Part shown: positions 1-64,000 of the stretch, in pieces
Layout of the letters: every line of letters begins with the position of its first letter
Position numbering within the stretch: the first letter of the stretch is position 1
DNA from: Candidatus Thorarchaeota archaeon
GTDB taxonomy: Archaea; Asgardarchaeota; Thorarchaeia; Thorarchaeales; Thorarchaeaceae
DNA length: 64,000 bases
Assembly: GCA_029858305.1 (NCBI GenBank)
Contig: JAOUFI010000002.1
Coordinates: 32,001 to 96,000 of the forward strand
Direction: 5' to 3'
Made by a program: the position numbers and the translations under genes
The notes under the pieces: generated by a model
Seen by the model: the letters and a program-made list of their open reading frames with translations, nothing else
What the model was told of the DNA's origin: nothing
The model's database searches: none

Positions 1-2
1 TC

Positions 3-176
3 TTTCACGACGCATCACGTAGAAGCCAGTTTGTTCTCCTCACACCAGCAAAGAGCACTCATCTTCTAAAGCACGCTGACAAAATACTCGGGATCGTTTC
101 GCCAAATGGTGTGGAACCCTCTATAATAATCGAGAGTCCTAAATTCAAAGGAAAAGAGGAGGGACAGAACAATTGA
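3..176 (+). CDS. SMC-family ATPase, C-terminal fragment (Smc5/6-like); truncated by window start
   Basis: Frame 3 reads FHDASRRSQFVLLTPAKSTHLLKHADKILGIVSPNG...NN*. QFVLLTP matches the Smc5/6-type switch region (Q-x4-TP), and ADKILGI resembles the SMC C-terminal ADxxxGV strand. The TGA overlaps the TTG start of the next gene. Confidence 0.7.
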   Translation, partial: FHDASRRSQFVLLTPAKSTHLLKHADKILGIVSPNGVEPSIIIESPKFKGKEEGQNN

Positions 177-826
177 ATGAGAAGAACACTCTTGAGGAGC
201 GTGTTTTTAAAATCGTACAGGCGGCTCGTTCAGGAGAGATAGATCCACTTGAACTTCGACTATCTGAATCGTACAGAGAGTTGAAGGAGCTCGTAGCCAA
301 GATAGATAATAGGCTTGATATTGACGAGATGCTGAATGAGGTCTTGGGAGTCAAGGTCAGTCGTGTACAAGAATTGGCACGAGTTATTGCATCACCAGAG
401 GTCTATGTAGCTCTTCTGAAAGAGAAATCAGCCCGGGATCTAGCCAAATTATTGATACAGAGGCAACCTGTCGTCATTGGTCATCTCGAGCGTGATTCAC
501 TAAACGGTTCACTAGACAGAATCGTTCAGTTAATTGATGCAATGTCCCGCGAACCACCAGATGATCAAGTACCGAAAATGACCGGTCTTCCAAATGGATA
601 TGCATTCGAAACGGAGGATGCTGTCTTTATCGAGGATCTCGAGAAATTTCTTGAGACGATTCCTCTAGAGGGGAAAGTCATCTTTGATGCCATCATAGAC
701 ACTGATGAACTCGATTTGTTTCTAAAGTACTTTCTATATGTCATCATTCTTGTGTCGAGTGGACGTCTACTCTACAATCCTGCAACCCGCCAACTATGGA
801 AACCTCTTGTACCTGAAGCCACATAA
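173..826 (+). CDS. Kleisin (ScpA/Nse4-like) subunit
   Basis: N-terminal GEIDPLELRL resembles ScpA GEIDPWDIDI; C-terminal FLYVIILVSSGRLLY resembles the kleisin winged-helix FLALLEL..G.I motif; overlaps the SMC stop codon. Confidence 0.65.
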   Translation: MNEKNTLEERVFKIVQAARSGEIDPLELRLSESYRELKELVAKIDNRLDIDEMLNEVLGVKVSRVQELARVIASPEVYVALLKEKSARDLAKLLIQRQPVVIGHLERDSLNGSLDRIVQLIDAMSREPPDDQVPKMTGLPNGYAFETEDAVFIEDLEKFLETIPLEGKVIFDAIIDTDELDLFLKYFLYVIILVSSGRLLYNPATRQLWKPLVPEAT

Positions 827-892
827 TTGGTAAAGTTCTTTGCATCAGATGAGTGTTCAGTCAAAGAAACAAGCTGAAGTGCACTTGGAATT

Positions 893-2233
893 TCAGGCAA
901 CAGCCTCAGCTTGAAGTAAACTCGTGATTTCTATTGGTTCTTCATTTTCTTTTGGTAGTTGAGAATGCAACTTGAGTTTAGCTACTGCTAGGAAGCCTAG
1001 TAATGAAACCACCACAAGGGCCGTAGCTGCAGCGATGAAAGGAGGACTAGTAGAACCGACAGCTTCAGCCCAAACTCCTCCAATCCCCATCCCAATGACT
1101 TGGACAGCTGTAAAGGCAACATTGAGAAGAGCAAACACACGACCACGAAGCTCGTCCTCAACCAGCTCTTGTATTAATACAGTGAGAGGGATGTTCAAGA
1201 TAACATCTACAGCACCAATCATTGCCCATGAAAGCAAAACAGTTACGAAGTCAAAAGCTAGAGCCATCGCAAAGACACCAATACCAGCTAGAAGTCCTGC
1301 AAATGCAATCAGATAGAGTGGCTTCTCGAGCTTCTTCTTCCTACTCAGGTAAATTGCTGCTATTGCTCCTGTTCCTGCTCCTGCACTCAGAAGAAAACCG
1401 ATTTGAGTTGATCCAAGTCCTAGTTCACCCTCAAAAAATGGCATTAATAGTGCATTAAGGATACCCGATGATACTGCTAGCATCATCGCAAACACAAAGA
1501 GAAATGAGAGGATTGCATTTCCTATGACATAACGACCACCCTGAATAATCTGTCCTCGTAATGACTCGTGTTCGATTTGATGTCTCTTGGGTCTAAGATC
1601 TGTGGCAATTCCATGAAGTGCAATAGCTGATAAAGCAAACGTCATTGATGTGACTGCAAAGGCTAGAAAATAATTGGGAGCAAGGAGCGCAACAAGAATA
1701 CCTCCGAGTGGCGGAACAACTAACTGAACAACTTGGAATGTCATCTGAGATAGAGAGTTGGCTGCAACTAATTCATCGCCCTCGACAAGATTAGGAATAG
1801 ATGCGCTCCTTGCTGGGAAGAACCATGCATTTGCGGTTGCATAGATAAATGTCAATATGTAAACCCAATAAATTGTGGGAATAAAGGATGGGAAGTAAAT
1901 TGTAAGTGGAATCATGAGGATAGCTATAGCTCTAACAATATCTGATACAATCATGATTTTCTTTCGATTCCAAAGATCAACATATACTCCAACAAAACCA
2001 GCGAATACAACGATAGGCAAAACTTCCATCATTGTTAGTATCGCCATTGCCAGAGCTGAACCGGTTAGGTCGTACGCATAGAACAAAAGCGCAAGGGCTG
2101 AAATTGCTGTGCCAATATTAGAAACAAATTGACCCGACCATAATCTTGAGAAATCTCGGTGACCAAGTACAGCACGAAATCCTATTGGTCGTTTTTCTCC
2201 ACTGACATCTTCAATAATTTGTGTTTCCATCAC
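893..2233 (-). CDS. MFS transporter, DHA3/MFS_3 (MefA/EntS-like) exporter
   Basis: About 12 hydrophobic segments; RDFSRLWSGQFVSNIG, GVYVDLWNRKKIMIVSDIVR and ELRGRVF motifs. Start is GTG 2233 or ATG 2230. Confidence 0.9.
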   Translation of the reverse strand: MMETQIIEDVSGEKRPIGFRAVLGHRDFSRLWSGQFVSNIGTAISALALLFYAYDLTGSALAMAILTMMEVLPIVVFAGFVGVYVDLWNRKKIMIVSDIVRAIAILMIPLTIYFPSFIPTIYWVYILTFIYATANAWFFPARSASIPNLVEGDELVAANSLSQMTFQVVQLVVPPLGGILVALLAPNYFLAFAVTSMTFALSAIALHGIATDLRPKRHQIEHESLRGQIIQGGRYVIGNAILSFLFVFAMMLAVSSGILNALLMPFFEGELGLGSTQIGFLLSAGAGTGAIAAIYLSRKKKLEKPLYLIAFAGLLAGIGVFAMALAFDFVTVLLSWAMIGAVDVILNIPLTVLIQELVEDELRGRVFALLNVAFTAVQVIGMGIGGVWAEAVGSTSPPFIAAATALVVVSLLGFLAVAKLKLHSQLPKENEEPIEITSLLQAEAVA

Positions 2234-2238
2234 AAATA

Positions 2239-2337
2239 TTATCTCCTGAAATATGCCCAGGCAATCGCTTCAGTTGAGATTGTGGGCTTCGATTTGTTCA
2301 AGATGCGAGGAGTTGGATTGATGATTGTCGGGATCAT
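2239..2337 (-). CDS. Small peptide sORF5, 32 aa: MIPTIINPTPRILNKSKPTISTEAIAWAYFRR
   Basis: ATG preceded by GGAGTTGA; shares the STEAxAxAY..RR motif with sORF1/2; its 3' end AGGAGA is positioned as the SD for the MFS gene. Confidence 0.7.
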   Translation of the reverse strand: MIPTIINPTPRILNKSKPTISTEAIAWAYFRR

Positions 2338-2341
2338 ATTT

Positions 2342-2455
2342 TCAACTCCGAAATTGGATATTATTGAAAATGAAGGAGTCCTTCGATTGAACTTGGACTG
2401 ACCTGTTTTCCTTCGTGACGGAAAGAATGATTGAATTATTTGTTAGCTTCATCAT
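2342..2455 (-). CDS. Small peptide sORF4, 37 aa: MMKLTNNSIILSVTKENRSVQVQSKDSFIFNNIQFRS
   Basis: ATG preceded by SD-like GAGATGTGA; N-terminus MKLTNN resembles MALTTNN of sORF1; tiles between sORF3 and sORF5. Confidence 0.5.
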   Translation of the reverse strand: MMKLTNNSIILSVTKENRSVQVQSKDSFIFNNIQFRS

Positions 2456-2468
2456 TGTTCACATCTCG

Positions 2469-2597
2469 TTATACGGTGGTCACAGGTAATGCGGTTTCTG
2501 AGACTAACTGACCATTCTTATGACCACTAGGTGACCATCGACTGACAAGGTCGGGATCAGAAAGGAGCCAGAAGGTCTGTCGCTCAGAGGTTATCAA
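2469..2597 (-). CDS. Small peptide sORF3, 42 aa: MITSERQTFWLLSDPDLVSRWSPSGHKNGQLVSETALPVTTV
   Basis: TTG start 6 nt after the sORF2 stop, with SD GAGGT; fills the gap in the chain but lacks the shared motif. Confidence 0.35.
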   Translation of the reverse strand: MITSERQTFWLLSDPDLVSRWSPSGHKNGQLVSETALPVTTV

Positions 2598-2603
2598 TAG
2601 GAT

Positions 2604-2705
2604 CTACCTCTTGAAAGTCAAGTAAGCATAGGTCAGAGCATCTGTTGAGAGAGTCTTGTTTTGCTTGTACTTCTGAAGGATTCGGTAGTTTGTTGCTAGA
2701 GCCAT
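2604..2705 (-). CDS. Small peptide sORF2, 33 aa: MALATNYRILQKYKQNKTLSTDALTYAYLTFKR
   Basis: ATG 7 nt after the sORF1 stop, with strong SD AGGAGGT; paralog of sORF1 (MALxTNxR...LSTxAxxYAYL). Confidence 0.75.
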   Translation of the reverse strand: MALATNYRILQKYKQNKTLSTDALTYAYLTFKR

Positions 2706-2712
2706 AGTTGTT

Positions 2713-2814
2713 TTACCTCCTGTAGAGATATGCGTATGCTACAGCCTCGGTGGAGAGGGGATTGCGATCGTGCTTGTGCACGCGTTCAGTTCGGTTGTTA
2801 GTTGTCAGAGCCAT
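2713..2814 (-). CDS. Small peptide sORF1, 33 aa: MALTTNNRTERVHKHDRNPLSTEAVAYAYLYRR
   Basis: First ATG about 33 nt downstream of a TATATATA box; paralog of sORF2 and sORF5. Confidence 0.75.
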   Translation of the reverse strand: MALTTNNRTERVHKHDRNPLSTEAVAYAYLYRR

Positions 2815-2846
2815 AATAGTTCACAAGAAATACTGCTCAGAATTAG

Positions 2847-2854
2847 TATATATA
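2847..2854 (-). promoter_or_regulatory. TATA box for the sORF array-MFS transcript
   Basis: TATATATA at archaeal promoter spacing upstream of the sORF1 ATG (2814). Confidence 0.55.
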
Positions 2855-2969
2855 GCGAAGCCACTTCTGAGGGACACAAGATGAAGTCACAAGATGTGAC
2901 TATCTCTAGAGCGCGCTAATATCTTCGGAGGTCATACTTTATACCGGATGATTCTGAGAGGATCTAGAA

Positions 2970-3470
2970 ATGAACGAGTATGCAGTGCTTGTTAAACTTC
3001 TAACAAGAACAGGAACACCCATTGGAGCAAGCATTGAGGACATGCTCGATGCCCTTGGGCTCCCCGAAGAGCCAGGGCGGCACATTCTTTTCAAAAAATT
3101 AAGCGGCCTTCATACTAGACTCAAACCTATCGGTCTGTACATCAAACATAATCCAGTATCAGGAGTCTTCTACCTTGATACTTTAAATGATGCTGCTATT
3201 GCCCATGAAAACACTGCGCTGCCTGATAGACTAGCTGCGACACTTCTCATTGTCATCACACTTGCATACCAAGAGGGAGGATGGGTCAGCATTGACAGAG
3301 TACGAGAGTTCAGAAAGAAGGCTTTGCAGGGCGTTATGGTAGACCTTCGCGAACTTCAAAATCAGGGCTATGTCGAGATTGAGCAGGATAAGAAGCGAGT
3401 TAGGCTTGGAACTAGAGTGCCTTTTGAGATCGATTATGAGGCATTCTTCAAGGAACTTACAGAGAATTAG
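2970..3470 (+). CDS. KITE-like tandem winged-helix protein (ScpB/Nse1/Nse3-like)
   Basis: 166 aa with two predicted WH domains (LHTRLKPIGLYIKH..FYL; LRELQNQGYVEIE..VRLGTR), a pattern typical of KITE proteins; near SMC and kleisin genes. Confidence 0.6.
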   Translation: MNEYAVLVKLLTRTGTPIGASIEDMLDALGLPEEPGRHILFKKLSGLHTRLKPIGLYIKHNPVSGVFYLDTLNDAAIAHENTALPDRLAATLLIVITLAYQEGGWVSIDRVREFRKKALQGVMVDLRELQNQGYVEIEQDKKRVRLGTRVPFEIDYEAFFKELTEN

Positions 3471-3542
3471 AGCTTCATAAAAAAGATGGTGGCTTCGTTA
3501 GTTTTATCAGTAGTCAACAGCGACTCATAATTGGTTAGAATT

Positions 3543-3902
3543 ATGTCCCACAGGCGTTCACTTCGATTTTCACAGTCGACCTGCCCAGTATGCGGGGGCA
3601 AAGAAGTCGCTCGAGATGACCTAAAAGGAGACCTTCTTTGCACCAACTGCGGACATATTGTTACCCGAACTGAGTCAAGATCTGTTGGTAAGTTCGACAT
3701 AGCTCAGCATCTTAAAAGAAACGGAAAGATGACTTTCCCAAGACTAAAGGAAGTTACCGGAGCCTCTGATGACAAGCTCTTTGGTGTTCTCTCCGGTATG
3801 GAGAGCATGGATCTCGTCACACAGCTAGCTGGACAATATTCCTTGACAAAGAAAGGGCAAAGATGGTACCGTCAGAGACTGGGTCAAGAATGGGGATACT
3901 GA
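3543..3902 (+). CDS. TFIIB-type zinc ribbon fused to a winged-helix domain
   Basis: CPVCGG...DDLKGDLLCTNCGHIV is a TFB-like ribbon; the C-terminal wHTH ends YSLTKKGQ. ATG 3543 preferred over TTG 3531. Confidence 0.7.
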   Translation: MSHRRSLRFSQSTCPVCGGKEVARDDLKGDLLCTNCGHIVTRTESRSVGKFDIAQHLKRNGKMTFPRLKEVTGASDDKLFGVLSGMESMDLVTQLAGQYSLTKKGQRWYRQRLGQEWGY

Positions 3903-3993
3903 AATAAGAGATGCATCCCCTCAACCTTAGTGGTAACTATATTTACATGCAATCCACAATTTTATTGTGCTAATTTTTACCGTTTGAAATAGA

Positions 3994-4002
3994 TTTATTA
4001 AA
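3994..4002 (+). promoter_or_regulatory. TATA box (TTTATTAAA) with purine-rich BRE for putative ncRNA-1
   Basis: Ends about 21 nt upstream of the predicted 5' stem at 4023; no ORF follows. Confidence 0.55.
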
Positions 4003-4022
4003 CTCTGTTTTGAGTATCTAGT

Positions 4023-4116
4023 AGGGTTCGATTCGTTGAATTCTTAGTTCTTCAATCTCCCTCCTAACCACGCGATGTGCTGCGAGAGCAGTACCTTTGA
4101 TTTCGAATCGAATCCT
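4023..4116 (+). ncRNA. Putative structured ncRNA, copy 1
   Basis: 13-bp terminal stem AGGGUUCGAUUCG/CGAAUCGAAUCCU; core 4050-4075; hairpin GUGCUGC-GAGA-GCAGUAC (GNRA loop); upstream TATA and downstream U-rich tract. Confidence 0.65.
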
Positions 4117-4217
4117 TTCATTCTCTCTTTTCTGATTGTATTTTGTGTATTCGTTCATAAAAACCACAAATGAGTGTTTACTCAAAGTTAATTATTCCAA
4201 ATGTACCTAACTAAATG

Positions 4218-4226
4218 TTTAATATA
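4218..4226 (+). promoter_or_regulatory. TATA box (TTTAATATA) for putative ncRNA-2
   Basis: Same spacing to the AGGG 5' end as in copy 1. Confidence 0.55.
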
Positions 4227-4248
4227 CGTTCGGATGGAAACTCTATTA

Positions 4249-4384
4249 GGGCTTGGAACAGAGAGCTTCAAACTCCCCTCCTAACCACGCGAATATTCCT
4301 ATATCCAAAACCCAAACCCAAAAAACTGGTGTCTGGATGGTTGTAGGAACCTACTTTCCCTAGATTTTTCTCTGAACCAGGCCC
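4249..4384 (+). ncRNA. Putative structured ncRNA, copy 2
   Basis: Terminal stem GGGCUUGG/CCAGGCCC plus CAGAGAG/UUCUCUG; core 4266-4292 nearly identical to copy 1; inner stem UUCCUAUA/UGUAGGAA; pyrimidine tract downstream. Confidence 0.65.
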
Positions 4385-4400
4385 GTATTCCTTCTTAATT

Positions 4401-5558
4401 TTAAACCGTCTTCTTCGAGATAATCAAGTTTGGACCATCAATTTTGACGGGCATCTCAGGAGGCAAATCTAGAAGCCAATCCTCTAGCTCTTCAGGACTC
4501 TTGAACCGAAGTAGAATTCCCAATCTATCGAGTGGCAGGGTCTCATAACGGGTCATGATTTTCTTCATCTGAACCATTCGGAACGCTTCCAGTTCTGCTT
4601 TGGCTTCTTCCGCTAACTCCTTTGTTTTATCAAACCACGGACTATCACGTTCGAACTCCCATATTTCAACGAGCCCCTCCATCGAACCTGTAACGACATA
4701 TCTCTCATCAGGGGAAACAACCAACGCATGAACATTCTCAGTGTGTGTAACATCAGCTATGAGCACACCGCCGCGGAGAACCCAAACTCGGACTGTACCA
4801 TCTGATGAACCAGTAATAAAATGCTGACCATCATTCGTAATGTGAATCGAGAGAATTGGAGCTCGATGACCTGTCATAGTTTTGAGTAGCGTGCCGGTTT
4901 CAAGATCCCACAGGTACACAGTGCCATCCTGATCACCTGTGAGAATATAGCGAGAATCAGCAGTCATAGACAAAGCTGTCACATGACCTTTATGCCCCTT
5001 AAGGGTTCTAAGGAGTACACCCAGCTCGAAGTCCCAGATCCAGGCGATACCAGGATCTCTGTTACCTGGCACTCGTTTGCTCCCTGAAATTAAGTACCGT
5101 CCATCAGGACTGACAAGCATCGAATATATGCCGCGTTCATGATCTGATGTGCGAAGAAGAATCCCTCGATCAACATCCCAGTATCTTGCTAGTCCATCAT
5201 CTCCTCCAGTGACAATATACCTCTGATCAGGACTGATAGCTATTGCTGTGACATGAACAGAGTTTGGCGCGAGCGATCTGATTAACTCATGATTCTCCAA
5301 ATCCCAGATCTTAACAGCGAGGTCCTTGTCAGCAATGGAAACAAGACGTTTTCCATCGGGCATCACAGCAAGGCTGTATACAGGCCCGTTATGGCCTAGG
5401 AATTTATGAATCTCTTTTCCTGATGCAAAATCCCAAAGACGAATACTTGTATCCTGACCACCCGATATTATTGTCTGACCATCTGGCGTTATAGCTAAAG
5501 ACCAAACCGTGAACTCGTGCCCTTCCATTTGACAACTAGGTGTCATCTCATTAACCAA
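4401..5558 (-). CDS. WD40 beta-propeller protein with C-terminal PCI/winged-helix-like domain
   Basis: About seven GH...WD repeats; C-terminal IMTRYETLPLDRLGILLRFKSPEELEDWL resembles a PCI winged helix. Confidence 0.85.
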   Translation of the reverse strand: MVNEMTPSCQMEGHEFTVWSLAITPDGQTIISGGQDTSIRLWDFASGKEIHKFLGHNGPVYSLAVMPDGKRLVSIADKDLAVKIWDLENHELIRSLAPNSVHVTAIAISPDQRYIVTGGDDGLARYWDVDRGILLRTSDHERGIYSMLVSPDGRYLISGSKRVPGNRDPGIAWIWDFELGVLLRTLKGHKGHVTALSMTADSRYILTGDQDGTVYLWDLETGTLLKTMTGHRAPILSIHITNDGQHFITGSSDGTVRVWVLRGGVLIADVTHTENVHALVVSPDERYVVTGSMEGLVEIWEFERDSPWFDKTKELAEEAKAELEAFRMVQMKKIMTRYETLPLDRLGILLRFKSPEELEDWLLDLPPEMPVKIDGPNLIISKKTV

Positions 5559-5637
5559 ATATATTCTCCCTCAGCGCAGCTTGTGACCTTCTTAATAGAA
5601 TGAATGAACAAAAGTTTGTCGTTTCCTCGGAGGATAT

Positions 5638-5674
5638 AAGAAAAAGAGAGGGACGGTGGCAGATTGTGCCACCG
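5638..5674 (-). terminator. Hairpin plus T-rich tract downstream of hppA
   Basis: CGGTGGCA-N5-TGCCACCG (5654-5674) followed on the minus strand by CCCTCTCTTTTT. Confidence 0.55.
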
Positions 5675-5693
5675 CATCAATAATGCATTCGGA

Positions 5694-8090
5694 CTAGACG
5701 ACTTCAGTGTGCACTTTTTGTTCCATGCCGAAGTCAGCTGGCTTCATACTCTTACGAAGTGCCCAGAGTGTTACAGCAAACAGTATGATGAGAGCAAAAA
5801 CAGCAACGTAGGTCATTGTTGCAGATACTGTTGTTTCTAGCATGACCAGAAGTGGAGCCAAAATCAAAGCCAAGAGATTGACTACTTTGATCATAGGATT
5901 AAGAGCTGGCCCTGCAGTGTCCTTGAGAGGATCACCTACGGTATCCCCAACAACACCACACTTGTGACGTTCTGAGCCCTTTCCAGTATTGCCTGCTGGG
6001 TTCCTAGGCTCATCCTCGATAGCCTTCTTTGCATTGTCCCAAGCACCACCAGTATTGGACATGTACACTGCTAGGAGCTGACCCGATACGATGATACCTC
6101 CGAGGAAACCTCCGAGTGCGGCTACACCAAACAAGATACCAACAATGAGAGGTATCGAAACGGTAATTGCAGCCAAGGAGATAAGTTCCTTCTGAGCCGC
6201 AGTAGTCGAGATATCTACAGCTCTATCATAGTCAGGCTTGACAGTGCCTTCAAGAATACCAGGTATTCTGAATTGTCTGCGAACCTCTATGACCATTTGA
6301 CCAGCGGCTCTTGTAACAGCCTTGATATTGACTGCGGAGAATAACCATGGTAGGGCGGCACCTAGCAGAAGCCCGGAGAATACTCTTGGGTCATCAAGGA
6401 ATAGGTGTTCCAAACCAAGTGGTTGAAGAGCTACGACGACAAAGCTATCGAAGAGACTAACAGCAGCAATCACTGCTGAAGCAATAGCTACTCCCTTGGT
6501 AATCGCTTTGGTAGTATTTCCAACTGCATCAAGTTCAGCCATGACCTTCTGTGACTCCTTATCGAAGTCACCAGGAGAGAGCTCACCAATACCTGCAGCA
6601 TTATCACTGATAGGACCGTATGAATCCATAGCAACATTATTGCCTGTGTGTGATAACATTCCAATACCAATCAATGCAATACCGTAAAGTGTCCATAGAT
6701 TGCCCTCAACTCCGACAACGAAGAAGGGAGCAAATATAGCAGCTACTCCTGGGAGGAATAAGACTGTAGCAATACCAAAGGTTGAAACTATTACGACTAG
6801 TGCAGCAACTGTTGATTCATAGCCAGCAACAACACCGGAGAGAATGAAAGTTGCTGTACCAGTGTCAGCAGATTTGACAATCTCCTGAACTGGAGGTTTT
6901 CTAAGGGATGTGAAGTAACTTGTAATTGGATTGAATGAAACAGCTAGCATTACACCGACCGCAATAAGAATCCCGAACCTGAGGTCTCCAACATAGAACC
7001 ATGATAATATCAGGGTCAGGCAGATTGTAAAGATGCTGGAAGCTTCATAGGAGAGGAACATTGCTTTTTCAGCATAAACTGCTCGTTTCTTCAACAGTCT
7101 TGGCCAGACTGGGACCATTACGGTTCCGATCATTGATGATATCACACCTACAGCTCTGACGAAGAGTGGAAAAACAACAACTGCAAGTGCTCCACCAGGA
7201 AGCATTGGAAAGACGCCATCAACTGTTTCAAGATACAATACAATAGCAAGGATGAGGGATGACACAATGGTTACTTCGTATGACTCAAAAATGTCAGCAG
7301 CCATACCAGCACAGTCGCCTACATTGTCTCCAACGAGGTCTGCAATAACCGCAGCATTTCTTGGGTCATCTTCAGGAAGCCCCTGCTCAACTTTACCAAC
7401 AAGATCTGCTCCAACATCGGCGGCCTTTGTGTAAATACCACCACCAACTCTCATGAAGAGAGCAAGAAGCGTACCACCCAGACCAAAGCCGAGAAGCGCA
7501 TCAGGCGCTGCAATTCCGTAGATGATGAAAATGATAGTACCACCTAACAGACCAAGTCCATCAGTCAGCATTCCTGTAAAAGTACCACCTCGATAGGATA
7601 TCGTTAGGGCTCTATTGTACCTGTTTTCTCCTTCACGTGTAGCTTGTGCAACTCGAATGTTGGACTCGACAGCAATACGCATGCCAAGTTGACCGACAAT
7701 CAGTGAGAAGCTTGCACCAAGAATAAAGGCTAACGAACGACCAACGCCGACAATTATGCGGCCGGCCGCTGTATCACCGAATAAGACTTCAGTACCTCTT
7801 TCTGGTGTTGTTATGTAAACGGTGAAAAAGAGAAGGATAGATAGCACAATCAATATCGGAACAATGGTCTTCAATTGCCTGTGCAAATATGACAATGCAC
7901 CTTCTCTTATGCCGTTCCAAACTCTCTGCATCTGCTCAGTACCTTTGTCCTGTGACAGAACACCTTTCCTGAGCCACCAAGCGTACACGAGACTTACGAT
8001 TGCTGCTGCGATAACTGTCAGTATCATTAACTGCTCAATCAACAGCATTCCTGCGAATGTCTCGAATAACTGCATTTTATCGTTCACCAT
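5694..8090 (-). CDS. hppA: Membrane-bound H+-translocating pyrophosphatase, K+-independent type
   Basis: GGGIYTKAADVGADLVGKVE, DNVGD-type and GDTVGDPLKD motifs; GNTTKA has Lys at the K+-dependence determinant position. Confidence 0.95.
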   Translation of the reverse strand: MVNDKMQLFETFAGMLLIEQLMILTVIAAAIVSLVYAWWLRKGVLSQDKGTEQMQRVWNGIREGALSYLHRQLKTIVPILIVLSILLFFTVYITTPERGTEVLFGDTAAGRIIVGVGRSLAFILGASFSLIVGQLGMRIAVESNIRVAQATREGENRYNRALTISYRGGTFTGMLTDGLGLLGGTIIFIIYGIAAPDALLGFGLGGTLLALFMRVGGGIYTKAADVGADLVGKVEQGLPEDDPRNAAVIADLVGDNVGDCAGMAADIFESYEVTIVSSLILAIVLYLETVDGVFPMLPGGALAVVVFPLFVRAVGVISSMIGTVMVPVWPRLLKKRAVYAEKAMFLSYEASSIFTICLTLILSWFYVGDLRFGILIAVGVMLAVSFNPITSYFTSLRKPPVQEIVKSADTGTATFILSGVVAGYESTVAALVVIVSTFGIATVLFLPGVAAIFAPFFVVGVEGNLWTLYGIALIGIGMLSHTGNNVAMDSYGPISDNAAGIGELSPGDFDKESQKVMAELDAVGNTTKAITKGVAIASAVIAAVSLFDSFVVVALQPLGLEHLFLDDPRVFSGLLLGAALPWLFSAVNIKAVTRAAGQMVIEVRRQFRIPGILEGTVKPDYDRAVDISTTAAQKELISLAAITVSIPLIVGILFGVAALGGFLGGIIVSGQLLAVYMSNTGGAWDNAKKAIEDEPRNPAGNTGKGSERHKCGVVGDTVGDPLKDTAGPALNPMIKVVNLLALILAPLLVMLETTVSATMTYVAVFALIILFAVTLWALRKSMKPADFGMEQKVHTEVV

Positions 8091-8482
8091 CCCGTCTATC
8101 TGGATGCTAGTGACTTTGAAGCATCATGACGCATGCCTAGATACCGGTATGAATTTAGGGAGTGGCGAAAAAAAGTGACTCTTAAGGGTATCCTTCAAGC
8201 ACATATTATACAGACACTACACAAAACTTCTAGCCTGCAGTTTTGTTGAATCATTCAACTCCCAGAATCTTGCGATTCTCAGAAATGTCTTCATAGCTTT
8301 TTCACTCTGCACCAAGCCGACCTCGAATTAAGGCTGTCTAATCCCACTATTTGTTCATTAATTGCGTGCAGCTGTAGAAGAGGAGATAAGCATCCAATGT
8401 GATGTCAATGAATAGTGCATTTGGTGAACAAACATCAAGATGTCATCTGATGCATTGTTCTTGTTAAGAATGTGGGATTTTT

Positions 8483-8590
8483 ATGATACAATGTCGCAGA
8501 TGTAAAAAGAAGATTAAAGGAGAACCAACCTATGTAGGTTCTTCACGCCGACCCTACTGCAAGGCTTGCGCAGGAAAAGTAACTGAATAG
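8483..8590 (+). CDS. 35-aa CxxC...CxxC zinc-finger microprotein
   Basis: MIQCRRCKKKIKGEPTYVGSSRRPYCKACAGKVTE; two CxxC knuckles; in-frame stop just upstream fixes the start; below the ORF-track cutoff. Confidence 0.6.
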   Translation: MIQCRRCKKKIKGEPTYVGSSRRPYCKACAGKVTE

Positions 8591-8786
8591 TCCAGCTATT
8601 AATAAATTAATAAATGGAAGAAACAGGTGTTCGAGGAATCCTTAACACCTTCTGATTTATTACCAAGTTATGGTTGATTCGAAGGAAAACCAAAGGAATT
8701 GAAGACACCTGTCCATATTGATGATGCTTTGAGAAAGAAGTAACAAGGATACAAGAAGGACTGAGTGAAGAGTCCGAGGGAGTTGG

Positions 8787-9854
8787 ATGTCTATTATAGT
8801 ATCGGTAAAAGCTGAACACATACTTACGCACCTTGCTGGTGATGATTTTGTTACCGCGTATGGCAAAGAGCCTACAATGAGACATCATGTGATTGTGAAG
8901 ATAGCATCTGAGAGTGGAGAAATCGGATTCGGAGAAGCATGCCCGCTCCCCTTTACAAAAGATGATGACCCCGTTCGAATAAAAAGCGAGATTGATGACC
9001 AACTGGCTTTGTATCTCATTGGGAAGGATGCACTTAATCAAGAAGTCTACCGCGACTTGACTGAAATATTTCCAAATGTCAGCGGAACTGCAAGAACAGG
9101 AGTCGATCTTGCGCTGTATGATTTGGCAGGAAAAATACAATGTGTACCAGCGTACCAACTCCTTGGAGGATTATATCGGGATCATGTTGAGGTCGCCGAG
9201 GCGATTGGAATAGGTTCCCCAGAATCAGTTGCCAATGAAGCCATAAAACAGGTAAGTCTAGGAATAAAAACAGTCAAGGTAAAAGTTGGATTGGATGTTG
9301 AACGAGATATCAAAATGTTGAGTCTTTTGAGGGATACTGTGGGAGATACCATGAAGATTCGAGCAGATGCCAACACCGGATATTCATTTCAGCAAGCCGT
9401 CAGAGTGCTTAGAGAGGCAGAAAAAATTGGAATTGAGTATATGGAGCAGCCTCTAGCTGTTGATGATTATAATGGACTCCGCCAACTGAGGAAATCGAGC
9501 AACGTTCCCATAATGGTTGACGAGTCCTTGTATACATTTGAAGATGCAAATAAACTAGTTCAAAACAAAGCAGCAGACATGTTCGGATTGAAGCTGATGA
9601 AGCATGGTGGAATTTACCAGTCGAAACGAATTTCTATGCTTGCTGAAGAGAATGGTATTGAATGCGTTTTCATTAGTCCCTGGGAAACTCAAATTGGAAT
9701 AGCAGCTGCAGTACATTTGATTTTATCAGGTGCAAATTTTAATCTCGCTCATGAGATTGGTCCAGGAGCCTTAAAGGATGATCCATTCAAAGGGCTTGTG
9801 TATAGTAGAGGTAGATATCTTCCTACACACAACCCCGGATTCGGAATAGAATAG
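8787..9854 (+). CDS. Enolase-superfamily enzyme (muconate lactonizing/dipeptide epimerase subgroup)
   Basis: GEIGFGE, KVKVG, DANTG, EQP and DES motifs. Confidence 0.9.
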   Translation: MSIIVSVKAEHILTHLAGDDFVTAYGKEPTMRHHVIVKIASESGEIGFGEACPLPFTKDDDPVRIKSEIDDQLALYLIGKDALNQEVYRDLTEIFPNVSGTARTGVDLALYDLAGKIQCVPAYQLLGGLYRDHVEVAEAIGIGSPESVANEAIKQVSLGIKTVKVKVGLDVERDIKMLSLLRDTVGDTMKIRADANTGYSFQQAVRVLREAEKIGIEYMEQPLAVDDYNGLRQLRKSSNVPIMVDESLYTFEDANKLVQNKAADMFGLKLMKHGGIYQSKRISMLAEENGIECVFISPWETQIGIAAAVHLILSGANFNLAHEIGPGALKDDPFKGLVYSRGRYLPTHNPGFGIE

Positions 9855-9966
9855 CGACAGAAAAGATGGTGGGTGATGCGAGATTTGTTCTGTGAGAATT
9901 CCCTATTTGTTTGAACGCGCAATCTCATAGAAAAGCCGGTAGACGGATGAGTTTAGTTAATCATCA

Positions 9967-9985
9967 TGTATACTATTTGTATACA
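9967..9985. promoter_or_regulatory. Palindromic operator TGTATAC-N5-GTATACA
   Basis: Perfect 7-bp inverted repeat upstream of TATATAAA (10004-10011) of the serine hydrolase gene. Confidence 0.5.
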
Positions 9986-10057
9986 AAAAGCATACAAAAG
10001 ACCTATATAAAGGCCTCCTGCTCATATTACTTAAAATCCATGGTAGCATAGATAAAA

Positions 10058-11260
10058 TTGACAGAAGGTAATGTGATTTCAGGTTACACCAAACCTGGCT
10101 TTGAATCTGTGCAAGAGGCATTTATTGAGAACTTTGAGCTCCGTAATGAACTGGGCGCCGCTTGTTGCATCTACTACCAAGGAGAAAAGGTAGTCGACTT
10201 GTGGGGTGGTATCAGGAATGAAGCCACTGGAGAGCCTTGGGAAGAAGATACAATGGTGCTTGTGTGGTCGACAACGAAGGGATTATCAGCTCTTACAATG
10301 GCACTTGCTCATTCGCAGGGATTATTTGACTACGATGAGCCTGTTTCTAAGTATTGGCCTGAATTTGCTCAACAGGGCAAGGAGAAAATTACAATCCGGC
10401 AGTTGTTTGCACACCAGGCTGGACTTGTTGCATTTGATGAACTCGGCGACAAGGAAGTCATTGCGAATATGGACCGCCTAGCAACGATCCTAGCCAGACA
10501 GAAACCAGCATGGAAGCCAGGAACACGACATGGATACCATGCTCTGACTCTAGGTTTCTACCAGAGCGAACTTTTACGCCGTGTTGATCCCAAAGGTCGT
10601 AGTCTAGGGAAATTTTTCCAGGATGAAATCGCCACTCCACTAGGCCTTGACTTCTACATTCGACTTCCTGAAGATATTCCAAATACTAGACTTGCTACTC
10701 TAAGGGCACCCAAATTCGGTATTTCAGCCATGCGCACTGCGCCAGTCAGGTTTATTCTTGCAGCAATTAATCCACGATCAATGGCCCGTCGTTCGTTAGT
10801 GGGAACTGAGTTTTGTCTGGATGAAGATCGTATCTATACCCGAAATTATGAAGTTCCTTCAGGAGGAGGAGTAGGAACAGCTCGTGCAATAGCTCATGCA
10901 TACGGTGTCTTCGCAGCAGGCGGAAAGGAGCTCGGGCTGCGAGAGGAAACGCTTCAGGAACTAAAGGCCCCACCTGTAGCTCCACTGCATGGATTTCGAG
11001 ATGTGGCCTTAAAGACAAATACATGCTACTCGCTTGGTTTTTCAAGATCCCTTCCGAAGGATCCATTCCGTCCCGCCAGCGCGTATGGGATGCCAGGGAC
11101 AGGAGGTTCATTTGGATTTGCAGACCCACAATATGAGATAGGATATGGATATGTCCTCAACGGATTTGGTACATCGTTTCCAACGGATCCAAGAAGCAAC
11201 GCTCTGTGTGCAGCAATGTATCGCTCAATTGGGGTAACAGATCTGTACTCGGATTTGTGA
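10058..11260 (+). CDS. Serine hydrolase, beta-lactamase/EstB family
   Basis: SxxK (WSTTK), HQAGL, GYHALT and GTGGSFGFADP motifs. Confidence 0.9.
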   Translation: MTEGNVISGYTKPGFESVQEAFIENFELRNELGAACCIYYQGEKVVDLWGGIRNEATGEPWEEDTMVLVWSTTKGLSALTMALAHSQGLFDYDEPVSKYWPEFAQQGKEKITIRQLFAHQAGLVAFDELGDKEVIANMDRLATILARQKPAWKPGTRHGYHALTLGFYQSELLRRVDPKGRSLGKFFQDEIATPLGLDFYIRLPEDIPNTRLATLRAPKFGISAMRTAPVRFILAAINPRSMARRSLVGTEFCLDEDRIYTRNYEVPSGGGVGTARAIAHAYGVFAAGGKELGLREETLQELKAPPVAPLHGFRDVALKTNTCYSLGFSRSLPKDPFRPASAYGMPGTGGSFGFADPQYEIGYGYVLNGFGTSFPTDPRSNALCAAMYRSIGVTDLYSDL

Positions 11261-11294
11261 CAGGAACCATGCGCTAGCAACCGGTCGGATTAAG

Positions 11295-11957
11295 ATGGTA
11301 GAAACAACGAAGAGATTGCGAAAGCTCTCATTCATCTGTGGGATTCTCTCTTCGCTTCTGTATTTCTGTGCTGATATACTCGGAGGCATGATTTGGGGTA
11401 ACTATGATTTTACAACTCAATATATTAGTGAGCTAAGTGCCATCGATGCTTCTTCAAGATCATTCGTTGTTTCGTTGTATATCTTGTATAATATTATTGT
11501 AATCCCATTTGCATTAGGAGTATTGAGATTTGCTGGCAGAAAACGAGTTCTGCGCATAACTGGAGGTATGCTTATTGGATACATAGCCACTGGCTTGGCA
11601 GGATTATTCTTCCCAATGGATCCCAGTGGGACCGCAACAACCTTTACCAACATTATGCACCAGATTTTCGCTGGTGTGATTGTTTTCTTCATTTTGCTAT
11701 CACTAGGGTTTGGAGCTGCTGCATTCGCAACGTGGTTCCGCTACTATTCGATTGGAATTATTCTAGTATACCTCGTACTGGGGGCTTTGCCCTTCTTGAG
11801 TGTTGTCCAATTTGAAGCTGGTCAGCCAATACCCTGGGTCGGGCTTGTGGAACGCATGATGGTCTATGGCTATGTGCTATGGGTGTCAGTACTATCCCTT
11901 GTCCTCATGCGTATGGTAAGGGACGAAACTCAATTGACAGCAGCAATATCCAATTAA
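11295..11957 (+). CDS. DUF998-like membrane protein
   Basis: YDFTTQYISELSA, FPMDP and GLVER motifs with about six TM segments. Confidence 0.7.
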   Translation: MVETTKRLRKLSFICGILSSLLYFCADILGGMIWGNYDFTTQYISELSAIDASSRSFVVSLYILYNIIVIPFALGVLRFAGRKRVLRITGGMLIGYIATGLAGLFFPMDPSGTATTFTNIMHQIFAGVIVFFILLSLGFGAAAFATWFRYYSIGIILVYLVLGALPFLSVVQFEAGQPIPWVGLVERMMVYGYVLWVSVLSLVLMRMVRDETQLTAAISN

Positions 11958-12103
11958 TCGGTCAATGCAATCTGTAGCAGAAGGGAATTATCGCAGCGTA
12001 GATGTGCATCTTTATTTAGATGCAAAATTCGAATCGGTTGGAAGACAATCGACATTCGCGTGTGTGTCGATTGAGGAGAAAACTTTCTAGCCGGTGAAAA
12101 AGT

Positions 12104-13207
12104 ATGAAGAATTTTAGAGTTGTCTTCTTGACTTCGCTATTAGTCACACTCCTTTTGAATGGAATTATTGGAAGTGTTGCGAGTACTACATTAAATCAAA
12201 GCGTAGAACTCAAAGAAATAGGACAATTGGATACCAATGGGTGGGCTGCTAATGTACAGGTGCAAGATAATATTGCATATGTTTCTGATACAATAACTGG
12301 CCTGCACATCATCAATATTTCTAATCCTCAAAATCCAACTGAGTTAGGGCAGTATAATGAGGATGTCGCCGAGCTTCATGAAATGCTAGTTGATGGAAAC
12401 CTAGTGTATCTCGCAGATTACACTTATGGTTTCAAAATCCTCAATATTTCTGATCCCAAGAATCCTACACTTGAGAGTTATTTCCACGATGGGGGAGAAG
12501 TTGGTAGATTCGAGATTGCTGGAAACCTCGTCTTCATAGTTGATTTTGTTTCGGGACTGGAAATTATCAACATCAGTGATCTTACGAATCTTACAGAACT
12601 TGTTCAGTACAATACAGACATCAATTACATGTACAATATTGAAATAAACAATGATTTGGCTTATGTTTCAAATTTCATTTCTAGCACTGAATCAAAAATT
12701 AAAATCCTAAATATTTCGGATATATACTCTATTGATGAAATAGCAGAGTACACAATTGCTGGCGAACCTTTTACAATCGAATTCACTGGAGATATTGCCT
12801 ATTCAGTGTGTTCGTTTGGTGGTGTAAAAATTTTCAACATTAGCAATCCACTTTCTTTGCACGAATTGGGTAGTTATGATGATGGTGGAAATGCTGTTGC
12901 AATAGATTTCTATGAAGGATATGCGATTATCGCTGATCGTGATGATGGGGTGGAAGTTCTTGATGTTTCTACTCCTACCGCACCAATTGAAATTGCTGGT
13001 TATCTCGATGGAGGAAGTGCGGCAGGAGTTCATGTCGTTGGCAACCTGATATATGTGGCTGATGGAGAAAATGGTCTTGAAATCCTTCAAATCGAAATCA
13101 ACACAACAGGTACAACTACACCAGACATAACAAGCATCCTCTTAATTGTGAGTGCAGCGGGAATCATTGTGATTATTGTAGTAGTAGTGAAAAGGAGAGA
13201 GAGTTGA
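12104..13207 (+). CDS. Secreted, membrane-anchored LVIVD-repeat beta-propeller protein
   Basis: Signal peptide; repeated AYVAD..GL.IINISNP.NP units; C-terminal TM followed by KRR. Confidence 0.85.
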   Translation: MKNFRVVFLTSLLVTLLLNGIIGSVASTTLNQSVELKEIGQLDTNGWAANVQVQDNIAYVSDTITGLHIINISNPQNPTELGQYNEDVAELHEMLVDGNLVYLADYTYGFKILNISDPKNPTLESYFHDGGEVGRFEIAGNLVFIVDFVSGLEIINISDLTNLTELVQYNTDINYMYNIEINNDLAYVSNFISSTESKIKILNISDIYSIDEIAEYTIAGEPFTIEFTGDIAYSVCSFGGVKIFNISNPLSLHELGSYDDGGNAVAIDFYEGYAIIADRDDGVEVLDVSTPTAPIEIAGYLDGGSAAGVHVVGNLIYVADGENGLEILQIEINTTGTTTPDITSILLIVSAAGIIVIIVVVVKRRES

Positions 13208-13402
13208 AATCAAAGAAGGGTGAATAATAAGGTCTGAAGAGCTGATGCCACAAGTCACCTCCGAAGATACATAAGATGTGGAATTTCCCGCAGGAATGAA
13301 TCGACATCAGCCAGATACTCGATATTCACATGCAAATAAGCAATTGTAATGGCTTTTTTTGTGTGTCTGATTTCTAGTCATAAAACAAGAATGATGATAA
13401 TT

Positions 13403-13429
13403 TGGTGGACCGGGCGAGATTTGAACTCG
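13403..13429 (-). repeat. 27-bp exact duplicate of the tRNA-Ala 3' end (att-like site)
   Basis: tggtggaccgggcgagatttgaactcg is identical to 13988-14014. Confidence 0.9.
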
Positions 13430-13508
13430 AGATATTCTCTACGCAATTTGATTGAACCAAAACCAAAAAAGACTATTTTCACAATATATCAATTGGAGAG
13501 TTCATTAG

Positions 13509-13976
13509 TTGAAGAGGTGCATATATCGAGAATATGGAAATCTACTGATAACCATTGGTTTGGCACTATTTCTAACCTACATTATCATCGTTTCCTATTG
13601 GCTCAGAGATCCAATTACATTTTCAAGACCCTCGTATACTAATGATCCTCGTACATTTGTCATTCGTAGTTTCTTTCCACTTGGTCTCACCTTTACTTGC
13701 GGTGGAGTAGTCATTCGGACAATGTACAGAGAGGGAATTCTATTTCTGACCAGAGCTGATGAACCCATACATTCTGGTAAACCTTGGTACAAAGGATCTG
13801 AATCAGGATTGTTCATAACCTCTTGCGGGCTTGTCGTTTCTACAAATGAAATGTCAAATGCTACAGCTCATGCAGGATATAGGATTGTTTCGGTGAAATG
13901 TGCTACCCATGGGGATTGTGTTGTCAAAGAGGGAAAAGATGTATTGGATAGTGCTTCCACTCACAGATCCTGGTAA
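13509..13976 (+). CDS. Hypothetical membrane protein between the att-like repeats
   Basis: 155-aa ORF with two hydrophobic segments, filling the interval between the repeats; TTG start after GGAGAG. Confidence 0.45.
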   Translation: MKRCIYREYGNLLITIGLALFLTYIIIVSYWLRDPITFSRPSYTNDPRTFVIRSFFPLGLTFTCGGVVIRTMYREGILFLTRADEPIHSGKPWYKGSESGLFITSCGLVVSTNEMSNATAHAGYRIVSVKCATHGDCVVKEGKDVLDSASTHRSW

Positions 13977-13987
13977 AATGAAGAAAA

Positions 13988-14064
13988 TGGTGGACCGGGC
14001 GAGATTTGAACTCGCGGCCTCATGGATGCAAACCATGCGATCTGCCGGGCTAATCTACCGGCCC
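13988..14064 (-). tRNA. tRNA-Ala(UGC), intronless, CCA encoded
   Basis: GGGCCGG acceptor with G3:U70; anticodon arm CATGG-TTTGCAT-CCATG; T-loop GTTCAAATC; 3' ACCA. Confidence 0.95.
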
Positions 14065-14095
14065 ACTGATAATGAGGAGTCAATTATTGAGTGTT

Positions 14096-14710
14096 TTAAC
14101 CCTTACGCTCTGATATGTCCTCACGCAGGGTGTCGAGCCATAAGGGGGCTCCCTTCAGCAGAGATGCTTGTTCAGGGGTGAGCTCCTCATACTTGACCAG
14201 AGTCATGTCATCGGGCAGGATTCCACTGACTCCAGCAGGATCCTCCATCACTAGTGTGAAGGGTAGCTCACCGCGAAGTGCAGCTTTCATCTCTTCGAGT
14301 ATCTCGGATGCGCGCATTCGCTCTTCTTCAAGTTCAGCGAATCCGCCCGCAGTTTCAACCACAGCACGCACTCTGAATAAAAGACCTTCAACATTGGAAA
14401 TAAAAGCATCAGCCGCAGGACCAGGTTCTACATCGATTCCCCACTCAAGAAAACGATAGGTACAGGAGCTAGAGCGAACTACTCTTACATTTAGAAGTGA
14501 TACATCGTCGACATATAATGTGAATCGCGAAGGGTTTCTCTGCTCAGCTGAAAACACATCATTATGACTAAATCCGCAAGCAGGACAATGGACCATAAAC
14601 ATAGCAAGCTCATTGAAGAAGGGAACGCTATAGAGCATAGAACGCACTTCAAGCTCACCCATATCACATACTGGACATTTGGATGTATTCTCATTTTCCG
14701 ATGACATCAT
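14096..14710 (-). CDS. ZPR1 zinc-finger protein
   Basis: CPVC...VPFF...CPACGF, RVVRSS, EPGPA..FISNVEGLL and EDPAG motifs. Confidence 0.92.
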   Translation of the reverse strand: MMSSENENTSKCPVCDMGELEVRSMLYSVPFFNELAMFMVHCPACGFSHNDVFSAEQRNPSRFTLYVDDVSLLNVRVVRSSSCTYRFLEWGIDVEPGPAADAFISNVEGLLFRVRAVVETAGGFAELEEERMRASEILEEMKAALRGELPFTLVMEDPAGVSGILPDDMTLVKYEELTPEQASLLKGAPLWLDTLREDISERKG

Positions 14711-14910
14711 GACCCGAAAAACCTGAAACTGGTTGTCCTATAAGCCTGACCATCTAGCAGTATAAACCTAAGATAGATACTTTGGGATATATCACTATAA
14801 TACTCAAAAGCAAGCAGGAACTAGTTATGGCAGTGCACGCCCGCACAACGTGATAGTCTATAAGAGATGTCAGACTAGAAGAGAATAGGCAAAGAGAGAG
14901 GAATCACCCA

Positions 14911-16110
14911 ATGGAAATAAACAGTATCTACATCATCAAACGCGATACTGGGGTGTGTATGTATCATAAGGATTTCACAGGTTCAGGATTTGACCCCCAA
15001 CTCCTCTCTTCGTTCCTTGTAGCAATGACATCATTCTTTGACGAGGCTACGCGTTCGCTCAAGTCCCAAGCACGTGCATTCGAGGGCATAGATTATACGA
15101 TTGTCGTTGAGTTTGGAGACTGGACGCTAGGTGCGGTTTCAACTACAATTGATAATCAGCATGTTAGGAATAAACTCAAACGAACTGTAAGAAAATTTGA
15201 AGAACAATTTGCTGTTTTGAAGTGGGTTGAGCTTGACCTTGCTGTCCATACCCGATTCGAACAGACCGTCATGAATGAGTTTGTTCGGGAAAATATCTTG
15301 CCAGAAACACTGATTGCCGTGCGACCTGAGTGGGAGCATCTCACAAGGCGACCGGATGTTATTTCATTTCTCAGACTTATTCCCGATATCTGTTCTATCC
15401 AAGATGCCTCATCCTTTTTGGAAGTCCCCGTTGAAATAGCAATGAATCTTGCAGCAGAAGCCCTCTGGGAAGGCGTCATAATAGTCACAAATCCTGTAAA
15501 GCCAGATGATATCTATCAGAGTACATCACTTACTCCTACTGAAGGAGCATTAGATCATCTCTCACCAGAGGCAGCAAGAACTCTCTCAGAACTAGATGGG
15601 GAAACCCCGTTATCAATTGCAGCCGAGAGAATGAGAACTGAAGATTTGAAACGCTTTCTTGAGGACGTGGCATGGCTTAAGGAACGTAAAATGGTTGAGC
15701 TTGTTTCGCCATCACAGGCAGTAGTTGTGCGTTATTCTTCTGCGCTTCAAATTCTATTAAAAAGACTTGCAGATATTGTGGGATTCGTTCCAATTAGGAA
15801 AATTTTCTTAAAAGCTCGTGAAGAGTTGGTAGTTCATTATCCTTGGCTTAAATTTGTGACACTTGAGGAAGGTGTGGACATTGATATGAGAAGTTCGCTT
15901 CTTTCTGCAACCTTAAGAGGATCAATTTCTCCTGATGCAATAGATGATGGTTTTCGAGTTTTCATTCAATTCATCACGAGGATGGTAAAGGATCTTCTAG
16001 GTGCAAAACCAGTAAACAAGATTCTCTTTAATACCAAAAATGAAATTGAACAAAAATTTCCAAGTACAGTTTTCCACATTGAGTGGGAATCCTTCCTTGT
16101 CAGAGGTTGA
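14911..16110 (+). CDS. Longin-like domain protein with additional helical/winged-helix domains
   Basis: N-terminal IYIIKRDTGVCMYHKDF...DPQLLSSFLVAMTSF is the Asgard longin-type pattern. Confidence 0.7.
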   Translation: MEINSIYIIKRDTGVCMYHKDFTGSGFDPQLLSSFLVAMTSFFDEATRSLKSQARAFEGIDYTIVVEFGDWTLGAVSTTIDNQHVRNKLKRTVRKFEEQFAVLKWVELDLAVHTRFEQTVMNEFVRENILPETLIAVRPEWEHLTRRPDVISFLRLIPDICSIQDASSFLEVPVEIAMNLAAEALWEGVIIVTNPVKPDDIYQSTSLTPTEGALDHLSPEAARTLSELDGETPLSIAAERMRTEDLKRFLEDVAWLKERKMVELVSPSQAVVVRYSSALQILLKRLADIVGFVPIRKIFLKAREELVVHYPWLKFVTLEEGVDIDMRSSLLSATLRGSISPDAIDDGFRVFIQFITRMVKDLLGAKPVNKILFNTKNEIEQKFPSTVFHIEWESFLVRG

Positions 16111-16205
16111 TTTTAGGTAAATATCCATTCCTCATACCATCAGCACAATATACAAATCCCATGAAATACGGATGTCGTAGTAGCTATGTGAGGAGTAGGA
16201 AACAC

Positions 16206-16985
16206 GTGCAACAAACAAGATGGTCTGACACAGTTCCAATCTTTATCTTGGGACTAGGCATACTTCTTGTCTTTTTGTTCCTTCCATTAGCAGGCTTTGA
16301 TAATGCTCTATCTATCGTTTCTTTGATATTGACGCCCTTGATTGCCTTCATGCTAGGTATTTTTGGTCTACGGATATTTGGTCGAGGTTCAGAGGAGAGA
16401 GAAGATCAGATTCAAACTCTATACCTCTGGCTATCAATCGGTCTACTAATGTTATCTCTCTCAGAGCTAGCAACAAGTATAGTCAAGACTATTCAAAGTC
16501 CACTACCAATTGAAGTAACTGTTGGGCTTGTTCAGATGCCTGGATTACTTCTGTGGGGATTTGGAATATTGCAGTATCTTCGCTCAGTAAATTCAGCTCT
16601 CGAATTATTAAATAGTGATAGACTCTGGAGTGTCCTGCTAATTGGAACTACACTTGCTACGCTATTTCTCGTTGTGATAAACGCAGTCTACAATCCATTG
16701 ATTGGAAGTATTGAGAGCATAGTGATGTCGCCACTCGTTATCGGATTGGTGCTTTTTACATCTGTTACTCTCGGACTTGTCTGGATTTTTAGGCAAGGTG
16801 AATTTGCCAAATCTTTGGTTCTAATCTTCATTGGTTTCTTCATATACCTCATTCGCACAGCTCAATGGGCGTTGGCAACGTCAATATTGGGCAATCCATC
16901 GAATAGTTTGTTTGCTCTTGAAGCGTTCATGTTCTTTGGAGCTGCATTTATTCTAGCACGAAATCTTGGTAATCCCAGCCAGTGA
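16206..16985 (+). CDS. Polytopic (~7 TM) membrane protein
   Basis: Multiple hydrophobic helices; GTG 16206 after GAGGAG preferred over the track start 16083, which overlaps the previous gene. Confidence 0.7.
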   Translation: MQQTRWSDTVPIFILGLGILLVFLFLPLAGFDNALSIVSLILTPLIAFMLGIFGLRIFGRGSEEREDQIQTLYLWLSIGLLMLSLSELATSIVKTIQSPLPIEVTVGLVQMPGLLLWGFGILQYLRSVNSALELLNSDRLWSVLLIGTTLATLFLVVINAVYNPLIGSIESIVMSPLVIGLVLFTSVTLGLVWIFRQGEFAKSLVLIFIGFFIYLIRTAQWALATSILGNPSNSLFALEAFMFFGAAFILARNLGNPSQ

Positions 16986-17000
16986 GTATGAATGTACATC

Positions 17001-19112
17001 TTATTTTCCAGCACCTGATTCAGATCCTTTAGTACTCTTGGTGTTTCCAAGCACCTTTTGGAGCATTTCTCGCATTTGTGGGGGAATGGAATCAGGATCA
17101 TTCTCCAATCGTACTCTTAGTTTTTCTAGCATCTCAGGTGGAATATTCTCATGTGATCCCATCATCTCACTCATCGCGCTCATAGCCATACTACCCATTC
17201 CCATCACCATGCTAGGAACTAGAGGTTCAGGCTTTTCTCCACCATGCTCAGTGACAACTGCCTTTGCTACTTCTGCTACCTCCTCTGTGATTTCTTCAAG
17301 ACCCTGATGTGCATAATATGTTTCGTACAAAGACTTGAATACTCCATCCTTTGCGAGTAGTTCTTCATGCGTACCTTGTTCTACCAAGACACCATGATCA
17401 AATACCAACACTCTAGATGCATTTGCAATTGTCGTCAATCGATGCGCAATCACAATCGTTGTACGATTATTGAAAAGCAACTCCTGAGCATCCTGAACAA
17501 GAGATTCGCTATATGCATCTAATCGGCTTGTTGCTTCATCCAAAATCAGAATCTTTGGATTCGCAAGCATAGTACGAGCGATAGTGACCATCTGGCGTTG
17601 GCCAGCACTAAGATTCTTCCCACTCTGAATAATCTGGGTGTGATATCCATTTGCTAGTACTTCGATGAACTCATTCGCACCAATTATCTTACAAAGCTCA
17701 ATTATCTCATCATCAGTTGCGTCAACGTTTCCATATCTAATGTTCTCCATGATAGTGTCATCAAACAAGTATGGCTCTTGAGGGATGAGCGACATAGCAT
17801 GACGGAGGGAGTGCAGCTGGACATCGCGTATATTTTGATCACCAATGAAAATGCCACCTTGCAGAGGATCATAGAATCTGTTTACTAGAGCTGCAATAGT
17901 CGTCTTTCCAGCTCCCGTGTGGCCAACAATAGCCACCGTTTCACCAGGATTGATTGAGAAGGTGACATTCTTGAGAACAGGTGTGTCCTTGATGTACTCG
18001 AATACGACATTCTTAAAGTAGATACCATCACTCTCTTCACGTAGGGGAACTGCACCCGATGCGTCTACAATAGCTGCTTTTGATTCTAGAACATCAGTCA
18101 CTCGATCCATTGCAGCTAATGAAGATTGGACTTGAGTAGCCATCATGCTAAGTCCAAGAAGCGGAAACATGATTCCGCGCACCAATGATACAGCGAGAAA
18201 TATGTCTCCGAGTGAGAGCACTGGAAGTACACCAACCGCCAAAGATCCTGCTACAAACAGCATTGCAGCAACAGCGAACTGACCTATAGACATCATCAAA
18301 GGTTGCATCGAAGTCATCAAGATCATAAATCTGAAACCATATTTGTACGCTTTCTGGTTTAGTGACATCATATGTTCTGCAAGCTCAGTTTCACGATTGA
18401 ATGCTTTAGCAACATGTATTCCACCTAGGTTTTCTGCGATTTGACCTGAAACCTCTCCAGAGGCACGTTGGGAGGCGAGCATGATTCTCTGTCCTACTGT
18501 ACCAAAGAGACCTGCAATAAACAAGATACCTGGTACGACAACAAGAGATGTCAAGGCAAGATATGGTGACATCAACCAGAGAAGAATAAAAGATGCTCCA
18601 AGCGTCAAGGCTTGGCTGGCAAAGTTAATCAAAACTTGGATTCCTGTACTAAGATTCGTCGCATCACTTGTAACTCTTGATGTGACATTCCCAGCTTGCT
18701 CAGCTTTGTGGTAGGATAGATCAGCTGCGACTAAATGTTTGTACACATCCTCTTGGACACTCTGAACAAGCCCAGCCTGTGCAATCGACATGATCCAGGT
18801 ATTCACTCCACCCATAACCCAGGACACGACAGAGAGGGCCAAGAAGAGAATAGTTAGAGAAAGTAGGATATTAAAAGAGCCCACAAGATTAACTGAGTTA
18901 ATCCCGTCTCTCAAGACAAGGGGAATTATCACACCAACAATTGTTGCTACGAGAGAGAGTATTGCACCTATAATGACAATACGTTTGAAATTACCCAGAT
19001 AATGTACCATTCTACCAAGAAGAACTCTTATTGGACGACTCCTCTTCTCCTTCTTTCCCATGAGACCTCGAGGACCTCCACGTGGCCCCATTGGTCCGTG
19101 CATGCCCATCAA
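17001..19112 (-). CDS. ABC exporter subunit (TMD+NBD) with consensus Walker B
   Basis: GHTGAGKT, LSAGQRQ, ILDEATS, AHRL. Confidence 0.95.
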   Translation of the reverse strand: MMGMHGPMGPRGGPRGLMGKKEKRSRPIRVLLGRMVHYLGNFKRIVIIGAILSLVATIVGVIIPLVLRDGINSVNLVGSFNILLSLTILFLALSVVSWVMGGVNTWIMSIAQAGLVQSVQEDVYKHLVAADLSYHKAEQAGNVTSRVTSDATNLSTGIQVLINFASQALTLGASFILLWLMSPYLALTSLVVVPGILFIAGLFGTVGQRIMLASQRASGEVSGQIAENLGGIHVAKAFNRETELAEHMMSLNQKAYKYGFRFMILMTSMQPLMMSIGQFAVAAMLFVAGSLAVGVLPVLSLGDIFLAVSLVRGIMFPLLGLSMMATQVQSSLAAMDRVTDVLESKAAIVDASGAVPLREESDGIYFKNVVFEYIKDTPVLKNVTFSINPGETVAIVGHTGAGKTTIAALVNRFYDPLQGGIFIGDQNIRDVQLHSLRHAMSLIPQEPYLFDDTIMENIRYGNVDATDDEIIELCKIIGANEFIEVLANGYHTQIIQSGKNLSAGQRQMVTIARTMLANPKILILDEATSRLDAYSESLVQDAQELLFNNRTTIVIAHRLTTIANASRVLVFDHGVLVEQGTHEELLAKDGVFKSLYETYYAHQGLEEITEEVAEVAKAVVTEHGGEKPEPLVPSMVMGMGSMAMSAMSEMMGSHENIPPEMLEKLRVRLENDPDSIPPQMREMLQKVLGNTKSTKGSESGAGK

Positions 19113-20977
19113 GCAACACCTCCTCTCTTGGAAATAGTTGCAAGCAATTCTTGAGCGCCAGGCAGTCTCTCAAAGACACGGCGATAATGCTCTGATTCGC
19201 GTAGCAGGTCTTCATGTCTTCCAGAAGCCACTAAATGACCTTTGTCGAGGATAATCACCATATCTGATTCCATAAGTGTACGCAATCTCTGAGTGACAGT
19301 AATGCTTGTTCGATCTTTCATTACCTCATCTAGAGCTTTCCTCATCAAGTACTCAGTCTGAGCATCAACAGCGCTTACCGAATCGTCAAGAAGAAGTATT
19401 TTGGGATTCTGAACCATAGCACGTGCAATGGCTAGTCTTTGTCGCTGACCTCCACTGAGTGTCATGCCTCGTTCACCAATCATCGAATCATAGCCTTCAG
19501 GCATCTCTACAATGAACTCATCAGCTTGAGCTCTTTTTGCAGCAGAGATAATCTCTTCATCAGATGCACCAGATCGACCAAAAGCAATGTTCTCGCGAAT
19601 AGTCATTCTGAAGAGAAATATGTCCTGTTCAACTAGACCCACAACATCTCGAACTGACTTCGTTGATACATTGCGAAGATTAACTCCGCCAACTCTTATT
19701 TCTCCCTCAGTAGGATCATATAGCCGAAGTAGGAGTTTCAGAAGAGAACTCTTTCCTGCACCAGGTCCGCCTATGAGCGCAACACGAGAGCCACCTGGTA
19801 TTGTAATTGAAAGATTCCGTATTGCATAATGCGGATTGTTGTTTTCTTCTCGACCATATCTGAAGCTGACATTATCAAAGACAACATCACCGGTCCAATC
19901 AACATCAAGAACCTCTTCCTCAGGTTCAGTCATTGGATCCTCCCAGTTAAGGAAATCTACAATGCGTTGAGCATTCACGAAACCACCTCTCAGTATGAGA
20001 AGCATCATTGGAAATTGGAAATTAAGTCCCTGAAGCGCAGTGAGGAGCCCAAGAATTATAATCAACTGACTAACGTCCATAATGCCATTAATCACCGCAT
20101 AGCCAGCATAAGCAAAAGCCACGGTCGTCATTCCTGCTAGAATCAATGCTGGTAGATAGAACGCTGAGAGCTTCCCCTCTTTCGCAGTTAATGATTCTTG
20201 GGATTTACTAATATCGTGGAATTTCTTAATCTCAAACTCCTCTGCATCGAAGGCTCTGACGACCTCGATACCTTGAAACACGCCTTGTGTTATTGAGGTC
20301 AAGGCTTCCATGTTTTCAGAGCGATTCCTTCTCACAGGTTCTATAGCATTAGCATAGCGATATGAGAAGATCAGATAGATTGGAAACCCTAACAGCATGA
20401 TGATAGTGAATCCATATATGGGGATAGCATAGCTTCCAATCTGAATGGTCAGCATGGTGCTTAATCCTGGAAGCCAGTCCATCTGTATTAAGAGAAGAGC
20501 TGTGATAAAGAAGGAAGCAAGTCCAGTCGCTATATTCCGTAATGCTGGATTGAGTGAGAATCTGACCCATTGGATGTCTTGCATGGCAACTGCGAGAAGA
20601 CGCTTACTATCGAATTCATCGTGAAATGTCATACTATTGACTTGTAGGGCTTCAAAGAAGTCCTGGCGAGCATCACGTTCCCATCGTAAAGTTAAGGTCG
20701 CCCAAACCCAACCACCCACAAAGAAGAGACCCATATAGAGAAGACCAAATATGATGATAAGCCATACATAATTAACAAATTGAGCAGTCATTGCAGCTGT
20801 GTTCTGAATCTCTCTTGCTGCAAGTCCGATGAATACTGCAGGAAAGACTGTAAGTAAAGTAGAAACCATAGTTAGTGTTAAACCTACAGTTGCTACTGCT
20901 TTATTTCGAGTCATTCCACTGAGCATGTATCTCCAGGGTGTTTTTCTAATGGTTTCGCCGCCGTTGTTTCTAGACAT
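19109..20977 (-). CDS. ABC exporter subunit (TMD+NBD) with degenerate Walker B/switch
   Basis: GGPGAGKS, LSGGQRQR, LLDDSVS (E to D), TQRL (H to Q): TM287/288-type heterodimer partner. Confidence 0.95.
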   Translation of the reverse strand: MSRNNGGETIRKTPWRYMLSGMTRNKAVATVGLTLTMVSTLLTVFPAVFIGLAAREIQNTAAMTAQFVNYVWLIIIFGLLYMGLFFVGGWVWATLTLRWERDARQDFFEALQVNSMTFHDEFDSKRLLAVAMQDIQWVRFSLNPALRNIATGLASFFITALLLIQMDWLPGLSTMLTIQIGSYAIPIYGFTIIMLLGFPIYLIFSYRYANAIEPVRRNRSENMEALTSITQGVFQGIEVVRAFDAEEFEIKKFHDISKSQESLTAKEGKLSAFYLPALILAGMTTVAFAYAGYAVINGIMDVSQLIIILGLLTALQGLNFQFPMMLLILRGGFVNAQRIVDFLNWEDPMTEPEEEVLDVDWTGDVVFDNVSFRYGREENNNPHYAIRNLSITIPGGSRVALIGGPGAGKSSLLKLLLRLYDPTEGEIRVGGVNLRNVSTKSVRDVVGLVEQDIFLFRMTIRENIAFGRSGASDEEIISAAKRAQADEFIVEMPEGYDSMIGERGMTLSGGQRQRLAIARAMVQNPKILLLDDSVSAVDAQTEYLMRKALDEVMKDRTSITVTQRLRTLMESDMVIILDKGHLVASGRHEDLLRESEHYRRVFERLPGAQELLATISKRGGVA

Positions 20978-21521
20978 TCTGTGTGGCTCCAGTTTTTAAT
21001 TGATTAATGAGAGAAGATATTTTTGTAGCCATCTCCTCAAGATGGCGGAGCAATTGTTGCTGTTGCTTTTTATCGAGCGAATTTAATATAGAATCAAACG
21101 ATTCTATCGAGTGTTTCATCCCATGCATATGGAATTTAACGCGTTCTTCTGGGTCCAAGAGCTTTTCCCAAAGGCGTGGTCCAAGCCGAGTTTTCTCTCC
21201 CACGGCGCCCTTCATGTGTTTGATTATTAGAACCATCTGCTTCTTGCCTTCCTCTGTAAGTCGATATGTCTTGCTTCGGCCTTCAGTTGAAGCAGCTTCA
21301 ATAATACTGTCTTCCTCCAAGGATGAAAGCAAAGGATATATGGTTCCAGGGCTTGGGTTCCACTCACCTTCAGATAACTCCCCTAGTCGTTGCATAATAT
21401 CGGTTCCAGTCATTTCTTGGGACCGTAACAGACGAGGGATAATATGACGAAGAAGGCCTCTAGGTACTGATTGGGGCATACCGAGATGTTCACAATCTTT
21501 ATCCTGAGACTCATCGTTCAT
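20970..21521 (-). CDS. PadR-family transcriptional regulator
   Basis: WNPSPGTIYPLLSSLEE...YRLTEEGK. Real start probably ATG 21521; the track's extension to 21788 overlaps the divergent gene. Confidence 0.88.
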   Translation of the reverse strand: MNDESQDKDCEHLGMPQSVPRGLLRHIIPRLLRSQEMTGTDIMQRLGELSEGEWNPSPGTIYPLLSSLEEDSIIEAASTEGRSKTYRLTEEGKKQMVLIIKHMKGAVGEKTRLGPRLWEKLLDPEERVKFHMHGMKHSIESFDSILNSLDKKQQQQLLRHLEEMATKISSLINQLKTGATQNV

Positions 21522-21538
21522 TATTTTAGCTCCTGAAT

Positions 21539-21564
21539 TATCGCATCCGATATCGGATACGATA
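21539..21564. promoter_or_regulatory. Near-perfect 26-bp palindrome, probable PadR operator
   Basis: TATCGCATCCGATATCGGATACGATA (one mismatched pair) abuts the minus-strand TTTATA box of padR. Confidence 0.65.
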
Positions 21565-21618
21565 TAAAGATTGTTGTATCTACATCCGGTTTCTTTAGAG
21601 GATTGACTCAGAGCAAGT

Positions 21619-23523
21619 TTGATAAGAATCTCCATGTTCAACACTAAGAAAGCTATTGAGGATACTCCATTGGGTGAGAAGGCTAAGGTCAAGGAAACTG
21701 TACGTCTGTTTGAAAAGATCTGGCAGTTACCATCATTTCGAGGAATTTTGGGGATAATGGCTTTAGAAGTGCTAATTGTATCCCTCATTGCTACAGGTCT
21801 AAAGATAATTTATGACAAGACTGCCGTACCTCTATTGACCCTAATCCTGTATGTGATTATTCTTGGTATACCAACATTCTTCGGCTCAGGTATTCTCTAT
21901 CTAATAGTAACAGATGAGGGCTCTCCTCTCGATGCTCGGAGAACAGCAGGGTCGGTCATGTTTGGAAATCTCATCTGGTACTCCATGGGGCTCATTGGAG
22001 TTCATATCGACAGTGTAATTCCCGTTCAAGCTTATGAAATTAGATTCTTTACTGTCGGAGCTAGCTTAGGATATCTGATATTCGCATTTCTTGTCAATGC
22101 ACTTAGTGATCATAGAGAGGCTCGCAACTTTGTAGGAGCTGCTGCACCTCTCGTTCTATGGGTGATTCTAGAACTGCTGCTGGCGCCTTTGGATGATGCA
22201 GTGCCAGTGATGTCAGAATTTTGGTACATAACCCTCCCAATCATCCTCGCCGTCTCAACCTTCGTTGTTCATTATATCTATAGATCTGTGAGTGTTCCCT
22301 TCGAGAGAGACCTAGGTATCAATGGTCCTGCATTGTTACGCGCCTTTGGGCACGATTATCTATCGGGAAATCCAATACCTATCGATAGGTTGTTGACAGA
22401 GATATCTACCCCGCAGGATGTTCCTATGGAAGTCATACTCTTTCGTGATTCACAAAACACCTCTGAGCTACTTGCTTGTGGAGTCATTCAGTATGTGCAT
22501 CCAGGCCCATTCAGAGATGTTGGGAGTAGTGAATTGCCATCAGTAATTATGGAACATGTTAAGAGGAAATATGACATTCCAACCTTTGTCATGCACGGAA
22601 CATGCACCCACCAGCAGAATCTGACAAGCAAGGACGATTACCAGAAGGTACTTGATGAGATTGATAGATTGATTGAGAACACACCAATGCATGGCGAAAT
22701 CTCTGGGCCTCATTGGACAGATGGCGAGAAATTCAAAGTATGGACACTTTTTGTAGGAGAAAATGTTCTGGCAATCACGACTAGTGCACCTGATTTCACA
22801 GATGACATTTCTCTTGAGGTAGGATATGACGCTGCAAATATGGTGAGACAACGACTTCCTGAAATCAAGGGAGTAGCAATCGCAGATGCCCACAATTGTA
22901 TCAATGACCACGCAATTTCAGTTGTACCAGGAGATCCAGAAGCCACCGAGTATGTAGGAGCTGTATCGGGAGCTGTCTTCTCATACTTGAATGAACCAAG
23001 GTCTAAGGTGAAGATGGGTATCTATCAGGTATTTCCCAAGGACATCAGTCCTCAAGAAGGTATAGGTCCTGGGGGCATCAGTGCGCTATCACTAATATAT
23101 GAAGACTACCGATTTGCACTGATTTCAGTTGACGGTAATAATATGGAACCAGGTTTTCGTGAAAGAGTGATCAGTAACTTGAAGGCGCAGGGATATGACG
23201 ATGCAGAAGTAGTCACCACAGATACTCACGTGGTCAATGCAATATCTCTCTCAAGTAAAGGCTACCCACCCGTCGGTAGGAACAAACCAGACGAAACAAT
23301 CGAGCACATCCTAGTAGCCTCGTTGAAAGCTAGAGAAAAGACTCAAGCTGTTCAAATTGGCCTAGGTTTTGGAATAGTTAAGGGAATAAGGACCTTAGGC
23401 GAGAAGGGCTTCGACATCCTGACACAGGATATCGCAGAAGCTGCAGGAATTGCAAAGCATGTAGGTACTCGTGTTGGCATTGGATCAGTTCTTGTGGCAA
23501 TTCTGTTAGCCTTTCTTCTATAG
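21619..23523 (+). CDS. DUF2070-family membrane protein
   Basis: N-terminal TM bundle; HPGPF, HG.CTH, DAHN, DGNN and TTDTH motifs; exact start uncertain. Confidence 0.85.
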   Translation: MIRISMFNTKKAIEDTPLGEKAKVKETVRLFEKIWQLPSFRGILGIMALEVLIVSLIATGLKIIYDKTAVPLLTLILYVIILGIPTFFGSGILYLIVTDEGSPLDARRTAGSVMFGNLIWYSMGLIGVHIDSVIPVQAYEIRFFTVGASLGYLIFAFLVNALSDHREARNFVGAAAPLVLWVILELLLAPLDDAVPVMSEFWYITLPIILAVSTFVVHYIYRSVSVPFERDLGINGPALLRAFGHDYLSGNPIPIDRLLTEISTPQDVPMEVILFRDSQNTSELLACGVIQYVHPGPFRDVGSSELPSVIMEHVKRKYDIPTFVMHGTCTHQQNLTSKDDYQKVLDEIDRLIENTPMHGEISGPHWTDGEKFKVWTLFVGENVLAITTSAPDFTDDISLEVGYDAANMVRQRLPEIKGVAIADAHNCINDHAISVVPGDPEATEYVGAVSGAVFSYLNEPRSKVKMGIYQVFPKDISPQEGIGPGGISALSLIYEDYRFALISVDGNNMEPGFRERVISNLKAQGYDDAEVVTTDTHVVNAISLSSKGYPPVGRNKPDETIEHILVASLKAREKTQAVQIGLGFGIVKGIRTLGEKGFDILTQDIAEAAGIAKHVGTRVGIGSVLVAILLAFLL

Positions 23524-23558
23524 CTATTGACAAAACGCAGGTTTCGATAGAAGTATAT

Positions 23559-24164
23559 GTGATGAGAGAGATTGTCGAAGAACAAGGGGCGATGTCTGTG
23601 AACAAGAAACGTGTCTTCGTAGGGATTACTGGTGCTAGTGGAGCAATTTACGGAGTCAGATTAGTTAGAGCATTAAAATCAGAAGGACATGAAGTTCATC
23701 TAGTTGTAAGTAAATGGGGAGCTGAAACCCTAAAGTATGAGCTTGATATTGATGCTGATACATTAGGGCACGAAGTAGATAAATTCTATAATGAACAAGA
23801 TCTAGCAGCAGGACCAGCTAGCGGCAGCTACCCTCTCGATGCAGTTGTTGTAATTCCATGTTCAATGAAGACACTAGCAGGAATCGCTCATGGGTATGCA
23901 GATAATTTGATTGCTCGTGCCGCTGATTGCGCTCTAAAGGAACGTCGAAAACTGATACTCGTTCCCAGAGAAACTCCCTTGAACCTAGTTCACATTCAGA
24001 ATATGAAATCAGTGACGGAAGCAGGAGCAATACTAATTCCTGCAAGTCCTGCATTTTGGCATAAACCAAAGAGTATCGAAGAACTAGTTGATTCGGTTGT
24101 CGACAGAGTTCTATCTCATTTGACTGCTCGCAGGGATTCTGCTGCAACATGGACAGGAGAATGA
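23559..24164 (+). CDS. ubiX: Flavin prenyltransferase UbiX
   Basis: GITGASGAIYG, ASGS, PCSMKTLA, LKERRKL.LVPRETP. Confidence 0.95.
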   Translation: MMREIVEEQGAMSVNKKRVFVGITGASGAIYGVRLVRALKSEGHEVHLVVSKWGAETLKYELDIDADTLGHEVDKFYNEQDLAAGPASGSYPLDAVVVIPCSMKTLAGIAHGYADNLIARAADCALKERRKLILVPRETPLNLVHIQNMKSVTEAGAILIPASPAFWHKPKSIEELVDSVVDRVLSHLTARRDSAATWTGE

Positions 24165-24173
24165 GCTCTTCAG

Positions 24174-26030
24174 TTATCCCCAATGCAGCGGTACTCCACA
24201 GTGCTCACAGACAATTGTTTCACCAGGTAAAGCTCGCTTGATAAGCCCAGCTCCACAATGTGGGCAAGCAATTTTCTTTGGTGCAGTATCGTCGGTTTTT
24301 GTTTGAATCCTTAGGAGAACCTCACGTAGATTCTCGCGCATCTCTGCCAGCATGAGCTCCAATTTTGTTTCATTATTGCTAGCAACCGTGATTCTGATTA
24401 CAAGATTCTCCTTTGATACTGAGCCGACAACAACAAACTCATCACCGACAAGTGCCTTTCCGTAGTACCATACCTCAAAACCGGTTTTAGAATCTGCTAG
24501 CTCATCGATAAAGAGGACATTGTGTTGCTCAATGATATTCTTTACAATTTCCAGCATCTCAGCGGGGTCAGCATTTGCATCCATCTGATATTCACATGCA
24601 TGTTTGGTTTGAAGCGTCGAATCCATTAGAGCTTGAATATCTGAGAGCGTTTTTGTTAGAAGATAGGCATCACGTGCAGCAGAGGCATGTGCCAATGGAA
24701 CAGATACAACTGATTCACCATGTTTGTTACATGAAAGCTGTACATCTGCACTTTCAGCCATTTCTTTGATTTGAATTAGATCGATGGGATTATGGCATTT
24801 ATGGCATTCAAAGAGTTGCATATAGGTTCTTGAGAGTGTTTCTGGATGAGCAGTAGTAGAGAGATAGCGGGTGCTCCCATGACCGTTACGACATTCAATT
24901 TTTAATTCAATGGTGTTTTCTTTGACTTTTGAATCCCTAATTAGAATCGGTGCAGAGCATTTAGTGCACTTGAGACTCTCTTCAATGGTTGACTCTCGAT
25001 CAATTTCAGATTCTCTAGTTTCAAGATGTTTATAGATATCAGGTTTGATTCCTTTGCGCATTTTATTATGCAGTGGGCAGACAAGCTCAAGTTCAACATT
25101 GGTACCGTTTACTTTCTTTCCCACGATTTCCGTAAGGAGGTCGCAATCATTGCACTTCATGATTCCACCCACAATCGCGTCAATTGCTTCCTCGTCAAGG
25201 TCCGTCGGTTGATTCATCTCGATGGAATGACCGTTTGGACAAATACATTTCAATTTGTACTTGTTCTTATCCAAATCGATGGCCCGAATTGAAAGCTCGT
25301 TATTACATTGAGTGCATTTGAGCATCGACCTCACAATAGTGCCCTCAGATAGAGCCTCAGTAATTTTCTCAATCATCCACGCGTGTTTTGCGGGCATCTC
25401 TTTCTTTGTCCTACCATGTGCAGGACACGACATCTCTACACGAGCCTTGTCACCCTTTACGGAAACATCAAGAACTTGACACGGTAAACCGCATTGCTCA
25501 CAATGAATGAGCCGTTTGAAGACAGTTTTAAGAATTGAAGGATCAGCCTCAGTAGGCGCATAACGAATCTCTTTATGCCCATTTGGACAGCGATACTTGA
25601 ACTCCATAATCCCCTTTTTATCGTCTATTGATTGCGTTGAGAGGATTTGTTTACAACGAGGACAAGTGAGCGAATCGAGAATTGATTTTGCACTATTTAC
25701 AGTACCTTGGATATCTGTTATGGCGCTGTGATAGAATGATGGATTCTTTTTCTTCAACGGTCCATGAATTGGACACAGAAACATGTACTCAACTTCGTGT
25801 CTACCCAAATCTGTGTGCACTAGAGACATTGTAGAACCACACACAACGCATGTGAATAGACCCTTGTAAATTTCGGGAGCCATGCTATCTACTTGATACC
25901 GTGCAACGTCTCTCTTGCCTTTGTGACCGTTGAAACATTGACAATACAGCCGCACCGTGCTACCACGCATCTCGCTTCCGAGAATAGAGAAAGGTTCCTT
26001 ACATTTCTTGCAAACGAACACATCTATCAA
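24174..26030 (-). CDS. Multi-zinc-finger protein (8 CxxC...CxxH/CxxxH units), alpha/beta domain, terminal zinc ribbon
   Basis: Alternating CxxC..CxNGH and CxxC..CPxHG units; final CPHC..CEHC. Confidence 0.8.
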   Translation of the reverse strand: MIDVFVCKKCKEPFSILGSEMRGSTVRLYCQCFNGHKGKRDVARYQVDSMAPEIYKGLFTCVVCGSTMSLVHTDLGRHEVEYMFLCPIHGPLKKKNPSFYHSAITDIQGTVNSAKSILDSLTCPRCKQILSTQSIDDKKGIMEFKYRCPNGHKEIRYAPTEADPSILKTVFKRLIHCEQCGLPCQVLDVSVKGDKARVEMSCPAHGRTKKEMPAKHAWMIEKITEALSEGTIVRSMLKCTQCNNELSIRAIDLDKNKYKLKCICPNGHSIEMNQPTDLDEEAIDAIVGGIMKCNDCDLLTEIVGKKVNGTNVELELVCPLHNKMRKGIKPDIYKHLETRESEIDRESTIEESLKCTKCSAPILIRDSKVKENTIELKIECRNGHGSTRYLSTTAHPETLSRTYMQLFECHKCHNPIDLIQIKEMAESADVQLSCNKHGESVVSVPLAHASAARDAYLLTKTLSDIQALMDSTLQTKHACEYQMDANADPAEMLEIVKNIIEQHNVLFIDELADSKTGFEVWYYGKALVGDEFVVVGSVSKENLVIRITVASNNETKLELMLAEMRENLREVLLRIQTKTDDTAPKKIACPHCGAGLIKRALPGETIVCEHCGVPLHWG

Positions 26031-26105
26031 CTACCTTGGCGCAGCACGTAGTCAATCTCATAAATTCCTCGAGCTTCCTAATATGTACTCCGCATACGAG
26101 ACTAA

Positions 26106-28382
26106 TCATTGTAGATATAATGCAATGGTAAGAGAATGAGTGCAATACTTACAACGAATTGGCAGACGTTTTCCCAGATCTTCCACTTGATCTGTTTCTA
26201 GGGGTGCTCCACATCGTAGACACACCCATGAATCCATTGTGTCAGCAAGCTCATCAATGGTTGTAGGTAGCATTGATACATCCTCACCAAGGGCTTCTAC
26301 TTTTACAACTGAGTGACGACCATTTTCTGGACCAGATATTAGGAGAACAACCGCTATCTTTCGCTTTGTATACTTGCCTTCAGCATAGCCACGGATGGTT
26401 CCTATGAATTCACCCGAAATTACATGCTCCTCAGTATCCACAACATGGAAATTCTTCGTAGGCAATATTTTCTCAGCCTTCGTGAATAAGACCTTAGCAT
26501 TCCAATCAAGAGTCTGCTCTTGCTGAGTCTTTTCAAGACTGGATAGAACAAGGTTAAACTCTGCAGATGTTTTCTTAGAAGGGGTCAAAAGATCGCAGAC
26601 TGAACGAATCAGATATGGCTCTACACTCATTGTGTGTAACTGATCGAGAAAATCAATGTATGAAACTGTTGCAACAACTTTTCCCTGTACACAATCCTTT
26701 GTTGGGTAGAACGTGAACTGAGGGCTTCTAAAGCCGCCTACTTCGATTCTAGATATTGTTTTCACACTCTCTCCAGCCAGCTCCATACAGTCTACCGGAT
26801 ATGCAACAATACTCACTGTTACATTTGTGATAACATATCCACTATTATTGGCTACTTTGACCTTGTAATCAAATTTACCTCCAACAATCTCACAACCACG
26901 CATAGCCTTAACTCCGCCATCTGGAGAATCAATGGATTCACCCTCCGCTTCTAGAGTTTCAGGTGGTTTGGGTTCACTCACTTCAACTGGAGGTTTTGCC
27001 TTGTCAGCCAGCATTTCTGCATATGCATTCTGCATAGCTTTGGCATGGTCAGGAGGAATATCAAATACGTACTTTCCGTGAATTGAGCACAATTGAACAA
27101 CCCGGTCCTCACGACCACCAGGTTCCACATATACTAAATCTAATGGCTCATAACACTCAGGACATTGGAAGAAACGCTTGTAAAGATCGACAAGAGTCTC
27201 TAGCTCCAATTCAGGTTTAAACAGTCTCTTACTTCTATGACTGTTTCTACACTCTACATCAAACTCTACGAGTCCTCGACGTTCTTCAACATCTCTTAGT
27301 GTGAGCGGCATACTACATTTTTCGCAGCTTAGACTTCTTACAATAGATGGGAGGCGGTCAATTAAGTGTTCATGGTCAGAAATAATATTGAAGATGGAAG
27401 GGGTTGCTTCTCTTTGCATCACACCATGAATTGGACAGACAATCTGGAATGCAACTTTCTTTGCACTCTTCCTCTTACTCAGAATATGTGTTAAGTGTCC
27501 ACAATCATCGCATGTGAGTATAGCAGCTGTTATCCGGTTAGCAACTGCATCATTCCATGTGAGTGGAAGTATCCTCTCTGTAGTGACCTTATTGCCAGGG
27601 CAAATGCACTTCAACTTGTAGCCAGATTTATCATCCTCAATACTTCTTATTGCCAGAGGTTGTCTGCACTCATTTGTAGTGAGAGTGGCTCGAAGTACTG
27701 CATCCTCAGGTATCTCAGAAATTGATTCTCTAAGTGGACCTACAAATTGTGTAGGAATGTCCTTCTTAGTAACACCATGAACTGGGCATGCGACATATAC
27801 ACGTGCTGAATTACCTCGTTCTTCTAAATCAGCTATATGTCCAGGAAGTCCACATTTATCGCAATGAACTACTCGCTGCAGAATTCTCTTTAGAAGAGAT
27901 GTTTCCAAGTCACTTGGGAGGTACCTACTTGCCTTGTGATTATTTGCACATCTTACCTCGATCTCTATTATTCCTCGACGTTGCTCTACCTCGCTGATAG
28001 CATATACAAACCCACACTGTGGACATCTGAAAGAATCAATGATGGCTCTTGGACTATCAACCTCTGCAGCCGCAAGCTGTACAGTTGAAAGAAACTCTCT
28101 TGGAAATTCACGTTTCTCCATCCCATGACGCGGGCAGAGAAAGATTCCCTCAGTCTTTGATCCTTGGATAATAGTATCAACAAGTGTCATGTTCGAGCCA
28201 CACTCTGTGCATACAAACATCTTCTTGAAAATCTCTGAACCAACATCGCTTATCTGATGCTCGGCGAGTCGCCTTGCACTTTTATGACCATTCAGACATT
28301 GTGTTTCAAGAGTCAGGATGTGGTCTTGCATCTCAGCGTTTCGTACGTACAGGGGTTCTTGGCATTTCTTGCATGAGAACAC
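26106..28382 (-). CDS. Paralogous multi-zinc-finger protein with Ig-like and alpha/beta domains and terminal zinc ribbon
   Basis: Same 8-unit array (unit 5 degenerate), Pro/Glu linker, beta-rich domain, final CLRC..CKYC. Confidence 0.8.
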   Translation of the reverse strand: MFSCKKCQEPLYVRNAEMQDHILTLETQCLNGHKSARRLAEHQISDVGSEIFKKMFVCTECGSNMTLVDTIIQGSKTEGIFLCPRHGMEKREFPREFLSTVQLAAAEVDSPRAIIDSFRCPQCGFVYAISEVEQRRGIIEIEVRCANNHKASRYLPSDLETSLLKRILQRVVHCDKCGLPGHIADLEERGNSARVYVACPVHGVTKKDIPTQFVGPLRESISEIPEDAVLRATLTTNECRQPLAIRSIEDDKSGYKLKCICPGNKVTTERILPLTWNDAVANRITAAILTCDDCGHLTHILSKRKSAKKVAFQIVCPIHGVMQREATPSIFNIISDHEHLIDRLPSIVRSLSCEKCSMPLTLRDVEERRGLVEFDVECRNSHRSKRLFKPELELETLVDLYKRFFQCPECYEPLDLVYVEPGGREDRVVQLCSIHGKYVFDIPPDHAKAMQNAYAEMLADKAKPPVEVSEPKPPETLEAEGESIDSPDGGVKAMRGCEIVGGKFDYKVKVANNSGYVITNVTVSIVAYPVDCMELAGESVKTISRIEVGGFRSPQFTFYPTKDCVQGKVVATVSYIDFLDQLHTMSVEPYLIRSVCDLLTPSKKTSAEFNLVLSSLEKTQQEQTLDWNAKVLFTKAEKILPTKNFHVVDTEEHVISGEFIGTIRGYAEGKYTKRKIAVVLLISGPENGRHSVVKVEALGEDVSMLPTTIDELADTMDSWVCLRCGAPLETDQVEDLGKRLPIRCKYCTHSLTIALYLQ

Positions 28383-28489
28383 AGCTTAACACCCGAGTGG
28401 AAAAATGATATCGATTAATACAACTGATGCAGAACTTTGGTTCTTAAGCAAATCTTAGACAAGCATCTCGGGCTACTTATATCGACGCT

Positions 28490-28978
28490 CTATTCTTGCT
28501 TGTCTTTATCAGGGGCATTTGCTTCTTGCTTTTCAGGTTCTTTTGCAGTCTTTTCCTCTTTTGCCCTTTCGTGCATCTTGGAGTCTATAAGTTTCTGCAA
28601 TCGTGTCATAACAGGAAGCTCACCACGCTGGAGAGCTAGAGGTATGGCAAAATACACGATTATGACACCACCAATCACTATCAGTGGAGGAGAAAGCACC
28701 GAAATCACTGGAACATAAATTATGTAATATCCTATAATCTGCATCAATCCACCGAAAAGCAGTCCTGGCCAAGCAAGTGTCGCGGGTCTTTTCAGCGAAG
28801 TGATTGCAGCATAAAAACAGACAAGGACAAATCCAGTGGAGCGGAATAGTCCATTTAGAAATTCCAAATAGTAGCCTAGCAACCAAATGAGTGCTCCGAC
28901 CAGCATCATCAAGAAATTCATATCTAGTACGATTGACTTTGAGCCATTCTCACGTGCTTCAATCATAGTAATCACCAA
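28490..28978 (-). CDS. Hypothetical 4-TM membrane protein
   Basis: Four hydrophobic helices and a charged C-terminal tail. Confidence 0.7.
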   Translation of the reverse strand: MVITMIEARENGSKSIVLDMNFLMMLVGALIWLLGYYLEFLNGLFRSTGFVLVCFYAAITSLKRPATLAWPGLLFGGLMQIIGYYIIYVPVISVLSPPLIVIGGVIIVYFAIPLALQRGELPVMTRLQKLIDSKMHERAKEEKTAKEPEKQEANAPDKDKQE

Positions 28979-29036
28979 GAACCTATTCGTTCATTCAAGA
29001 TAAGGTTAGCACTATGAATGATATAAGTAATTCTTC

Positions 29037-30311
29037 TCATTTACTTCCTGTAGCATCTACGCTTTCCAGCACTTTATCCGCTGATTTCTTTAATTTTGAA
29101 CGATAACCTCGTGTCGTGTAGACACGCACAGGTTTCAAAATTCTGGAGAAACTCCTTGCCATCGGGCTTAGGTCACTCAGTTTCCAAAACTCGTATCCAC
29201 TTGATCCACGTTCGAATAAAGCAATCCCATCAAGATCGAACTTTCCAGGATAGAAAGTGACAGATGCGCGATCTGGAAAATCGATGTAAACATTATGAGA
29301 ATCAATATCCGCATCCTCAGCAATCTCTTGTTCGATAGAAAAGAGACCATCAGGAGTTGACAACTTATTCAGAAATGCAGGATCGGAGATAGCACGTGTG
29401 CTGACCAATTTTATCAGATAACGTTTGTTGAAATCAGAAAAGATTCGATTTGCAGTTTTGAGTTCTTCACTTTCCTCAGAGTCGACACGAAGAAGTCTGG
29501 TTAGAAAAGTGAGGTCATCATTTTTGAAGAATTCAAGAGTGTTGTCCAGAGGTGAAGGGAAAAGCTGTGAACCAGCTTCATCAAGAACTCGCAATAACAT
29601 CAATTCAGCTGCACGAACAGTCTTATGGAAGTATACAGCATCAAACATGTTGACAGCTGCAGACAAGTATGATTCTAGGGTGAATAGAGAACCACGTTCT
29701 ACAGCAATCTTGTTCTTTGTAATGCGTGTTGCATCAAATAGTCTGTGAAATTCAAGCTGTGCATAATCCACCCCTGCAAAATATGAGTCTCGTTCGAGGT
29801 CGTCAATGAGTTCTGGATTGATAGGACAGTTCTTGATGTCAAGCCTAACACTTTTAATAGGCACACCACGTTCAATCACATCTTGTATCTCTGATTTTGA
29901 AAATCCGTGATTTTCTATTATTGTTCCTATTTCCGTTTTACCAAGAATAGCCTTAGTAATCTTGAGGGGATTGGAACCTCGCATAGTCAAATATTCTTCC
30001 ATAACATTTGACCATGGACCATTTGCGAGCATTAGTAAATAGGACGCCAACCGACCTTTCTGTATCTCCTCGATAGTAGCTCCAAGATATTCTAAGAAAA
30101 TCCTGGTCATATGTAGAAAACCAAGAGTTCTACCGAGGAGTGCAATGTCCGCCCCGGGATAGACTAATGAAAGACCAGCGGGACCCTTGATATACCTAAG
30201 TCTCTGAGATATCCGATGATCAATAAGCTGTTTCTCTACGTCTGAGAGACTTATGTAACCATGAATGGGATCCTTGATTTGGAGGACAGAGGGAAAATCT
30301 GTAATAGGCAT
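29037..30311 (-). CDS. HD-superfamily (SAMHD1/dNTPase-like) protein with degenerate active site
   Basis: IKDPIHGYI, QRLRYIK, VYPGA, RDSYF.GV and VYFHKTVRAAE retained; metal-binding His/Asp residues absent. Confidence 0.85.
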   Translation of the reverse strand: MPITDFPSVLQIKDPIHGYISLSDVEKQLIDHRISQRLRYIKGPAGLSLVYPGADIALLGRTLGFLHMTRIFLEYLGATIEEIQKGRLASYLLMLANGPWSNVMEEYLTMRGSNPLKITKAILGKTEIGTIIENHGFSKSEIQDVIERGVPIKSVRLDIKNCPINPELIDDLERDSYFAGVDYAQLEFHRLFDATRITKNKIAVERGSLFTLESYLSAAVNMFDAVYFHKTVRAAELMLLRVLDEAGSQLFPSPLDNTLEFFKNDDLTFLTRLLRVDSEESEELKTANRIFSDFNKRYLIKLVSTRAISDPAFLNKLSTPDGLFSIEQEIAEDADIDSHNVYIDFPDRASVTFYPGKFDLDGIALFERGSSGYEFWKLSDLSPMARSFSRILKPVRVYTTRGYRSKLKKSADKVLESVDATGSK

Positions 30312-30375
30312 CTGAATTCAACCCAATATTTACTCAACTGAATGGTATAAAAGTGTCTGAAATACATAACCCTGC

Positions 30376-32265
30376 TTGCTGCTAGGAGAACCTTCATCAA
30401 TGAGTAGGTTTAGTGCCCTATCTATGAACCAGCTGTGGTTTGCGATAATGGTTTGCCTGATGCTGTTTACGCCATCAGATTGCCAAGCTATTGTAAACAC
30501 AGCAGAGGTAAGTATCACGTCAGAAGCCTCACAAATACCAGACCGCCGGATCTATGGAGAGAATATTGCATCAGAGGTATATGCAATTCCAACCTACACT
30601 GGATTTCAAGACCTGGTACATAAATTCACTGAGAATCATTCCAGATGGGTCATGGACCAGGCAATGGTCGATAGAGGAGCTAATATGTATGCTAGAAATT
30701 ATATCGTTGAGCAGCTCAAAGATAGATCTTCGGGGCGTATTGAGGTGGAGATAATTGGTAATCACAAGAATGTAGTAGGTCGACTTCCAGGATATTTGCC
30801 AGGAGATGATAATCCAGTACTTGTAGTATCTGCCCATTATGATTCTGTAAAGGATTCAGACGGGGCTAATGCCGATGGAAGTGGTATCGCGGTTGTCCTT
30901 GAGCTTGCATATGCAATGTCGCAATACATGTGGCCGCTGGATATCTACTTCATTGCGTTTAATGCACTCTATTCATTTCAATTCATGAGTGGTAGTCCGG
31001 AAGTAGCAAATGTGCTCCAACAAAGAGGAATTGATATTCTCGCCATGTACAATGTCGATACCATTCTAGTTACAGATTCAGCACTTCCCTCGGATGAACG
31101 AATCCAGATAGGCTATCTTTCAGGATCCGTTGAAACCTATCACCAAAGCAAATACTGGGGAGATCTAGCACGGATGATTAGCAATAACTATGGAATGAAT
31201 TCATTCGTTCCGATTCCATCTGGTATATTCTACTTATGGGAAACCTCAGATCAGGAGGCATTCTATCAGCGCGGTTATAATAATATACTATGTGTCTTCG
31301 AATCAGGACTCGCAATAGATGGTAGCTATCACAATGTGAATGATCGATGGGACTATCGACAGCTAAACTATAATCTAGGTAAGGAAACCGCAGCTGTCAT
31401 TGGAGCCAGTATGGCTTTCACAATGGGTAGGAAATATGGAGAACCTGTCCAACTCAAATACAATTTTATTATAGGTGGGGGCCGCATCGAGAAATTCTAC
31501 ATGGCAGTCACCACATCCACAATATTGAACATTACAGTTCGTTGGTTCGGTGGCTCAACCTCATACAACGTGTACAATCCAAGTAATACTCTTGTAGCTA
31601 GCGCAATCTGTGATTATACTTCAGCCTGGGTTCCAACTAACATCCTGAATATACCTGTAACCGCTAAGGGTCTGTATGCTCTTGAAATTGAAAATACAAA
31701 CTTTGTCAGTGTTGGTTATGAGTTGACTATTACGTATGATTCAGATATCGACGGTAACGGGATTCTGGATAGCCAGGAATACTGGCTTGATGAGAGTCTG
31801 TTTGTGACAGACCAGGACAATGATGGTATCAGTGATGCAGAAGAGATATTCCTAGGGACAGATGGCAATCAGGTTGATTCTGACGGCGATACGATGGATG
31901 ACAAATACGAAGTTGACATGGGATTCGACCCCAATGATGCATCAGATGGAAATCTCGACGCTGACTCGGATGGACTAACAAATGCACAAGAGTACTCTGG
32001 GGGATTGAATCCGTTTTCATCTGATTCGGATGGTGACTCAATAGATGACCTATGGGAATTAGAGAATGGTCTTAATCCATTGATAGATGACGCAGCACTT
32101 GATCCTGATGGGGACGGGAGGACGAATCTTGAGGAGTATCTAGCCGGCACGAATCCGCAGATTGCAGAATTCAGTTCACCTCCAATTCTTTTCATAGTCT
32201 CGCCAATTGCCATCGTTGCAACTATCGCAGGATTTGTTTACTTTCGAAATAGAAAATTTGTGTAG
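30376..32265 (+). CDS. Secreted M28 peptidase-like protein with Asp-rich Ca-binding repeats and C-terminal TM (probably inactive)
   Basis: SAHYDS and GANADGSG present, EE motif absent; DxDxDG repeats; start uncertain. Confidence 0.8.
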
Positions 32266-32278
32266 ATAAAGAGGCGAG

Positions 32279-34096
32279 ATGATGAATAAGATTCTGTTAG
32301 GAGTGTTCATTTGTGTCTCACTTTTCTCAGCCTCATTTGGAGTTACAAGTTTTCCTCATTCTCAAAAGACCATTGACACAGTATATACCGTTTCTGAGAA
32401 CCTAGAGAGAGTCTATGGTGTTGACTACTCGAGAACCATTTTCCAAACAATTTCAGCGAATTCATTCAAAGATTATGTCATCAAGTTGACCGAGAACGGT
32501 TCTAGGTGGATTCAATCACCCACATTGATGAGCGAGGCTAATTCTGCTGCTAGGAATTGGATTGCCAATGAGCTCATCGCAGTTTCTAACAGCAGAATAG
32601 AGGTCGAGGTTCTAGGAGAATATCATTCGGTTCTTGGGCGCCTACCTGGATACCTTCCAAACAATGCACCCGCAATACTTGTCGGAGGTCATTATGATGG
32701 TCTCGCTGTTGGAGCTGGTGCAAATGATGATGGGAGTGGAGTAGCTGCCATCCTCGAGCTTGCTCGAGTCCTATCACAATACAACTGGCCACTTGACATT
32801 TATTTTGGAGCGTGGAATGCAGAAGAAATCGGATTATTGGGATCTGGTGAAGTAGCTCATATATTGAGCTTGAGAGGTGTTGAACTACTTGTTCACTATA
32901 ATATCGATATGCTCTTGGTTCCCCATCCAGAGAGGCTATCTGTTTTAATGGCATATCCTGTTGGGTCATATCATGATGGGAAGTATTGGGCGGATCTTCC
33001 CAGAGCATTGAGTAGCAATTATGGTCGTAATGGGATTGAACCGATAATCTCAAGTGATTTTTCTGGTTGGCAATCGTCCGACCATTGGCCATTCATCCAA
33101 AGGGGCTATCTGAGGTCTCTGTTTGCCCATGAGAGTGGATTTGCCTACGATTATGCATATCATACAAGCGGAGATGTGTGGAATAATCCACTCTATAATT
33201 ATGGAGTAGCAATCGAGGGTGTAAAGGCAATCGGTGCAAGTATTGCTTTCACCATGGGAAGAGCATACCAACAATTAATCCTTGAGAACCACAAGATAAC
33301 TCTGAATCCGGGATCTCAGAAGAATTATTCAATAACTATCACAGGACAGACAATAATCAATGTTACAAGTCGATGGTGGGGTGGATCAATTTCATTCAAA
33401 CTGTACAATCCGGAGAATCAACTTCTAAAAGAAGTAATACGAGATCAGACATCACCGTGGGAGATGTCAGTTGTCATTCAGCAGACTGTTAATACAGAAG
33501 GCGTTTACAAGTTGTTCGTTCTCAATCAGGGGAGTACTAGTACCGGATGTGATTTGACCTATGAATATGACTCAGATATTGATGGAAATGATGTACCAGA
33601 TAGCGAAGAGTTTTGGTTTGATGCAAGCTACTTCATGCTCGACAGTGATTTAGATACTCTCAGTGATGGGCAAGAAATGATACTCGGAACATCTTGGGTC
33701 AATGCGGATTCAGATTTTGATTCTATACCTGATAATTGGGAAATCAATTTTGGACTAAATCCACTGGATCCCAGCGATGCATTAGGAGATGAGGATGGAG
33801 ACACACTCACTAATTTGGAGGAGTATCAACATAACAGTAATCCACTTCTAGTTGATTCTGACTTCGATCAAATGCCAGATGATTTTGAGGTTGCACACAA
33901 TCTTAATCCAGCTGTCGATGATTCCCAAGAAGATCCTGATCAAGATTTAGTCTCGAATCTTGATGAATATCTTGAGGGGACAGATCCGCAGTATGCTGAG
34001 CTGCGCCTGGAGAGATTTGCCATACCCATCACAGGTCTTTTGATTGTGATTATCATTATAGCAGCTGGAATCGTTCTATGGAACAAGAAACGCTAG
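32279..34096 (+). CDS. Secreted M28 peptidase with Asp-rich Ca-binding repeats and C-terminal TM
   Basis: GHYD, GANDDGSG, NAEEIGLLGS, NIDM, SDH and YHT motifs intact. Confidence 0.9.
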   Translation: MMNKILLGVFICVSLFSASFGVTSFPHSQKTIDTVYTVSENLERVYGVDYSRTIFQTISANSFKDYVIKLTENGSRWIQSPTLMSEANSAARNWIANELIAVSNSRIEVEVLGEYHSVLGRLPGYLPNNAPAILVGGHYDGLAVGAGANDDGSGVAAILELARVLSQYNWPLDIYFGAWNAEEIGLLGSGEVAHILSLRGVELLVHYNIDMLLVPHPERLSVLMAYPVGSYHDGKYWADLPRALSSNYGRNGIEPIISSDFSGWQSSDHWPFIQRGYLRSLFAHESGFAYDYAYHTSGDVWNNPLYNYGVAIEGVKAIGASIAFTMGRAYQQLILENHKITLNPGSQKNYSITITGQTIINVTSRWWGGSISFKLYNPENQLLKEVIRDQTSPWEMSVVIQQTVNTEGVYKLFVLNQGSTSTGCDLTYEYDSDIDGNDVPDSEEFWFDASYFMLDSDLDTLSDGQEMILGTSWVNADSDFDSIPDNWEINFGLNPLDPSDALGDEDGDTLTNLEEYQHNSNPLLVDSDFDQMPDDFEVAHNLNPAVDDSQEDPDQDLVSNLDEYLEGTDPQYAELRLERFAIPITGLLIVIIIIAAGIVLWNKKR

Positions 34097-34168
34097 GTAA
34101 AAAGGGTACACTCGATAAACATTCAAAACTAGGATATCCTTAACGAAAGATGGGACTGGTGCACGTTT

Positions 34169-35281
34169 TTGTCAGAACATGGGAAGAAACCTCTTAGATT
34201 AATTGAGATACAAGAGAGTGTGCTTCCTGAAGATGAGTGGATTATTGGCATTTCCATTCTCGACTATTTCAATGGCGTGGGGTACTCAATGCCAAGCAGC
34301 ATGAGATTGGACCGAAATCTTTTGCAGGATACAGGTTTACTTACTGGGGGTATACTAACATCAGATCTCACAGCAAGCTCAAACATCGATGATCAATTAA
34401 AAACCGAATCCGTAGAAAACGAAGAGGAGGATAGCCTCCTTTCAGGAATCTACAAACATGAAACCGACCCAGTTAAAGCTTCAAGTAGAATAGAAAACAA
34501 GGGGCTTCATATTGATTTTCCTCAAAGTTCAATGATTATTGAGAGTTTATTAAATAGTAATGAAACTGCCAACCTGTATGCATTCCTGCCTGGTATCTTC
34601 TATTGTTCAGGACAACAGACATCAGTTGATGCGGTCTTGATAGAAGTGACTCAAACTCAACGATTCGGGATGACCTTATCGAGTTTCCGCCCAGAAGATG
34701 TTCGAGCTCTTGATGTCAGCGAGGGATTTGTGTTCAATGAGGATGGCGGTAAAAGATCTGTCAAGGTTACCTTGGACACATTAGGAAGCTTTCATTTTGA
34801 AGATTTTCTCAAAGACTCTGGCTTATCAACCGAGATTATGAGCTACTCCAAAGAAGTAGAATTGGCAAAACGTCTAGCAGGTCTAATCTCCTTTGCGGAG
34901 CTTATGAGAGCTTATGCTTCTAGTTCGTTTCTTCGGTCTAGACTTGTGAAACTCTTAGATGATATAGACTTCTTTGGGCTAGCACCACGTCGACGAATCT
35001 ATGTGAGAAATGAGAAACACCCGTATGGTAGAGTAGTCGAAGTCAATTATCGAGGATTTGATTCTGTTCTCAATCTTGGAGTTGAATCGGGAATCTCATG
35101 TGCTGATGAAATCGATCTTGAACATCAATTGAACAATCTTGTTTTCACGAAACTCATGGGCACCGGGATTGAAACAGACGTAGAAGTTGCAATAATGGAA
35201 ATGTTCCAACTAATCGAAGCTGGATTCAAGGGCAAGGTATCACATAGAGAAGTGTTGAACACGCTCTCAAGGGAGGACTAG
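34169..35281 (+). CDS. Hypothetical protein
   Basis: 370-aa ORF; ends in GGGAGG, positioned as the SD of the next gene. Confidence 0.7.
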   Translation: MSEHGKKPLRLIEIQESVLPEDEWIIGISILDYFNGVGYSMPSSMRLDRNLLQDTGLLTGGILTSDLTASSNIDDQLKTESVENEEEDSLLSGIYKHETDPVKASSRIENKGLHIDFPQSSMIIESLLNSNETANLYAFLPGIFYCSGQQTSVDAVLIEVTQTQRFGMTLSSFRPEDVRALDVSEGFVFNEDGGKRSVKVTLDTLGSFHFEDFLKDSGLSTEIMSYSKEVELAKRLAGLISFAELMRAYASSSFLRSRLVKLLDDIDFFGLAPRRRIYVRNEKHPYGRVVEVNYRGFDSVLNLGVESGISCADEIDLEHQLNNLVFTKLMGTGIETDVEVAIMEMFQLIEAGFKGKVSHREVLNTLSRED

Positions 35282-35283
35282 AG

Positions 35284-36819
35284 ATGAAAGAACTGACTGA
35301 AGTAGCCAAAATGATTGTCAACAATCTTCATCTAAGCCTAGTCTTCAAGACCATTTCAGAGTATCAAAAAAAGGACGCATTTGAGATTCGGGATGAATTA
35401 GGATTAGCTAGTTATTCTGAAATATCAACTAATCCATTTGACCTACTTGAAACAGTAAAGCGACACATCCTTACAAGAGCCTTCCAAGATAAGGAAAAGG
35501 TAGAATTTCTCATGACAGTACAGTCATGGGCAGGCTTCAAACCAAACCGCGCATATCTTGAAACTGGAGACCAAGCAATTCTTGCAGGAAAACGTAGTGC
35601 ACTAGCTATTCTATGGGTTATGATATTACCCAAGGTAGCTGTGAGTCCCACGATACTCCCAAGTGATATCGAAAATCAGGGTTTGGTAACTCTGGTGGAG
35701 AGTATATTATTATCAGACGAGTCTCGAGCTGAACTCAATCAGGTCGTTTCGCTCGAAATGATCAATAGGGGTTTTATTGAGGAGTATTTTGACATTAATG
35801 GAATTGAGAGTGGTTTTGCGATCGATGATTCTATGAGAAGAAGCAGGTTGCGAACGATGCTTGCACTCATGTTGATGAAAGGTTCGGATTTCCCGTTTAA
35901 TCTTGATGAAGTATTCAATCTTCCAGAACACAGACTCATTGAAGAAACCGCCCTGTATATAATGACTAAGCAGGCAATGGCATCTCTATCATACCAAATT
36001 TCCGGAAGCGGATCAAGTAGACCTTTTGACTGGCCACTTGTAGGCACAGCAAGGGTATTTTCAAGATTGATGCTGACTCTTGATGTACTTAGGAAATTTG
36101 CGTCTAAGATGACGACATGTTCACTCTTCAAATCGGTAGCACAAGGATCGCAACGGGTATGGACAGAGTGGGAGTTCACATCATACCTCATCAAAGAGAT
36201 TACGGATTATTATGCCAGCCTCCTCAGAGAGCGTCCGAGTAAGGGAAAGAACGAAGAACTTGATGCCTTTGTAGATATTTTGAAGGGAGAAAATATCGAG
36301 ATTACGACTTCTATCATGGAGTCGGATGATAAAGCTTTAACAATTTATGAAGAATTATCAGATTGTAAGAGAAGAGCACAAATTGGTGAAAAGCCACAAA
36401 TCTCTCCAGAACGTCGTTTTCGGGTTGTTCTCTCCAATCTAAAGCAACAACTTACGGAAGCTCGCACTTATGCATTGGCTGCTGACGAACTTGTTGAGGA
36501 AATAGTAGATGCGTTTGATGCCATTGCAGAGTTGATTGAGAAACATATAGACTCACTAGGCTCGGAAGTGGACAAATTTACTGAGGAAATCTGCTTCGAA
36601 ACCTCATTTCGTATCCTTGAAATTCTAAACCTTGGAGCATCGCTCAATAATCTTCCTTGGGTTTCAAGATTCATCGCAGAGGAAGCAACAAGAACAAGCA
36701 TAGCCCGAGGTGATATTGAAAGCCTTGAAGAACAACATAGGATGAAACGTATTGTTTCTGCCTTTGCAGGTGGCGTAGCATACTTAGTCCTCCAAGCCCA
36801 GAGAAAAGACTTGGAGTGA
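35284..36819 (+). CDS. Hypothetical alpha-helical protein
   Basis: 511-aa ORF starting 2 nt after the previous stop. Confidence 0.75.
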   Translation: MKELTEVAKMIVNNLHLSLVFKTISEYQKKDAFEIRDELGLASYSEISTNPFDLLETVKRHILTRAFQDKEKVEFLMTVQSWAGFKPNRAYLETGDQAILAGKRSALAILWVMILPKVAVSPTILPSDIENQGLVTLVESILLSDESRAELNQVVSLEMINRGFIEEYFDINGIESGFAIDDSMRRSRLRTMLALMLMKGSDFPFNLDEVFNLPEHRLIEETALYIMTKQAMASLSYQISGSGSSRPFDWPLVGTARVFSRLMLTLDVLRKFASKMTTCSLFKSVAQGSQRVWTEWEFTSYLIKEITDYYASLLRERPSKGKNEELDAFVDILKGENIEITTSIMESDDKALTIYEELSDCKRRAQIGEKPQISPERRFRVVLSNLKQQLTEARTYALAADELVEEIVDAFDAIAELIEKHIDSLGSEVDKFTEEICFETSFRILEILNLGASLNNLPWVSRFIAEEATRTSIARGDIESLEEQHRMKRIVSAFAGGVAYLVLQAQRKDLE

Positions 36820-36820
36820 G

Positions 36821-37735
36821 CTAAGTAAAGGCGCGCATAATGACATCCCATCGGTGTTGGATGAAGTCTTCAAACTCATTGATCTTCTTTTCGTCACGCT
36901 TTGGCTTGAATAGATGTGAAAATCGACCTTGCATCTTGAGAAACTCATCAACGGGTTTTCTCTTCTCAGGATCTTGGAATCGCTTACTCTCTCTCCCTAG
37001 GATGAATTCCTCACCAATACGTTCCCATTGTATCCAATATCCAGTTTCAACTGCCAACTTGCCAATCTCAACGCCTTGTTCGACAGGGTAATTCCAAGCC
37101 TGAGGACAGGGAAGAAAAATATGGCCAAATTTTGGACCTGGATACTCAAGTGCTTTCTTGAATTTATCATACAGGTCTCTGGGATAGGCAGTATTAGCAG
37201 TAAACTGATAGACGGGTTCATGAGCTGAAACAATAAGATCAATCATCTTCTCCGGCTCAGTCTTCCCACGCCAAGTTGTTGTCGTCTGAGCGTGCAATGG
37301 AGTGGCTCCAGAGCGTTGTGTTCCTGTATTGCTGTATACTTGGTTATTATAGCAGATATAGAGGAAATCAGTCCTTCGTTCGAGCGCGCCGCTAAGGGCC
37401 TGAATGCCTATATCGAAAGTCCCGCCATCTCCAGCCCATACCATGACCATTGTAGTATCATTCCCCTTTGCCTTAAGAGCTGCTTTCACTCCAGAGGCAG
37501 TAGCGGCTGCGGCCATGAAAGCGGTATTCAGAACTGGTATCGCAAGTCCACTCTTTGGCCATAGTGACTGCACAACGCTAGTACAGCATGCTGGGACGAC
37601 CTGAATAACATCACCTTCAAGCGCCTTATGAGCGTGTCTTAATGCAACCATATCCTGACAACCTGCACATGCAGCATTTCCTTTCAGTACATATTCCTTG
37701 AGTGGCATTTCTCGTGTTGCTACCATTGTTATCAC
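36821..37735 (-). CDS. porB: 2-oxoacid:ferredoxin oxidoreductase beta subunit
   Basis: ACAGC, GDGGTFDIG, NNQVYSNTG.QRS (TPP binding), PCP. Confidence 0.92.
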   Translation of the reverse strand: MITMVATREMPLKEYVLKGNAACAGCQDMVALRHAHKALEGDVIQVVPACCTSVVQSLWPKSGLAIPVLNTAFMAAAATASGVKAALKAKGNDTTMVMVWAGDGGTFDIGIQALSGALERRTDFLYICYNNQVYSNTGTQRSGATPLHAQTTTTWRGKTEPEKMIDLIVSAHEPVYQFTANTAYPRDLYDKFKKALEYPGPKFGHIFLPCPQAWNYPVEQGVEIGKLAVETGYWIQWERIGEEFILGRESKRFQDPEKRKPVDEFLKMQGRFSHLFKPKRDEKKINEFEDFIQHRWDVIMRAFT

Positions 37736-38910
37736 TCCATTAAATCATGCCAGGTCTCCTCAGGACCCAAATCACCGCTTTCTACAGCTTTGTAAGTATC
37801 CTTAATTACTTCCTTAATATCGGTGACAGTCATATCGCGACCACCGAGACCGCCAATGTAACTCTTAATCATCGGACGATACTTCGTATGATACATTGAT
37901 GCACGAATATCATTAGCTACGGGGCCTCCGAATCCATAAGAAACTCCTCTGTCAAAGCTGGCAAAGCCCTTCACATGGCTACCAAGTTCTCGTATCTTAT
38001 CAACAGGGAATGGACGAATCATACGTACTCTTGCATTTCCAACCCTGTAGCCCTCATCACGGAGTTCATCTACTGCATCCTTAGCCTCAGCCGCAATGGA
38101 TCCCTGTGAGGTGAATACAACTTCTGCATCATCGCACTTGTAGCAGTCAATAGGACCTCCGAAGTACTTCCCGAAGAGATTCTTGTAATCCTTTTCAACC
38201 TCCTCATAGACTTTCAGAGCATTCTGTGTACCTTCATGCATCATATACCGGAATTCTTGATAGTACTCGGGAAATACTATGTTTCCGTGAGATACAGGAT
38301 TAGCTGGATCCATGATCCAGTGGGGGGGTGAATATGGAGGTAAGAACTTGTCAACTTCTTCTGGTTCTAGGTAATCGAACGATGACAATGTATGGCTCAA
38401 TACGAATCCATCAGAGTTGATCATTACTGGCATGAGTACTCGCTCATCTTCAGCAAGTTTGAATGATTGGATAATTGTATGGTAGAGCTCGTCAACACTT
38501 GATACATAGAACTGAATCCAGCCCGTATCACGCTTTGAATAAGAATCGTCATGGGTCACGTGAATATTCCAGCTTGGAGATACCGATCGATTGATGTTGT
38601 TTATCACAATGGGTAGTCTCGCTGCTGCAGCCCAATGAAGTCCCTCATCCATTAGAAGAAGTCCATTGGATGAAGTAGCAGTGAATGCACGGGCACCTGT
38701 GGAGCTTGCTCCGATACATGCAAAAATCGCAGAATGTTCGGATTCTACACGGATGAATTGACCGGTATAGAAACCATCTTCATTGAGAAGTGCAATCTGC
38801 TCCGGCACTGTCGTAGCCGGTGTAATTGGATACGCTGCTACAACCTCAACACGTGCAGAGATAACTGAACGCGCTGCAGCATAGTTCGCACTCATAAGTT
38901 CTGTCTTCAA
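37732..38910 (-). CDS. porA: 2-oxoacid:ferredoxin oxidoreductase alpha subunit
   Basis: AYPITP, VESEHSA, ATSS.GL, DGFVLSH, GLGGRD. Confidence 0.93.
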   Translation of the reverse strand: MKTELMSANYAAARSVISARVEVVAAYPITPATTVPEQIALLNEDGFYTGQFIRVESEHSAIFACIGASSTGARAFTATSSNGLLLMDEGLHWAAAARLPIVINNINRSVSPSWNIHVTHDDSYSKRDTGWIQFYVSSVDELYHTIIQSFKLAEDERVLMPVMINSDGFVLSHTLSSFDYLEPEEVDKFLPPYSPPHWIMDPANPVSHGNIVFPEYYQEFRYMMHEGTQNALKVYEEVEKDYKNLFGKYFGGPIDCYKCDDAEVVFTSQGSIAAEAKDAVDELRDEGYRVGNARVRMIRPFPVDKIRELGSHVKGFASFDRGVSYGFGGPVANDIRASMYHTKYRPMIKSYIGGLGGRDMTVTDIKEVIKDTYKAVESGDLGPEETWHDLME

Positions 38911-39227
38911 ACCTCACCAGTCCTCCTCTTACGCTCATCCGTGCGCACCATCTCGATACACTGTTTTGGACAGACTTGTGCGCAAATTCCGCACCCCTTG
39001 CAGTAATCGTAATCCGTATGAGGAGTTCCATCCTCATCTAAGCTTATCACAGCCTCAGGGCAGTGTAGCCAGCATGTCCGGCATCTGTTGCACTCGTCAT
39101 AATCTACCACTGGGTCGAAAGTCCGCCAGCTACCGGTCTCACCCGTAGCTCCAACCATGGGTTTGGAGTAGGATGTCTTTGGCATCTCTTTCCTGCTCTT
39201 AGGCTCAGTATTAACTTCATTTACCAA
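38907..39227 (-). CDS. porD: 2-oxoacid:ferredoxin oxidoreductase delta subunit
   Basis: TGSWRTF.P; two CxxCxxCxxxCP motifs (DYDYCKGCGICAQVCP). Confidence 0.92.
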   Translation of the reverse strand: MVNEVNTEPKSRKEMPKTSYSKPMVGATGETGSWRTFDPVVDYDECNRCRTCWLHCPEAVISLDEDGTPHTDYDYCKGCGICAQVCPKQCIEMVRTDERKRRTGEV

Positions 39228-39376
39228 CCAGAAACACGTCCGCTGTGAGCCGTCTAGCTCGCAAGCCCGAGACGTGCAATTAAGCGTTATGATGTAGGTT
39301 ATTAATTATACCCAGCTACTTCTGCCACTTTGCTTATTTAGAAAAAGATATTCAGATAGCTAAACGCGACGGAGGC

Positions 39377-40189
39377 GTGATATCTATGGAATTCACAATG
39401 ACCCTTGTTCAGTTGATGTGCGAGGAGGGAAACAGGAAGTTCAACTTTGAACAAGCAGAAGGACTCTTGAGAGAATACAAGAACCTAGGAGGTGTGCAAT
39501 TCATTGTGTTTCCCGAGCTCTTTGCTATTGGATTCAGGCATGAAGACTACGAACAGCAAGGACCTGGAATACCAGGACCAACGAGCAAATTCATTTGCAA
39601 AATCGCAAAGAAATTTGGAGCTTATGTCTTTGGAACTGATATTGAGAGAGGTGAACAAAGATACTACAATACTCTGGTGGGTGCTGGACCATCAGGTGAT
39701 GTGATAGGGACATATAGGAAGATACACCCTTTCCAAGAGGAGCGTGATGTCTTTAATGGAGGAGAGTCAATCGTATTAATGGAGTGTGGTGGTATCAAGG
39801 TCGGAGTGCAAATCTGCTATGACATCAGATTTCCTGAATTATCTCGAAAACTAGCAATTGAGGGAGCAGAGATACTAATCATTCCAGCAGCATTTCCAGA
39901 TCCTAGAAGTACTCATTGGAATACATTGATTCAAGCAAGAGCCATTGAAAACCAGCTCTATGTCGCAGCAGCAAACCGGATTGGATTCGGATTCGATAAG
40001 AAGATATACTTTGGTCATAGTCAAGTTGTGGATCCATGGGGTGTCATATTGACACGACGTAGCTCAGAATATCGCATTATTCAAGTTACTGGAGACACTC
40101 AGATGATTAATTCTGTTCGGGAACAGATAACTTGCTATGCTGATAGATCTCCGATTGGCTATAACAAAGTTGAATGGTTTCGGGAATAG
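39377..40189 (+). CDS. Carbon-nitrogen hydrolase (nitrilase/omega-amidase family)
   Basis: FPE, YRKIH, ICYDIRFPE, ARAIENQ. Confidence 0.92.
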   Translation: MISMEFTMTLVQLMCEEGNRKFNFEQAEGLLREYKNLGGVQFIVFPELFAIGFRHEDYEQQGPGIPGPTSKFICKIAKKFGAYVFGTDIERGEQRYYNTLVGAGPSGDVIGTYRKIHPFQEERDVFNGGESIVLMECGGIKVGVQICYDIRFPELSRKLAIEGAEILIIPAAFPDPRSTHWNTLIQARAIENQLYVAAANRIGFGFDKKIYFGHSQVVDPWGVILTRRSSEYRIIQVTGDTQMINSVREQITCYADRSPIGYNKVEWFRE

Positions 40190-40227
40190 CACAACCGTTA
40201 AGTGAGAAGCCATCCCTGCGGTAGACA

Positions 40228-40752
40228 ATGGAGGAGCAATATGTGGATGAAACTGAACTGCTGAAAAACACAATTCGGGAATGGTTCTCGCGAGAGGGCA
40301 CTAAAGTTGAGAGCATCTCAGATCCAAGAGCTGCGTTTCTGTACAAAGTAAAGTTCATGCGGTTCTTCTTCACAGTTGTGCGTCCAAATGACCAGAGGTA
40401 TGTTCAGGTCGAGTCCCAAATCATGATTTCTCCGCAGCATCAAAAGCTCCTGACAGCTGAGAAGCTACGAGAGTTCCAGATGCAGGCTCTAAAGTTCAGC
40501 TTCACACAGAGTGTAAATCTAGGTTTTATTCAACCAAAGCCAGGGCAACCAGGTCCGCAGCCTCCGGGACCGGGCTTTGTTATATCAGATAGACTCTATG
40601 ATGATGCATTCTCTGAACAGAATCTTTGGAAGACCATGCGGAGGCTTCATAGTGCGATAGACATGGTCATTGCGATCCTCAATGATATAACTGGACAACC
40701 AGGACAGAAAACAGCAGACGCCACGGATGCAGGACCATCATATTATACTTAG
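40228..40752 (+). CDS. DUF2299/YbjN-like conserved archaeal protein
   Basis: IREWFSREG.KVE...DPRA.F pattern; strong ORF with ATG start. Confidence 0.55.
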   Translation: MEEQYVDETELLKNTIREWFSREGTKVESISDPRAAFLYKVKFMRFFFTVVRPNDQRYVQVESQIMISPQHQKLLTAEKLREFQMQALKFSFTQSVNLGFIQPKPGQPGPQPPGPGFVISDRLYDDAFSEQNLWKTMRRLHSAIDMVIAILNDITGQPGQKTADATDAGPSYYT

Positions 40753-40872
40753 AATACATTCTCGATTTATCGACCGGATACAATCCACAGCATGTTGATA
40801 TATGTAATTTACATAGAAAATTGTATAGGATGCTACAATGAAGGATAGCTCTTTTACTTGAGTTGTTTGTAG

Positions 40873-43800
40873 TTGACGAAAAGTAAGAGATTTTCAAAAA
40901 TGGGGCTTAGACGGATATTCATCATTGGTATTTTGATTCTAAGCATAGGCTTTGCTTCACACAGTACAACAACTGATTTTTTAACATCTAATTTTGAACC
41001 TCAAGTAGCACATCCCTCTGATACTCATACATCTTCATCTGTTGAAGGAATAGGAAATAGTCTTCTTTCAGCTGCGGGATATTCCCGTAATATCAATAAT
41101 TTACAATTTTCACTAGCGAACAGCTACTCAGACAGTGAGTCACATAATCAAATCATAGATTTATCATCCTACCATATTGATGGTTGGTCATTGTATGAGG
41201 TTGAAATTTCTACTACAAGAATTGTAGCATTAGCAGAACGAGAGATAATTGGATCCAGAACTAGTCCAGGTCACATCTTATTCAACATATCAAAATATGA
41301 TACTGGATATTATGACCAGTTGACACAGGGATTCTATGGTATGAGTCATGATGGTAAACTAGAAAATATCTCACTCTTGTATACTTCATCATCATATGAT
41401 CCCCTGTATCATCATTATGCATATTTCGACCTTAGATCAGATTATTCAGATGGGGCTACAAATATGGTGTCCTCTGTCCCATTAGGAAATGTAGGACTTA
41501 CTCCGACCTGGGCAAGTGTAACAGAATCCACAACTCTAGATGCAGACACAATATATTATGCAGTAATGAACGGGACCAGACTTATAGAGGTCTTCGGTAC
41601 ATTCCCAATAATTCAATGGTATTATGAGGATTCAGAAGGTACCTATGAAACGCGACGCCATACTACAGAATATATCCCCTGGAGTTCTAGTAGACCATAT
41701 GAGGCTCTGCTTAACTATACTTATATTCCGTGGAATACAACAAGTAATTCTGCTCTTGAATTCTCGGATCCATCTATCATAGATTTGCGAGGAAATTCAT
41801 CATTATTGGCAGGTTCTCAATGGAAATTCGATTCTCTTACTAATGTTTCACAAATACAATTCTCATCGAATCAATCTATATCAGTAGAATACGATCTTAC
41901 ACTTAGATACAAGCAGTCTGTCACATCCTCCACATCTTGGTATGCAGATTCTTCTAATTCGGTCATTTTATGGAATATAACAACATCTATCGATTATCCA
42001 GAACTAGCTGGTTCTCAAGATAGAAATCTAACTGTGTTGGTTCCAAGTGACTGGACTGCAAGTCATTTATTTAACATCACTTACCCAACTCAATATTTCG
42101 ACCATTTCACACAAATAGAATCCAGCGTAAATTGCTTTGGTCTGGCGGATGAAACTTGGATATTGGAATGTACATCTCCAAATTATATGAAATCGTTATC
42201 GATGTTTGATACGAGTGATGATAGTATTATCACTGATAAAGTAAGTATATCTGTCACAATGGATATCAATGCAACAATTGAAGACCAATCATCAAATCCC
42301 GCAGCAAATGGTAATGCGCATCTTGTAGTGTACTATCAAGCCGCAGAAGAATATTCTGATGATTACTCAGTAACATCAGGAACATCGCATTACCAATGGG
42401 ACATCTCAACAGATTCATCATCTAATGGTCTACACACGATAGATGTGTATTGGTCAAATGGAACAGAAGTAGGATATCAATCAAATGATGTTGTAGTATT
42501 CTATGAAACAACACTCGTAGCAGATGAATATACCATCAATGACTACACTGATGACTCCTTTTACATTGGAATTGACTACAACCAAGTATTTCCAGCAGCA
42601 GGGATTGACTCATCAAGTGCAGATGTCACCTATTCATTCGGATCTGTGGTGAACCAGTCTCTCACTGACCAGAGTAATGGAAGATGGGATGCAACTGTTT
42701 CAACAGCTAGTATGTCACCAGGACTACACACATTGACTATCTATGCTGAAGGATATGCACTCGAAAATCGGAGTATAACCATAGATGTAGATCTTATTCA
42801 TGATACCTTACCCCTGACAATTATTTATTCCAACATTTCTTATGTTGAAACTACAGAGCTTTCTGTTGCATACGAAAGAGTCGGAAACATACCAATTCCT
42901 GATGCACATGTCGAAGTGACAATTGGAACAACTACATGGCAGCTAAATTTTGATGAGGGCAGCGGTACCTACAAGATGATTTTCAATGGAACCGATATTG
43001 ATCCAGGTTTTGGGATCCATACCCTCACTATTAATGCATCTCTAGCAGGGTATAAATCGCAAAGCTATACTAAGACACTCATTATTCATGAAGAGAGTAC
43101 CATACTCAATATAGAATGGTCAGGGAGTACTGACATCACCTATGTTGAGAGCGTGACCCTCTATGTCGACTACCAGATGTCCAATACAACTCCAATCTAT
43201 CCCGCTACTGTTGAGGTCACCATTGATACTGACATCTATGTGATGAACTGGAATGGTGGAACCGGGAGATACTGGTATCAATTCAATGGCAGTGATTTAC
43301 TTCCAGGATTTGGATTTCATAATTTGATAATTAAAGCCTCTAAATTTGGATATGCCTATCGGAGTGACCTCACACAAACACTGAATATAACTGAAGAGCC
43401 AACAACACTGGTTCTGTCTTGGTCCAATGGGAATGAAATATCATATGTGACCTCTACAATGTTGATTGCAAAATACAATCAATCAAACGGATCTCCATTA
43501 ATTAATGCAACAGTTAGCGTTACAATAGATACAGAATCATGGCTAATGGTGTGGAATACTGATACATTTGCCTACGAGTTGACCTTCAATGGAACCGATT
43601 CAATACCGGGTTTTGGGACATTCGATGTATCAGTTCTTGCATCACTTTATGGTTTTGAATCAAAACCCGATGATAACGAAACACTCTATATACACGAGGA
43701 GAGCACCTTATTCAACATAGAATGGTCAGGGAGTACTAATATCACCTATGTTGAGAGTGTGACCCTCTATATCGATTACCAAATGTCCAATGCAACTCCA

Positions 43801-46800
43801 ATCTATCCCGCTATAGTTGAAGTCATCATTGATACCGACATCTATGTGATGAACTGGAATGGTGGAACCGGGAGATACTGGTACCAATTCAATGGCAGTG
43901 ATTTACTTCCAGGATTTGGATTTCATAATTTGATAATTGAAGCCTCCAAATTTGGATATCAAAATTATTCCAATATTTTCCAGACATTGAATATTACTGA
44001 AGAACCCACAACACTTGTTTTGTCTTGGTCAAATACCAATAGCATTACCTATGTCACCTCTACAACGCTAATTGCAAAATACAATCAATCAAACGGATCT
44101 CCAGTAATTAATGCAACAGTTAGTGTTACAATAGATACAGAATCATGGCTAATGGTGTGGAATACTGATACATTTGTGTACGAGTTGACCTTCAATGGAA
44201 CTGATTCAATACCGGGTTTTGGGTCATTTAACATATCAGTAATTGCGTCATTATATGGCTTTGAATTAAAGCCCGATGACAACGAAACACTCTTTGTTGA
44301 TTTAGAACCAACCTCAATCACAATCGCTTGGTCAAATACTGGAAGCATTACCTACATAGATCAAACTACTCTCATTGTATCCTACAGAATGAACAATAAT
44401 TCAGTAATTCCAATTGATGCTGTGGTTAATGTAACAATTGATGGATTTCCAACGTGGGATCTTGATTGGGATTGGGATTATGGAACTGAAACATATCGTC
44501 TTGTCTTTAATGGTACAGACATACCCCCAGGTTTCGGCACGCACAATCTAACCATTAGAATTGGTAAGTATGGCTACGTGAACCACGTGAATACCACCCT
44601 AACTCTCACTATAGATTTAGTACCAACAATCCATGAAGTATATTGGTCAAACACTAATTCCATTACATACATAGAATCAACAACTCTTACAGTCAATTAT
44701 ACAATGACCAATGGAACACCCGTTACTGATGCAATAGTGAATGTCTCAACAGTTGCGGGATTCTGGCTGATGAAGTGGAATAATGATACATTTATGTATG
44801 AGTTGGCTTTCAATGGAACCGATTCAATACCAGGATTTGGAACTCATATTCTGACCATACAAATAAGAAAGGTTGGTTATTCGGATCCTGGAAATCTCAC
44901 AGAAACCTTGATTCTGGATTTGGAACCAACAAGTATGAATATGGCTTGGCTGGATTCACCAACCATCTCATTCCTCGAATCGACAACTCTTGTTGTGTAC
45001 TATAGAATGAGTAATACTTCTCCGATTTTAGATGCTACAGTTATAGCTACAATCGACGGTATCCAGTACGAACTCGTATTGCATCCAAGTGGCTCATATA
45101 GATACACCTTCAGTGGAACAGATAATCTTCCGGGAATTGGAACACATTTACTGAAAATTGATGCGAACAGAACTGGATTTGACTCTAAATCTGATGAAGG
45201 CGAGGTCTTGATAATTAATGAAGAATCAACATTCATTGATATCATATGGTTAGATAACAATACCATAACTTTTGTTGAAACATCAATTCTAGTCATAAAT
45301 TATACAATGACTAATGGTTCTCCGATTGCAGGAGCGACAGTTAATGCCACAATAGATGGATTTCCAGCTTGGGACCTTGTATGGGATATTGATACACAAA
45401 CATATCGCTTAACATTCAATGGAACAGATGTCCCGCCTGGATTGGGATTCCACAATATCACAATCAGAGCTGACAAATTCGGATACGAAAGTCGGAATGG
45501 TTTGACCAACATTACTTTAGATAGAGAACAATCATACCTCGTTGTAAGTTGGATTCCTGATAATGATATTTCATACATGACTAGTTCTATTCTCGTGGTT
45601 AGTTATAGGATGACGAACTCTTCGCCAATTTCTGAAGCTACTGTGAATGTTTCAATTGGAGAGGGTTCATGGCTGATGAAATGGAGTGTTGCTAATCAAG
45701 ATTACAGACTTCAGATCAATGGAACCGATATACCACCTGATTTAGGAAACTATACTATGACTATTGAGGCTACAATGTTTGGATTCTATGCAGCATACAA
45801 TCTAACAGCTCAGGTTATACTTCGAGAAGAACCAACAAGTCTAGATGTGCATTGGGCAAATGGAATAAACAATCCAAGTTTCCTTTCTTACACATATCTC
45901 ATAGCAGATTACCTTTATGGAGATTCAACACCTATTGTGGATGCCATTCTGAATGTCTCAATAAATTCATTCATTTTTCGAATGGGATGGAATGCTAGTG
46001 GTTTCTATCAATTGAAAATCAATGGTTCGGACACCTATCTAGGTGTTGGGAATAATTCAATCACAATAAGTGCTGAGAAATATGGGTATGTCACTAAGAT
46101 GAATACTACTAAAGTTGTGATTCCTGTGGTCCCAACCAAACTTACTCTTGAATGGGAATTCTCTGATACGATAACCTATGTAGAATATACTACACTTCAT
46201 GCATACTACGTAATGTACAATGATTCTTTGATTTCTGAAGCATCTGTCAATGTGACGATAAATGGAATGACACTGCCTATGATTTGGAGTTCTTCTAGTA
46301 ACTCATATGAACGAACATTTTACGGGTCTGACAGTTCGTTAGGTATCACATCATTTCCAATTCTAGTCGAAGCAGCCATGATTGATTTCCAGAGTCTATC
46401 AAATTCTGATGAGATATTAACTATTCAAACTGAACCTACTACACTTGCGATATCTTGGATTGGTGGAGACAATATCACTTACTTTCAACAGACCACACTA
46501 TCAGTACAATTCGTCATGTCTAATGGATCACCAATTTCAATTGGAGTTCTTAATGCGACTATAGGAGGAGTCCTTTTCGACCTTAATTGGAATATCATTA
46601 GTGAGGCATACGAAGTGGTAATCTATGGAGATGATGCCCGATTGGATTACTTGGACTATGATGTCTTGATTAACGCATCAGCATACGGGTTTGTCGCTTC
46701 AGTAGATACTTACCAATACTTCACTATCAGACTAGAAGATACATATCTTGTCATTGATTGGGTTCCGAGTAACACGATATCTTACTTGGACTCAACAGTA

Positions 46801-49800
46801 TTCAGAATCTTTTACCGATATGCATCCAATCATTCTCCTGTTTTAGGAGCAGTTGTTAGTGCTTCAACATGGGTAGCGAATTATAACAGCAGTTCTGGAG
46901 CTTATGAGATAATATTCACAGGCTCTGATTTTCCAACTCCAATACCGGGTACACACTCTCTTGATGTTGTTGCCTCAAAATCAAACCATCAATCTCACAC
47001 TAATGATCTTGAAGAAATCACCATCACTAAGGAAAGCACATACATCGAGTCTTGGTGGCTCAATGATAATAATACAATAACTTTCGTTGAGAATACGACT
47101 ATCTATATCAACTACTCAATTGCTGCTTCAGGCGTTTCAATTGTGGATGCTAACGTTACTGTCAGAATTGGCACAACCATATGGGATACACTCTATAATC
47201 CAATTCTGGAACTTTACTATTTCACATTTATAGGAGATATGGATCCACCAGGACTTGGTGTCCACGGGTTGTTTATTTCAGCATCTTATAGTTTTCATGA
47301 AGGATATCAATCTGCAGTAGATAACTCGCAAATCTTAGAAATTGAATCAGCATCTGTATCAATTGATAGCTATTGGATTGTTAGTGGTACTATAACATAT
47401 CTACAACAGACAACACTTGTAGTAAACTATACTTTATTGGATGGAGAAGCCATTCCACTAGCACTAGTCAATGTAACAATTGGTCAAACATTCTGGTATG
47501 CACAATGGGATGAATTGAGTGAAACCTATCGGTTGACTTTCAATGGGTCAGATTCTCTACCAGGTTTGGGATTCCACGAACTCAGTATCCGGGCAAATCG
47601 AACTGGATTTGACTCACTTACTGATAGCTCTATGACTTTGAATATCATTGAAGAATCAACCACTACGAGTGTTCTTTGGAGTAATTCTGATAGCATAACA
47701 TACTTTGAGCATACGTATCTATTTGTCAGGTACAGGATGAGCAATGGTTCAGACATTCTTGGTGCTAGCGTCAATGCCACAATAGGTTCTACAAAATGGA
47801 TCTTAATTTGGAATAGCACGCAAGGAGCTTATGGAGTCTTATTCAAAGGATGGGATAGCCCTCCGGGACTAGGTAGTCATTCAATCCTGATTAACGCAAC
47901 AAAACATGGTTTCGCATACATTGAGAATTCAGTTGAGGTTCTGACATTACTAAAGGACCCAACTACAATACAAGTTTCATGGTCAAATGGAAATAACATC
48001 ACATATGTTGAAACTACAACGATAATTGTACAATATAAAATGAGTAACGGTACCCCAATATCCACAGGAACTGTTATTGCAACAATTGGACTAGATAGTT
48101 GGGAACTTCTGTGGAATGTATCATCACAGGTATATTACTTCACATTTTATGGGAATATGAGTCCACCAGGTCTTGATACCTTCTCAGTTCAGATTGATGC
48201 ATCTAGTGCCATTTTTGCATCCCAATCGACTTCGGAATTTCTTACATTGAGAGAGGAAGGAACAGTTACTATTGTATCATGGACGACTGCAACATTCGAT
48301 TGGACCCAGAATGTTGTAATTGGAATTGAATACCGAGATAGCTATGGTAGATTGGTCAGTGACGCAACTCAGAAGACGATATCTGTAGATGGTTCAGAAT
48401 TTACCCTATCAGGGACAAATGGAACCTATTGGTATTCATTCAACAATTCATTCGGTTTAGGGCATCACAATGTTGTCATGAATATCAGTAAGTTTGGATA
48501 TGAATTTGCTGTGAATGCAACAGTTAGCTTTGATATTATTGAAGCCTCAACGAGTCTTGAACTAGTCTGGAGTATGACTACAATTGACTACTTGGGGCAG
48601 ATCACTCTGACAGTAGATTACACATATACGGGTACAGGTGATTCGATTCCAGTAGGTCTAGTCAATGTGAATATCACAATTGATGGAATCACGACTCTCA
48701 ATTTGACACCAATTGGAGACTATTGGACCATTACATTGAATGGAGATTTCTTAGATTTAGGAACGCATAGTGTCGTTATACTTGCACAAGCCTATGGCTA
48801 CAACTTCGCTGAGGATAGTGACAGTCTTACAGTTAATGAGGTCTCTACAGGTACATCTGGAATTTCGTGGTCACCTTCAGACCTTACAATAGAATTCACT
48901 GGTTTCTTACAACTTGTTGTGGATTATACATACGCTAGCGGAGATGTTCCAGATACAGCAACAGTGAATGTCACGATTGATGGTCATTTCTATGAACTTG
49001 ATTATCTAGTCGGTGCTTGGCGAGTGACAATTCCTGGTAGCATCCTAGGTGTTGATGTCTTTGATGCTCATATCAGTGCATGGCTCCACGGATATGAGTT
49101 ACAGACCTTTACTACTTCAGGAATTAATGTCACACTTGCAGCTAATTCATTCTATGTGACTTGGGATCCATCAGATCTAACACCAACCTACATTGATACG
49201 GTAACACTTACTGTTGCCTATATACAGGACTTTGAACCAATAGAAGACGCCACTGTTCAACTATTCATCAATGGAACTCGCTATGAGCTAATCTATAGCT
49301 CTATTGATGAGAGATGGTTCCTCAGTATTGATGCATCAGATATTGATTTGGGAGTATGGAATGTTACTGTCACAGCAAACAAAACAGGATATGCAGAAGG
49401 GTTCCAAATGGATCTCCTCACAGTAGTTGAAGCTCCAACAATTCTTGATATTCAAGATACTGGAGATACTCTCTATTTCGATGAAACAACTACAATAGAC
49501 ATCTACTACCAATTAACAAATACAAGTGCAGTTCCCGGGGCAATAATATCATTCACTCTTGATGGTATTGAACAGACAATAACTTGGAATGGTTACCATT
49601 GGACAACTACTCTCGATGGGACAGAGCTAGGAGTTGGTGTCTATACTTACAATATCATAACGTCAGTATATGGATATGAGACTCAGATGGACACATTTGT
49701 GATTACTATACTAAGCGTCCCAACTTCAATGATATCAGATTCGAGTATTGTGATGTATGCTCGTGACTTTGTTTCATTCAGGTTTACATACATTGATGAA

Positions 49801-50988
49801 AGGACTAGCACCTCAATTGATGCAAGTGAATTTAACATCACATGGATCGAATACTACAACATAGTGACTCTACCGAATTACACCTATATTATCACAATAG
49901 GTGGAAATGATTTCCATACAGGGAATTATACATTCGAACTCACATTAGGAAGAGTCGGATTTGATAATAGTACAGGAGCCATATCCATCGAAGCACGACC
50001 AATACCTGTTGAATTCATAATGGAATCCACATATACTCAATATGAAAATGAAACATTAAACATAGAGTTTCAATTGATTGATACTGTGCATTCAAGTCTA
50101 ATCGATTGGGGATACTTAATTGTTGAACTCGAAGGAGCTGGGTATTTAGCAATTTTTGAAAGTGTAAGTAGCTCATACATAGTGAATTTTAGATTACCAA
50201 TGAATATGGATCCGGGTTCATACATACTCTATTTCTACTCGTGGACAGAAGATTGTGTTGAAATCACCGAACCTGCGTCGCTTGAGGTCCTAGCCAAGCA
50301 TACATATATTCTTTCCATTGATGCGATTGATCAAATTCAATCAGGAAACGATCTAACAATTACAATCACAGCGATGGAAGGCACAGAATTTGCTTCTGGA
50401 ATCGCGCTAGATATAACAATCGTTGTCACACTAAGTCAAGGTGGTCAACAGTTCATTGTAGAACAAACTGTAACGGATTCTAACGGACTTGCCATAATCA
50501 TTTTTGAAGTGCCTGATAATGCTGTAGAATTAGAGGTTAGCGCAAGTTTTGATGGTTCTATATCAGAATGGCCAGCATTATCATCAATTAAGAGTGTAGA
50601 AGTGACTCCTGCAGGAACAGGTGGTACCGGATTGATTATCCCAGACCCACTTGTACTTTCAATCATATTTGGCGGGATTTCAGTTTCAATCTTAGCTTTA
50701 GCTTTCAGAAGGAAGAGAAGGGGTAGCGGAAGTGCTGTGTCAGTTTCTGTCCATTCTACTGCTCCAATTCTACCTCCATCAAGTCCAGCAACTGGAATTC
50801 AACAGCAATTGAGAGAAGAGATTCTAAATAGTGAAGAGGGGATAACACGAGCAGAGTTATCACGGAAACTTGGAGCCTCAGCAAGTAAGGTTGGATCGAT
50901 GGTCAAAGACCTTCTTGATTCTGATTCCGGCTTTTTTGAAGTCAAAGAAGGTGCTAAGAAACTAATCAAGTTCAAAAAATCAGGTTGA
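40873..50988 (+). CDS. Giant cell-surface glycoprotein (3371 aa): ~100-aa Ig-like repeats, TM anchor, cytoplasmic winged-helix domain
   Basis: Signal peptide (likely ATG 40900); many repeats EPT.L...W.....ITY...L.V.Y...NG.PI..A.V.V; many N-x-S/T sequons; TM followed by RRKRR; GITRAELSRKLGASASKV HTH. Confidence 0.9.
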   Translation: MTKSKRFSKMGLRRIFIIGILILSIGFASHSTTTDFLTSNFEPQVAHPSDTHTSSSVEGIGNSLLSAAGYSRNINNLQFSLANSYSDSESHNQIIDLSSYHIDGWSLYEVEISTTRIVALAEREIIGSRTSPGHILFNISKYDTGYYDQLTQGFYGMSHDGKLENISLLYTSSSYDPLYHHYAYFDLRSDYSDGATNMVSSVPLGNVGLTPTWASVTESTTLDADTIYYAVMNGTRLIEVFGTFPIIQWYYEDSEGTYETRRHTTEYIPWSSSRPYEALLNYTYIPWNTTSNSALEFSDPSIIDLRGNSSLLAGSQWKFDSLTNVSQIQFSSNQSISVEYDLTLRYKQSVTSSTSWYADSSNSVILWNITTSIDYPELAGSQDRNLTVLVPSDWTASHLFNITYPTQYFDHFTQIESSVNCFGLADETWILECTSPNYMKSLSMFDTSDDSIITDKVSISVTMDINATIEDQSSNPAANGNAHLVVYYQAAEEYSDDYSVTSGTSHYQWDISTDSSSNGLHTIDVYWSNGTEVGYQSNDVVVFYETTLVADEYTINDYTDDSFYIGIDYNQVFPAAGIDSSSADVTYSFGSVVNQSLTDQSNGRWDATVSTASMSPGLHTLTIYAEGYALENRSITIDVDLIHDTLPLTIIYSNISYVETTELSVAYERVGNIPIPDAHVEVTIGTTTWQLNFDEGSGTYKMIFNGTDIDPGFGIHTLTINASLAGYKSQSYTKTLIIHEESTILNIEWSGSTDITYVESVTLYVDYQMSNTTPIYPATVEVTIDTDIYVMNWNGGTGRYWYQFNGSDLLPGFGFHNLIIKASKFGYAYRSDLTQTLNITEEPTTLVLSWSNGNEISYVTSTMLIAKYNQSNGSPLINATVSVTIDTESWLMVWNTDTFAYELTFNGTDSIPGFGTFDVSVLASLYGFESKPDDNETLYIHEESTLFNIEWSGSTNITYVESVTLYIDYQMSNATPIYPAIVEVIIDTDIYVMNWNGGTGRYWYQFNGSDLLPGFGFHNLIIEASKFGYQNYSNIFQTLNITEEPTTLVLSWSNTNSITYVTSTTLIAKYNQSNGSPVINATVSVTIDTESWLMVWNTDTFVYELTFNGTDSIPGFGSFNISVIASLYGFELKPDDNETLFVDLEPTSITIAWSNTGSITYIDQTTLIVSYRMNNNSVIPIDAVVNVTIDGFPTWDLDWDWDYGTETYRLVFNGTDIPPGFGTHNLTIRIGKYGYVNHVNTTLTLTIDLVPTIHEVYWSNTNSITYIESTTLTVNYTMTNGTPVTDAIVNVSTVAGFWLMKWNNDTFMYELAFNGTDSIPGFGTHILTIQIRKVGYSDPGNLTETLILDLEPTSMNMAWLDSPTISFLESTTLVVYYRMSNTSPILDATVIATIDGIQYELVLHPSGSYRYTFSGTDNLPGIGTHLLKIDANRTGFDSKSDEGEVLIINEESTFIDIIWLDNNTITFVETSILVINYTMTNGSPIAGATVNATIDGFPAWDLVWDIDTQTYRLTFNGTDVPPGLGFHNITIRADKFGYESRNGLTNITLDREQSYLVVSWIPDNDISYMTSSILVVSYRMTNSSPISEATVNVSIGEGSWLMKWSVANQDYRLQINGTDIPPDLGNYTMTIEATMFGFYAAYNLTAQVILREEPTSLDVHWANGINNPSFLSYTYLIADYLYGDSTPIVDAILNVSINSFIFRMGWNASGFYQLKINGSDTYLGVGNNSITISAEKYGYVTKMNTTKVVIPVVPTKLTLEWEFSDTITYVEYTTLHAYYVMYNDSLISEASVNVTINGMTLPMIWSSSSNSYERTFYGSDSSLGITSFPILVEAAMIDFQSLSNSDEILTIQTEPTTLAISWIGGDNITYFQQTTLSVQFVMSNGSPISIGVLNATIGGVLFDLNWNIISEAYEVVIYGDDARLDYLDYDVLINASAYGFVASVDTYQYFTIRLEDTYLVIDWVPSNTISYLDSTVFRIFYRYASNHSPVLGAVVSASTWVANYNSSSGAYEIIFTGSDFPTPIPGTHSLDVVASKSNHQSHTNDLEEITITKESTYIESWWLNDNNTITFVENTTIYINYSIAASGVSIVDANVTVRIGTTIWDTLYNPILELYYFTFIGDMDPPGLGVHGLFISASYSFHEGYQSAVDNSQILEIESASVSIDSYWIVSGTITYLQQTTLVVNYTLLDGEAIPLALVNVTIGQTFWYAQWDELSETYRLTFNGSDSLPGLGFHELSIRANRTGFDSLTDSSMTLNIIEESTTTSVLWSNSDSITYFEHTYLFVRYRMSNGSDILGASVNATIGSTKWILIWNSTQGAYGVLFKGWDSPPGLGSHSILINATKHGFAYIENSVEVLTLLKDPTTIQVSWSNGNNITYVETTTIIVQYKMSNGTPISTGTVIATIGLDSWELLWNVSSQVYYFTFYGNMSPPGLDTFSVQIDASSAIFASQSTSEFLTLREEGTVTIVSWTTATFDWTQNVVIGIEYRDSYGRLVSDATQKTISVDGSEFTLSGTNGTYWYSFNNSFGLGHHNVVMNISKFGYEFAVNATVSFDIIEASTSLELVWSMTTIDYLGQITLTVDYTYTGTGDSIPVGLVNVNITIDGITTLNLTPIGDYWTITLNGDFLDLGTHSVVILAQAYGYNFAEDSDSLTVNEVSTGTSGISWSPSDLTIEFTGFLQLVVDYTYASGDVPDTATVNVTIDGHFYELDYLVGAWRVTIPGSILGVDVFDAHISAWLHGYELQTFTTSGINVTLAANSFYVTWDPSDLTPTYIDTVTLTVAYIQDFEPIEDATVQLFINGTRYELIYSSIDERWFLSIDASDIDLGVWNVTVTANKTGYAEGFQMDLLTVVEAPTILDIQDTGDTLYFDETTTIDIYYQLTNTSAVPGAIISFTLDGIEQTITWNGYHWTTTLDGTELGVGVYTYNIITSVYGYETQMDTFVITILSVPTSMISDSSIVMYARDFVSFRFTYIDERTSTSIDASEFNITWIEYYNIVTLPNYTYIITIGGNDFHTGNYTFELTLGRVGFDNSTGAISIEARPIPVEFIMESTYTQYENETLNIEFQLIDTVHSSLIDWGYLIVELEGAGYLAIFESVSSSYIVNFRLPMNMDPGSYILYFYSWTEDCVEITEPASLEVLAKHTYILSIDAIDQIQSGNDLTITITAMEGTEFASGIALDITIVVTLSQGGQQFIVEQTVTDSNGLAIIIFEVPDNAVELEVSASFDGSISEWPALSSIKSVEVTPAGTGGTGLIIPDPLVLSIIFGGISVSILALAFRRKRRGSGSAVSVSVHSTAPILPPSSPATGIQQQLREEILNSEEGITRAELSRKLGASASKVGSMVKDLLDSDSGFFEVKEGAKKLIKFKKSG
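43087..44298 (+). repeat. Tandem 606-bp (202-codon) intragenic duplication
   Basis: 43087-43692 and 43693-44298 share long identical DNA runs, e.g. gtgatgaactggaatggtggaaccgggagatactggta. Confidence 0.9.
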
Positions 50989-51186
50989 TTTTAGTGAATC
51001 ACATAGAGATACCCACAGTTTATTGATATGGATTTACTTCTCTAGTTAGCTACTATACGACAGATTGTAAGCACATCCCGAAAATATTATGAAGCAGGCA
51101 ATATGGGTCAGATGATAAATCTCTCATGCGTATAATGAAGGATGTGCTAAGGAACTCTGCGAATCCATGATTCTCGAGGGAAGAAT

Positions 51187-54100
51187 ATGAGAAAAGCAAT
51201 AATATCGGTCATCCTGATAATTACAATCCTGAGTGTACCATCGGTCGGAACTGACTCAAAATTACTAAATTCTTCCCAAACCAATGATATTGATCAAATC
51301 GGGTTTCAAGATTCATTACTTTCTGAAATAATTCAATCCGGAAGTACCTTACCAATATTACAAAAGATGAACAGATCATTTTCCGACCAACTTACAGTGC
51401 TAGCTAATAGCTATGCATCTCCAGATGCTCACGCCAATACTATTGATCTTGTTTCATATCAGATACCTGGATGGACATTAAATAGAGTAATAATTGACAC
51501 TCATAACATAACAGCCATTTGTGAAAGAGAATTAGTTGGGACAAGTGCCACACCTTCACAATCATCAAGCTTTGAAATATACGAACCACCATTGACACCT
51601 GATGAATATATCCCGGAACTAGCTCAAGGATTTTATAATATCACTCACGATGGACAACTGCAGAACATTTCACTACTCTATAGGTCTCTATATGATCCAT
51701 CAACTCAAAATTATGCCTATTTTGACATTAGATCAGACTATCAAGATGGCAGTACAAATATGGTTTCTTCGGTTCCGCTGGGAAATGTAGGACTTACTCA
51801 GACTTGGGCTAGCATTACAGAAACAGTTGTTCTTGACGCAAATACAGTATACTATGCTGTTATGAATGGAACAAAGTTACTTGATGTCGGTACCTATCCT
51901 CAAATCTGGTGGCTCTATGAGAATGGTTATGGTGATTTTCTAACTACTCGATACGCTACTGAATTCAGTGCCTGGAGCTCTAATTTACCCTATGAAGCGA
52001 TTTTGAATTATACCTATATTCCATGGAATACAACCTCGAATTCTGCCCTTCTATTCTCAGATCCAACTTCAATAGACACTCAGCTGAATGGAAATCCTGT
52101 GTCAGGTACTACTTGGACTGTTACTTCAGTCACCAATATCACATCTATCTCAATGACTACCAATCAATCTGCCAATGTTTACTATGATTTGATTTTGTGT
52201 TATGAAACAAATAATATTGGATATACTGAATGGAAAGGTCAGTCATCTAGTAATGTAATCATGTGGAATGTCACAGCTGATATCACATTCCCTACTGCAT
52301 CTAATATTGTTAGTCGAACAATGGACATTACGAATATTCCATTAGACTGGAATGCAACTGGTCTGTACCTAGCCACCACTCCATCAGGTTCATACGTCAA
52401 ATCAGGAACAACTGTGACTTGCTCGACCTTGAGTGATGGGACTTGGACACTGACTGTAACAGCACCAAACTACGTACTGGGTCTTGCCCTATCAGATTCA
52501 TCAAACAGTTTGCCAATAATTCACAAAGTGGCTAACAATGTAATTGTGGATATCGATGCTACCATTGCATCGGATGGAGGTACTACCAATCTCTCGGTAT
52601 TGCAAACCAGTACACTCATCTATTCTCCAACAGAGATTCCAGCATCTTCAGGAGCTGCAGCTTTTTCATGGAATATTAGTGCAACAACAACTGGAAATGG
52701 CACCCATTCTGTAGAAGTCTTTTGGTTATCAACTGATGAACTCGAAGCAGGATACCGAACACAGGAAGTCTTTGTCTTTCATTCCACAACACTCCTTGCA
52801 GATGATTATTTCATAAATGCATTCACAGATGATAGTTTTAGCATTGGGATCGACTTCAATCAATTTTATCCTGCGAAGAGCTTAGATGCGCCCGTAGCAA
52901 ATGTTACCTACTCCTTTGAGAGCGTTATAAATCAAACAATGAATAATCCGGGAGGAGGTCGATGGACAGCACTCGTGGACACGACTGGTATGAGTAGTGG
53001 TATCCGTACTCTCACCGTTTATGCAACAGGATATGCCTTGGAAAACCGTAGTATTGAGATATCAGTGAATCTTGTTCATGCAACTTCTCCTCTTATTTGT
53101 AGCCTCACACCAGATTATAACATCACATATTTGGAGAGTACAAATCTCACCGTATCGTACAAACAACTCAATGGAACGAATATTCCTTGGGCAACAGTCA
53201 ACGTCACCTTTGATGGTTCTACATATGGTATGGTATGGAATCAAATTGCAGAAGTATATTGGATTCAGCTTAATGGATCTGATTTCGTCACTATTCCAGG
53301 CAACACCACACTCACAGTCAATGCCTGGAAATTGGGTTACGAACCGCAATATAACGATTCAACTGAAATCACGATTTCTGCTGAAACAGGAGTCTATTTC
53401 GATGTCGTCTGGAATCCAATAGACCGAAACATCACATACATCGAGCAAATCACCATCACTGTGAACTACACATTCAACTCAATTCCGATAGATAACACTT
53501 GGGAAGGAGTATGGGTGAGAGTAACATTTGTTGGCTATCCATACGTGAATCTCACCTATAACCCAGTTTTGGAGATTTGGCAAGTCACCCTTGATGGAAG
53601 TGATTATCTGGGCACAACCATTGTAACAGTTAGAGCGAGTGCTACAGGCTATAGTCCTGTTCAGAATGTATTCGACATGATAGTGATGGAAGATGCTTCA
53701 TCGCTCAGTGGTTCATGGACTGCAAATTCATATACGACTAACTACGCGACAGGCGCTCCGCTAACTATTATTGTTCAAGACTCGATTGGTTCTGCAATAA
53801 ATGATGCCAATTTGACCGTCACAGTGAATGGAATTGTTACTAATTATGTACCTGGTGAATACAGTATCATCATAGCACCACCTCAAACGGCGGGAATCTA
53901 TAGTGTTAATGTGACAATGATCAGGTATGGATACACTACCACTACCATATTTCTATCTTTGACAGTACTTGCTACAACTGAGCTCGACATAATCGTTTAT
54001 GACAGTGAATATGAACAGTGGAACTTGAATGTCACTGTAACGTATTCAGACCTTCTCTATACAACTCCTATAACTGGAGCAACTGTGATTGTGACCCTAA

Positions 54101-55728
54101 ATGGGGAGGACTACACACTGCAATACTCAGCAGGAGTCTACACAATCGAAATCCTCCTTGATGTTGTTCCAGGGTCGTATACCATGAGCTTTAATGCAAA
54201 CGCACCACTAGCAGATCCGCAAACTGCTTCTCGAGAACTGACTGTAATAGCAAAACGTGCAGTCCATCTTGAGCTAACATATGAAGGTAATCCAAGCTTA
54301 GAGGGGCAACTAGTATCTCTAATAGCTACGCTACTTTACAATGGCACAGATCAAGCTGTCATTGGCGAACTTGTCCATTTTGTTGTTACTATCACTTTTG
54401 CGAATGGAACAGTTCAGATAATGGATAGCACCAATCAAAATGATACTACCAATACAGGTGGAGTTGCGCAATGGAGTTTCTATGTACCTGGTGGGAATAT
54501 TGAGTCTATCGAGGCAGAAGCGCATTATTATGGCAGTCGTGTAATCTGGGATGCGCAGAAGACAATTACAGTTGGAGGAACCAGTCCAATTATAGCTGTC
54601 CTGTTCTTCTTCTTTGGAACACCAATGGGACAACTTATCGTCGGTTCCATTGCTCTCGTTGGGATTGTCACTACTGCCTACAATCGCCGCGTCAAACCAA
54701 AGAAGAGAGCTGCGATGACATCTCTTGAAAACCAACTACAGATGTTCATCGACTTGGAATCTCTCCGTCACTTTATGGCAGTCTATCTTGACCGAGGAAC
54801 ATGTGTCTTCTATCATCCATTTACGGATGAGAGAATTCAACCAGACCTCATCAGCGGATTCATAGCAGCCATTACCAGTGTGTATGGCGAAATCAAGGGT
54901 GATGGTGTGCGTGGCACACTTGAGGAGATTCAATACCACGGTCTCAGACTGAATAGTTATAGCGGCGATAAAATCATCGGCATCCTCATACTTGAAGGAG
55001 AGATGACACCACTTCTCAAAGACAGGCTTCAATTCTTCGTTGAACTCTTCGAGAATCAATACGAGAAAGATCTTGATGGCTGGTCAGGACTTGTTGATTG
55101 CTTTGACTCAGAGTGGATAGTTTCAACCTTGAACTCTGCATTCAATTATGCTTGGCTTCTCCCACATCGATTTGGGCCCACACAGAAGGTGTCGAAAACA
55201 GATGCTAGGATACTCGACTACATTGCAGCAGTTCGCGATGAGCGAGGAGAATTTTACATAAGGAAACTGATTTCACCACTCTCAGAGATGCTAGAATTGA
55301 CAGAAGCACAGATATTAGATCGCCTTCTCACACTTCAAGAAAGAGGAGCAATTGTACCAGTTGGTGTGCAAACAGTTCTTCAACGCCAAGGAATGGGCTT
55401 ATCAGATGGGCATGAGGGAGAGGATGTCAAAACAATTGAGTTACTTCCTCCATCAGAGATCAGTAAGGAATTAGAAGAAGAACCTGAACCTATTCGAACA
55501 GAAGAACCAACTGCAGCGCCTGAGGAACCCGTCGAAAAACCCACTCCAGAACCAAAAGAAAAGCGAAAATCAAAACTAAAAGTGATGGCTGAAGAACCTA
55601 CTCCAGAGCCTGAACCAGAGGTGAAGGAAGAGATTGATCCGATGGAAGCTTTCATCATGGATGTAGAGTCCCTTTTAGCTGCAAAAGAGAAGAAAGAATC
55701 AGAAACTAAAAAGGATGAGGAAGAATAA
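51187..55728 (+). CDS. Large surface protein (1513 aa), paralog of the upstream giant protein, with TM and cytoplasmic longin-like domain plus acidic tail
   Basis: N-terminal ~650 aa align with the giant protein; after the TM, FMAVYLDRGTCVFYHPF...PDLISGFIAAITS is longin-like. Confidence 0.88.
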   Translation: MRKAIISVILIITILSVPSVGTDSKLLNSSQTNDIDQIGFQDSLLSEIIQSGSTLPILQKMNRSFSDQLTVLANSYASPDAHANTIDLVSYQIPGWTLNRVIIDTHNITAICERELVGTSATPSQSSSFEIYEPPLTPDEYIPELAQGFYNITHDGQLQNISLLYRSLYDPSTQNYAYFDIRSDYQDGSTNMVSSVPLGNVGLTQTWASITETVVLDANTVYYAVMNGTKLLDVGTYPQIWWLYENGYGDFLTTRYATEFSAWSSNLPYEAILNYTYIPWNTTSNSALLFSDPTSIDTQLNGNPVSGTTWTVTSVTNITSISMTTNQSANVYYDLILCYETNNIGYTEWKGQSSSNVIMWNVTADITFPTASNIVSRTMDITNIPLDWNATGLYLATTPSGSYVKSGTTVTCSTLSDGTWTLTVTAPNYVLGLALSDSSNSLPIIHKVANNVIVDIDATIASDGGTTNLSVLQTSTLIYSPTEIPASSGAAAFSWNISATTTGNGTHSVEVFWLSTDELEAGYRTQEVFVFHSTTLLADDYFINAFTDDSFSIGIDFNQFYPAKSLDAPVANVTYSFESVINQTMNNPGGGRWTALVDTTGMSSGIRTLTVYATGYALENRSIEISVNLVHATSPLICSLTPDYNITYLESTNLTVSYKQLNGTNIPWATVNVTFDGSTYGMVWNQIAEVYWIQLNGSDFVTIPGNTTLTVNAWKLGYEPQYNDSTEITISAETGVYFDVVWNPIDRNITYIEQITITVNYTFNSIPIDNTWEGVWVRVTFVGYPYVNLTYNPVLEIWQVTLDGSDYLGTTIVTVRASATGYSPVQNVFDMIVMEDASSLSGSWTANSYTTNYATGAPLTIIVQDSIGSAINDANLTVTVNGIVTNYVPGEYSIIIAPPQTAGIYSVNVTMIRYGYTTTTIFLSLTVLATTELDIIVYDSEYEQWNLNVTVTYSDLLYTTPITGATVIVTLNGEDYTLQYSAGVYTIEILLDVVPGSYTMSFNANAPLADPQTASRELTVIAKRAVHLELTYEGNPSLEGQLVSLIATLLYNGTDQAVIGELVHFVVTITFANGTVQIMDSTNQNDTTNTGGVAQWSFYVPGGNIESIEAEAHYYGSRVIWDAQKTITVGGTSPIIAVLFFFFGTPMGQLIVGSIALVGIVTTAYNRRVKPKKRAAMTSLENQLQMFIDLESLRHFMAVYLDRGTCVFYHPFTDERIQPDLISGFIAAITSVYGEIKGDGVRGTLEEIQYHGLRLNSYSGDKIIGILILEGEMTPLLKDRLQFFVELFENQYEKDLDGWSGLVDCFDSEWIVSTLNSAFNYAWLLPHRFGPTQKVSKTDARILDYIAAVRDERGEFYIRKLISPLSEMLELTEAQILDRLLTLQERGAIVPVGVQTVLQRQGMGLSDGHEGEDVKTIELLPPSEISKELEEEPEPIRTEEPTAAPEEPVEKPTPEPKEKRKSKLKVMAEEPTPEPEPEVKEEIDPMEAFIMDVESLLAAKEKKESETKKDEEE

Positions 55729-55790
55729 ATCCCGAACAAGCAAAGAACACTTATGTACCCTACAGATTGCAGGAAGGGCGGGGCGACGCT

Positions 55791-56111
55791 ATGGTTTGGA
55801 ATATCGAGAATTACTATATCATCGATGAAAGAATCCTCAGGGTTGAGATCTCAGTTCCTTTGCTGGAGTTCCTATATATCAGAATAGATGATGTGAAGCA
55901 GGCGTGGCTAGATATGTTGAGTCAGGTTGTTTCTGAACAACCGGGCTTTGATGTATCATGGGAGATGCAACCCCGACAGGATCAGGCCGTTGTTACAATT
56001 CAAATAGCGAAACCTGGAAATCTTGGTGAGTTTACCAGAGAAGAGACAAACGGAGCAATTGATGCGGTAGATGCATTATTTGATGACAAGAAAGACTCTA
56101 TCGATTTTTAA
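55791..56111 (+). CDS. Hypothetical protein
   Basis: Acidic ~106-aa ORF from ATG 55791. Confidence 0.55.
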   Translation: MVWNIENYYIIDERILRVEISVPLLEFLYIRIDDVKQAWLDMLSQVVSEQPGFDVSWEMQPRQDQAVVTIQIAKPGNLGEFTREETNGAIDAVDALFDDKKDSIDF

Positions 56112-57363
56112 TAACTGGTAGCGTCCAGTTGCCCTGAGGAATAACTGCAACTCGAGGGCGAGATACCATCTGCTCTATTGCCATTTCAAGCCCTTCTTGA
56201 GGGTCTCTCACTGCTAGACTGTGGAAATGCTCTACTACCATTGATTCTCGAAGTCGACTACATATGATAAGTTTCCTTGAGGATAAGACGTTCCAGAGGA
56301 ATCGAGCCTTTTCCATTCCCAGTTCGTAGCTAGTTTCAGCAAAAACAGCAATTTCAGACTCAGACTGACACTCTGATACCCCCCTCAGAAAGCCGCTTGG
56401 ACCTGGACCTTCTGCGCACTCAGCGACCAAAACGATAGTTCCTCCATACTCAGTTACTTCTCTGGCTGCATGGAGGCTATCAATAGCATCATAGAGCGTG
56501 TTGTCAAATGACATTCCCCCTGCACTCACAATCGCTATGTCTGATTTATGAAGGATAGGGGTCTCTGACAGAGTTCTTGCTATATCGACACCATGGGACC
56601 ATGCGCTGTGTGGTTCTCCTACAACAATATCTGCTATACTATCAGTTCGATCAGGTACAGCATTTATGATGAAATCAAGGCCAGCAATTTGAGAAATCTC
56701 ATCCATATCTACACATGTTGCACTATTGATACCGAAGGGGCCTACTTGACATGTTGCCTGTAGCTTGGAGTTGCGAACGATGGTTTTGTATCCAGAAATA
56801 TGAGGTATAACTGAAATACGCCCTCCAGTTGCTCCTACATAGACATTTTGTCTTATTGTCCCAAGGCCAATACGAATGTCTGCCTCTGCAAATGCTCTGT
56901 TAATAGAAACTGGGGTAGAGTATGTGGAAGTGTCACCTACATAACAGAGATTTTCATCATCTTCTGGGTCATGAAGAACCAGTATATGACCATCAGCTGT
57001 CGGATGACCTAACATATTATCAATTTTTGATTGGTTTGGTGTAGAACCTAACTTTGGTGAAAAGAGAAGTATGATGTCGGAAGGGGTTGTCATTGAAGTT
57101 CGCAGAATACCTAGAAGTACCTTGAGAAGACTTCGGTTCAGAGTTATATCGTGTTCACTGTTGACGACCACAGCGGCAGTTCTTGCTTGAGTCATCAATT
57201 GTGAGAGAGGGCTAGAGTTGAGTGCATACTCAACAGATCTATTCATTTCATCAGAGATATCAGATAATCCCTGTATGGTCTTTGGAACAACAGATTCGGC
57301 ATCATACCTATGCGGTATCTCGACTGGCAGAGTTCCTTCGCCGTAACGTAAATCTATTCTCAC
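56098..57363 (-). CDS. LarA (lactate racemase)-fold protein with degenerate cofactor site
   Basis: LRYGEG, HDP, G.TS..TPV.IN, GG motif, GGTIVLVAEC.EG.G and IP.G. Confidence 0.85.
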   Translation of the reverse strand: MRIDLRYGEGTLPVEIPHRYDAESVVPKTIQGLSDISDEMNRSVEYALNSSPLSQLMTQARTAAVVVNSEHDITLNRSLLKVLLGILRTSMTTPSDIILLFSPKLGSTPNQSKIDNMLGHPTADGHILVLHDPEDDENLCYVGDTSTYSTPVSINRAFAEADIRIGLGTIRQNVYVGATGGRISVIPHISGYKTIVRNSKLQATCQVGPFGINSATCVDMDEISQIAGLDFIINAVPDRTDSIADIVVGEPHSAWSHGVDIARTLSETPILHKSDIAIVSAGGMSFDNTLYDAIDSLHAAREVTEYGGTIVLVAECAEGPGPSGFLRGVSECQSESEIAVFAETSYELGMEKARFLWNVLSSRKLIICSRLRESMVVEHFHSLAVRDPQEGLEMAIEQMVSRPRVAVIPQGNWTLPVIKNR

Positions 57364-57459
57364 CAGCTATTGACCCAGAATCATGTTGCCAACCAGCCAC
57401 TTAAAGTTAACAGGAAATCCTGGAGGATATCTTATTATCACATTAGTGGTCAGAATGAA

Positions 57460-58230
57460 ATGGTTACGAGACCGATGAGAAAGTCAGATATATTACTCCT
57501 CATATCGATAATTATTCTATCACTCTATTTCTTGGTGTCAATGATTATCCCGGGTCTTGGAAGCCCCATTGTAATAATCTACAATTGGTTACTAGATTTC
57601 TCGCTTGTGTTAGGCTATTTGGGTGACTTTCTAATCTCATTCTTAGGCAATGCCACCGTGCTCATTCCGTTCCCCTACATGATCGTAACGTTCATACTTG
57701 GAGGGCTTATTGATGAAGTCACATACGAGTTTCTATTTGATCCATGGCTTGTAGGACTTCTATCTGGCTTTGGTGCGGTCCTTGGTGAGATGACAGGTTA
57801 CTTCATTGGATACGGTGGAGGTCAGTTTCTTGATAAGAATCAGAGGAATGCGTTTAGAGAGTATATAGATGAACATCCAAGAGCAACACCCTTTGTTCTG
57901 TGGTTTCTTGCTGCCACACCAATACCTGATGATGTTCTCATTATTCCTCTAGGAGCCGCAAGATATCCATGGTGGAAAGTATTGATTCCCCAGTTCATTG
58001 GGAAGACGATGTTTATGACCTTTATTGCATGGTCAGGCAGATTTGGATTGAGCATTGTAGGCTCGCTTCTTGGGAGTACGGATCCGTCGAGTATTGCGTC
58101 CCGAGGTATCGAGATTGCCAGCGTGTTTATGATTGTGCTGGCAGTTTACGTGCTCGTGCGAATTGATTGGATGAAGCTTATGACTAATGAATCACATGCG
58201 GAGGAACACAGAGATAATGAGACGAGCTGA
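57460..58230 (+). CDS. DedA/VTT (SNARE-associated) membrane protein
   Basis: GAVLGEMTGYFIGYGG, ATPIPDD..IIPLG..RY..WK; start 57460 or 57475 preferred. Confidence 0.85.
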   Translation: MVTRPMRKSDILLLISIIILSLYFLVSMIIPGLGSPIVIIYNWLLDFSLVLGYLGDFLISFLGNATVLIPFPYMIVTFILGGLIDEVTYEFLFDPWLVGLLSGFGAVLGEMTGYFIGYGGGQFLDKNQRNAFREYIDEHPRATPFVLWFLAATPIPDDVLIIPLGAARYPWWKVLIPQFIGKTMFMTFIAWSGRFGLSIVGSLLGSTDPSSIASRGIEIASVFMIVLAVYVLVRIDWMKLMTNESHAEEHRDNETS

Positions 58231-58963
58231 CCAAGTATTCATTGTATCAATGATTCTGGTTTTCATCTATTGGATTCTTTTGCTCACAAATCCCTATTCG
58301 ACCAGTCTACTTGCTAATTTCTTTGATTGGATTGCTGATGTTGCTATCGTTTTAGGATATCCTGGTACTTTCCTGGCGAGTCTGTTTGGAAGCGCGAGCG
58401 TGGTTGTGGAGATACCTTTTGCAGGGGTGCCATTTGTCCTTGGAGGTTTAAGGGATGGAATATCAGGACCGTTCATCTTTGACCCTTGGATACTTGGCCT
58501 GCTTTCCGGAATAGGGGCTACAATTGGTGATATGACCAGCTATGCCCTCGGATACGCTGGGAGAAGACTTGTCGATGAAGCTAGTACAAGTGGCTTTAGC
58601 AAGTTCGTTCAGGACTATCCAAGAGCAACTCCACTGGTAATCTTCGTATTGGCATCGACGCCACTACCTCTTGACCCTGCTGTCGTTGCTTTGGGAGTGG
58701 CGAGATATACATGGTGGAAATTATTCATACCATGCCTTATTGGAGAGATTATCTTTTTGACTGCGATCTCCTGGAGCGGCAGATTGAGCTTGGATTGGAT
58801 TTTGGGTCTATTGGGTATTGATGGTCCTGTCACACCGCTGTCTGCAACTATAGAGGTATTTGGGATTATTATCTTGATACTTACAGTCTATTTAGCTGTC
58901 CGACTCGATTGGGCAACAATTGGCAAGAAACTAAGACCGACCCATGGAATCACCAACGAGTAG
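58217..58963 (+). CDS. DedA/VTT membrane protein, tandem paralog
   Basis: GATIGDMTSYALGYAG, STPLPLD; ATG 58217 overlaps the previous gene end. Confidence 0.85.
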   Translation: MRRADQVFIVSMILVFIYWILLLTNPYSTSLLANFFDWIADVAIVLGYPGTFLASLFGSASVVVEIPFAGVPFVLGGLRDGISGPFIFDPWILGLLSGIGATIGDMTSYALGYAGRRLVDEASTSGFSKFVQDYPRATPLVIFVLASTPLPLDPAVVALGVARYTWWKLFIPCLIGEIIFLTAISWSGRLSLDWILGLLGIDGPVTPLSATIEVFGIIILILTVYLAVRLDWATIGKKLRPTHGITNE

Positions 58964-58964
58964 G

Positions 58965-59897
58965 TTAATCCTCATCATCAGTCTGTTCCTCCGCATAAAA
59001 TCCAGAAAAGAAATCGTGTCCTGCTTTTGTGACCGAGATAATCCCATCCTTCAAAAGATTGCTAATGGCAGTAAGATTCAGACCTGAAGATGTGAGCGGT
59101 ACTTTGAGCATGCCAATGTCGTTCATCTCTCCAAGTAGTTGGATGAATGCATTCAGTCTGTAAAGGGCAAAAAGACCAACACATTTAGAAAATGCCCGCT
59201 TGATACCTTCAACCACAGCTTGTTTGGGGTCATCAAATTCAGCAAGTGCTTTTTCAATCTCCAAAAATGTGCAACACATGGTAATTGAATTCTCATCAGG
59301 TGAATCCTGAAAATGGCCTGGTGCCTCAAGGAGAAACGGATCTCTGAAACGATTTAAAATCTTTAATCTCACAGACTCATCTGGGATTGACCACCAAGAT
59401 CGTAGATGCTGATCGGAGAGTGGTTTCACTTCAAGATTCTTGTCCCGGGAGCTTTCTGAAATAAGAGAAGGGATGAAAGAATGCCAGCCAGGAATCATTC
59501 TCAGTCCGAGATTGCCACCAAGGGGTAATTCATAGTCAAGTCTTCTTGAGCAGTAATGAACGAGGTCATAGATTGCATATTTTCTACGCTTATCAAGAAA
59601 GACAAAGATTGGCTCATAGTCACCCTCATGTGCAGGAACTGCTTGATAGTCCCATACATAGAGATATTGAAGGCAAACAAGGTCAGGAATTTCCGATGAT
59701 TTCAAAATTCTGCCGTAGACTCCGATGAACTGAGTTTCTCGGAGGGCGGTTCGAATTCCCTCTGGAATAACCGCGCCAAGACTATCAGCAAGAGCTCTGT
59801 CTCCACGATTCACACCAGAAGTCACAGGAAGGTACCTCTCGAGTAGAACTTGGTCATATTCGGCCTTTAGTCCTCGGTGATGTTCTGTGAAAGTCAT
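58965..59897 (-). CDS. Hypothetical protein with HEGDYE motif
   Basis: LQYLYVWDYQ...HEGDYEPIFVF; ATG 59897 preferred, track extends to 60047. Confidence 0.65.
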   Translation of the reverse strand: MTFTEHHRGLKAEYDQVLLERYLPVTSGVNRGDRALADSLGAVIPEGIRTALRETQFIGVYGRILKSSEIPDLVCLQYLYVWDYQAVPAHEGDYEPIFVFLDKRRKYAIYDLVHYCSRRLDYELPLGGNLGLRMIPGWHSFIPSLISESSRDKNLEVKPLSDQHLRSWWSIPDESVRLKILNRFRDPFLLEAPGHFQDSPDENSITMCCTFLEIEKALAEFDDPKQAVVEGIKRAFSKCVGLFALYRLNAFIQLLGEMNDIGMLKVPLTSSGLNLTAISNLLKDGIISVTKAGHDFFSGFYAEEQTDDED

Positions 59898-60050
59898 CTC
59901 ATTGACTCTCGGTTTTATGCGAAGTTGTTCAGAGTATTCCTTTTCAACCAAGTCTTGTTTCCTCTTTCCATAAAACGTATAGATGAGATTATAGATATTG
60001 TGACAGAAATTGGAGAGAAGGGTGGTACTGGTAACCACCCAGTTCATATT

Positions 60051-60440
60051 TTAAGCTGGTTTGAAAGCGAGATATGTTGCTCCAGATTTACCTTTCTCAT
60101 AATCCAACTTTAGATTAATGCCAAGTCTAACTTGCTCGGGCTTCAAGGGATCGAATCCTAGAAGACGGGCACTGACACGTGTACCTTCAGCAAGTTCTAC
60201 GATTGCCACATAATAGGGAGCTTCTTCTGCAAATTGGTCAGGGGCGACATGAATTACTGTGAATGAAACGAGTTTTCCTTTTCCACTGACTTCTGCCCAT
60301 TTCATATTACTACTACCACAGCCGTAGCATGAACCGGATGGAGGAGCGATTATCATTCCGCAATCTACACACTTGTATGCTTTAAAGTGACCTTCTTCAA
60401 TATTCTTTAGGTATGCTTCTATGGTTGGTTTCTCACTCAT
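60051..60440 (-). CDS. DUF35 Zn-ribbon/OB-fold protein (thiolase partner)
   Basis: CVDCG..PP...CYGC, GKLVSFTVIH, PY.VAIVEL.EG. Confidence 0.92.
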   Translation of the reverse strand: MSEKPTIEAYLKNIEEGHFKAYKCVDCGMIIAPPSGSCYGCGSSNMKWAEVSGKGKLVSFTVIHVAPDQFAEEAPYYVAIVELAEGTRVSARLLGFDPLKPEQVRLGINLKLDYEKGKSGATYLAFKPA

Positions 60441-61609
60441 AGATCAGCCCTCCTCATGATATTCACTACGCACGTTGCACCTGTGCCACCAAAATTATGC
60501 ATTAAAGCAGTATCATGATTAGCAACTTGATTCGGTCCTGCATCGCCGATTAGCTCCCTGTAGATAACAACAGCTTGCTTGACTCCAGTTGCACCAACTG
60601 GGTGCCCTACTGCTTTCAGACCACCCATTGGATTGATAGGTTTATCACCATCAAGAGCAGTAATCCCATCACGAACCGCTTTTGCACCTTCTCCCGGTTT
60701 GAAGAATCCGATGTCCTCACTAGCAATTATCTCAGCAATTGTGAAACAGTCATGAACAACTGCAAAGTCCATGTCTTTTGGTTTAAGTCCAGCCATTTTG
60801 TATGCTTGTCGGCTTGCATCTACAGAAGCACTAAAGCTGGTCAAATCTGATCGATCACAAAGATTCATCGAAGCAGATGCCTGTCCTGTACCAGTAATTT
60901 TGACTGGGAGGTCGGTGTATTTCTTTGCTTTCTCATTCGAAGTAAGTACGAGTGCCGCTGCACCATCTGAGATGGGTGAACAATCAAACAGCTTGAGAGG
61001 CCAAGCAACATATCGCGGTGTCATTGCCTTCTCAAGGGTAATCTCTTTTTGGAACTGAGCCAATGGATTGGTTGCAGCATTCTTGTGAGCCTTTACAGCC
61101 ACTAATGCCATATCCTCTTCTGTGGTTCCATACTTTTGCATATGAGCAACAGCAGCGATTGCAAAGACACCAGGGAAGGTCAAGCCAATGCTTGATTCAA
61201 ATTGATCATCTGCAGCTGCAGCAAGTGCTTCTGTTACTTTACTGGTCGACACCGAAGTCATCTTTTCAACACCAGCAACAAGAACTGTGTCATAGAGTCC
61301 AGATTCGATTGCCATGATAGCTGCACGTAGTGCTGTTGCACCTGATGCGCATGCATCCTCGTGACGTGTAGCAGGTATACCCTTTAGACCTGCAAAATCA
61401 AGTAATAGTGGCGCCGTATGCCCCTGATGAACCAACATCTCTGGAATAAAACTACCAATAAAAGCCGCTTGAATATCCTTCTTGGGTATTCCAGCATGAA
61501 TCGTTGCTTTGTCCACAGCCTCAGAGAAAATCTCTCTCAGCGTGACGCCTGTAAGAGCTCCAAATTTTGTTTGCGCTGCACTTACTATGTTTGTATTGTT
61601 CAAAGGCAA
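60437..61609 (-). CDS. Archaeal/SCP2-type thiolase
   Basis: EDACASG, GVEKM, CSPISDGAAA, VHDCF, GHPVGATG, HNFGG. Confidence 0.93.
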   Translation of the reverse strand: MPLNNTNIVSAAQTKFGALTGVTLREIFSEAVDKATIHAGIPKKDIQAAFIGSFIPEMLVHQGHTAPLLLDFAGLKGIPATRHEDACASGATALRAAIMAIESGLYDTVLVAGVEKMTSVSTSKVTEALAAAADDQFESSIGLTFPGVFAIAAVAHMQKYGTTEEDMALVAVKAHKNAATNPLAQFQKEITLEKAMTPRYVAWPLKLFDCSPISDGAAALVLTSNEKAKKYTDLPVKITGTGQASASMNLCDRSDLTSFSASVDASRQAYKMAGLKPKDMDFAVVHDCFTIAEIIASEDIGFFKPGEGAKAVRDGITALDGDKPINPMGGLKAVGHPVGATGVKQAVVIYRELIGDAGPNQVANHDTALMHNFGGTGATCVVNIMRRADL

Positions 61610-61770
61610 CTTATGATTCCACCTCTACTACTGAACCCCAAACCGTGAAAACAGCTATAAAAACTATAATGAATGACGCATTATTCTTGTTATTAATGAA
61701 AAAAACTGCAGTAAAAGCCCCCTCCGAAGAGATAATAAGCTGTTTTCGAAGCGGGCTCTTGTGATTTGCT

Positions 61771-62973
61771 ATGGACTTTTCACTATCTGATAAGGAACAG
61801 AAGCTTTGGGAGAGAGCCAAGGCATTCACGATGGAATACATTACACCTCGTGCTATTGAATTAGAGAAGAGAAATGAATTTCCAAAGGAGGTTGTTCATA
61901 AAGCCTTCGAGGCAGGACTCATGAACCTTCATATTCCAACAGAAGCAGGAGGACCTGGACTGTCTCTAGTTTCTGAAACACTCGTTTCAGAGGCCACTGG
62001 TTATGGGTGTGCTGGAATGGCAACATCAATCATGTGCAACAATCTAGCATTTGCACCACTTGTGATAGGCGCTACCATTGAGCAGCTTCAGACATACGTA
62101 GAACCTTTAATCACAGGAAAGGAGCCAAAATTCGGAGCATTCTGTTTGACTGAACGCATGGCAGGTTCAGATGCTGGAGCTGTGGCTACTAGAGCAGAGC
62201 GAGCTGGTGACGAGTATATCATAAACGGAGTCAAGTGCTTTATCACAAATGCACCCCAGGCTTCACTTTTCACAGTCTTTGCTTCAACGCAACCAGAGCT
62301 TAAAGCTAAGGGTCTTTCAGTATTCATGGTCCCCAAGAGCAAAGCGGTAAAGATTGGGCTTATTGAGAACAAGATGGGACAGAATAATTCTGTTCAAAGT
62401 GAAGTCATTTTTGATGATGCCCATGTGCCCAAGGAGTGCTTGGTTGGAAAGGAAGGAGATGGCTTCAAGATAGCAATGACTACTCTTGATAAGACAAGAG
62501 CAGGGATTGCAGCCATTGCAACAGGAGTAGCCCAGCGAGCTGTTGATGAGGCTGCTAAGTTCGCAAATATCCGCCATCAGTTTGGACAACCAATTGGCAG
62601 TTTTCAGGGTATTAGTTTCATGCTTGCAGACATGGGTGCAAGAGCAGCAGCAGCAAGACAACTAACTCGTTATGCAGCATGGATGGCTGATCAGGACATG
62701 CGTAACTCCAAAGACTCTGCTTTTGCGAAGTTCTTTGCTTCAGACGCCGCTATGCAGAATGCAACGGATGCAGTGCAAATCATGGGTGGCTATGGATATC
62801 TAAGTGAGTACCCTGTTGAGAAACTCATGCGAGATGCAAAGCTCTTACAGATCTATGAGGGAACAAATCAGATTCAGCGCCTTGTAGCAAGTGGTAATAT
62901 ACTCAAGGAAAGCGCCAACTTAGAAACAGGATTCCATGTCAAATATGATGGACGCGATGCGCCATTAATGTAG
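61771..62973 (+). CDS. Acyl-CoA dehydrogenase
   Basis: FCLTE..AGSD, NGVKCFITNA, R.QFGQPI, QIMGGYGY, IYEGTNQIQR. Confidence 0.95.
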   Translation: MDFSLSDKEQKLWERAKAFTMEYITPRAIELEKRNEFPKEVVHKAFEAGLMNLHIPTEAGGPGLSLVSETLVSEATGYGCAGMATSIMCNNLAFAPLVIGATIEQLQTYVEPLITGKEPKFGAFCLTERMAGSDAGAVATRAERAGDEYIINGVKCFITNAPQASLFTVFASTQPELKAKGLSVFMVPKSKAVKIGLIENKMGQNNSVQSEVIFDDAHVPKECLVGKEGDGFKIAMTTLDKTRAGIAAIATGVAQRAVDEAAKFANIRHQFGQPIGSFQGISFMLADMGARAAAARQLTRYAAWMADQDMRNSKDSAFAKFFASDAAMQNATDAVQIMGGYGYLSEYPVEKLMRDAKLLQIYEGTNQIQRLVASGNILKESANLETGFHVKYDGRDAPLM

Positions 62974-62983
62974 TTCGCGAGGA

Positions 62984-63014
62984 ATGACCGGCATGATTTC
63001 TATAGACCGGTCAT
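62984..63014 (+). terminator. Inverted repeat downstream of the acyl-CoA dehydrogenase gene
   Basis: ATGACCGG...CCGGTCAT followed by a pyrimidine-rich tract. Confidence 0.4.
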
Positions 63015-63108
63015 CTCCATTCCTCTGTTTCCAACTATTGCATTGATGGGTTACTTACTTAAGTACAAATAAATCAGGCGAGAGTGTCAAAGACTGGAGG
63101 TTCCCACC

Positions 63109-63858
63109 TTGGAAGACAATGAAGCAATCAAGGTGATCAAGAATCGTCGTGCAATACGAGATTATAGTACTTCAAGAGATGTGCCCGACGATTTGATCTA
63201 CAAAATTATAGAGGCTGGTGGTTATGCGCCGAGCGCGGAAAACCAACAGCCTTGGAGAGTTATCGTAGTCCGTGATAAGAGACTACAGGAATTCATTGGG
63301 CAAATTGCTGTGGACCGAACAATTCTGCTCTTTGGTCGTGCTACTCCGAGGGAAGAACTTGAGCGGAGGTTGAGCTATATTGAATCAAAGGCAAGTCTTG
63401 AACGGACTATTGACATTCTTATCTCTGGGCAACGATTCGAATACATCAAGGGAAAATCTGAAACCAACGGTGCCCCTGTTCTCCTTGTTCTTGCTGTTGA
63501 TCAGACTCATGTAGGTAACTCACAGCCCACCCTAAGAGGAACAGGTGGAGTATACGGATGGTCAGGACCTAGGCATGCTGTCATTGCGGGTTCGATGATG
63601 ATGGAAAACATGGCGCTAGCCGCAGCATCAATGGGTATTGGCAGCTGCGTGTCTTCAGTTCAGCTTGATCACTTTGATGATGTCGGAGCCATCTCAGAGA
63701 AGCTAGGTATTCCTTTCCCACATTGGGTACCTATTCTATGCCTCACTCTTGGATATGCAAAATATGATAGAACCCTTGGGCCACCAAGACAAGGTCCCGA
63801 AGAGATTGCTTTTCTGAATAGATGGGGAGAGCCCTTTGTGAAGGAGGCTAAGAGATGA
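63109..63858 (+). CDS. Nitroreductase-family protein
   Basis: RRAIRDY, APSAENQQPW, NMALAAASMGIGSC, LGY. Confidence 0.9.
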   Translation: MEDNEAIKVIKNRRAIRDYSTSRDVPDDLIYKIIEAGGYAPSAENQQPWRVIVVRDKRLQEFIGQIAVDRTILLFGRATPREELERRLSYIESKASLERTIDILISGQRFEYIKGKSETNGAPVLLVLAVDQTHVGNSQPTLRGTGGVYGWSGPRHAVIAGSMMMENMALAAASMGIGSCVSSVQLDHFDDVGAISEKLGIPFPHWVPILCLTLGYAKYDRTLGPPRQGPEEIAFLNRWGEPFVKEAKR

Positions 63859-64000
63859 ACGATCTGGAAATCCTTAGGAAAGGCTTTGTCGCCTTCATTG
63901 ACGGGCTTTGGTGGGGCCTTCGTGATAACACTGGAGCCCTCTCAATGTACGAAGGTTATAGTGGCGGGTTCAGACAGATGGGGGAAGAGATTGCTGAGTC
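63855..64000 (+). CDS. Partial hypothetical protein (runs off window)
   Basis: ATGA overlap with the nitroreductase stop, SD AGGAGG; MNDLEILRKGFVAFIDGLWWGLRD... Confidence 0.7.
   Translation, partial: MNDLEILRKGFVAFIDGLWWGLRDNTGALSMYEGYSGGFRQMGEEIAE

Follow-up and report, generated by a model that had tools for sequence, protein, structure and literature searches.

Tandem micro-proteins of the Thorarchaeia and their association with MFS transporter genes

What is the role of a set of very small ORFs that fills the apparent intergenic region ahead of a transporter gene in an Asgard archaeon, and are such ORFs leaders of that gene or products in their own right? The question is raised by a 64,000-nt stretch of DNA from a Candidatus Thorarchaeota archaeon (hereafter, the window), where five ORFs of 32-42 aa are tiled on the minus strand at positions 2239-2814 and run into an MFS gene at 893-2233. 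A sequence-only reading of this DNA had proposed either a relay of ribosome-sensing upstream ORFs controlling an efflux pump or a family of signalling or antimicrobial peptides with a dedicated exporter. On comparative sequence evidence, three of the five (sORF1, sORF2, and sORF5) are members of one unnamed family of real, conserved micro-proteins of ~30 residues. The features of the locus, in the order of their presumed transcription, are as follows.

2815-2902, minus strand: putative promoter/operator and short leader, with palindrome, half-site, TATA box, and SD-like word
2713-2814, minus strand: sORF1, 33 aa, 'long' type family member (family HMM E 2.2e-18)
2604-2705, minus strand: sORF2, 33 aa, family member (family HMM E 3.5e-16)
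2469-2597, minus strand: sORF3, 42 aa, TTG start, spanning a conserved nucleic-acid element
2342-2455, minus strand: sORF4, 37 aa, apparently degenerate family member (family HMM E 0.29)
2239-2337, minus strand: sORF5, 32 aa, 'short' type family member (family HMM E 2.3e-13)
893-2233, minus strand: MFS gene, 446 aa, DHA3-like by its matches, with Pfam MFS_1 and MFS_3

Layout of the array and its control region

The five micro-ORFs are present where the earlier reading had placed them, 4-13 nt apart, and the gaps from sORF1 through to the MFS gene measure 7, 6, 13, 4, and 5 nt. Tiling this complete is rare by chance: when the 581-nt region was shuffled 2000 times with its dinucleotides preserved, it appeared twice. 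Every small gene has its own start, and the SD of every next cistron sits within the terminal Arg codons of the preceding one; the SD-like strings noted earlier can base-pair with the 3' end of the 16S rRNA encoded in this genome. The suspicion that the terminal R-R pair partly reflects the SD proved sound, since the final codon is nearly always AGG, as against 13% AGG among the Arg codons of long ORFs, and it therefore doubles as the SD of the next ORF. The whole array region probably constitutes one co-transcribed operon.

The TATA box reported ahead of sORF1 is also there, as an 8-bp element at 2847-2854. It is accompanied by a 15-bp palindrome at 2886-2900 (6-bp arms, 3-bp spacer), an extra half-site copy of the palindrome at 2872-2878, and an SD-like word at 2821-2824. 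Approximately 90 nt of this region align without a gap across 33 sequences (30 MFS-orthologue loci, the window included, and three other arrays of this genome), even though the MFS proteins of the aligned loci are only 58-93% identical. Of 26 other arrays surveyed, 17 have the same palindrome 83-86 nt ahead of their first ATG, and we infer a promoter function for the 2815-2902 module. No Rfam model matched positions 2100-3000 of the window at E values up to 1 or, at the gathering score, any of four other arrays of this genome. A tRNA-like sequence beside one of those arrays, C50, was not confirmed.

The five ORFs differ in standing. sORF1 is the strongest family-HMM match in this genome, has an orthologous first sORF at the MFS loci, and shares 97% identity with its counterpart at the head of the C50 array. 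sORF2 is an additional 'long' copy that occurs, among the MFS loci, only in the window and in its closest relative (L021). sORF4 is, as its relatives indicate, a fourth, degenerate paralogue: at six other loci (L025, L029, L034, L037, L051, and L054), the sORFs in the same position have the N-terminal half in common with it and close with the complete motif of the family (E 1e-5 to 5e-3), and sORF4 would thus be a decaying member. The earlier view of the array as five conserved micro-ORFs consequently stands for sORF1, 2, and 5, with sORF4 degenerate, and falls for sORF3, which is conserved as nucleic acid.

Within sORF3 lies the conserved element (2477-2537), in which a 6-7-nt word occurs three times in direct orientation, at a spacing of 11-12 nt, and once inverted. 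It is gap-free in 16-17 aligned relatives, with invariant positions that lack 3-nt periodicity, while a 1-nt indel just 5' of it shifts the frame in 7 of 17 relatives; sORF3 has no match to the family HMM, and a conserved sORF3 peptide was rejected on the combination of broken frames and gap-free DNA. This is the pattern that the sequence-only reading had named as telling against its own proposal, and it was seen in no other ORF of the array. As an internal promoter copy the element was discarded, its TATA-like word being only ~17 nt from the next ATG, and as a structured RNA it fared no better (fold z +0.38 against shuffles, covariation term 0.13, outer stem invariant). The 11-12-nt phasing only slightly favours a DNA operator, and sORF3 itself may be a mere ORF that takes ribosomes over a regulatory DNA or RNA element.

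The micro-protein family and selection on its peptides

Family peptides have 28-37 residues, an M-A-L start, a variable basic middle, and the conserved C-terminal stretch S-T-[D/E]-A-(I/L/V)-x-Y-A-Y-x-x-R-R. For membership, a peptide of that length had to combine the M-A-L start and basic middle with C-terminal S-T-x-A-(I/L/V)-x-(Y/W/R/H)-A-Y, followed by 3-5 residues of which the last is Arg. sORF1, 2, and 5, in which a common C-terminal motif had already been noticed, qualify directly and sORF4 through its positional orthologues; sORF3 does not qualify. The family is typically arranged as tandem 'long + short' pairs behind the highly conserved operator-TATA module, and this pair is its basic unit. 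It yielded 508 matches in 83 of the 87 genomes of the class Thorarchaeia, in 15 of 17 genera, with no internal stop among the 150 matches listed (508 in all); many matches lie at contig ends.

Known families offer no counterpart. Pfam, NCBIfam, and PHROGs have no model that matches any of 42 members tested, and the ESM Atlas gave no usable match. sORF1, 2, and 5 are themselves absent from a collection of 15 billion predicted proteins, where relatives are present as unnamed entries. A search of representative proteins returned 46 matches, of which 44 are small ORFs, either single or fused by mis-calling, and the other two are long repeat proteins that we read as false positives; in none of the 46 is the motif a domain of a larger protein.

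In composition, the peptides are 20% Lys+Arg and 25% Thr+Ser+Asn, with a mean net charge of +5 (range +1 to +9) and no Cys in any of 42 members. When the sequences were read directly, without a predictor, no hydrophobic run of ~15 or more residues was seen; the peptides are hydrophilic and lack a membrane segment, and their test as membrane micro-proteins (type I toxins, AcrZ-like) failed. They also carry no signal or leader cleavage motif. Two further candidates were dropped, namely a PQQ-like E-x-x-x-Y precursor, for which the acidic position is too variable (K, R, Q, T, F, G, and A are also found), and a PIP-box-like PCNA-binding motif, which by eye does not fit.

That selection acts on the peptides had been suggested from synonymous codon differences between the paralogues, and the wider comparison bears this out. 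sORF5 has exactly 32 codons in 20 of 20 orthologues, with its frame kept, and the recommended dN/dS-type comparison pointed to purifying selection, with pN/pS of 0.43 in frame versus 1.15 and 1.56 off frame and an entropy by codon position of 0.76/0.56/1.37. By segment, pN/pS is 0.25 at the N-terminus, 0.68 in the middle, and 0.31 in the motif, where synonymous divergence is high (pS 0.72). Across 59 different DNA versions of the motif, taken from this genome and from related loci, the conserved Ser is encoded by TCN 50 times and by AGY seven times, and all codons for the motif's Thr, Ala, and Tyr are in use. Nine stand-alone 'short' members gave 0.55 in frame versus 1.05-1.08 off frame, and the N-terminus of stand-alone arrays gave 0.24. 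The C-terminal value for sORF1, 0.74, comes from a stop-anchored alignment with members shifted by one residue and is given no weight here. The other values, taken as a whole, argue clearly for purifying selection at the peptide level on ORFs of the sORF1, 2, and 5 type.

The same evidence bears on a non-coding reading, in which conservation would belong to RNA or DNA elements and the ORFs would be accidents of chance. This holds for sORF3, and for sORF3 only. For sORF1, 2, and 5 it is already contradicted by third-position variation, switches between Ser codon families, preserved frames, the synonymous divergence inside the motif, and the lack of an Rfam match, and as an account of the array it is scarcely credible.

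The transporter junction and arrays elsewhere in the class

The MFS gene opens with GTG at 2233, with an ATG next at 2230. Its product passes the Pfam cut-offs for MFS_1 (PF07690; 7.6e-38, 130.7 bits, cut-off 33.4) and MFS_3 (PF05977; 1.4e-28, 100.1 bits, cut-off 27). The match to TIGR00900 (2.A.1.21, H+ antiporter subfamily; 2.3e-64) scores 218 bits, below the cut-off of 319.6, and matches to EntS, Mef(A/B/C), Tap, and Tet(V) are weaker than this and all far below their cut-offs. The earlier assignment as a DHA3-type pump is upheld to the extent that Mef, EntS, and Tap are among the nearest named families; judged by these scores, the pump is DHA3-like and a member of no named equivalog. Orthologues occur in 44 of the 87 genomes (5 of 17 genera), and, as the earlier reading had anticipated, the array is kept upstream of them, in 33 of 33 loci. 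No family match was found at 20 loci of non-Thorarchaeota homologues.

At 21 of the 33 loci, the last sORF stops exactly 5 nt before the MFS start (range -7 to +13 nt over 32 loci), and 10 of those 21 starts are GTG or TTG. The final two Arg codons of sORF5 form the SD of the MFS gene, and the 5-nt spacer leaves no room for a promoter. The RNA fold at the junction is no more stable than that of shuffles (z -0.98), with no alternative structure. Because the spacer is so constant and the starts are so often GTG or TTG, translation of the pump gene is probably chained to that of the micro-ORFs.

Termination-reinitiation coupling requires overlaps or very short distances, and the pairs concerned are enriched for subunits of heteromeric complexes, according to the part of PMC10666635 available to us. 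The sORF5-MFS junction has such a very short stop-to-start distance. It resembles the pairs described in the accessible parts of PMC10666635 and PMC6728339 in this very short (there also negative) distance and in an SD placed within the upstream gene; it differs in that their typical spacing is given as -4 or -1 nt (PMC10666635), as opposed to +5 nt here, and in that the upstream partners here are chained micro-ORFs with a presumptive coupling.

The array is not dedicated to this pump, as had been supposed. Of the 87 genomes, 83 have the family and 44 this MFS, and most arrays are alone, from which it follows that the peptides are not merely this pump's leaders. Approximately 15 of 27 arrays surveyed stand alone, with no larger gene after them, and such cassettes are regularly placed opposite a convergent gene. 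Single arrays precede a GNAT acetyltransferase (1/27) and an S41 peptidase (1/27); the latter link was seen at 1 of 10 loci, in one lineage only, and the peptidase was rejected as a processing partner on that count. A second MFS family, for which BLASTP shows no relation to the first (E 0.17), has an array upstream in 25 of 30 loci, 400-550 nt from the transporter and uncoupled. This second family occurs in 15 of 17 genera, with the same generic distribution as the micro-proteins, and all four genomes without micro-proteins also lack it, counts that come from related, incomplete genomes and are not independent.

In one genome (G065), where none of six arrays adjoins an MFS gene, five near-identical ~410-bp cassettes have sharp borders and begin exactly at the palindrome. 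Such copies would suit a promoter cassette dispersed in a mobile-like fashion or through gene conversion, with a mainly transcriptional role (driving or interfering with neighbours, including antisense transcription into convergent genes) and with small ORFs that are secondary. The ~99% identity of promoter plus sORF1 between two loci of the window's genome, the many matches at contig ends, the convergent genes that stand-alone cassettes face, and the single-lineage occurrence before the S41 peptidase point the same way. The peptide-level selection, by contrast, argues that the ORFs are more than incidental. The cassette borders showed neither terminal inverted repeats nor target duplications, no transposase or integrase is associated with the cassettes, and we consider this explanation quite improbable.

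Possible functions of the peptides

One serious, if somewhat unlikely, possibility is that the peptides act in cis. In such a ribosome-sensing relay, the nascent C-terminal motif would pause or arrest the ribosome at or near the stop, with a small-molecule or drug signal as an optional input, and would gate re-initiation down the chain into the efflux pump; gating is plausible because the next SD and start fall inside the terminating ribosome's footprint. Arrays always occupy the 5' end of their unit, with the conserved promoter immediately ahead of them; in peptides of 28-37 aa, only 3-5 residues separate the motif from the stop, and the motif's position beside the stop, together with a length close to that of the ribosomal exit tunnel, would fit a cis-acting nascent peptide equally well. 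The fixed spacer with its often weak MFS starts, the resemblance of the pump to the Mef, Tap, and Tet(V) drug exporters, and the near-neutral middle of the peptides are also in keeping with a relay. Extended to arrays before the second MFS family, the GNAT, and the S41 peptidase, the operator-promoter and peptide pair would become a portable sensor cassette set before different genes. Such a cassette, in which an operator-controlled promoter and an arrest-type micro-ORF pair gate termination-reinitiation into pumps and other genes, seems to us rather unlikely.

Leader peptides exert translational attenuation over the bacterial resistance genes erm, cat, cmlA, and mef/mel, whose induction through them lends the relay a model. 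Alike are the short ORFs directly upstream of a DHA3/Mef-type pump, on what is here probably a shared transcript, and the peptide motif near the stop. Unlike those systems, the archaeal arrays have two to five serial ORFs, show no RBS-sequestering or alternative RBS-hiding hairpin at the junction (the SD being inside the leader's last codons), and belong to a multi-copy family, mostly stand-alone and selected without a downstream gene. Further weighing against a relay are the constraint on stand-alone arrays even at the N-terminus, copies that far outnumber regulated genes, the distance of the second-family arrays, a motif-to-stop distance that varies between subtypes, and the lack of an archaeal precedent in the literature search.

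Export is an unlikely role, though one with several points of appeal. Here, cationic peptides or their fragments would be secreted as antimicrobials or signals, with the MFS proteins as exporters or immunity pumps. The positive charge and aromatic C-terminal stretch, the many diverging paralogues with conserved ends and variable middle, the multi-copy cassettes, and the recurrent tie to two MFS families could all be accommodated. Leaderless bacteriocin operons such as that of aureocin A70 have several tandem genes for cationic ~30-residue peptides beside a transporter gene, and MFS exporters exist for microcin C and bottromycin. The aureocin A70 type, while similar in its tandem leaderless peptides and adjoining transporter gene, has peptides that are hydrophobic or amphipathic throughout and ABC transporters, as opposed to the hydrophilic N-terminal two thirds, MFS transporter, and conjectural activity here. 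RiPP precursors of the cyanobactin and MSDIN type are likewise multi-copy, with conserved ends and a variable middle. The present peptides resemble these in size (~30-37 aa), numerous paralogues, conserved termini, and variable centre; they differ in having no maturase nearby, no Cys, and no Pro consistently flanking the centre. Neither a maturase nor a processing gene is consistently adjacent, the neighbours in the window have no enzyme domain, signal and leader cleavage motifs are absent, and half of the peptide-bearing genomes lack this MFS. MFS carriers are not known to move unmodified 30-residue peptides.

Our best guess, held tentatively, is that the micro-proteins act in trans, together with MFS transporters. 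Ribosomes ending the last peptide would re-initiate on, or pass to, the pump gene, and the pump would be made only alongside the peptides and at a small fraction of their rate. The peptides would be the primary products and would most likely dock on the cytoplasmic side of the MFS protein as soluble modulators or partners, in the manner of the non-homologous E. coli small proteins MntS or SgrT. We lean toward action in trans because ~15 of 27 arrays have no larger gene downstream, because stand-alone 'short' members are under selection, because one genome carries five near-identical cassettes, and because the family occupies 15 of 17 genera and this MFS only 5. The tie to MFS transport is drawn from the arrays that precede this MFS and the second family, the generic distribution shared with the latter, and the empty non-Thorarchaeota loci.

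In the available portions of PMC4361602 and PMC10710835, MntS-MntP and SgrT-PtsG likewise pair a 30-45-residue protein lacking a membrane segment with a genetically linked transporter; those proteins are single-copy and without sequence similarity to the present tandem families, for which binding is conjectural. Against a partnership with MFS proteins stand the hydrophilic nature of the peptides, which lack a membrane segment, the 400-550-nt distance of the second-family arrays, and the location of the G065 arrays away from MFS genes, and the arrays before the GNAT and the S41 peptidase are more readily explained by a portable regulatory cassette than by a transporter partner.

The literature search found no description of the micro-protein family or of leader-peptide control in archaea. 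Archaeal annotation largely misses small proteins, and here is a family with several hundred copies in one Asgard class, unusually clear selection at the level of translation, a control region that is very conserved, and recurrent links to two families of transporters. A transporter partner, a ribosome-sensing leader, or a secreted peptide would each, if true, be a first for Asgard archaea, and the sensor-cassette reading, if true, would give archaea their first described case of control by leader peptides or ribosome sensing. The Asgard archaea are the lineage closest to eukaryotes, in which uORF control is common. The micro-proteins are short, synthesisable objects for experiments on organisms that are hard to grow, and the fixed 5-nt junction lends itself naturally to tests of translational coupling outside the haloarchaea.

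Tiled small ORFs and their junction with the MFS gene

The window belongs to contig C119 of a 3.04-Mb genome in 205 contigs, and the five tiled micro-ORFs that the sequence-only reading had described as leading into an MFS gene are present as claimed, with successive gaps, from sORF1 to the MFS gene, of 7, 6, 13, 4, and 5 nt. The features are as follows:

2886-2900, 15-bp palindrome in the control region
2847-2854, TATA box in the control region
2713-2814, minus strand, sORF1 (33 aa)
2604-2705, minus strand, sORF2 (33 aa)
2469-2597, minus strand, sORF3 (42 aa)
2342-2455, minus strand, sORF4 (37 aa)
2239-2337, minus strand, sORF5 (32 aa)
893-2233, minus strand, MFS gene (446 aa), directly after sORF5

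Every start is preceded by a purine-rich string, located in or just past the end of the preceding ORF, that is complementary to the 3' end of the 16S rRNA of the same genome. Full tiling of the 581 nt (ORFs of at least 28 aa, gaps of at most 15 nt) was recovered in 2 of 2000 dinucleotide-preserving shuffles. The 446-aa protein exceeds the Pfam cut-offs for MFS_1 and MFS_3; its closest NCBIfam model is TIGR00900 (DHA3), with 218 bits, under the model's cut-off, and the NCBIfam models for EntS, Mef, Tap, and Tet(V) show weaker similarity. The genes flanking the cassette all lie on the plus strand: those at 173-826 (217 aa) and 2970-3470 (166 aa) are conserved and have no Pfam or NCBIfam matches, and the product of 3531-3902 (123 aa) contains a TFIIB-type zinc ribbon that scores under the cut-off. 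At eight or more related loci, the array is likewise flanked by the divergent 166-aa gene (antisense ORF signature; locus L094).

Comparison of the window with 32 orthologous loci (MFS identity 58-93%; L041, L052, and L053 were excluded for too little upstream DNA) demonstrated that the micro-ORF array is conserved upstream of the MFS gene, with at least one family sORF in all 33 loci (E ≤0.007) and at least two in 32. Family members are basic peptides of ~30 residues that end in the motif S-T-[D/E]-A-(I/L/V)-x-Y-A-Y-x-x-R-R, usually paired as a "long" and a "short" type. The minimal arrangement consists of a promoter, a "long" member, a "short" member, and the MFS gene, to which other species add the sORF3 element or sORF4; a second "long" copy is found only in the window and in one other locus (L021).

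Across 33 sequences, the ~90 nt preceding the first ATG form an ungapped alignment and are more conserved than the peptides. Together with the palindrome and the TATA box, this control region contains another half-site and a short leader, and 17 of 26 other arrays have the same palindrome 83-86 nt ahead of their ATG; the predicted roles of the region are those of promoter and operator. Another subset of arrays is headed by a second type of promoter, in which a different palindrome abuts a TATA box, and which is partnered by a divergent gene:

L098:736-1497 (contig C155 of the window's genome, 20736-21497), minus strand, divergent ArsR-like gene (~250 aa)
~L098:1680-1740, second promoter type, also present at L095 and L077

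Judged by eye, the ~250-aa protein resembles an ArsR/TrmB-type helix-turn-helix regulator, and the gene and this promoter type constitute a candidate regulator-operator pair.

Exactly 5 nt separate the last sORF's stop from the MFS start in 21 of the 33 loci (range, -7 to +13), 10 of these 21 using GTG or TTG as the MFS start, and a single locus of the 33 is missing a canonical MFS start at the junction. RNA structure at the junction was not unusual (z -0.98). One paper (PMC10666635) states that termination-reinitiation coupling requires overlaps or very short distances, and that such gene pairs are enriched for subunits of complexes. The anatomy of the junction suggests that translation of the pump would depend on translation of sORF5. 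Upstream, family ORFs almost always finish with AGG, frequently after another AGG or a CGG. Among the Arg codons of long ORFs both are minor (13% and 7%, respectively), so the terminal Arg residues double as the SD sequence of the next cistron, as had been suspected for the terminal RR. The sequence shows that the cistrons are chained, with the SD within the terminal Arg codons, and lead through a fixed junction into a DHA3-like pump.

Selection on the peptides and extent of the family

The earlier suggestion that synonymous codon differences reflect selection on the peptide is supported by substitution patterns and serine codon usage. All 20 sORF5 orthologues possess 32 codons, and their pN/pS is 0.43 in frame versus 1.15 and 1.56 in the two other frames, with the third codon position varying most (entropy by position, 0.76/0.56/1.37). 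Broken down by segment, the ratio is 0.25 in codons 2-6, 0.68 in the middle, and 0.31 in the motif, and the final two codons show no amino-acid changes. In a set of 59 distinct motif DNAs, TCN codons specify the conserved Ser 50 times and AGY codons seven times, and all of the codons for the motif's Thr, Ala, and Tyr are in use.

The description of all five micro-ORFs as a coding array held only in part: the frame of sORF5 is kept, whereas that of sORF3 breaks at conserved DNA. Specifically, ~60 nt of the sORF3 region align without gaps across 16-17 relatives with no codon periodicity at invariant positions, and a 1-nt indel just 5' of the element places it in a different frame in seven species, which together rule out a conserved peptide; despite the frame shift, an ORF of ~40 codons covers the element each time. 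The element comprises three direct copies of a short word, 11-12 nt apart, plus one inverted copy, and the word is similar to a half-site of the promoter palindrome. RNA folding lends no support to the element as a folded RNA. We read sORF3 not as a peptide gene but as a putative regulatory element in DNA (or RNA) across which ribosomes translate. sORF4 matches the family HMM with an E value of only 0.29; its positional orthologues in six species resemble it in the N-terminal half and end in the full family motif, and sORF4 is thus considered a decaying family member.

The family extends well beyond the window. In a six-frame translation of the genome, a motif scan also located the C-terminal motif on contigs C50 and C205, and an HMM of eight members matched 12 ORFs (E ≤0.01, among 96,400 stop-to-stop segments) at six loci, on C119, C50, C205, C155, C32, and C62. 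A class-wide search with a 42-member alignment (E ≤0.001) yielded 508 matches in 83 of 87 genomes and 15 of 17 genera; the family was not found in 16 genomes from other families of the phylum. In other genomes, many matches fall at the ends of contigs, which would be expected of a repeat that breaks assemblies. A search of 1.84 billion representative proteins gave 46 matches: 44 small ORFs (29-63 aa) or fused calls of such ORFs, and two repeat proteins, read as false positives. Pfam, NCBIfam, and PHROGs gave no matches for the 42 members tested, and the sORF1, sORF2, and sORF5 peptides were not found in a 15-billion-protein collection, where their relatives are unnamed. In two public calls, P0019 (88 aa) and P0027 (103 aa), unrelated sequence is joined to a family peptide; in P0027, the N-terminal portion is similar to the protein encoded divergently from the C62 array. 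Such fusions may be artefacts of gene calling or assembly at the repeat.

Aligned members are 29-37 aa long and lack Cys; their net charge averages +5.2 and spans +1 to +9. This charge and the diversifying middle segment would suit peptides that are exported from the cell; however, a maturase and a signal are both missing, and the cargo size is unfavourable for an MFS carrier, leaving export an improbable role.

Arrays away from the pump

An array tied to this pump alone is not supported by the distribution of both. Orthologues of the window's MFS (E ≤1e-100) occur in 44 of the 87 genomes and five of the 17 genera, far fewer than the peptides, and of 27 arrays surveyed (seven in the window's genome and 20 in four others), ~15 have no larger gene after them. 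Five precede an MFS gene belonging to either of two families; of the others, one stands before a GNAT acetyltransferase and one before an S41 peptidase. The peptidase was rejected as a processing partner, with an array link in only one of 10 loci. At L080 (genome G049, C1 ~570380-573970, minus strand), the promoter and "short" member occur twice in series, the first copy directly ahead of the S41 peptidase gene and the second ahead of a member of the second MFS family.

This second MFS family (~480-530 aa; compared with the window's MFS, BLASTP E 0.17) is present in 72 of 87 genomes and 15 of 17 genera, and all four peptide-free genomes are without it; the genomes being related and incomplete, these counts do not amount to a statistical test. 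In one peptide-free genome, G086 (80% complete), an orthologue of the window's MFS is present at the beginning of a contig. At 25 of 30 second-family loci, the 1.5 kb preceding the MFS gene contain family sORFs in the same orientation; a contig end truncates two of the other loci, and at the remaining three the MFS gene is second in a tandem, the array preceding the first. The array is 400-550 nt from the second-family gene, so no coupling is implied. As a control, 20 loci of homologues of the window's MFS from outside the Thorarchaeota (3203 segments) gave no family matches.

Stand-alone cassettes typically consist of the "long" and "short" pair, a third, unrelated sORF overlapping a terminator-like hairpin, and then a convergent gene. 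The third sORF belongs to a second small-ORF family (34-40 aa) that always follows the pair in these cassettes:

L097:2204-2311 (contig C205 of the window's genome, 97204-97311), second small-ORF family
L098:1971-2093 (contig C155, 21971-22093), second small-ORF family
L076, L077, L081-L086, L092, and L095, further loci of the same family

Its C-terminus, which is conserved and acidic-hydrophobic, extends over the hairpin's 5' arm and loop, the 3' arm lying just past the stop. Loop codons vary synonymously among copies, so both peptide and hairpin seem constrained. In genome G065, five near-identical cassettes of ~410 bp (promoter plus three sORFs; L081-L085) have unrelated flanks and sharp borders, starting exactly at the palindrome and ending just past the third sORF; no terminal inverted repeats were seen. 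The stand-alone C50 array lies downstream of a 139-aa membrane protein gene (C50 8104-8523), after which the peptide pair is present in 16 of 30 orthologous loci (L101-L130) and absent in 14. The promoter and sORF1 copies of the C50 array and the window are nearly identical. In another genus the pair next to the 139-aa gene continues into the MFS gene, and it therefore seems that the pump, with a copy of the promoter and sORF1, moved in the window's genus.

The arrays are strictly 5' in position and precede genes of varied kinds, the motif adjoins the stop, and the peptides are tunnel-sized, all of which would fit a ribosome-sensing relay acting in cis, a reading we consider rather unlikely. 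Nine stand-alone "short" members are under selection in frame (pN/pS 0.55 versus 1.05-1.08 off frame), and these copies, together with N-terminal conservation and high copy number, point to a trans-acting product. It is tentatively suggested that the peptides may be trans-acting micro-proteins that work with MFS transporters.

Neither this family nor leader-peptide control in archaea is described in the portions of the literature returned by our searches. Taken as a whole, the sequence comparisons indicate a micro-protein family that is multi-copy, conserved, and translated. The coupling of small ORFs to transporter genes is of a known kind; the new part is the protein family from which they are built.

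Follow-up and report, generated by a model that had tools for sequence, protein, structure and literature searches.

Stem-closed small RNAs presenting an anti-Shine-Dalgarno-containing core in Thorarchaeota: an uncatalogued RNA family with core-splitting introns and copies on virus-like DNA

The DNA analysed here (the window, 64,000 nt of a Candidatus Thorarchaeota contig) encodes an uncatalogued small RNA in two paralogous copies, each with a promoter of its own, at positions 4023-4116 (RNA 1) and 4249-4384 (RNA 2). That they represent a real functional RNA is close to certain. Their best explanation, to which a probability of about 0.45 is given, is a stable, independently transcribed RNA that functions in trans, within a ribonucleoprotein (RNP), to influence the initiation of translation. 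An earlier note, made from the sequence alone, had proposed a paralogous small-RNA family in which a closed stem presents a conserved single-stranded core, and the covarying stem supports that proposal. The present analysis adds the anti-Shine-Dalgarno (anti-SD) hexamer in the core, the bulge-helix-bulge (BHB) introns in relatives, and the occurrence of the core on virus-like contigs.

Both units are located in an ORF-free gap (3903-4400, without an ORF of 60 aa), as the earlier note had described, between a TFIIB-type zinc-ribbon/HTH gene (3531-3902) and a convergent WD40 gene. The zinc-ribbon/HTH gene, the last of a putative SMC-type operon, was assigned by synteny and a weak match to Pfam PF08271 under the cut-off. 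It and all features of the two RNAs are on the plus strand. TATA-like boxes are present at 3994-4001 (TTTATTAA) and 4218-4225 (TTTAATAT), ending 21 and 22 nt ahead of AGGG at 4023 and 4248, respectively. The spacing of the first box to the 5' stem recurs in homologues, the second box is conserved in relatives, and a purine-rich BRE-like stretch (3986-3993) lies directly upstream of the first. RNA 1 is a genus-restricted type 1 paralogue of about 94 nt, recognised by its fold and its genus homologues, with ends deduced from the sequence. It comprises a 13-bp closing stem (4023-4035/4104-4116), a small 5' hairpin, an open loop (4050-4076; mean probability of being unpaired 0.87), and a variable inner hairpin capped by a GAGA tetraloop (4077-4094), whose sequence and loop differ among relatives. 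The invariant part of the loop, CCUCCUAACCACGCG, occupies 4060-4074 and has one A fewer in most type 1 relatives. The pyrimidine tract that follows (4117-4135; 14 of 15 nt pyrimidine) is, from what is generally known of archaeal termination, a probable terminator.

RNA 2 belongs to type 2, the family-wide form, and is about 136 nt long here and 79-112 nt in most relatives. Its closing stem comprises 8 and 7 bp (4249-4256/4377-4384 and 4259-4265/4368-4374). The open loop (4266-4295; mean probability of being unpaired 0.88) consists of a C-run with the anti-SD CCUCCU and then AACCACGCGAAUA, with an invariant part at 4277-4291, and this loop is the site of BHB introns in relatives. An optional inner hairpin (4296-4349), lengthened here, is short in close relatives and absent in basal genera. 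It is followed by a second conserved loop motif, CCUAC, with a U/C tract (4350-4361), and by a pyrimidine tract facing the WD40 gene (4385-4400), a probable terminator. The paired ends, the core starts at 4050 and 4266, the GAGA-capped hairpin and the pyrimidine tails all agree with the description in the earlier note. The inner hairpin and linker that it reported in both copies are present locally, but the hairpin is optional and missing from basal members, and the GAUUU linker, like the CUUCAA 5' part, is a genus-level or local feature rather than a family-wide one.

The fold z-scores on the plus strand were -3.9 for RNA 1 and -4.0 for RNA 2, with 0/200 and 1/200 shuffles folding as well, versus -1.3 and -2.2 on the minus strand; RNA 2 is additionally supported by covariation and model hits. 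Even with two mismatches allowed, the 3.04-Mb genome contains the 16-mer core at these two places alone, so it is no dispersed repeat; recurrence of the core throughout the genome without flanking stems had been named earlier as an observation that would speak against an RNA family. A genome scan for TATA-stem-loop units gave six matches, of which only RNA 1 and RNA 2 were clear. It missed two further stem-closed RNAs with a C-run/CCUCCUACCA seed, located at about 20560-20650 of contig C47 (L295) and about 100290-100385 of contig C119 (L296) of the same genome (G000). These RNAs have z-scores of -5.0 and -1.7, respectively, other 3' extensions and a shared upstream motif, and probably form a sister of the family described here.

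Throughout the family, the loop is G-poor and contains a near-invariant core, CCCUCCUA(A)CCACGCGA, held open by a covarying end-to-end stem. In alignment A1, about 20 nt of the loop are invariant, over CCCCUCCUAACCACGCGAAUA, and this invariance is partly a matter of ascertainment because the members were found by their core. The covariance model later added variants with altered spacing between the core halves (UA, UAA, UAAA or an extra CA), which fits two separate binding elements. The core of host copies was predicted to be unpaired with a median probability of 0.86 (n = 87). In the closing stem, 83.8% of cells were paired versus 74.0% in shuffled alignments, a value reached by 0 of 500 shuffles, and two-sided changes were found in 40 cells versus 15, with 8 of the 17 pairs showing them; the test covered 22 of the 76 type 2 units, with the structure set by eye and with shuffles that ignore kinship. 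Registers obtained by sliding the stem were 24-66% paired (at most 65.6%), and RNAalifold applied to a MAFFT alignment put the stem in the wrong register. G-U pairs made up 143 of the 1127 closing pairs of 75 units, a count from which 12 automatic unit boundaries judged wrong had been dropped. The closing stems are either fully paired or interrupted by variable internal (2x2) loops, and optional hairpins are located 5' or 3' of the core and extend across it only as an intron. Hairpins beside the core often consist of the motif, its inverted copy and the motif again (L011-L016, L026, L031-L033, L042, L165, and L174). Such sense-antisense-sense hairpins look like a template-switch pattern, which would lengthen the RNA and leave the core exposed. 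A TATA-like hexamer starts 25-33 nt before the 5' end in 82 of the 87 distinct host units (at 29-31 nt in 67), a statistic that is partly circular because the TATA box helped to choose the 5' start. The tails of these units are 74% pyrimidine.

The covariance model, built from 22 basal units, matched 67 of the 86 genomes of this Thorarchaeota family, including 21 of the 23 high-quality ones; a model search of Asgard genomes had been suggested in the earlier note. A 15-nt pattern with one mismatch allowed was found in 57 of the 86 genomes, mostly single and exact. The exact 18-mer scan of 596 Gb yielded 57 loci, namely 54 in archaeal records (Thorarchaeota, Promethearchaeota or unclassified archaeon) and three in bacterial ones, the latter without the stem. 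Among 80 other Asgard genomes, no convincing model match was obtained under strict filters with 56 candidates scored per genome, settings at which distant homologues could be missed; two weak matches (E 0.07 and 0.09) lacked the core. The one-mismatch pattern gave 14 matches in 12 other Asgard genomes, and the 12 loci inspected were unrelated, mostly coding sequence.

Type 1 RNAs were seen only in the source genus, where they lie upstream of type 2, either adjacent or with intervening genes. The RNA gene is usually located behind the putative SMC-type operon and follows the zinc-ribbon gene in most relatives; in the 21 regions compared, the neighbourhood included a kite-like gene in 16 and a zinc-ribbon gene in 15. 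Domain scans gave no confirmation of the SMC, kleisin and kite labels of the operon genes. In the source genus, the putative operon is split between its kleisin-like and kite-like genes by an MFS transporter gene and an unannotated stretch (window positions 826-2970). Genus g9 has a second, differently folded paralogue at another locus (L280 on G035:C1 and L281 on G081:C44), which carries the same lineage-specific extra-A core and has its anti-SD part predicted as paired. In genome G076, the intact gene is accompanied, at a distance of about 1.2 kb, by a second, degenerate copy whose core is damaged (L247, about 1152-1223, minus strand). L076 (G024:C1) is a second copy of type 2, in the style of another genus; it stands in an unusual context on a 6-kb contig and may be a binning contaminant.

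In 11 genomes, the core is split by an insert of 30-63 nt. The intron-bearing copies are of type 2 in eight genomes of genus g3 and in G068, and of type 1 in G027 and G003. A strict BHB search (4-bp helix, two 3-nt bulges, inner helix, cut after the second bulge base) returned exactly one cut restoring the core in 9 of the 11 copies; the other two have the same layout with an inner-helix mismatch and fail only the rule of an uninterrupted 3-bp inner helix. Ten inserts follow CCCUCC, and one occupies a second site. Since the g3 introns share their ends, they were counted as one event, which suggests approximately four events at two sites. The outer helix measures 0-1 bp, so the core introns correspond to relaxed HBh' sites, and EndA domains were detected in all five genomes tested. 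For the nine type 2 cases, pattern and model searches found no intact copy, including in G068, which is 98% complete. The single copy detected in each of these genomes has a split core that RNA splicing alone can mend, so the core would work as RNA and not as DNA. The introns, with their predicted splicing, are the strongest argument for this. Pairing between the intron and the C-run is predicted to keep the seed buried until splicing: the seed's probability of being unpaired was 0.30-0.76 before splicing and 0.93-0.99 after in all 11 copies. With the seed buried in unspliced precursors, splicing could gate activity.

Archaeal BHB sites are described as a 4-bp central helix between two 3-nt bulges, from which the excised piece is circularised, and the EndA substrates listed in the same sources are tRNA, rRNA, one mRNA and one 5' UTR (PMC7714728; PMC12558985). 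Asgard tRNAs are reported as intron-rich (PMC11291895). The core introns resemble such introns in the 4-bp helix and the two 3-nt bulges, and in residing in intron-rich Asgard genomes, but differ from those described there in interrupting the active strand of a small RNA that stands alone. A free-standing small RNA would thereby join the known substrates of the archaeal splicing endonuclease. In G028 (L095), two BHB introns were also observed near the 3' end of the 16S rRNA gene; they measure 30 and 33 nt, in the same size range as the core introns, and one lies in the decoding-region strand and the other directly before the anti-SD tail. The 16S rRNA gene of G062 (L094) has a longer insert in the helix 45 region, for which the strict BHB test gave no fit.

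Six copies of non-host type combine the exact core with stems unrelated to the host stems and have no host gene context. Two are on small contigs of genome G020 (L073 and L074), and four are among the 49 metagenome matches (L161, L166, L171, and L189), a further eight of which look like chance. The model scores of the six were 39.5, 35.2, 31.8, 27.3, 26.1, and 12.8, whereas none of 12 chance loci scored above 21.9. By a cruder measure, the stem z-score, there is support for L166 (-5.4), L171 (-3.5), and L161 (-2.7) but not for L074, L073, or L189. Judging from their genes, five of the six copies appear to be on virus-like contigs. The surroundings of L166 and L171 contain short co-directional ORFs, phage-type DNA methyltransferases, an ATPase and a PAPS-reductase-like gene, and one L166 protein resembles clusters that are 50-71% viral. 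L073, L074, and L161 are virus-like by gene layout, with weak PHROG matches for L073 only; no virus-like evidence was found for L189, and no hallmark capsid or terminase was identified on the virus-like contigs. Pattern scans of IMG/VR gave 0, 0, 1, and 0 matches, the single match being without a stem, and a phage BLAST returned chance matches only. On the 12-kb metagenome contig of L166, positions 5217-5792 (minus strand) encode a small, helical protein that has a long tail rich in lysine and resembles unnamed clusters of mostly viral proteins; it showed no clear fold match and no IMG/VR relative and is possibly a virion or DNA-binding protein.

The stem of L073 forms a full BHB, with an outer helix of 9 bp and an inner helix of 6 bp, from which excision is predicted to yield a core-containing circle of 94 nt, a candidate viral RNA ring. 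Flanking BHB motifs on L074 and L166 were rejected, as a relaxed test was also positive in 41 of the 87 host copies and 2 of 11 chance loci. Since the test fires on controls, only L073 was kept, with its 9-bp outer helix against no more than 5 bp in any control.

Three sequencing runs contain part of the region, the third being probably DNA. In a rRNA-depleted metatranscriptome, a 151-nt contig at a depth of 27.6 covers a relative's copy of RNA 2 and extends beyond it, by 36 nt on the upstream side, which takes in the TATA box, and by 10 nt on the downstream side. In the other RNA run, a 206-nt contig spans 4267-4472 at a depth of 4.1. These contigs give weak support to transcription of the RNA 2 region, as strand and ends cannot be read from them and either DNA or read-through could account for the upstream overhang; the uncovered parts, RNA 1 included, were counted as no evidence either way.

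The 5' half of the core is identical to the 3' tail of the 16S rRNA of this genome, GGAUCACCUCCU, over CCUCCU. The commonest upstream hexamers among 2626 called genes are GGAGGA, AGGUGA, and AGGAGG, indicating that the genome uses SD sites, a count that is partly circular because the choice of starts was guided by anti-SD energy. Outside the locus, the genome contained a single 13-nt complement of the core and none of 14 nt or longer. For the 3' half, there was no conserved complement in rRNA, tRNA or initiation regions. The initiation regions contained no stand-out target: eight reached a helix score of at least 9, and cores whose 3' half had been shuffled gave 2-22. Among conserved genes, gatE was the best candidate but was rejected, its 13-nt match being kept in only 1 of 30 genomes. 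In the upstream regions of gatE (L297-L326), the stop of the preceding gene abuts the gatE start, behind the SD site. This site is often GGAGGG(G)A rather than GGAGGUGA, a form that suits the C-run of the small RNA better than the 16S tail does.

As the 5' half matches the 16S tail, the 3' half lacks a complement and gatE fails, the loop is read as a seed joined to a protein-binding motif. In this bipartite arrangement, the C-run with CCUCCU(A) would serve as an anti-SD seed pairing with the GGAGG(G) ribosome-binding sites of many mRNAs, and an effector protein would read the adjoining CCACGCGA(A)UA and CCUAC, for which no conserved complement was found, and may block, degrade or hand over the mRNA. 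The stem is free in sequence and kept in pairing, so it serves only to protect the ends and hold the G-poor loop open. What selection maintains is the sequence of the loop, which, where an intron has entered, the tRNA splicing endonuclease would have to restore; burial of the seed in the precursor could make this step a switch. Viruses may have captured the module to steer host translation. The trans-acting RNP is favoured by the two sister RNAs of the same genome, which share the C-run/CCUCCUACCA seed. Against it, strong SD sites are used by the genes beside the viral copies, so that a virus would have no obvious need of a general blocker of SD sites, and the seed of the second g9 paralogue is predicted to be paired.

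The most serious rival, a possibility we rate below the trans-acting RNP, is a protein decoy, in which the whole loop is the ligand of one protein that normally binds or cuts the 16S 3' tail, for example a maturation factor, a factor that sequesters the tail or a stress/defence nuclease. In the host, the RNA would buffer this protein like an RNA antitoxin, and the viral copies would keep ribosomes working. Phages carry RNA mimics against RNA-controlled defence, and a decoy would suit some 20 invariant nucleotides with no conserved complement in mRNA, rRNA or tRNA, as well as the copies set in unrelated stems on virus-like contigs, one of them inside the full BHB. However, the same-sense identity of the core with 16S rRNA is only 6 nt, no more than for other chance 6-mers, the 3' half is unlike the 16S precursor flank in three genomes, the locus has no linked gene for a toxin or nuclease, and vertical, near single-copy conservation is housekeeping-like rather than typical of defence.

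An invariant loop in a fixed position behind the operon, with its kite-like and zinc-ribbon genes, could also belong to a guide that uses short, split pairing in the style of an H/ACA pocket to recognise a single conserved target, either RNA or DNA, or to a partner of the SMC-type complex. This is improbable: the longest complements are 7 nt in 16S and 23S rRNA and 8 nt in 39 tRNA calls, at chance level, and a role with the SMC-type complex is opposed by copies away from the operon and by the RNA's own promoter. Still less probable is a 6S-like RNA or polymerase template, whose open loop would mimic a melted promoter or be copied. Closed ends around an open strand and the sense-antisense-sense hairpins beside the core recall such RNAs, but basal members end in a terminal loop instead of a central bubble between two long stems, the complement of the core has no copies elsewhere in the genome, and there is no Rfam match.

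The earlier note had loosely compared the layout to Y or vault RNAs. The closed stem, pyrimidine-rich loop and pyrimidine 3' tail do recall them, but the likeness did not hold, and a relationship is very unlikely. The terminal stem of Y RNAs contains a conserved bulged helix, which is missing here; TROVE/Ro60 was found in none of five genomes, three of them at least 90% complete (control positive in 2 of 14), and Rfam gave no match. A search for the major vault protein (PF01505) gave no match in the five genomes, but its control was nowhere positive, and it was not counted as evidence. A DNA element, such as an operator, an origin box or a site for recombination or SMC loading, would account for the sequence invariance, the copies on mobile DNA and the linkage to the putative SMC-type operon, but it is highly improbable given the inserts splitting the motif in the only copy found in nine genomes, the G-U pairs in the closing stems, the strand-asymmetric folding and the promoter and terminator context. 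Likenesses to a tRNA-Sec-like CUUCAAA loop, a telomerase template, a branch point and bacterial 16S h31 were discarded as not family-wide or at chance level.

With Rfam 15, no family reached the gathering threshold for the two RNAs; the best matches in 3900-4450 had E values of 1.5-3.4, far below that threshold, and the only match in the window was a tRNA elsewhere. Complements of at most 7-8 nt and alignment A1, with no conserved box C/D or ACA end, give no sign of C/D or H/ACA RNAs. RsaE/RoxS-type small RNAs of Firmicutes and SD-masking small RNAs of Methanosarcina pair with ribosome-binding sites through unpaired C-rich seeds and have defined mRNA targets; the present RNAs share the unpaired C-rich seed but differ in that no enriched or conserved extended mRNA target was found, a result compatible with short pairing by the seed; the sequence relation was judged by Rfam. 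Alphaproteobacterial cuckoo RNAs (the RSs0680/CcsR and SmelC397 group) are described as paralogous and partly clustered, with an anti-SD-like C-rich loop on variable stems, in two to four adjacent hairpins that each contain CCUCCUCCC (PMC4615179). They are a precedent for small RNAs with an anti-SD loop (PMC4615179), and unpaired anti-SD-like sequence on variable stems is common to both. In contrast to that description, the Thorarchaeota RNAs have one end-to-end stem closing one loop of 30-50 nt, a longer and different core, CCCUCCUA(A)CCACGCG instead of CCUCCUCCC, a TATA promoter for each copy, introns, viral copies and no Rfam match. By this comparison, the family would seem to work most like cuckoo-type anti-SD small RNAs but fails their defining layout and motif. 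Literature searches, which included the literal core sequence and had subscription journals outside their scope, found no description of the RNA. The main text of an atlas preprint (10.64898/2026.10.21.760802) contains no Asgard or Thor passage, and its supplements or database may contain the cluster. What is new here is the uncatalogued family, the introns that split its core and the virus-like copies.

To our knowledge, hardly any work exists on the non-coding RNA of Asgard archaea, and few small RNAs of archaea show family-wide conservation. The features assembled here point to an important, putative role of this RNA in controlling translation. In its widest form, which is tentative and rather doubtful, the reading would be a Thorarchaeota housekeeping RNP in which stem-closed RNAs show the anti-SD tail together with a protein-binding code, govern SD-led translation, are switchable by EndA and were captured by viruses several times, once as an EndA-released ring. 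Covariation, introns reversible only by splicing and repeated presence on virus-like DNA are three independent signs of a 20-nt functional site, a strand that would rank alongside the tRNA anticodon loop. If true, this would be an archaeal class of small RNA that is spliced and pirated like tRNA, in the lineage nearest to eukaryotes.

Follow-up and report, generated by a model that had tools for sequence, protein, structure and literature searches.

Appendage ('ear') domains serve eukaryotic vesicle coats as interaction hubs, and their origin bears on the rise of membrane trafficking. Eukaryotic ears carry pockets for peptide motifs, such as FxxxW, on the top of the platform (the Trp/Phe site) and on the side of the sandwich. 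In COPI beta- and gamma-COP and in AP-2 alpha and beta2 (9qpq_H, 1r4x, 1pzd, 1w80, 1b9k, 1e42 and 3h1z), the ear is a single unit of sandwich plus platform that forms the C-terminus of a long scaffold, a HEAT solenoid, from which an acidic flexible hinge separates it. The appendage of AP-4 beta4 (2mj7) is a natural ear made of the platform only, and the BBSome proteins BBS9 and BBS7 (6vbu, 6xt9) combine a GAE domain with a platform and have an N-terminal beta-propeller. Ears of Asgard archaea are already in print, both in the main text and among the Alpha_adaptinC2 candidates of Table S3 of Eme 2023 (PMC10307638), and as archaeal 'adaptin appendage region' proteins in Makarova et al. 2024 (bioRxiv 10.1101/2024.02.06.579148). 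These proteins have an IG domain followed by a TBP-fold domain, often with a C-terminal zinc ribbon, and are soluble or TM-anchored.

We analysed two adjacent genes of a Thorarchaeota archaeon, located in a window of 64,000 nucleotides (the whole stretch of DNA analysed). An earlier note on this DNA had described them as tandem proteins with internal zinc-finger repeats, and ORF calls and alignment support both the genes and the repeats. P0001 (26106..28382, minus strand, GTG start) encodes 758 aa that comprise a zinc array, a hinge, an ear of sandwich and platform, and a C4 ribbon. P0002 (24174..26030, minus strand, TTG start) encodes 618 aa with a zinc array, a platform only and a C4 ribbon. 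The two proteins are paralogs, with 36% identity over 454 aa and one gap (E 8e-116), and their comparison also gives off-register self-matches that come from the internal repeats. A scan for TM-like segments found none in P0001 or P0002, indicating that both are soluble. P0001 has 198 homologs at E<=1e-3, and its orthologs were found in 50 loci with fixed synteny, which we count as a sign of selection. The P0001 ortholog has the P0002 gene immediately downstream in 25 of the 50 loci and lacks it as a neighbour in 22, so a P0001/P0002 heterodimer cannot be obligatory. From the synteny we first read P0002 as a recent duplicate specific to this lineage; this was dropped, as the nesting that it implies was unsupported by a quick tree.

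The C-terminal part of P0001 was predicted to fold as a complete ear (AlphaFold model, pLDDT 88.5), in which an Ig-like sandwich and then an alpha/beta platform form one unit. The array is separated from the ear by a hinge of 35-37 aa (residues 456-490, 26913..27017, minus strand), which is acidic, Pro-rich and poorly conserved, falling in variable columns of the ortholog alignment; over residues 456-492 its pI is 4.2 and its net charge is -6. The sandwich (residues 491-592, 26607..26912, minus strand; model strands 7-108, pLDDT mostly >90) aligns to appendage sandwiches. It is followed by an IRSVCDLL linker and the platform (residues 593-716, 26235..26606, minus strand; model elements 115-232), and then by a C4 zinc ribbon, CxxC-x19-CxxC (residues 717-758, 26109..26234, minus strand; C721/724/744/747), for which the Pfam matches, DUF7479/DZR, are weak and below cut-off. 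The model thus shows all three features claimed from sequence for the 758-aa protein: beta-sandwich, DLLTP linker and alpha/beta domain. The 'P-x4-5-F-x3-W-like' segment that had been taken to join the subdomains is weak, reading P601-x7-F609-x3-L613 with the Trp absent.

Two independent structure searches agreed on the fold of this domain. With Foldseek, ranks 1-15 as listed, rank 13 excepted, were all AP-2 alpha/beta2 or COPI chains, with matches spanning 234-253 columns at E 8e-10 to 1.5e-6. VIA, run against 48,161 chains, placed alpha-adaptin first (Z 15.2, 210 residues), followed by beta2 (14.1) and gamma-COP (13.3), and the best single-domain match, at Z 12.4, stood below the ears. In a further VIA comparison the best match was 9qpq_H (Z 17.8, 224 of 243 residues, rmsd 3.1 A), which, judging from its residue range of 722-953, we take to be beta-COP. 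Over both VIA rounds, Z was 15.2-15.7 for alpha, 14.1-14.6 for beta2 and 13.3-13.6 for gamma-COP, and COPI/AP-2 ears as a group aligned to P0001 at Z 13.3-17.8 over 204-224 residues. The P0001 platform by itself matched the AP-4 beta4 platform at Z 13.0 (rmsd 2.5 A, 113 residues). The BBSome proteins also match both subdomains, although more weakly than the COPI/AP-2 ears (BBS9, Z 11.8 over 187 residues; BBS7, Z 10.4 over 189), and their beta-propeller has no counterpart in the gene pair. Like the COPI/AP-2 subunits, P0001 carries its predicted ear C-terminally on a long scaffold, behind an acidic flexible hinge, but its trunk is an array of zinc ribbons rather than a HEAT solenoid; in both P0001 and P0002, moreover, the platform is topped by an additional C4 ribbon.

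P0002 has only the second half of this arrangement, as had been proposed for the 618-aa protein. Its C-terminus aligns solely to the alpha/beta and ribbon half of the module (hhalign probability 95.6%, E 1.2e-8, 135 columns), and VIA matches were to platform subdomains only, namely those of beta2-adaptin (Z 12.2), alpha (11.3), AP-4 beta4 (11.1, over 114 residues) and gamma-COP (10.4). The predicted platform (residues 459-580, 24291..24656, minus strand) comes without a sandwich and is followed by a C4 ribbon, CxxC-x15-CxxC (residues 581-618, 24177..24290, minus strand; C589/592/608/611), whose cysteines are invariant in 26 orthologs; terminal C4 ribbons, as the earlier note had it, thus end both proteins. 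P0002 would be the member of the pair that naturally lost its sandwich, like the AP-4 beta4 ear, from which it differs in that the platform directly follows the zinc array, with no hinge, and bears the ribbon at its end. Since both subdomains of P0001 and the platform of P0002 match appendages, the appendage fold that the note had guessed holds.

At the level of sequence, the known ear families were not recognized. Neither P0001, P0002 nor the isolated module matched PF02883, PF02296, PF09066 or the COP appendage families in Pfam at E<=1, so homology of the two C-termini to eukaryotic ears is proposed from predicted structure alone. Identity to eukaryotic ears in the structure alignments is 8-16%, with 8-14% for the COPI/AP-2 appendages. 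Neither the module profile nor P0002 found anything significant among PDB sequences, and the adaptin clusters of the ESM Atlas, with feature scores of 0.77 and 0.76, fell below the tool's trust level and serve as leads only. A transitive bridge to Pfam through a Loki-type 335-aa ear+ribbon protein was not found, this protein having no PF02883 match at E<=1 in current Pfam, and the f9 proteins match PF02883 at E 0.16-0.17 only. The archaeon's own genome (88.9% complete) has no match to PF02883, with control genomes equally silent, or to PF01217 and PF01602, used to look for the medium (mu) and small (sigma) subunits that complete an adaptor heterotetramer, for which controls were silent or off-target. 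No Adaptin_N or HEAT match, and hence no HEAT/alpha-solenoid trunk, was found in P0001 or P0002. The family would represent a COPI/AP-2-shaped ear in Thorarchaeota that Pfam-based surveys missed, on a trunk unlike that of any adaptin.

The sequence kinship of the module lies within Asgard archaea. The ear+ribbon module defines a large family of 710 clusters at 50% identity (E<=1e-3; protein lengths 133-2,867 aa) that occurs in 115 of 251 Asgard genomes, mostly as a cytoplasmic tail on membrane proteins, in which an SBP_bac_5, NosD/beta-helix or LVIVD/TSP3 ectodomain is followed by a TM helix and then the module. Other carriers include HEAT, LRR, beta-propeller and UFM1-ligase/VPS28-C proteins, and tandem double modules occur within one chain. 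Module HMM A3 matches the 335-aa Loki-type protein at E 4.3e-5, and HMM A2 reaches PCI/UFM1-ligase/DDRGK/VPS28-C proteins of another Asgard family at E 1e-11 to 3e-8. By its IG and TBP-fold domains, its ribbon and its sequence kinship, the module belongs among the archaeal adaptin-appendage-like proteins. By eye, the platform motif 'WYYG...VGS' of P0002 resembles 'WYFG...IGQ' of sequences in Table S3 of Eme 2023; among 33 PF02883 rows of that table, none is labelled Thorarchaeia and none has a zinc-finger array (PMC10307638). The Asgard examples of Makarova et al. join the ear to Vps28-C, SB or longin domains in ESCRT contexts (10.1101/2024.02.06.579148), whereas the gene pair has neither these domains nor this context. 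We found no description of the layout of zinc array plus ear in the literature searched. The novelty that had been claimed for the pair thus lies in the fusion to a zinc array and not in the ear itself. The same genome separately encodes a HEAT+ear protein, whose gene adjoins a conserved small GTPase, and a beta-propeller + ear layout is present in another Asgard protein.

On balance, and by a modest preference, we read P0001 and P0002 as putative soluble cytoplasmic scaffolds for protein docking, with an adaptin/COPI-type ear as the working end. As in eukaryotic ears, the module may dock other proteins through short motifs or partner domains. Its presence on the tails of many membrane proteins, and on HEAT, LRR, beta-propeller, UFM1-ligase and VPS28-C proteins, suggests that its most probable task is to connect a wide range of proteins either to a single common cytoplasmic partner or to one another. 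The zinc-array proteins would be the soluble components of this ear hub, where they would bridge, cluster or compete; wherever a species retains both genes, P0001 and P0002 may work together as a pair.

The trunks themselves are regular. The array of P0001 (residues 1-455, 27018..28382, minus strand) and that of P0002 (residues 1-458, 24657..26030, minus strand) each consist of eight zinc-ribbon-like units, and alignment of all 16 gave the consensus phi-x-C-x2-C-x21-C-x2/3-H, with C-x2-C-x21-C-x2/3-H present in 15. Odd units of 54 aa ending in CxNGH alternate strictly with even units of 62 aa ending in CPxHG, making four two-unit modules of 116 aa per array. The alternation, the four modules and the eight intact C3H units of the 618-aa protein bear out, with one correction, the claim of eight fingers in each protein. 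In the 758-aa protein, unit 5 (residues 233-287, TTNEC...CICPGNK) is missing its first Cys and its His, as in the aligned orthologs, which leaves seven intact sites and one degenerate. In the full-length model of P0002 (pLDDT 90.1, pTM 0.76 for 618 residues), each unit is formed by three strands and a helix, and the array is predicted to form one defined superstructure. The CxxC knuckle, a second predicted pair of ligands and the three-stranded sheet would place the units in the zinc-ribbon superfamily. The unit profile found nothing significant among PDB sequences, and known ribbon families matched only weakly (Trm112p at 30.4 bits in the Pfam search with the proteins, with no single stretch passing; LysW and bL33 with the unit profile). 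Foldseek with the whole P0002 model gave beta-propeller/repeat noise only (TM <= 0.13, rmsd > 17 A), and the corresponding VIA list was filled by platform matches. A match to NCBIfam 'Sel_Asgard' was dismissed (16.6 bits against a cut-off of 132), as were other weak family matches.

Zinc ribbons often bind nucleic acids, and it is conceivable, although unlikely, that the pair is a regulator whose ribbons read DNA or RNA, with the TBP-like platform and the terminal ribbon serving in oligomerization or regulation. The weak matches to LysW and bL33 would fit such a regulator, as would the annotations of relatives, which cite RpoP/RPC12, Elf1 and topoisomerase zinc ribbons, and the RNA-binding KA1/METTL16 VCR domains are among the platform-like folds (Z 7.3-8.8). 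However, the arrays carry little net charge (-1 and +5 across some 455 aa), DNA-binding families are unmatched by P0001 and P0002, and the top matches of the platform are ear platforms, in a module that is also found on membrane-protein tails.

The surroundings of the genes bear on a further alternative. Upstream of P0001 by 107 nt lies a co-directional gene for a 162-aa protein with three hydrophobic segments in a TM scan and no Pfam family (28490..28978, minus strand); in 29 of the 50 loci, tblastn finds a match at the equivalent position. Farther upstream is a co-directional gene for a 424-aa HD-associated-region protein (29037..30311, minus strand; Pfam HD_assoc_2, E 9.5e-15), found upstream in 39. 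The conserved neighbours across the 50 loci are the HD_assoc_2 protein, the small membrane protein, UbiX, DUF2070, PadR and ABC transporters, and include no ESCRT, trafficking, GTPase, coat or ubiquitin genes. P0001 and P0002 themselves match neither VPS28 nor EAP30, show no fusion to ESCRT domains (Vps28-C, SB) and lie in no ESCRT locus. The suggested relation of the pair to vesicle coats thus finds no echo in its conserved neighbourhood, and the pair does not show that these archaea form coats. We also consider it doubtful that the pair is an ESCRT-0-like multivalent receptor, in which the units would recognize Ub/UFM1-like proteins in the manner of NZF/UBZ fingers, with the ear passing cargo on to ESCRT. 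NZF fingers are much smaller than the 54-62 aa units of three strands and a helix, families of Ub-binding fingers are unmatched, and ubiquitin and ESCRT genes are absent from the conserved neighbourhood. Such a receptor would accord with the reach of the module HMM into UFM1-ligase/DDRGK/PCI/VPS28-C proteins, and with the proposal that ear-bearing multidomain proteins of Asgard archaea are functional analogues of ESCRT-0, alongside which zinc-ribbon-rich ESCRT-I-like proteins are described (Makarova et al. 2024, 10.1101/2024.02.06.579148). Finally, a generic Ig sandwich plus helix-grip fold that binds a lipid or small molecule (START/Bet v1/AHSA1-like), unrelated to coat ears, would agree with the helix-grip matches to the platform (Z 7-9.9), the 8-16% identity and the lack of a profile link to the Pfam adaptin families, but is improbable, because ear platforms score 1-3 Z units above helix-grip proteins for both models, both subdomains recur in the same order and position only in ears (Z 13.3-17.8) and BBS9 (11.8) against at most 12.7 for single domains, and sequence links the family to Asgard proteins that others already read as ears.

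The docking-scaffold reading has a bolder extension, to which we give little credence, namely that a Thorarchaeal cargo-sorting network uses the module as its shared plug, borne as a cytoplasmic tail by dozens of surface proteins; P0001 and P0002, as a heterodimeric rod with one full and one platform-only ear, would cluster these tails and recruit membrane-remodelling factors such as small GTPases, HEAT-ear proteins or ESCRT. If true, the ear that gave rise to the AP, COPI and BBSome appendages would here serve as the basis of an adaptor system. The pair, together with the membrane proteins that have ear tails and the gene for the HEAT-ear protein, provides expressible proteins with which binding by archaeal ears can be probed. 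A scan for sigma-70 promoters and terminators, a model ill-suited to archaea, gave no enrichment (16 observed versus 14.5 expected). The DNA repeats in the gene pair, with spacings of 348 and 699 nt, merely mirror the repeats of the proteins.

The two genes, P0001 (758 aa; 26106-28382) and P0002 (618 aa; 24174-26030), run in the same direction on the minus strand, with a gap of 75 nt between the ORFs. Their products are paralogs, aligning with 36% identity over 454 aa and one gap (E 8e-116). Both also gave off-register self-matches, as internal repeats typically do. Sixteen units cut from the two proteins aligned to the consensus phi-x-C-x2-C-x21-C-x2/3-H, with two subtypes in strict alternation along both arrays: odd units are 54 aa long and end in CxNGH, even units are 62 aa long, end in CPxHG and have one additional short helix. 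What actually repeats is thus a two-unit module of 116 aa, present in four copies. The earlier note's description of eight zinc units and a terminal ribbon in each protein holds overall, as the C3H site is intact in 8/8 units of P0002 and a C4 ribbon lies at the C-terminal end of both proteins; the exception is unit 5 of P0001, which is degenerate: its first Cys and its His are missing, here and in the aligned orthologs.

In the full-length model of P0002 (618 residues; pLDDT 90.1, pTM 0.76), each unit of the zinc array is predicted to form three strands and one helix. Given this pTM over 618 residues, the prediction holds the units in a set arrangement relative to one another, unlike loosely strung beads. 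Foldseek with the full P0002 model found no analogue of the whole array (TM <= 0.13), Pfam and NCBIfam assigned neither protein to a named family (sub-threshold zinc-ribbon noise only), and PDB sequence searches gave no match for these proteins. The ear of P0001 is preceded by an acidic, Pro-rich and poorly conserved hinge of 35-37 aa; P0002 has no hinge between array and platform.

The AlphaFold model of the C-terminal module of P0001 (ear plus ribbon; mean pLDDT 88.5) contains a nine-strand sandwich (model residues 7-108) and, after a linker, a beta-alpha-beta-alpha-beta4-alpha domain (model residues 115-232) followed by the ribbon. Three structure comparisons of this module agreed. Every chain at Foldseek ranks 1-12, 14 and 15 was either an AP-2 appendage (alpha or beta2) or a chain of COPI, the top-ranking alignments covering 234-253 columns (E 8e-10 to 1.5e-6). 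VIA-align, an independent search of 48,161 representative chains, was headed by alpha-adaptin (Z 15.2, 210 residues, rmsd 4.2 A), followed by beta2-adaptin (Z 14.1) and gamma-COP (Z 13.3); it scored the platform-only AP-4 beta4 ear at Z 13.0 (rmsd 2.5 A), the best single-sandwich match at Z 12.4 and BBS9 at Z 11.8. VIA rescoring of the Foldseek chains was topped by 9qpq_H of COPI (Z 17.8, 224/243 residues, rmsd 3.1 A, 14% identity). The appendage fold proposed in the earlier note is thus what the predicted structure of P0001 retrieves. The F-x3-W-like segment proposed to join its two parts was not borne out, the sequence reading F609-x3-L613. Two cysteines of P0001, C564 (window about 26691-26693; KDCV.G, in a sandwich loop) and C596 (about 26595-26597; SVCDLL, in the interdomain linker), correspond to columns C80 and C112 of the module alignment, which comprises 49 orthologs and paralogs of the P0001 C-terminus. 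They are invariant in 49/49 copies, each adjoining a conserved Asp, and could form an interdomain metal site or just pack the core. Invariant patches of the models include AEGKYT, MLPTT and KNF.

P0002 appears to have the platform part only, as had been claimed. In profile-profile comparison its last 160 residues align only to the platform and ribbon half of the module (probability 95.6%, E 1.2e-8), and in its model residues 457-579 match the platform subdomain of beta2-adaptin (Z 12.2, rmsd 2.9 A, 104 residues), as well as those of alpha-adaptin (Z 11.3), AP-4 beta4 (Z 11.1) and gamma-COP (Z 10.4). The models therefore support an ear-type fold in both proteins. When sequence-level membership in the eukaryotic adaptin/COP families was tested, neither protein matched them; we therefore class the pair as ear-like by predicted structure, not as Pfam adaptins, and file it by sequence with the archaeal ear-region family. 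The zinc-finger/ear observation is confirmed, and the interpretation that accompanied it, of an ear pair possibly related to vesicle-coat origins, is partly supported.

The ear is widely reused. Searched against 1.84 billion representatives, the module HMM found 710 clusters (50% identity) at E<=1e-3, 421 at 1e-10 and 177 at 1e-30, in proteins of 133 to 2,867 aa; in most of the best 150 of the 710 clusters the module is C-terminal. Across the phylum 115 of the 251 genomes sampled have a match, including 56/59 in the window's own family and 47/54 in a second; several other families gave none (0/26, 0/19 and 0/16 genomes). Fourteen paralog loci examined by Pfam and a hydrophobicity scan fall into two classes. 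In the first, a signal peptide or N-terminal TM segment, an ectodomain (SBP_bac_5, NosD/beta-helix, LVIVD+TSP3 or unknown) and a single TM helix precede the ear and ribbon, which form a cytoplasmic tail. The second is soluble and comprises zinc arrays, tandem double ears after a helical N-terminus, LRR-ear and HEAT-ear proteins. Ear-tail genes often stand in tandem, as two to five co-directional copies of ~350-430 aa (G215:C15, G087:C18, G137:C2, G194:C100, L071, L072 and L080), and at one locus an arrestin-like gene (L062:2602-3453, minus strand; Arrestin_N E 2.4e-18) lies two genes upstream of a double-ear gene, on the opposite strand.

The HEAT-ear protein of the window's own genome (406 aa; G000:C129:34343-35560, plus strand; equivalent to L083:979-2196 and L092:1501-2718) has HEAT_2 repeats (Pfam E 5.8e-6) and then the ear module (HMM E 1.7e-40) without the ribbon, and is a miniature trunk-and-ear layout. 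Full-length orthologs occur in 16/41 same-family genomes, and in 10/14 loci a convergent Ras-family GTPase gene lies ~40 nt or less from the HEAT-ear 3' end; the GTPase is 73-100% identical across loci, against 31-73% for the HEAT-ear gene. Outside the window's family the module HMM reached three further architectures. Locus L085, from another Asgard family, encodes a HEAT, ear and ribbon protein with a weak Adaptin_N match (E 0.016). In genome G049, also from another Asgard family, a 616-aa protein (L084:1447-3294, minus strand) has an N-terminal beta-propeller that passes Pfam cut-offs for Beta-prop_BBS7 (30.9 bits; cut-off 27) and PHTB1_N/BBS9 (29.2; 28.6) and ends in a full ear and ribbon (E 6.5e-66), a domain order resembling that of the BBSome subunits BBS2/7/9. 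Proteins of ~785 aa with DDRGK, E3_UFM1_ligase and PCI domains (L086:145-2490, L088:943-3309 and L089:949-3318) carry the ear sandwich (HMM E 1e-11 to 3e-8) and end in the C-terminal domain of VPS28 (E 1e-5 to 5e-4), a layout that matches the ESCRT-linked architecture in the parts of Makarova et al. 2024 (bioRxiv 10.1101/2024.02.06.579148) consulted.

In the sections consulted, that preprint reports that archaeal ESCRT systems contain 'adaptin appendage regions' of IG+TBP fold; among these, one bears a zinc ribbon and another is connected by a TM linker to a GOLD domain. It also covers Asgard proteins in which the ear occurs together with Vps28-C and longin domains. The portions of Eme et al. 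2023 (PMC10307638) consulted report Asgard alpha-adaptin C-terminal and beta2-appendage domains at the Pfam level, 'not fused to each other'. The 33 PF02883 rows read in its Table S3 bear Lokiarchaeales/Lokiarchae-, Helarchaeales and Sifarchae- labels; many are ~330-aa ear and ribbon proteins, some TM-anchored, two are ~1,900-aa surface proteins, and among these 33 there is no Thorarchaeia label and no zinc array. Neither the ear nor its use as a tail of membrane proteins is therefore new. In a 2026 structural-clustering preprint the only mention is of 'AP gamma adaptin', named as a known ESP. Full-text literature searches found no description of an ear joined to a zinc-ribbon array, of the zinc-array trunk or of the full-ear/platform-only gene pair.

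We infer that the ear would be a protein-docking surface. Its attachment to ectodomains and scaffolds of many unrelated kinds makes it most likely that it joins them to a common cytoplasmic partner, or to each other, with P0001 and P0002 as soluble bridging or competing members of the set, a reading to which we give somewhat better than even credence. It is improbable that the pair instead binds nucleic acid through its zinc units; the net charge of the arrays is near neutral (-1 and +5). An ESCRT-0-like receptor for ubiquitin-like modifiers, which the UFM1-ligase and VPS28 fusions bring to mind, seems just as unlikely; the conserved neighbourhood of the pair contains no ESCRT, GTPase or coat-linked genes. 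A convergent helix-grip ligand binder is the most doubtful alternative, generic helix-grip folds matching the P0002 model at Z 9.9 at most, below the ear platforms.

The search of species-representative genomes recovered 80 related loci, every one in an Asgard MAG; most of these are titled Thorarchaeota, some Promethearchaeota and several only 'uncultured archaeon' or 'archaeon'. A P0001 ortholog is present in 50/80, and a P0002 ortholog directly follows it in 25 of these 50 (26 if L015, whose contig ends within the second gene, is counted). In 22/50 a convergent UbiX gene lies <800 nt after the P0001 ortholog, so the P0002 gene is absent there; 2/50 end too early to show whether it is present. 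In a quick maximum-likelihood tree built from the arrays, with an arbitrary root, a single branch (SH-aLRT 93 and 100) divides 15 P0001-type from 26 P0002-type sequences. Species without P0002 fall within the P0001 clade, a pattern that points either to an old duplication with subsequent loss or to faster change after the duplication. The kept gene order runs from M28 peptidases and an HD_assoc_2 protein through a small membrane protein to P0001 (and P0002), followed on the 3' side by convergent UbiX and DUF2070 genes and then by PadR and two ABC transporters. One relative, P0005 (741 aa, with a later start called), matches the ear region at 100% identity and has the source label 'Candidatus Odinarchaeota archaeon', unlike nearly all relatives and related loci, which are labelled Thorarchaeota. 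The window has a tandem pair of paralogous M28 peptidases (629 and 605 aa; 30376-32265 and 32279-34096, plus strand), both with a hydrophobic stretch at the end and the first with a bacterial-type TSP3 repeat under the Pfam cut-off; the M28 pair adjoins the cluster in 31/50 loci. Two very long ORFs (3,371 and 1,513 aa) lie on the plus strand at 40873-50988 and 51187-55728.
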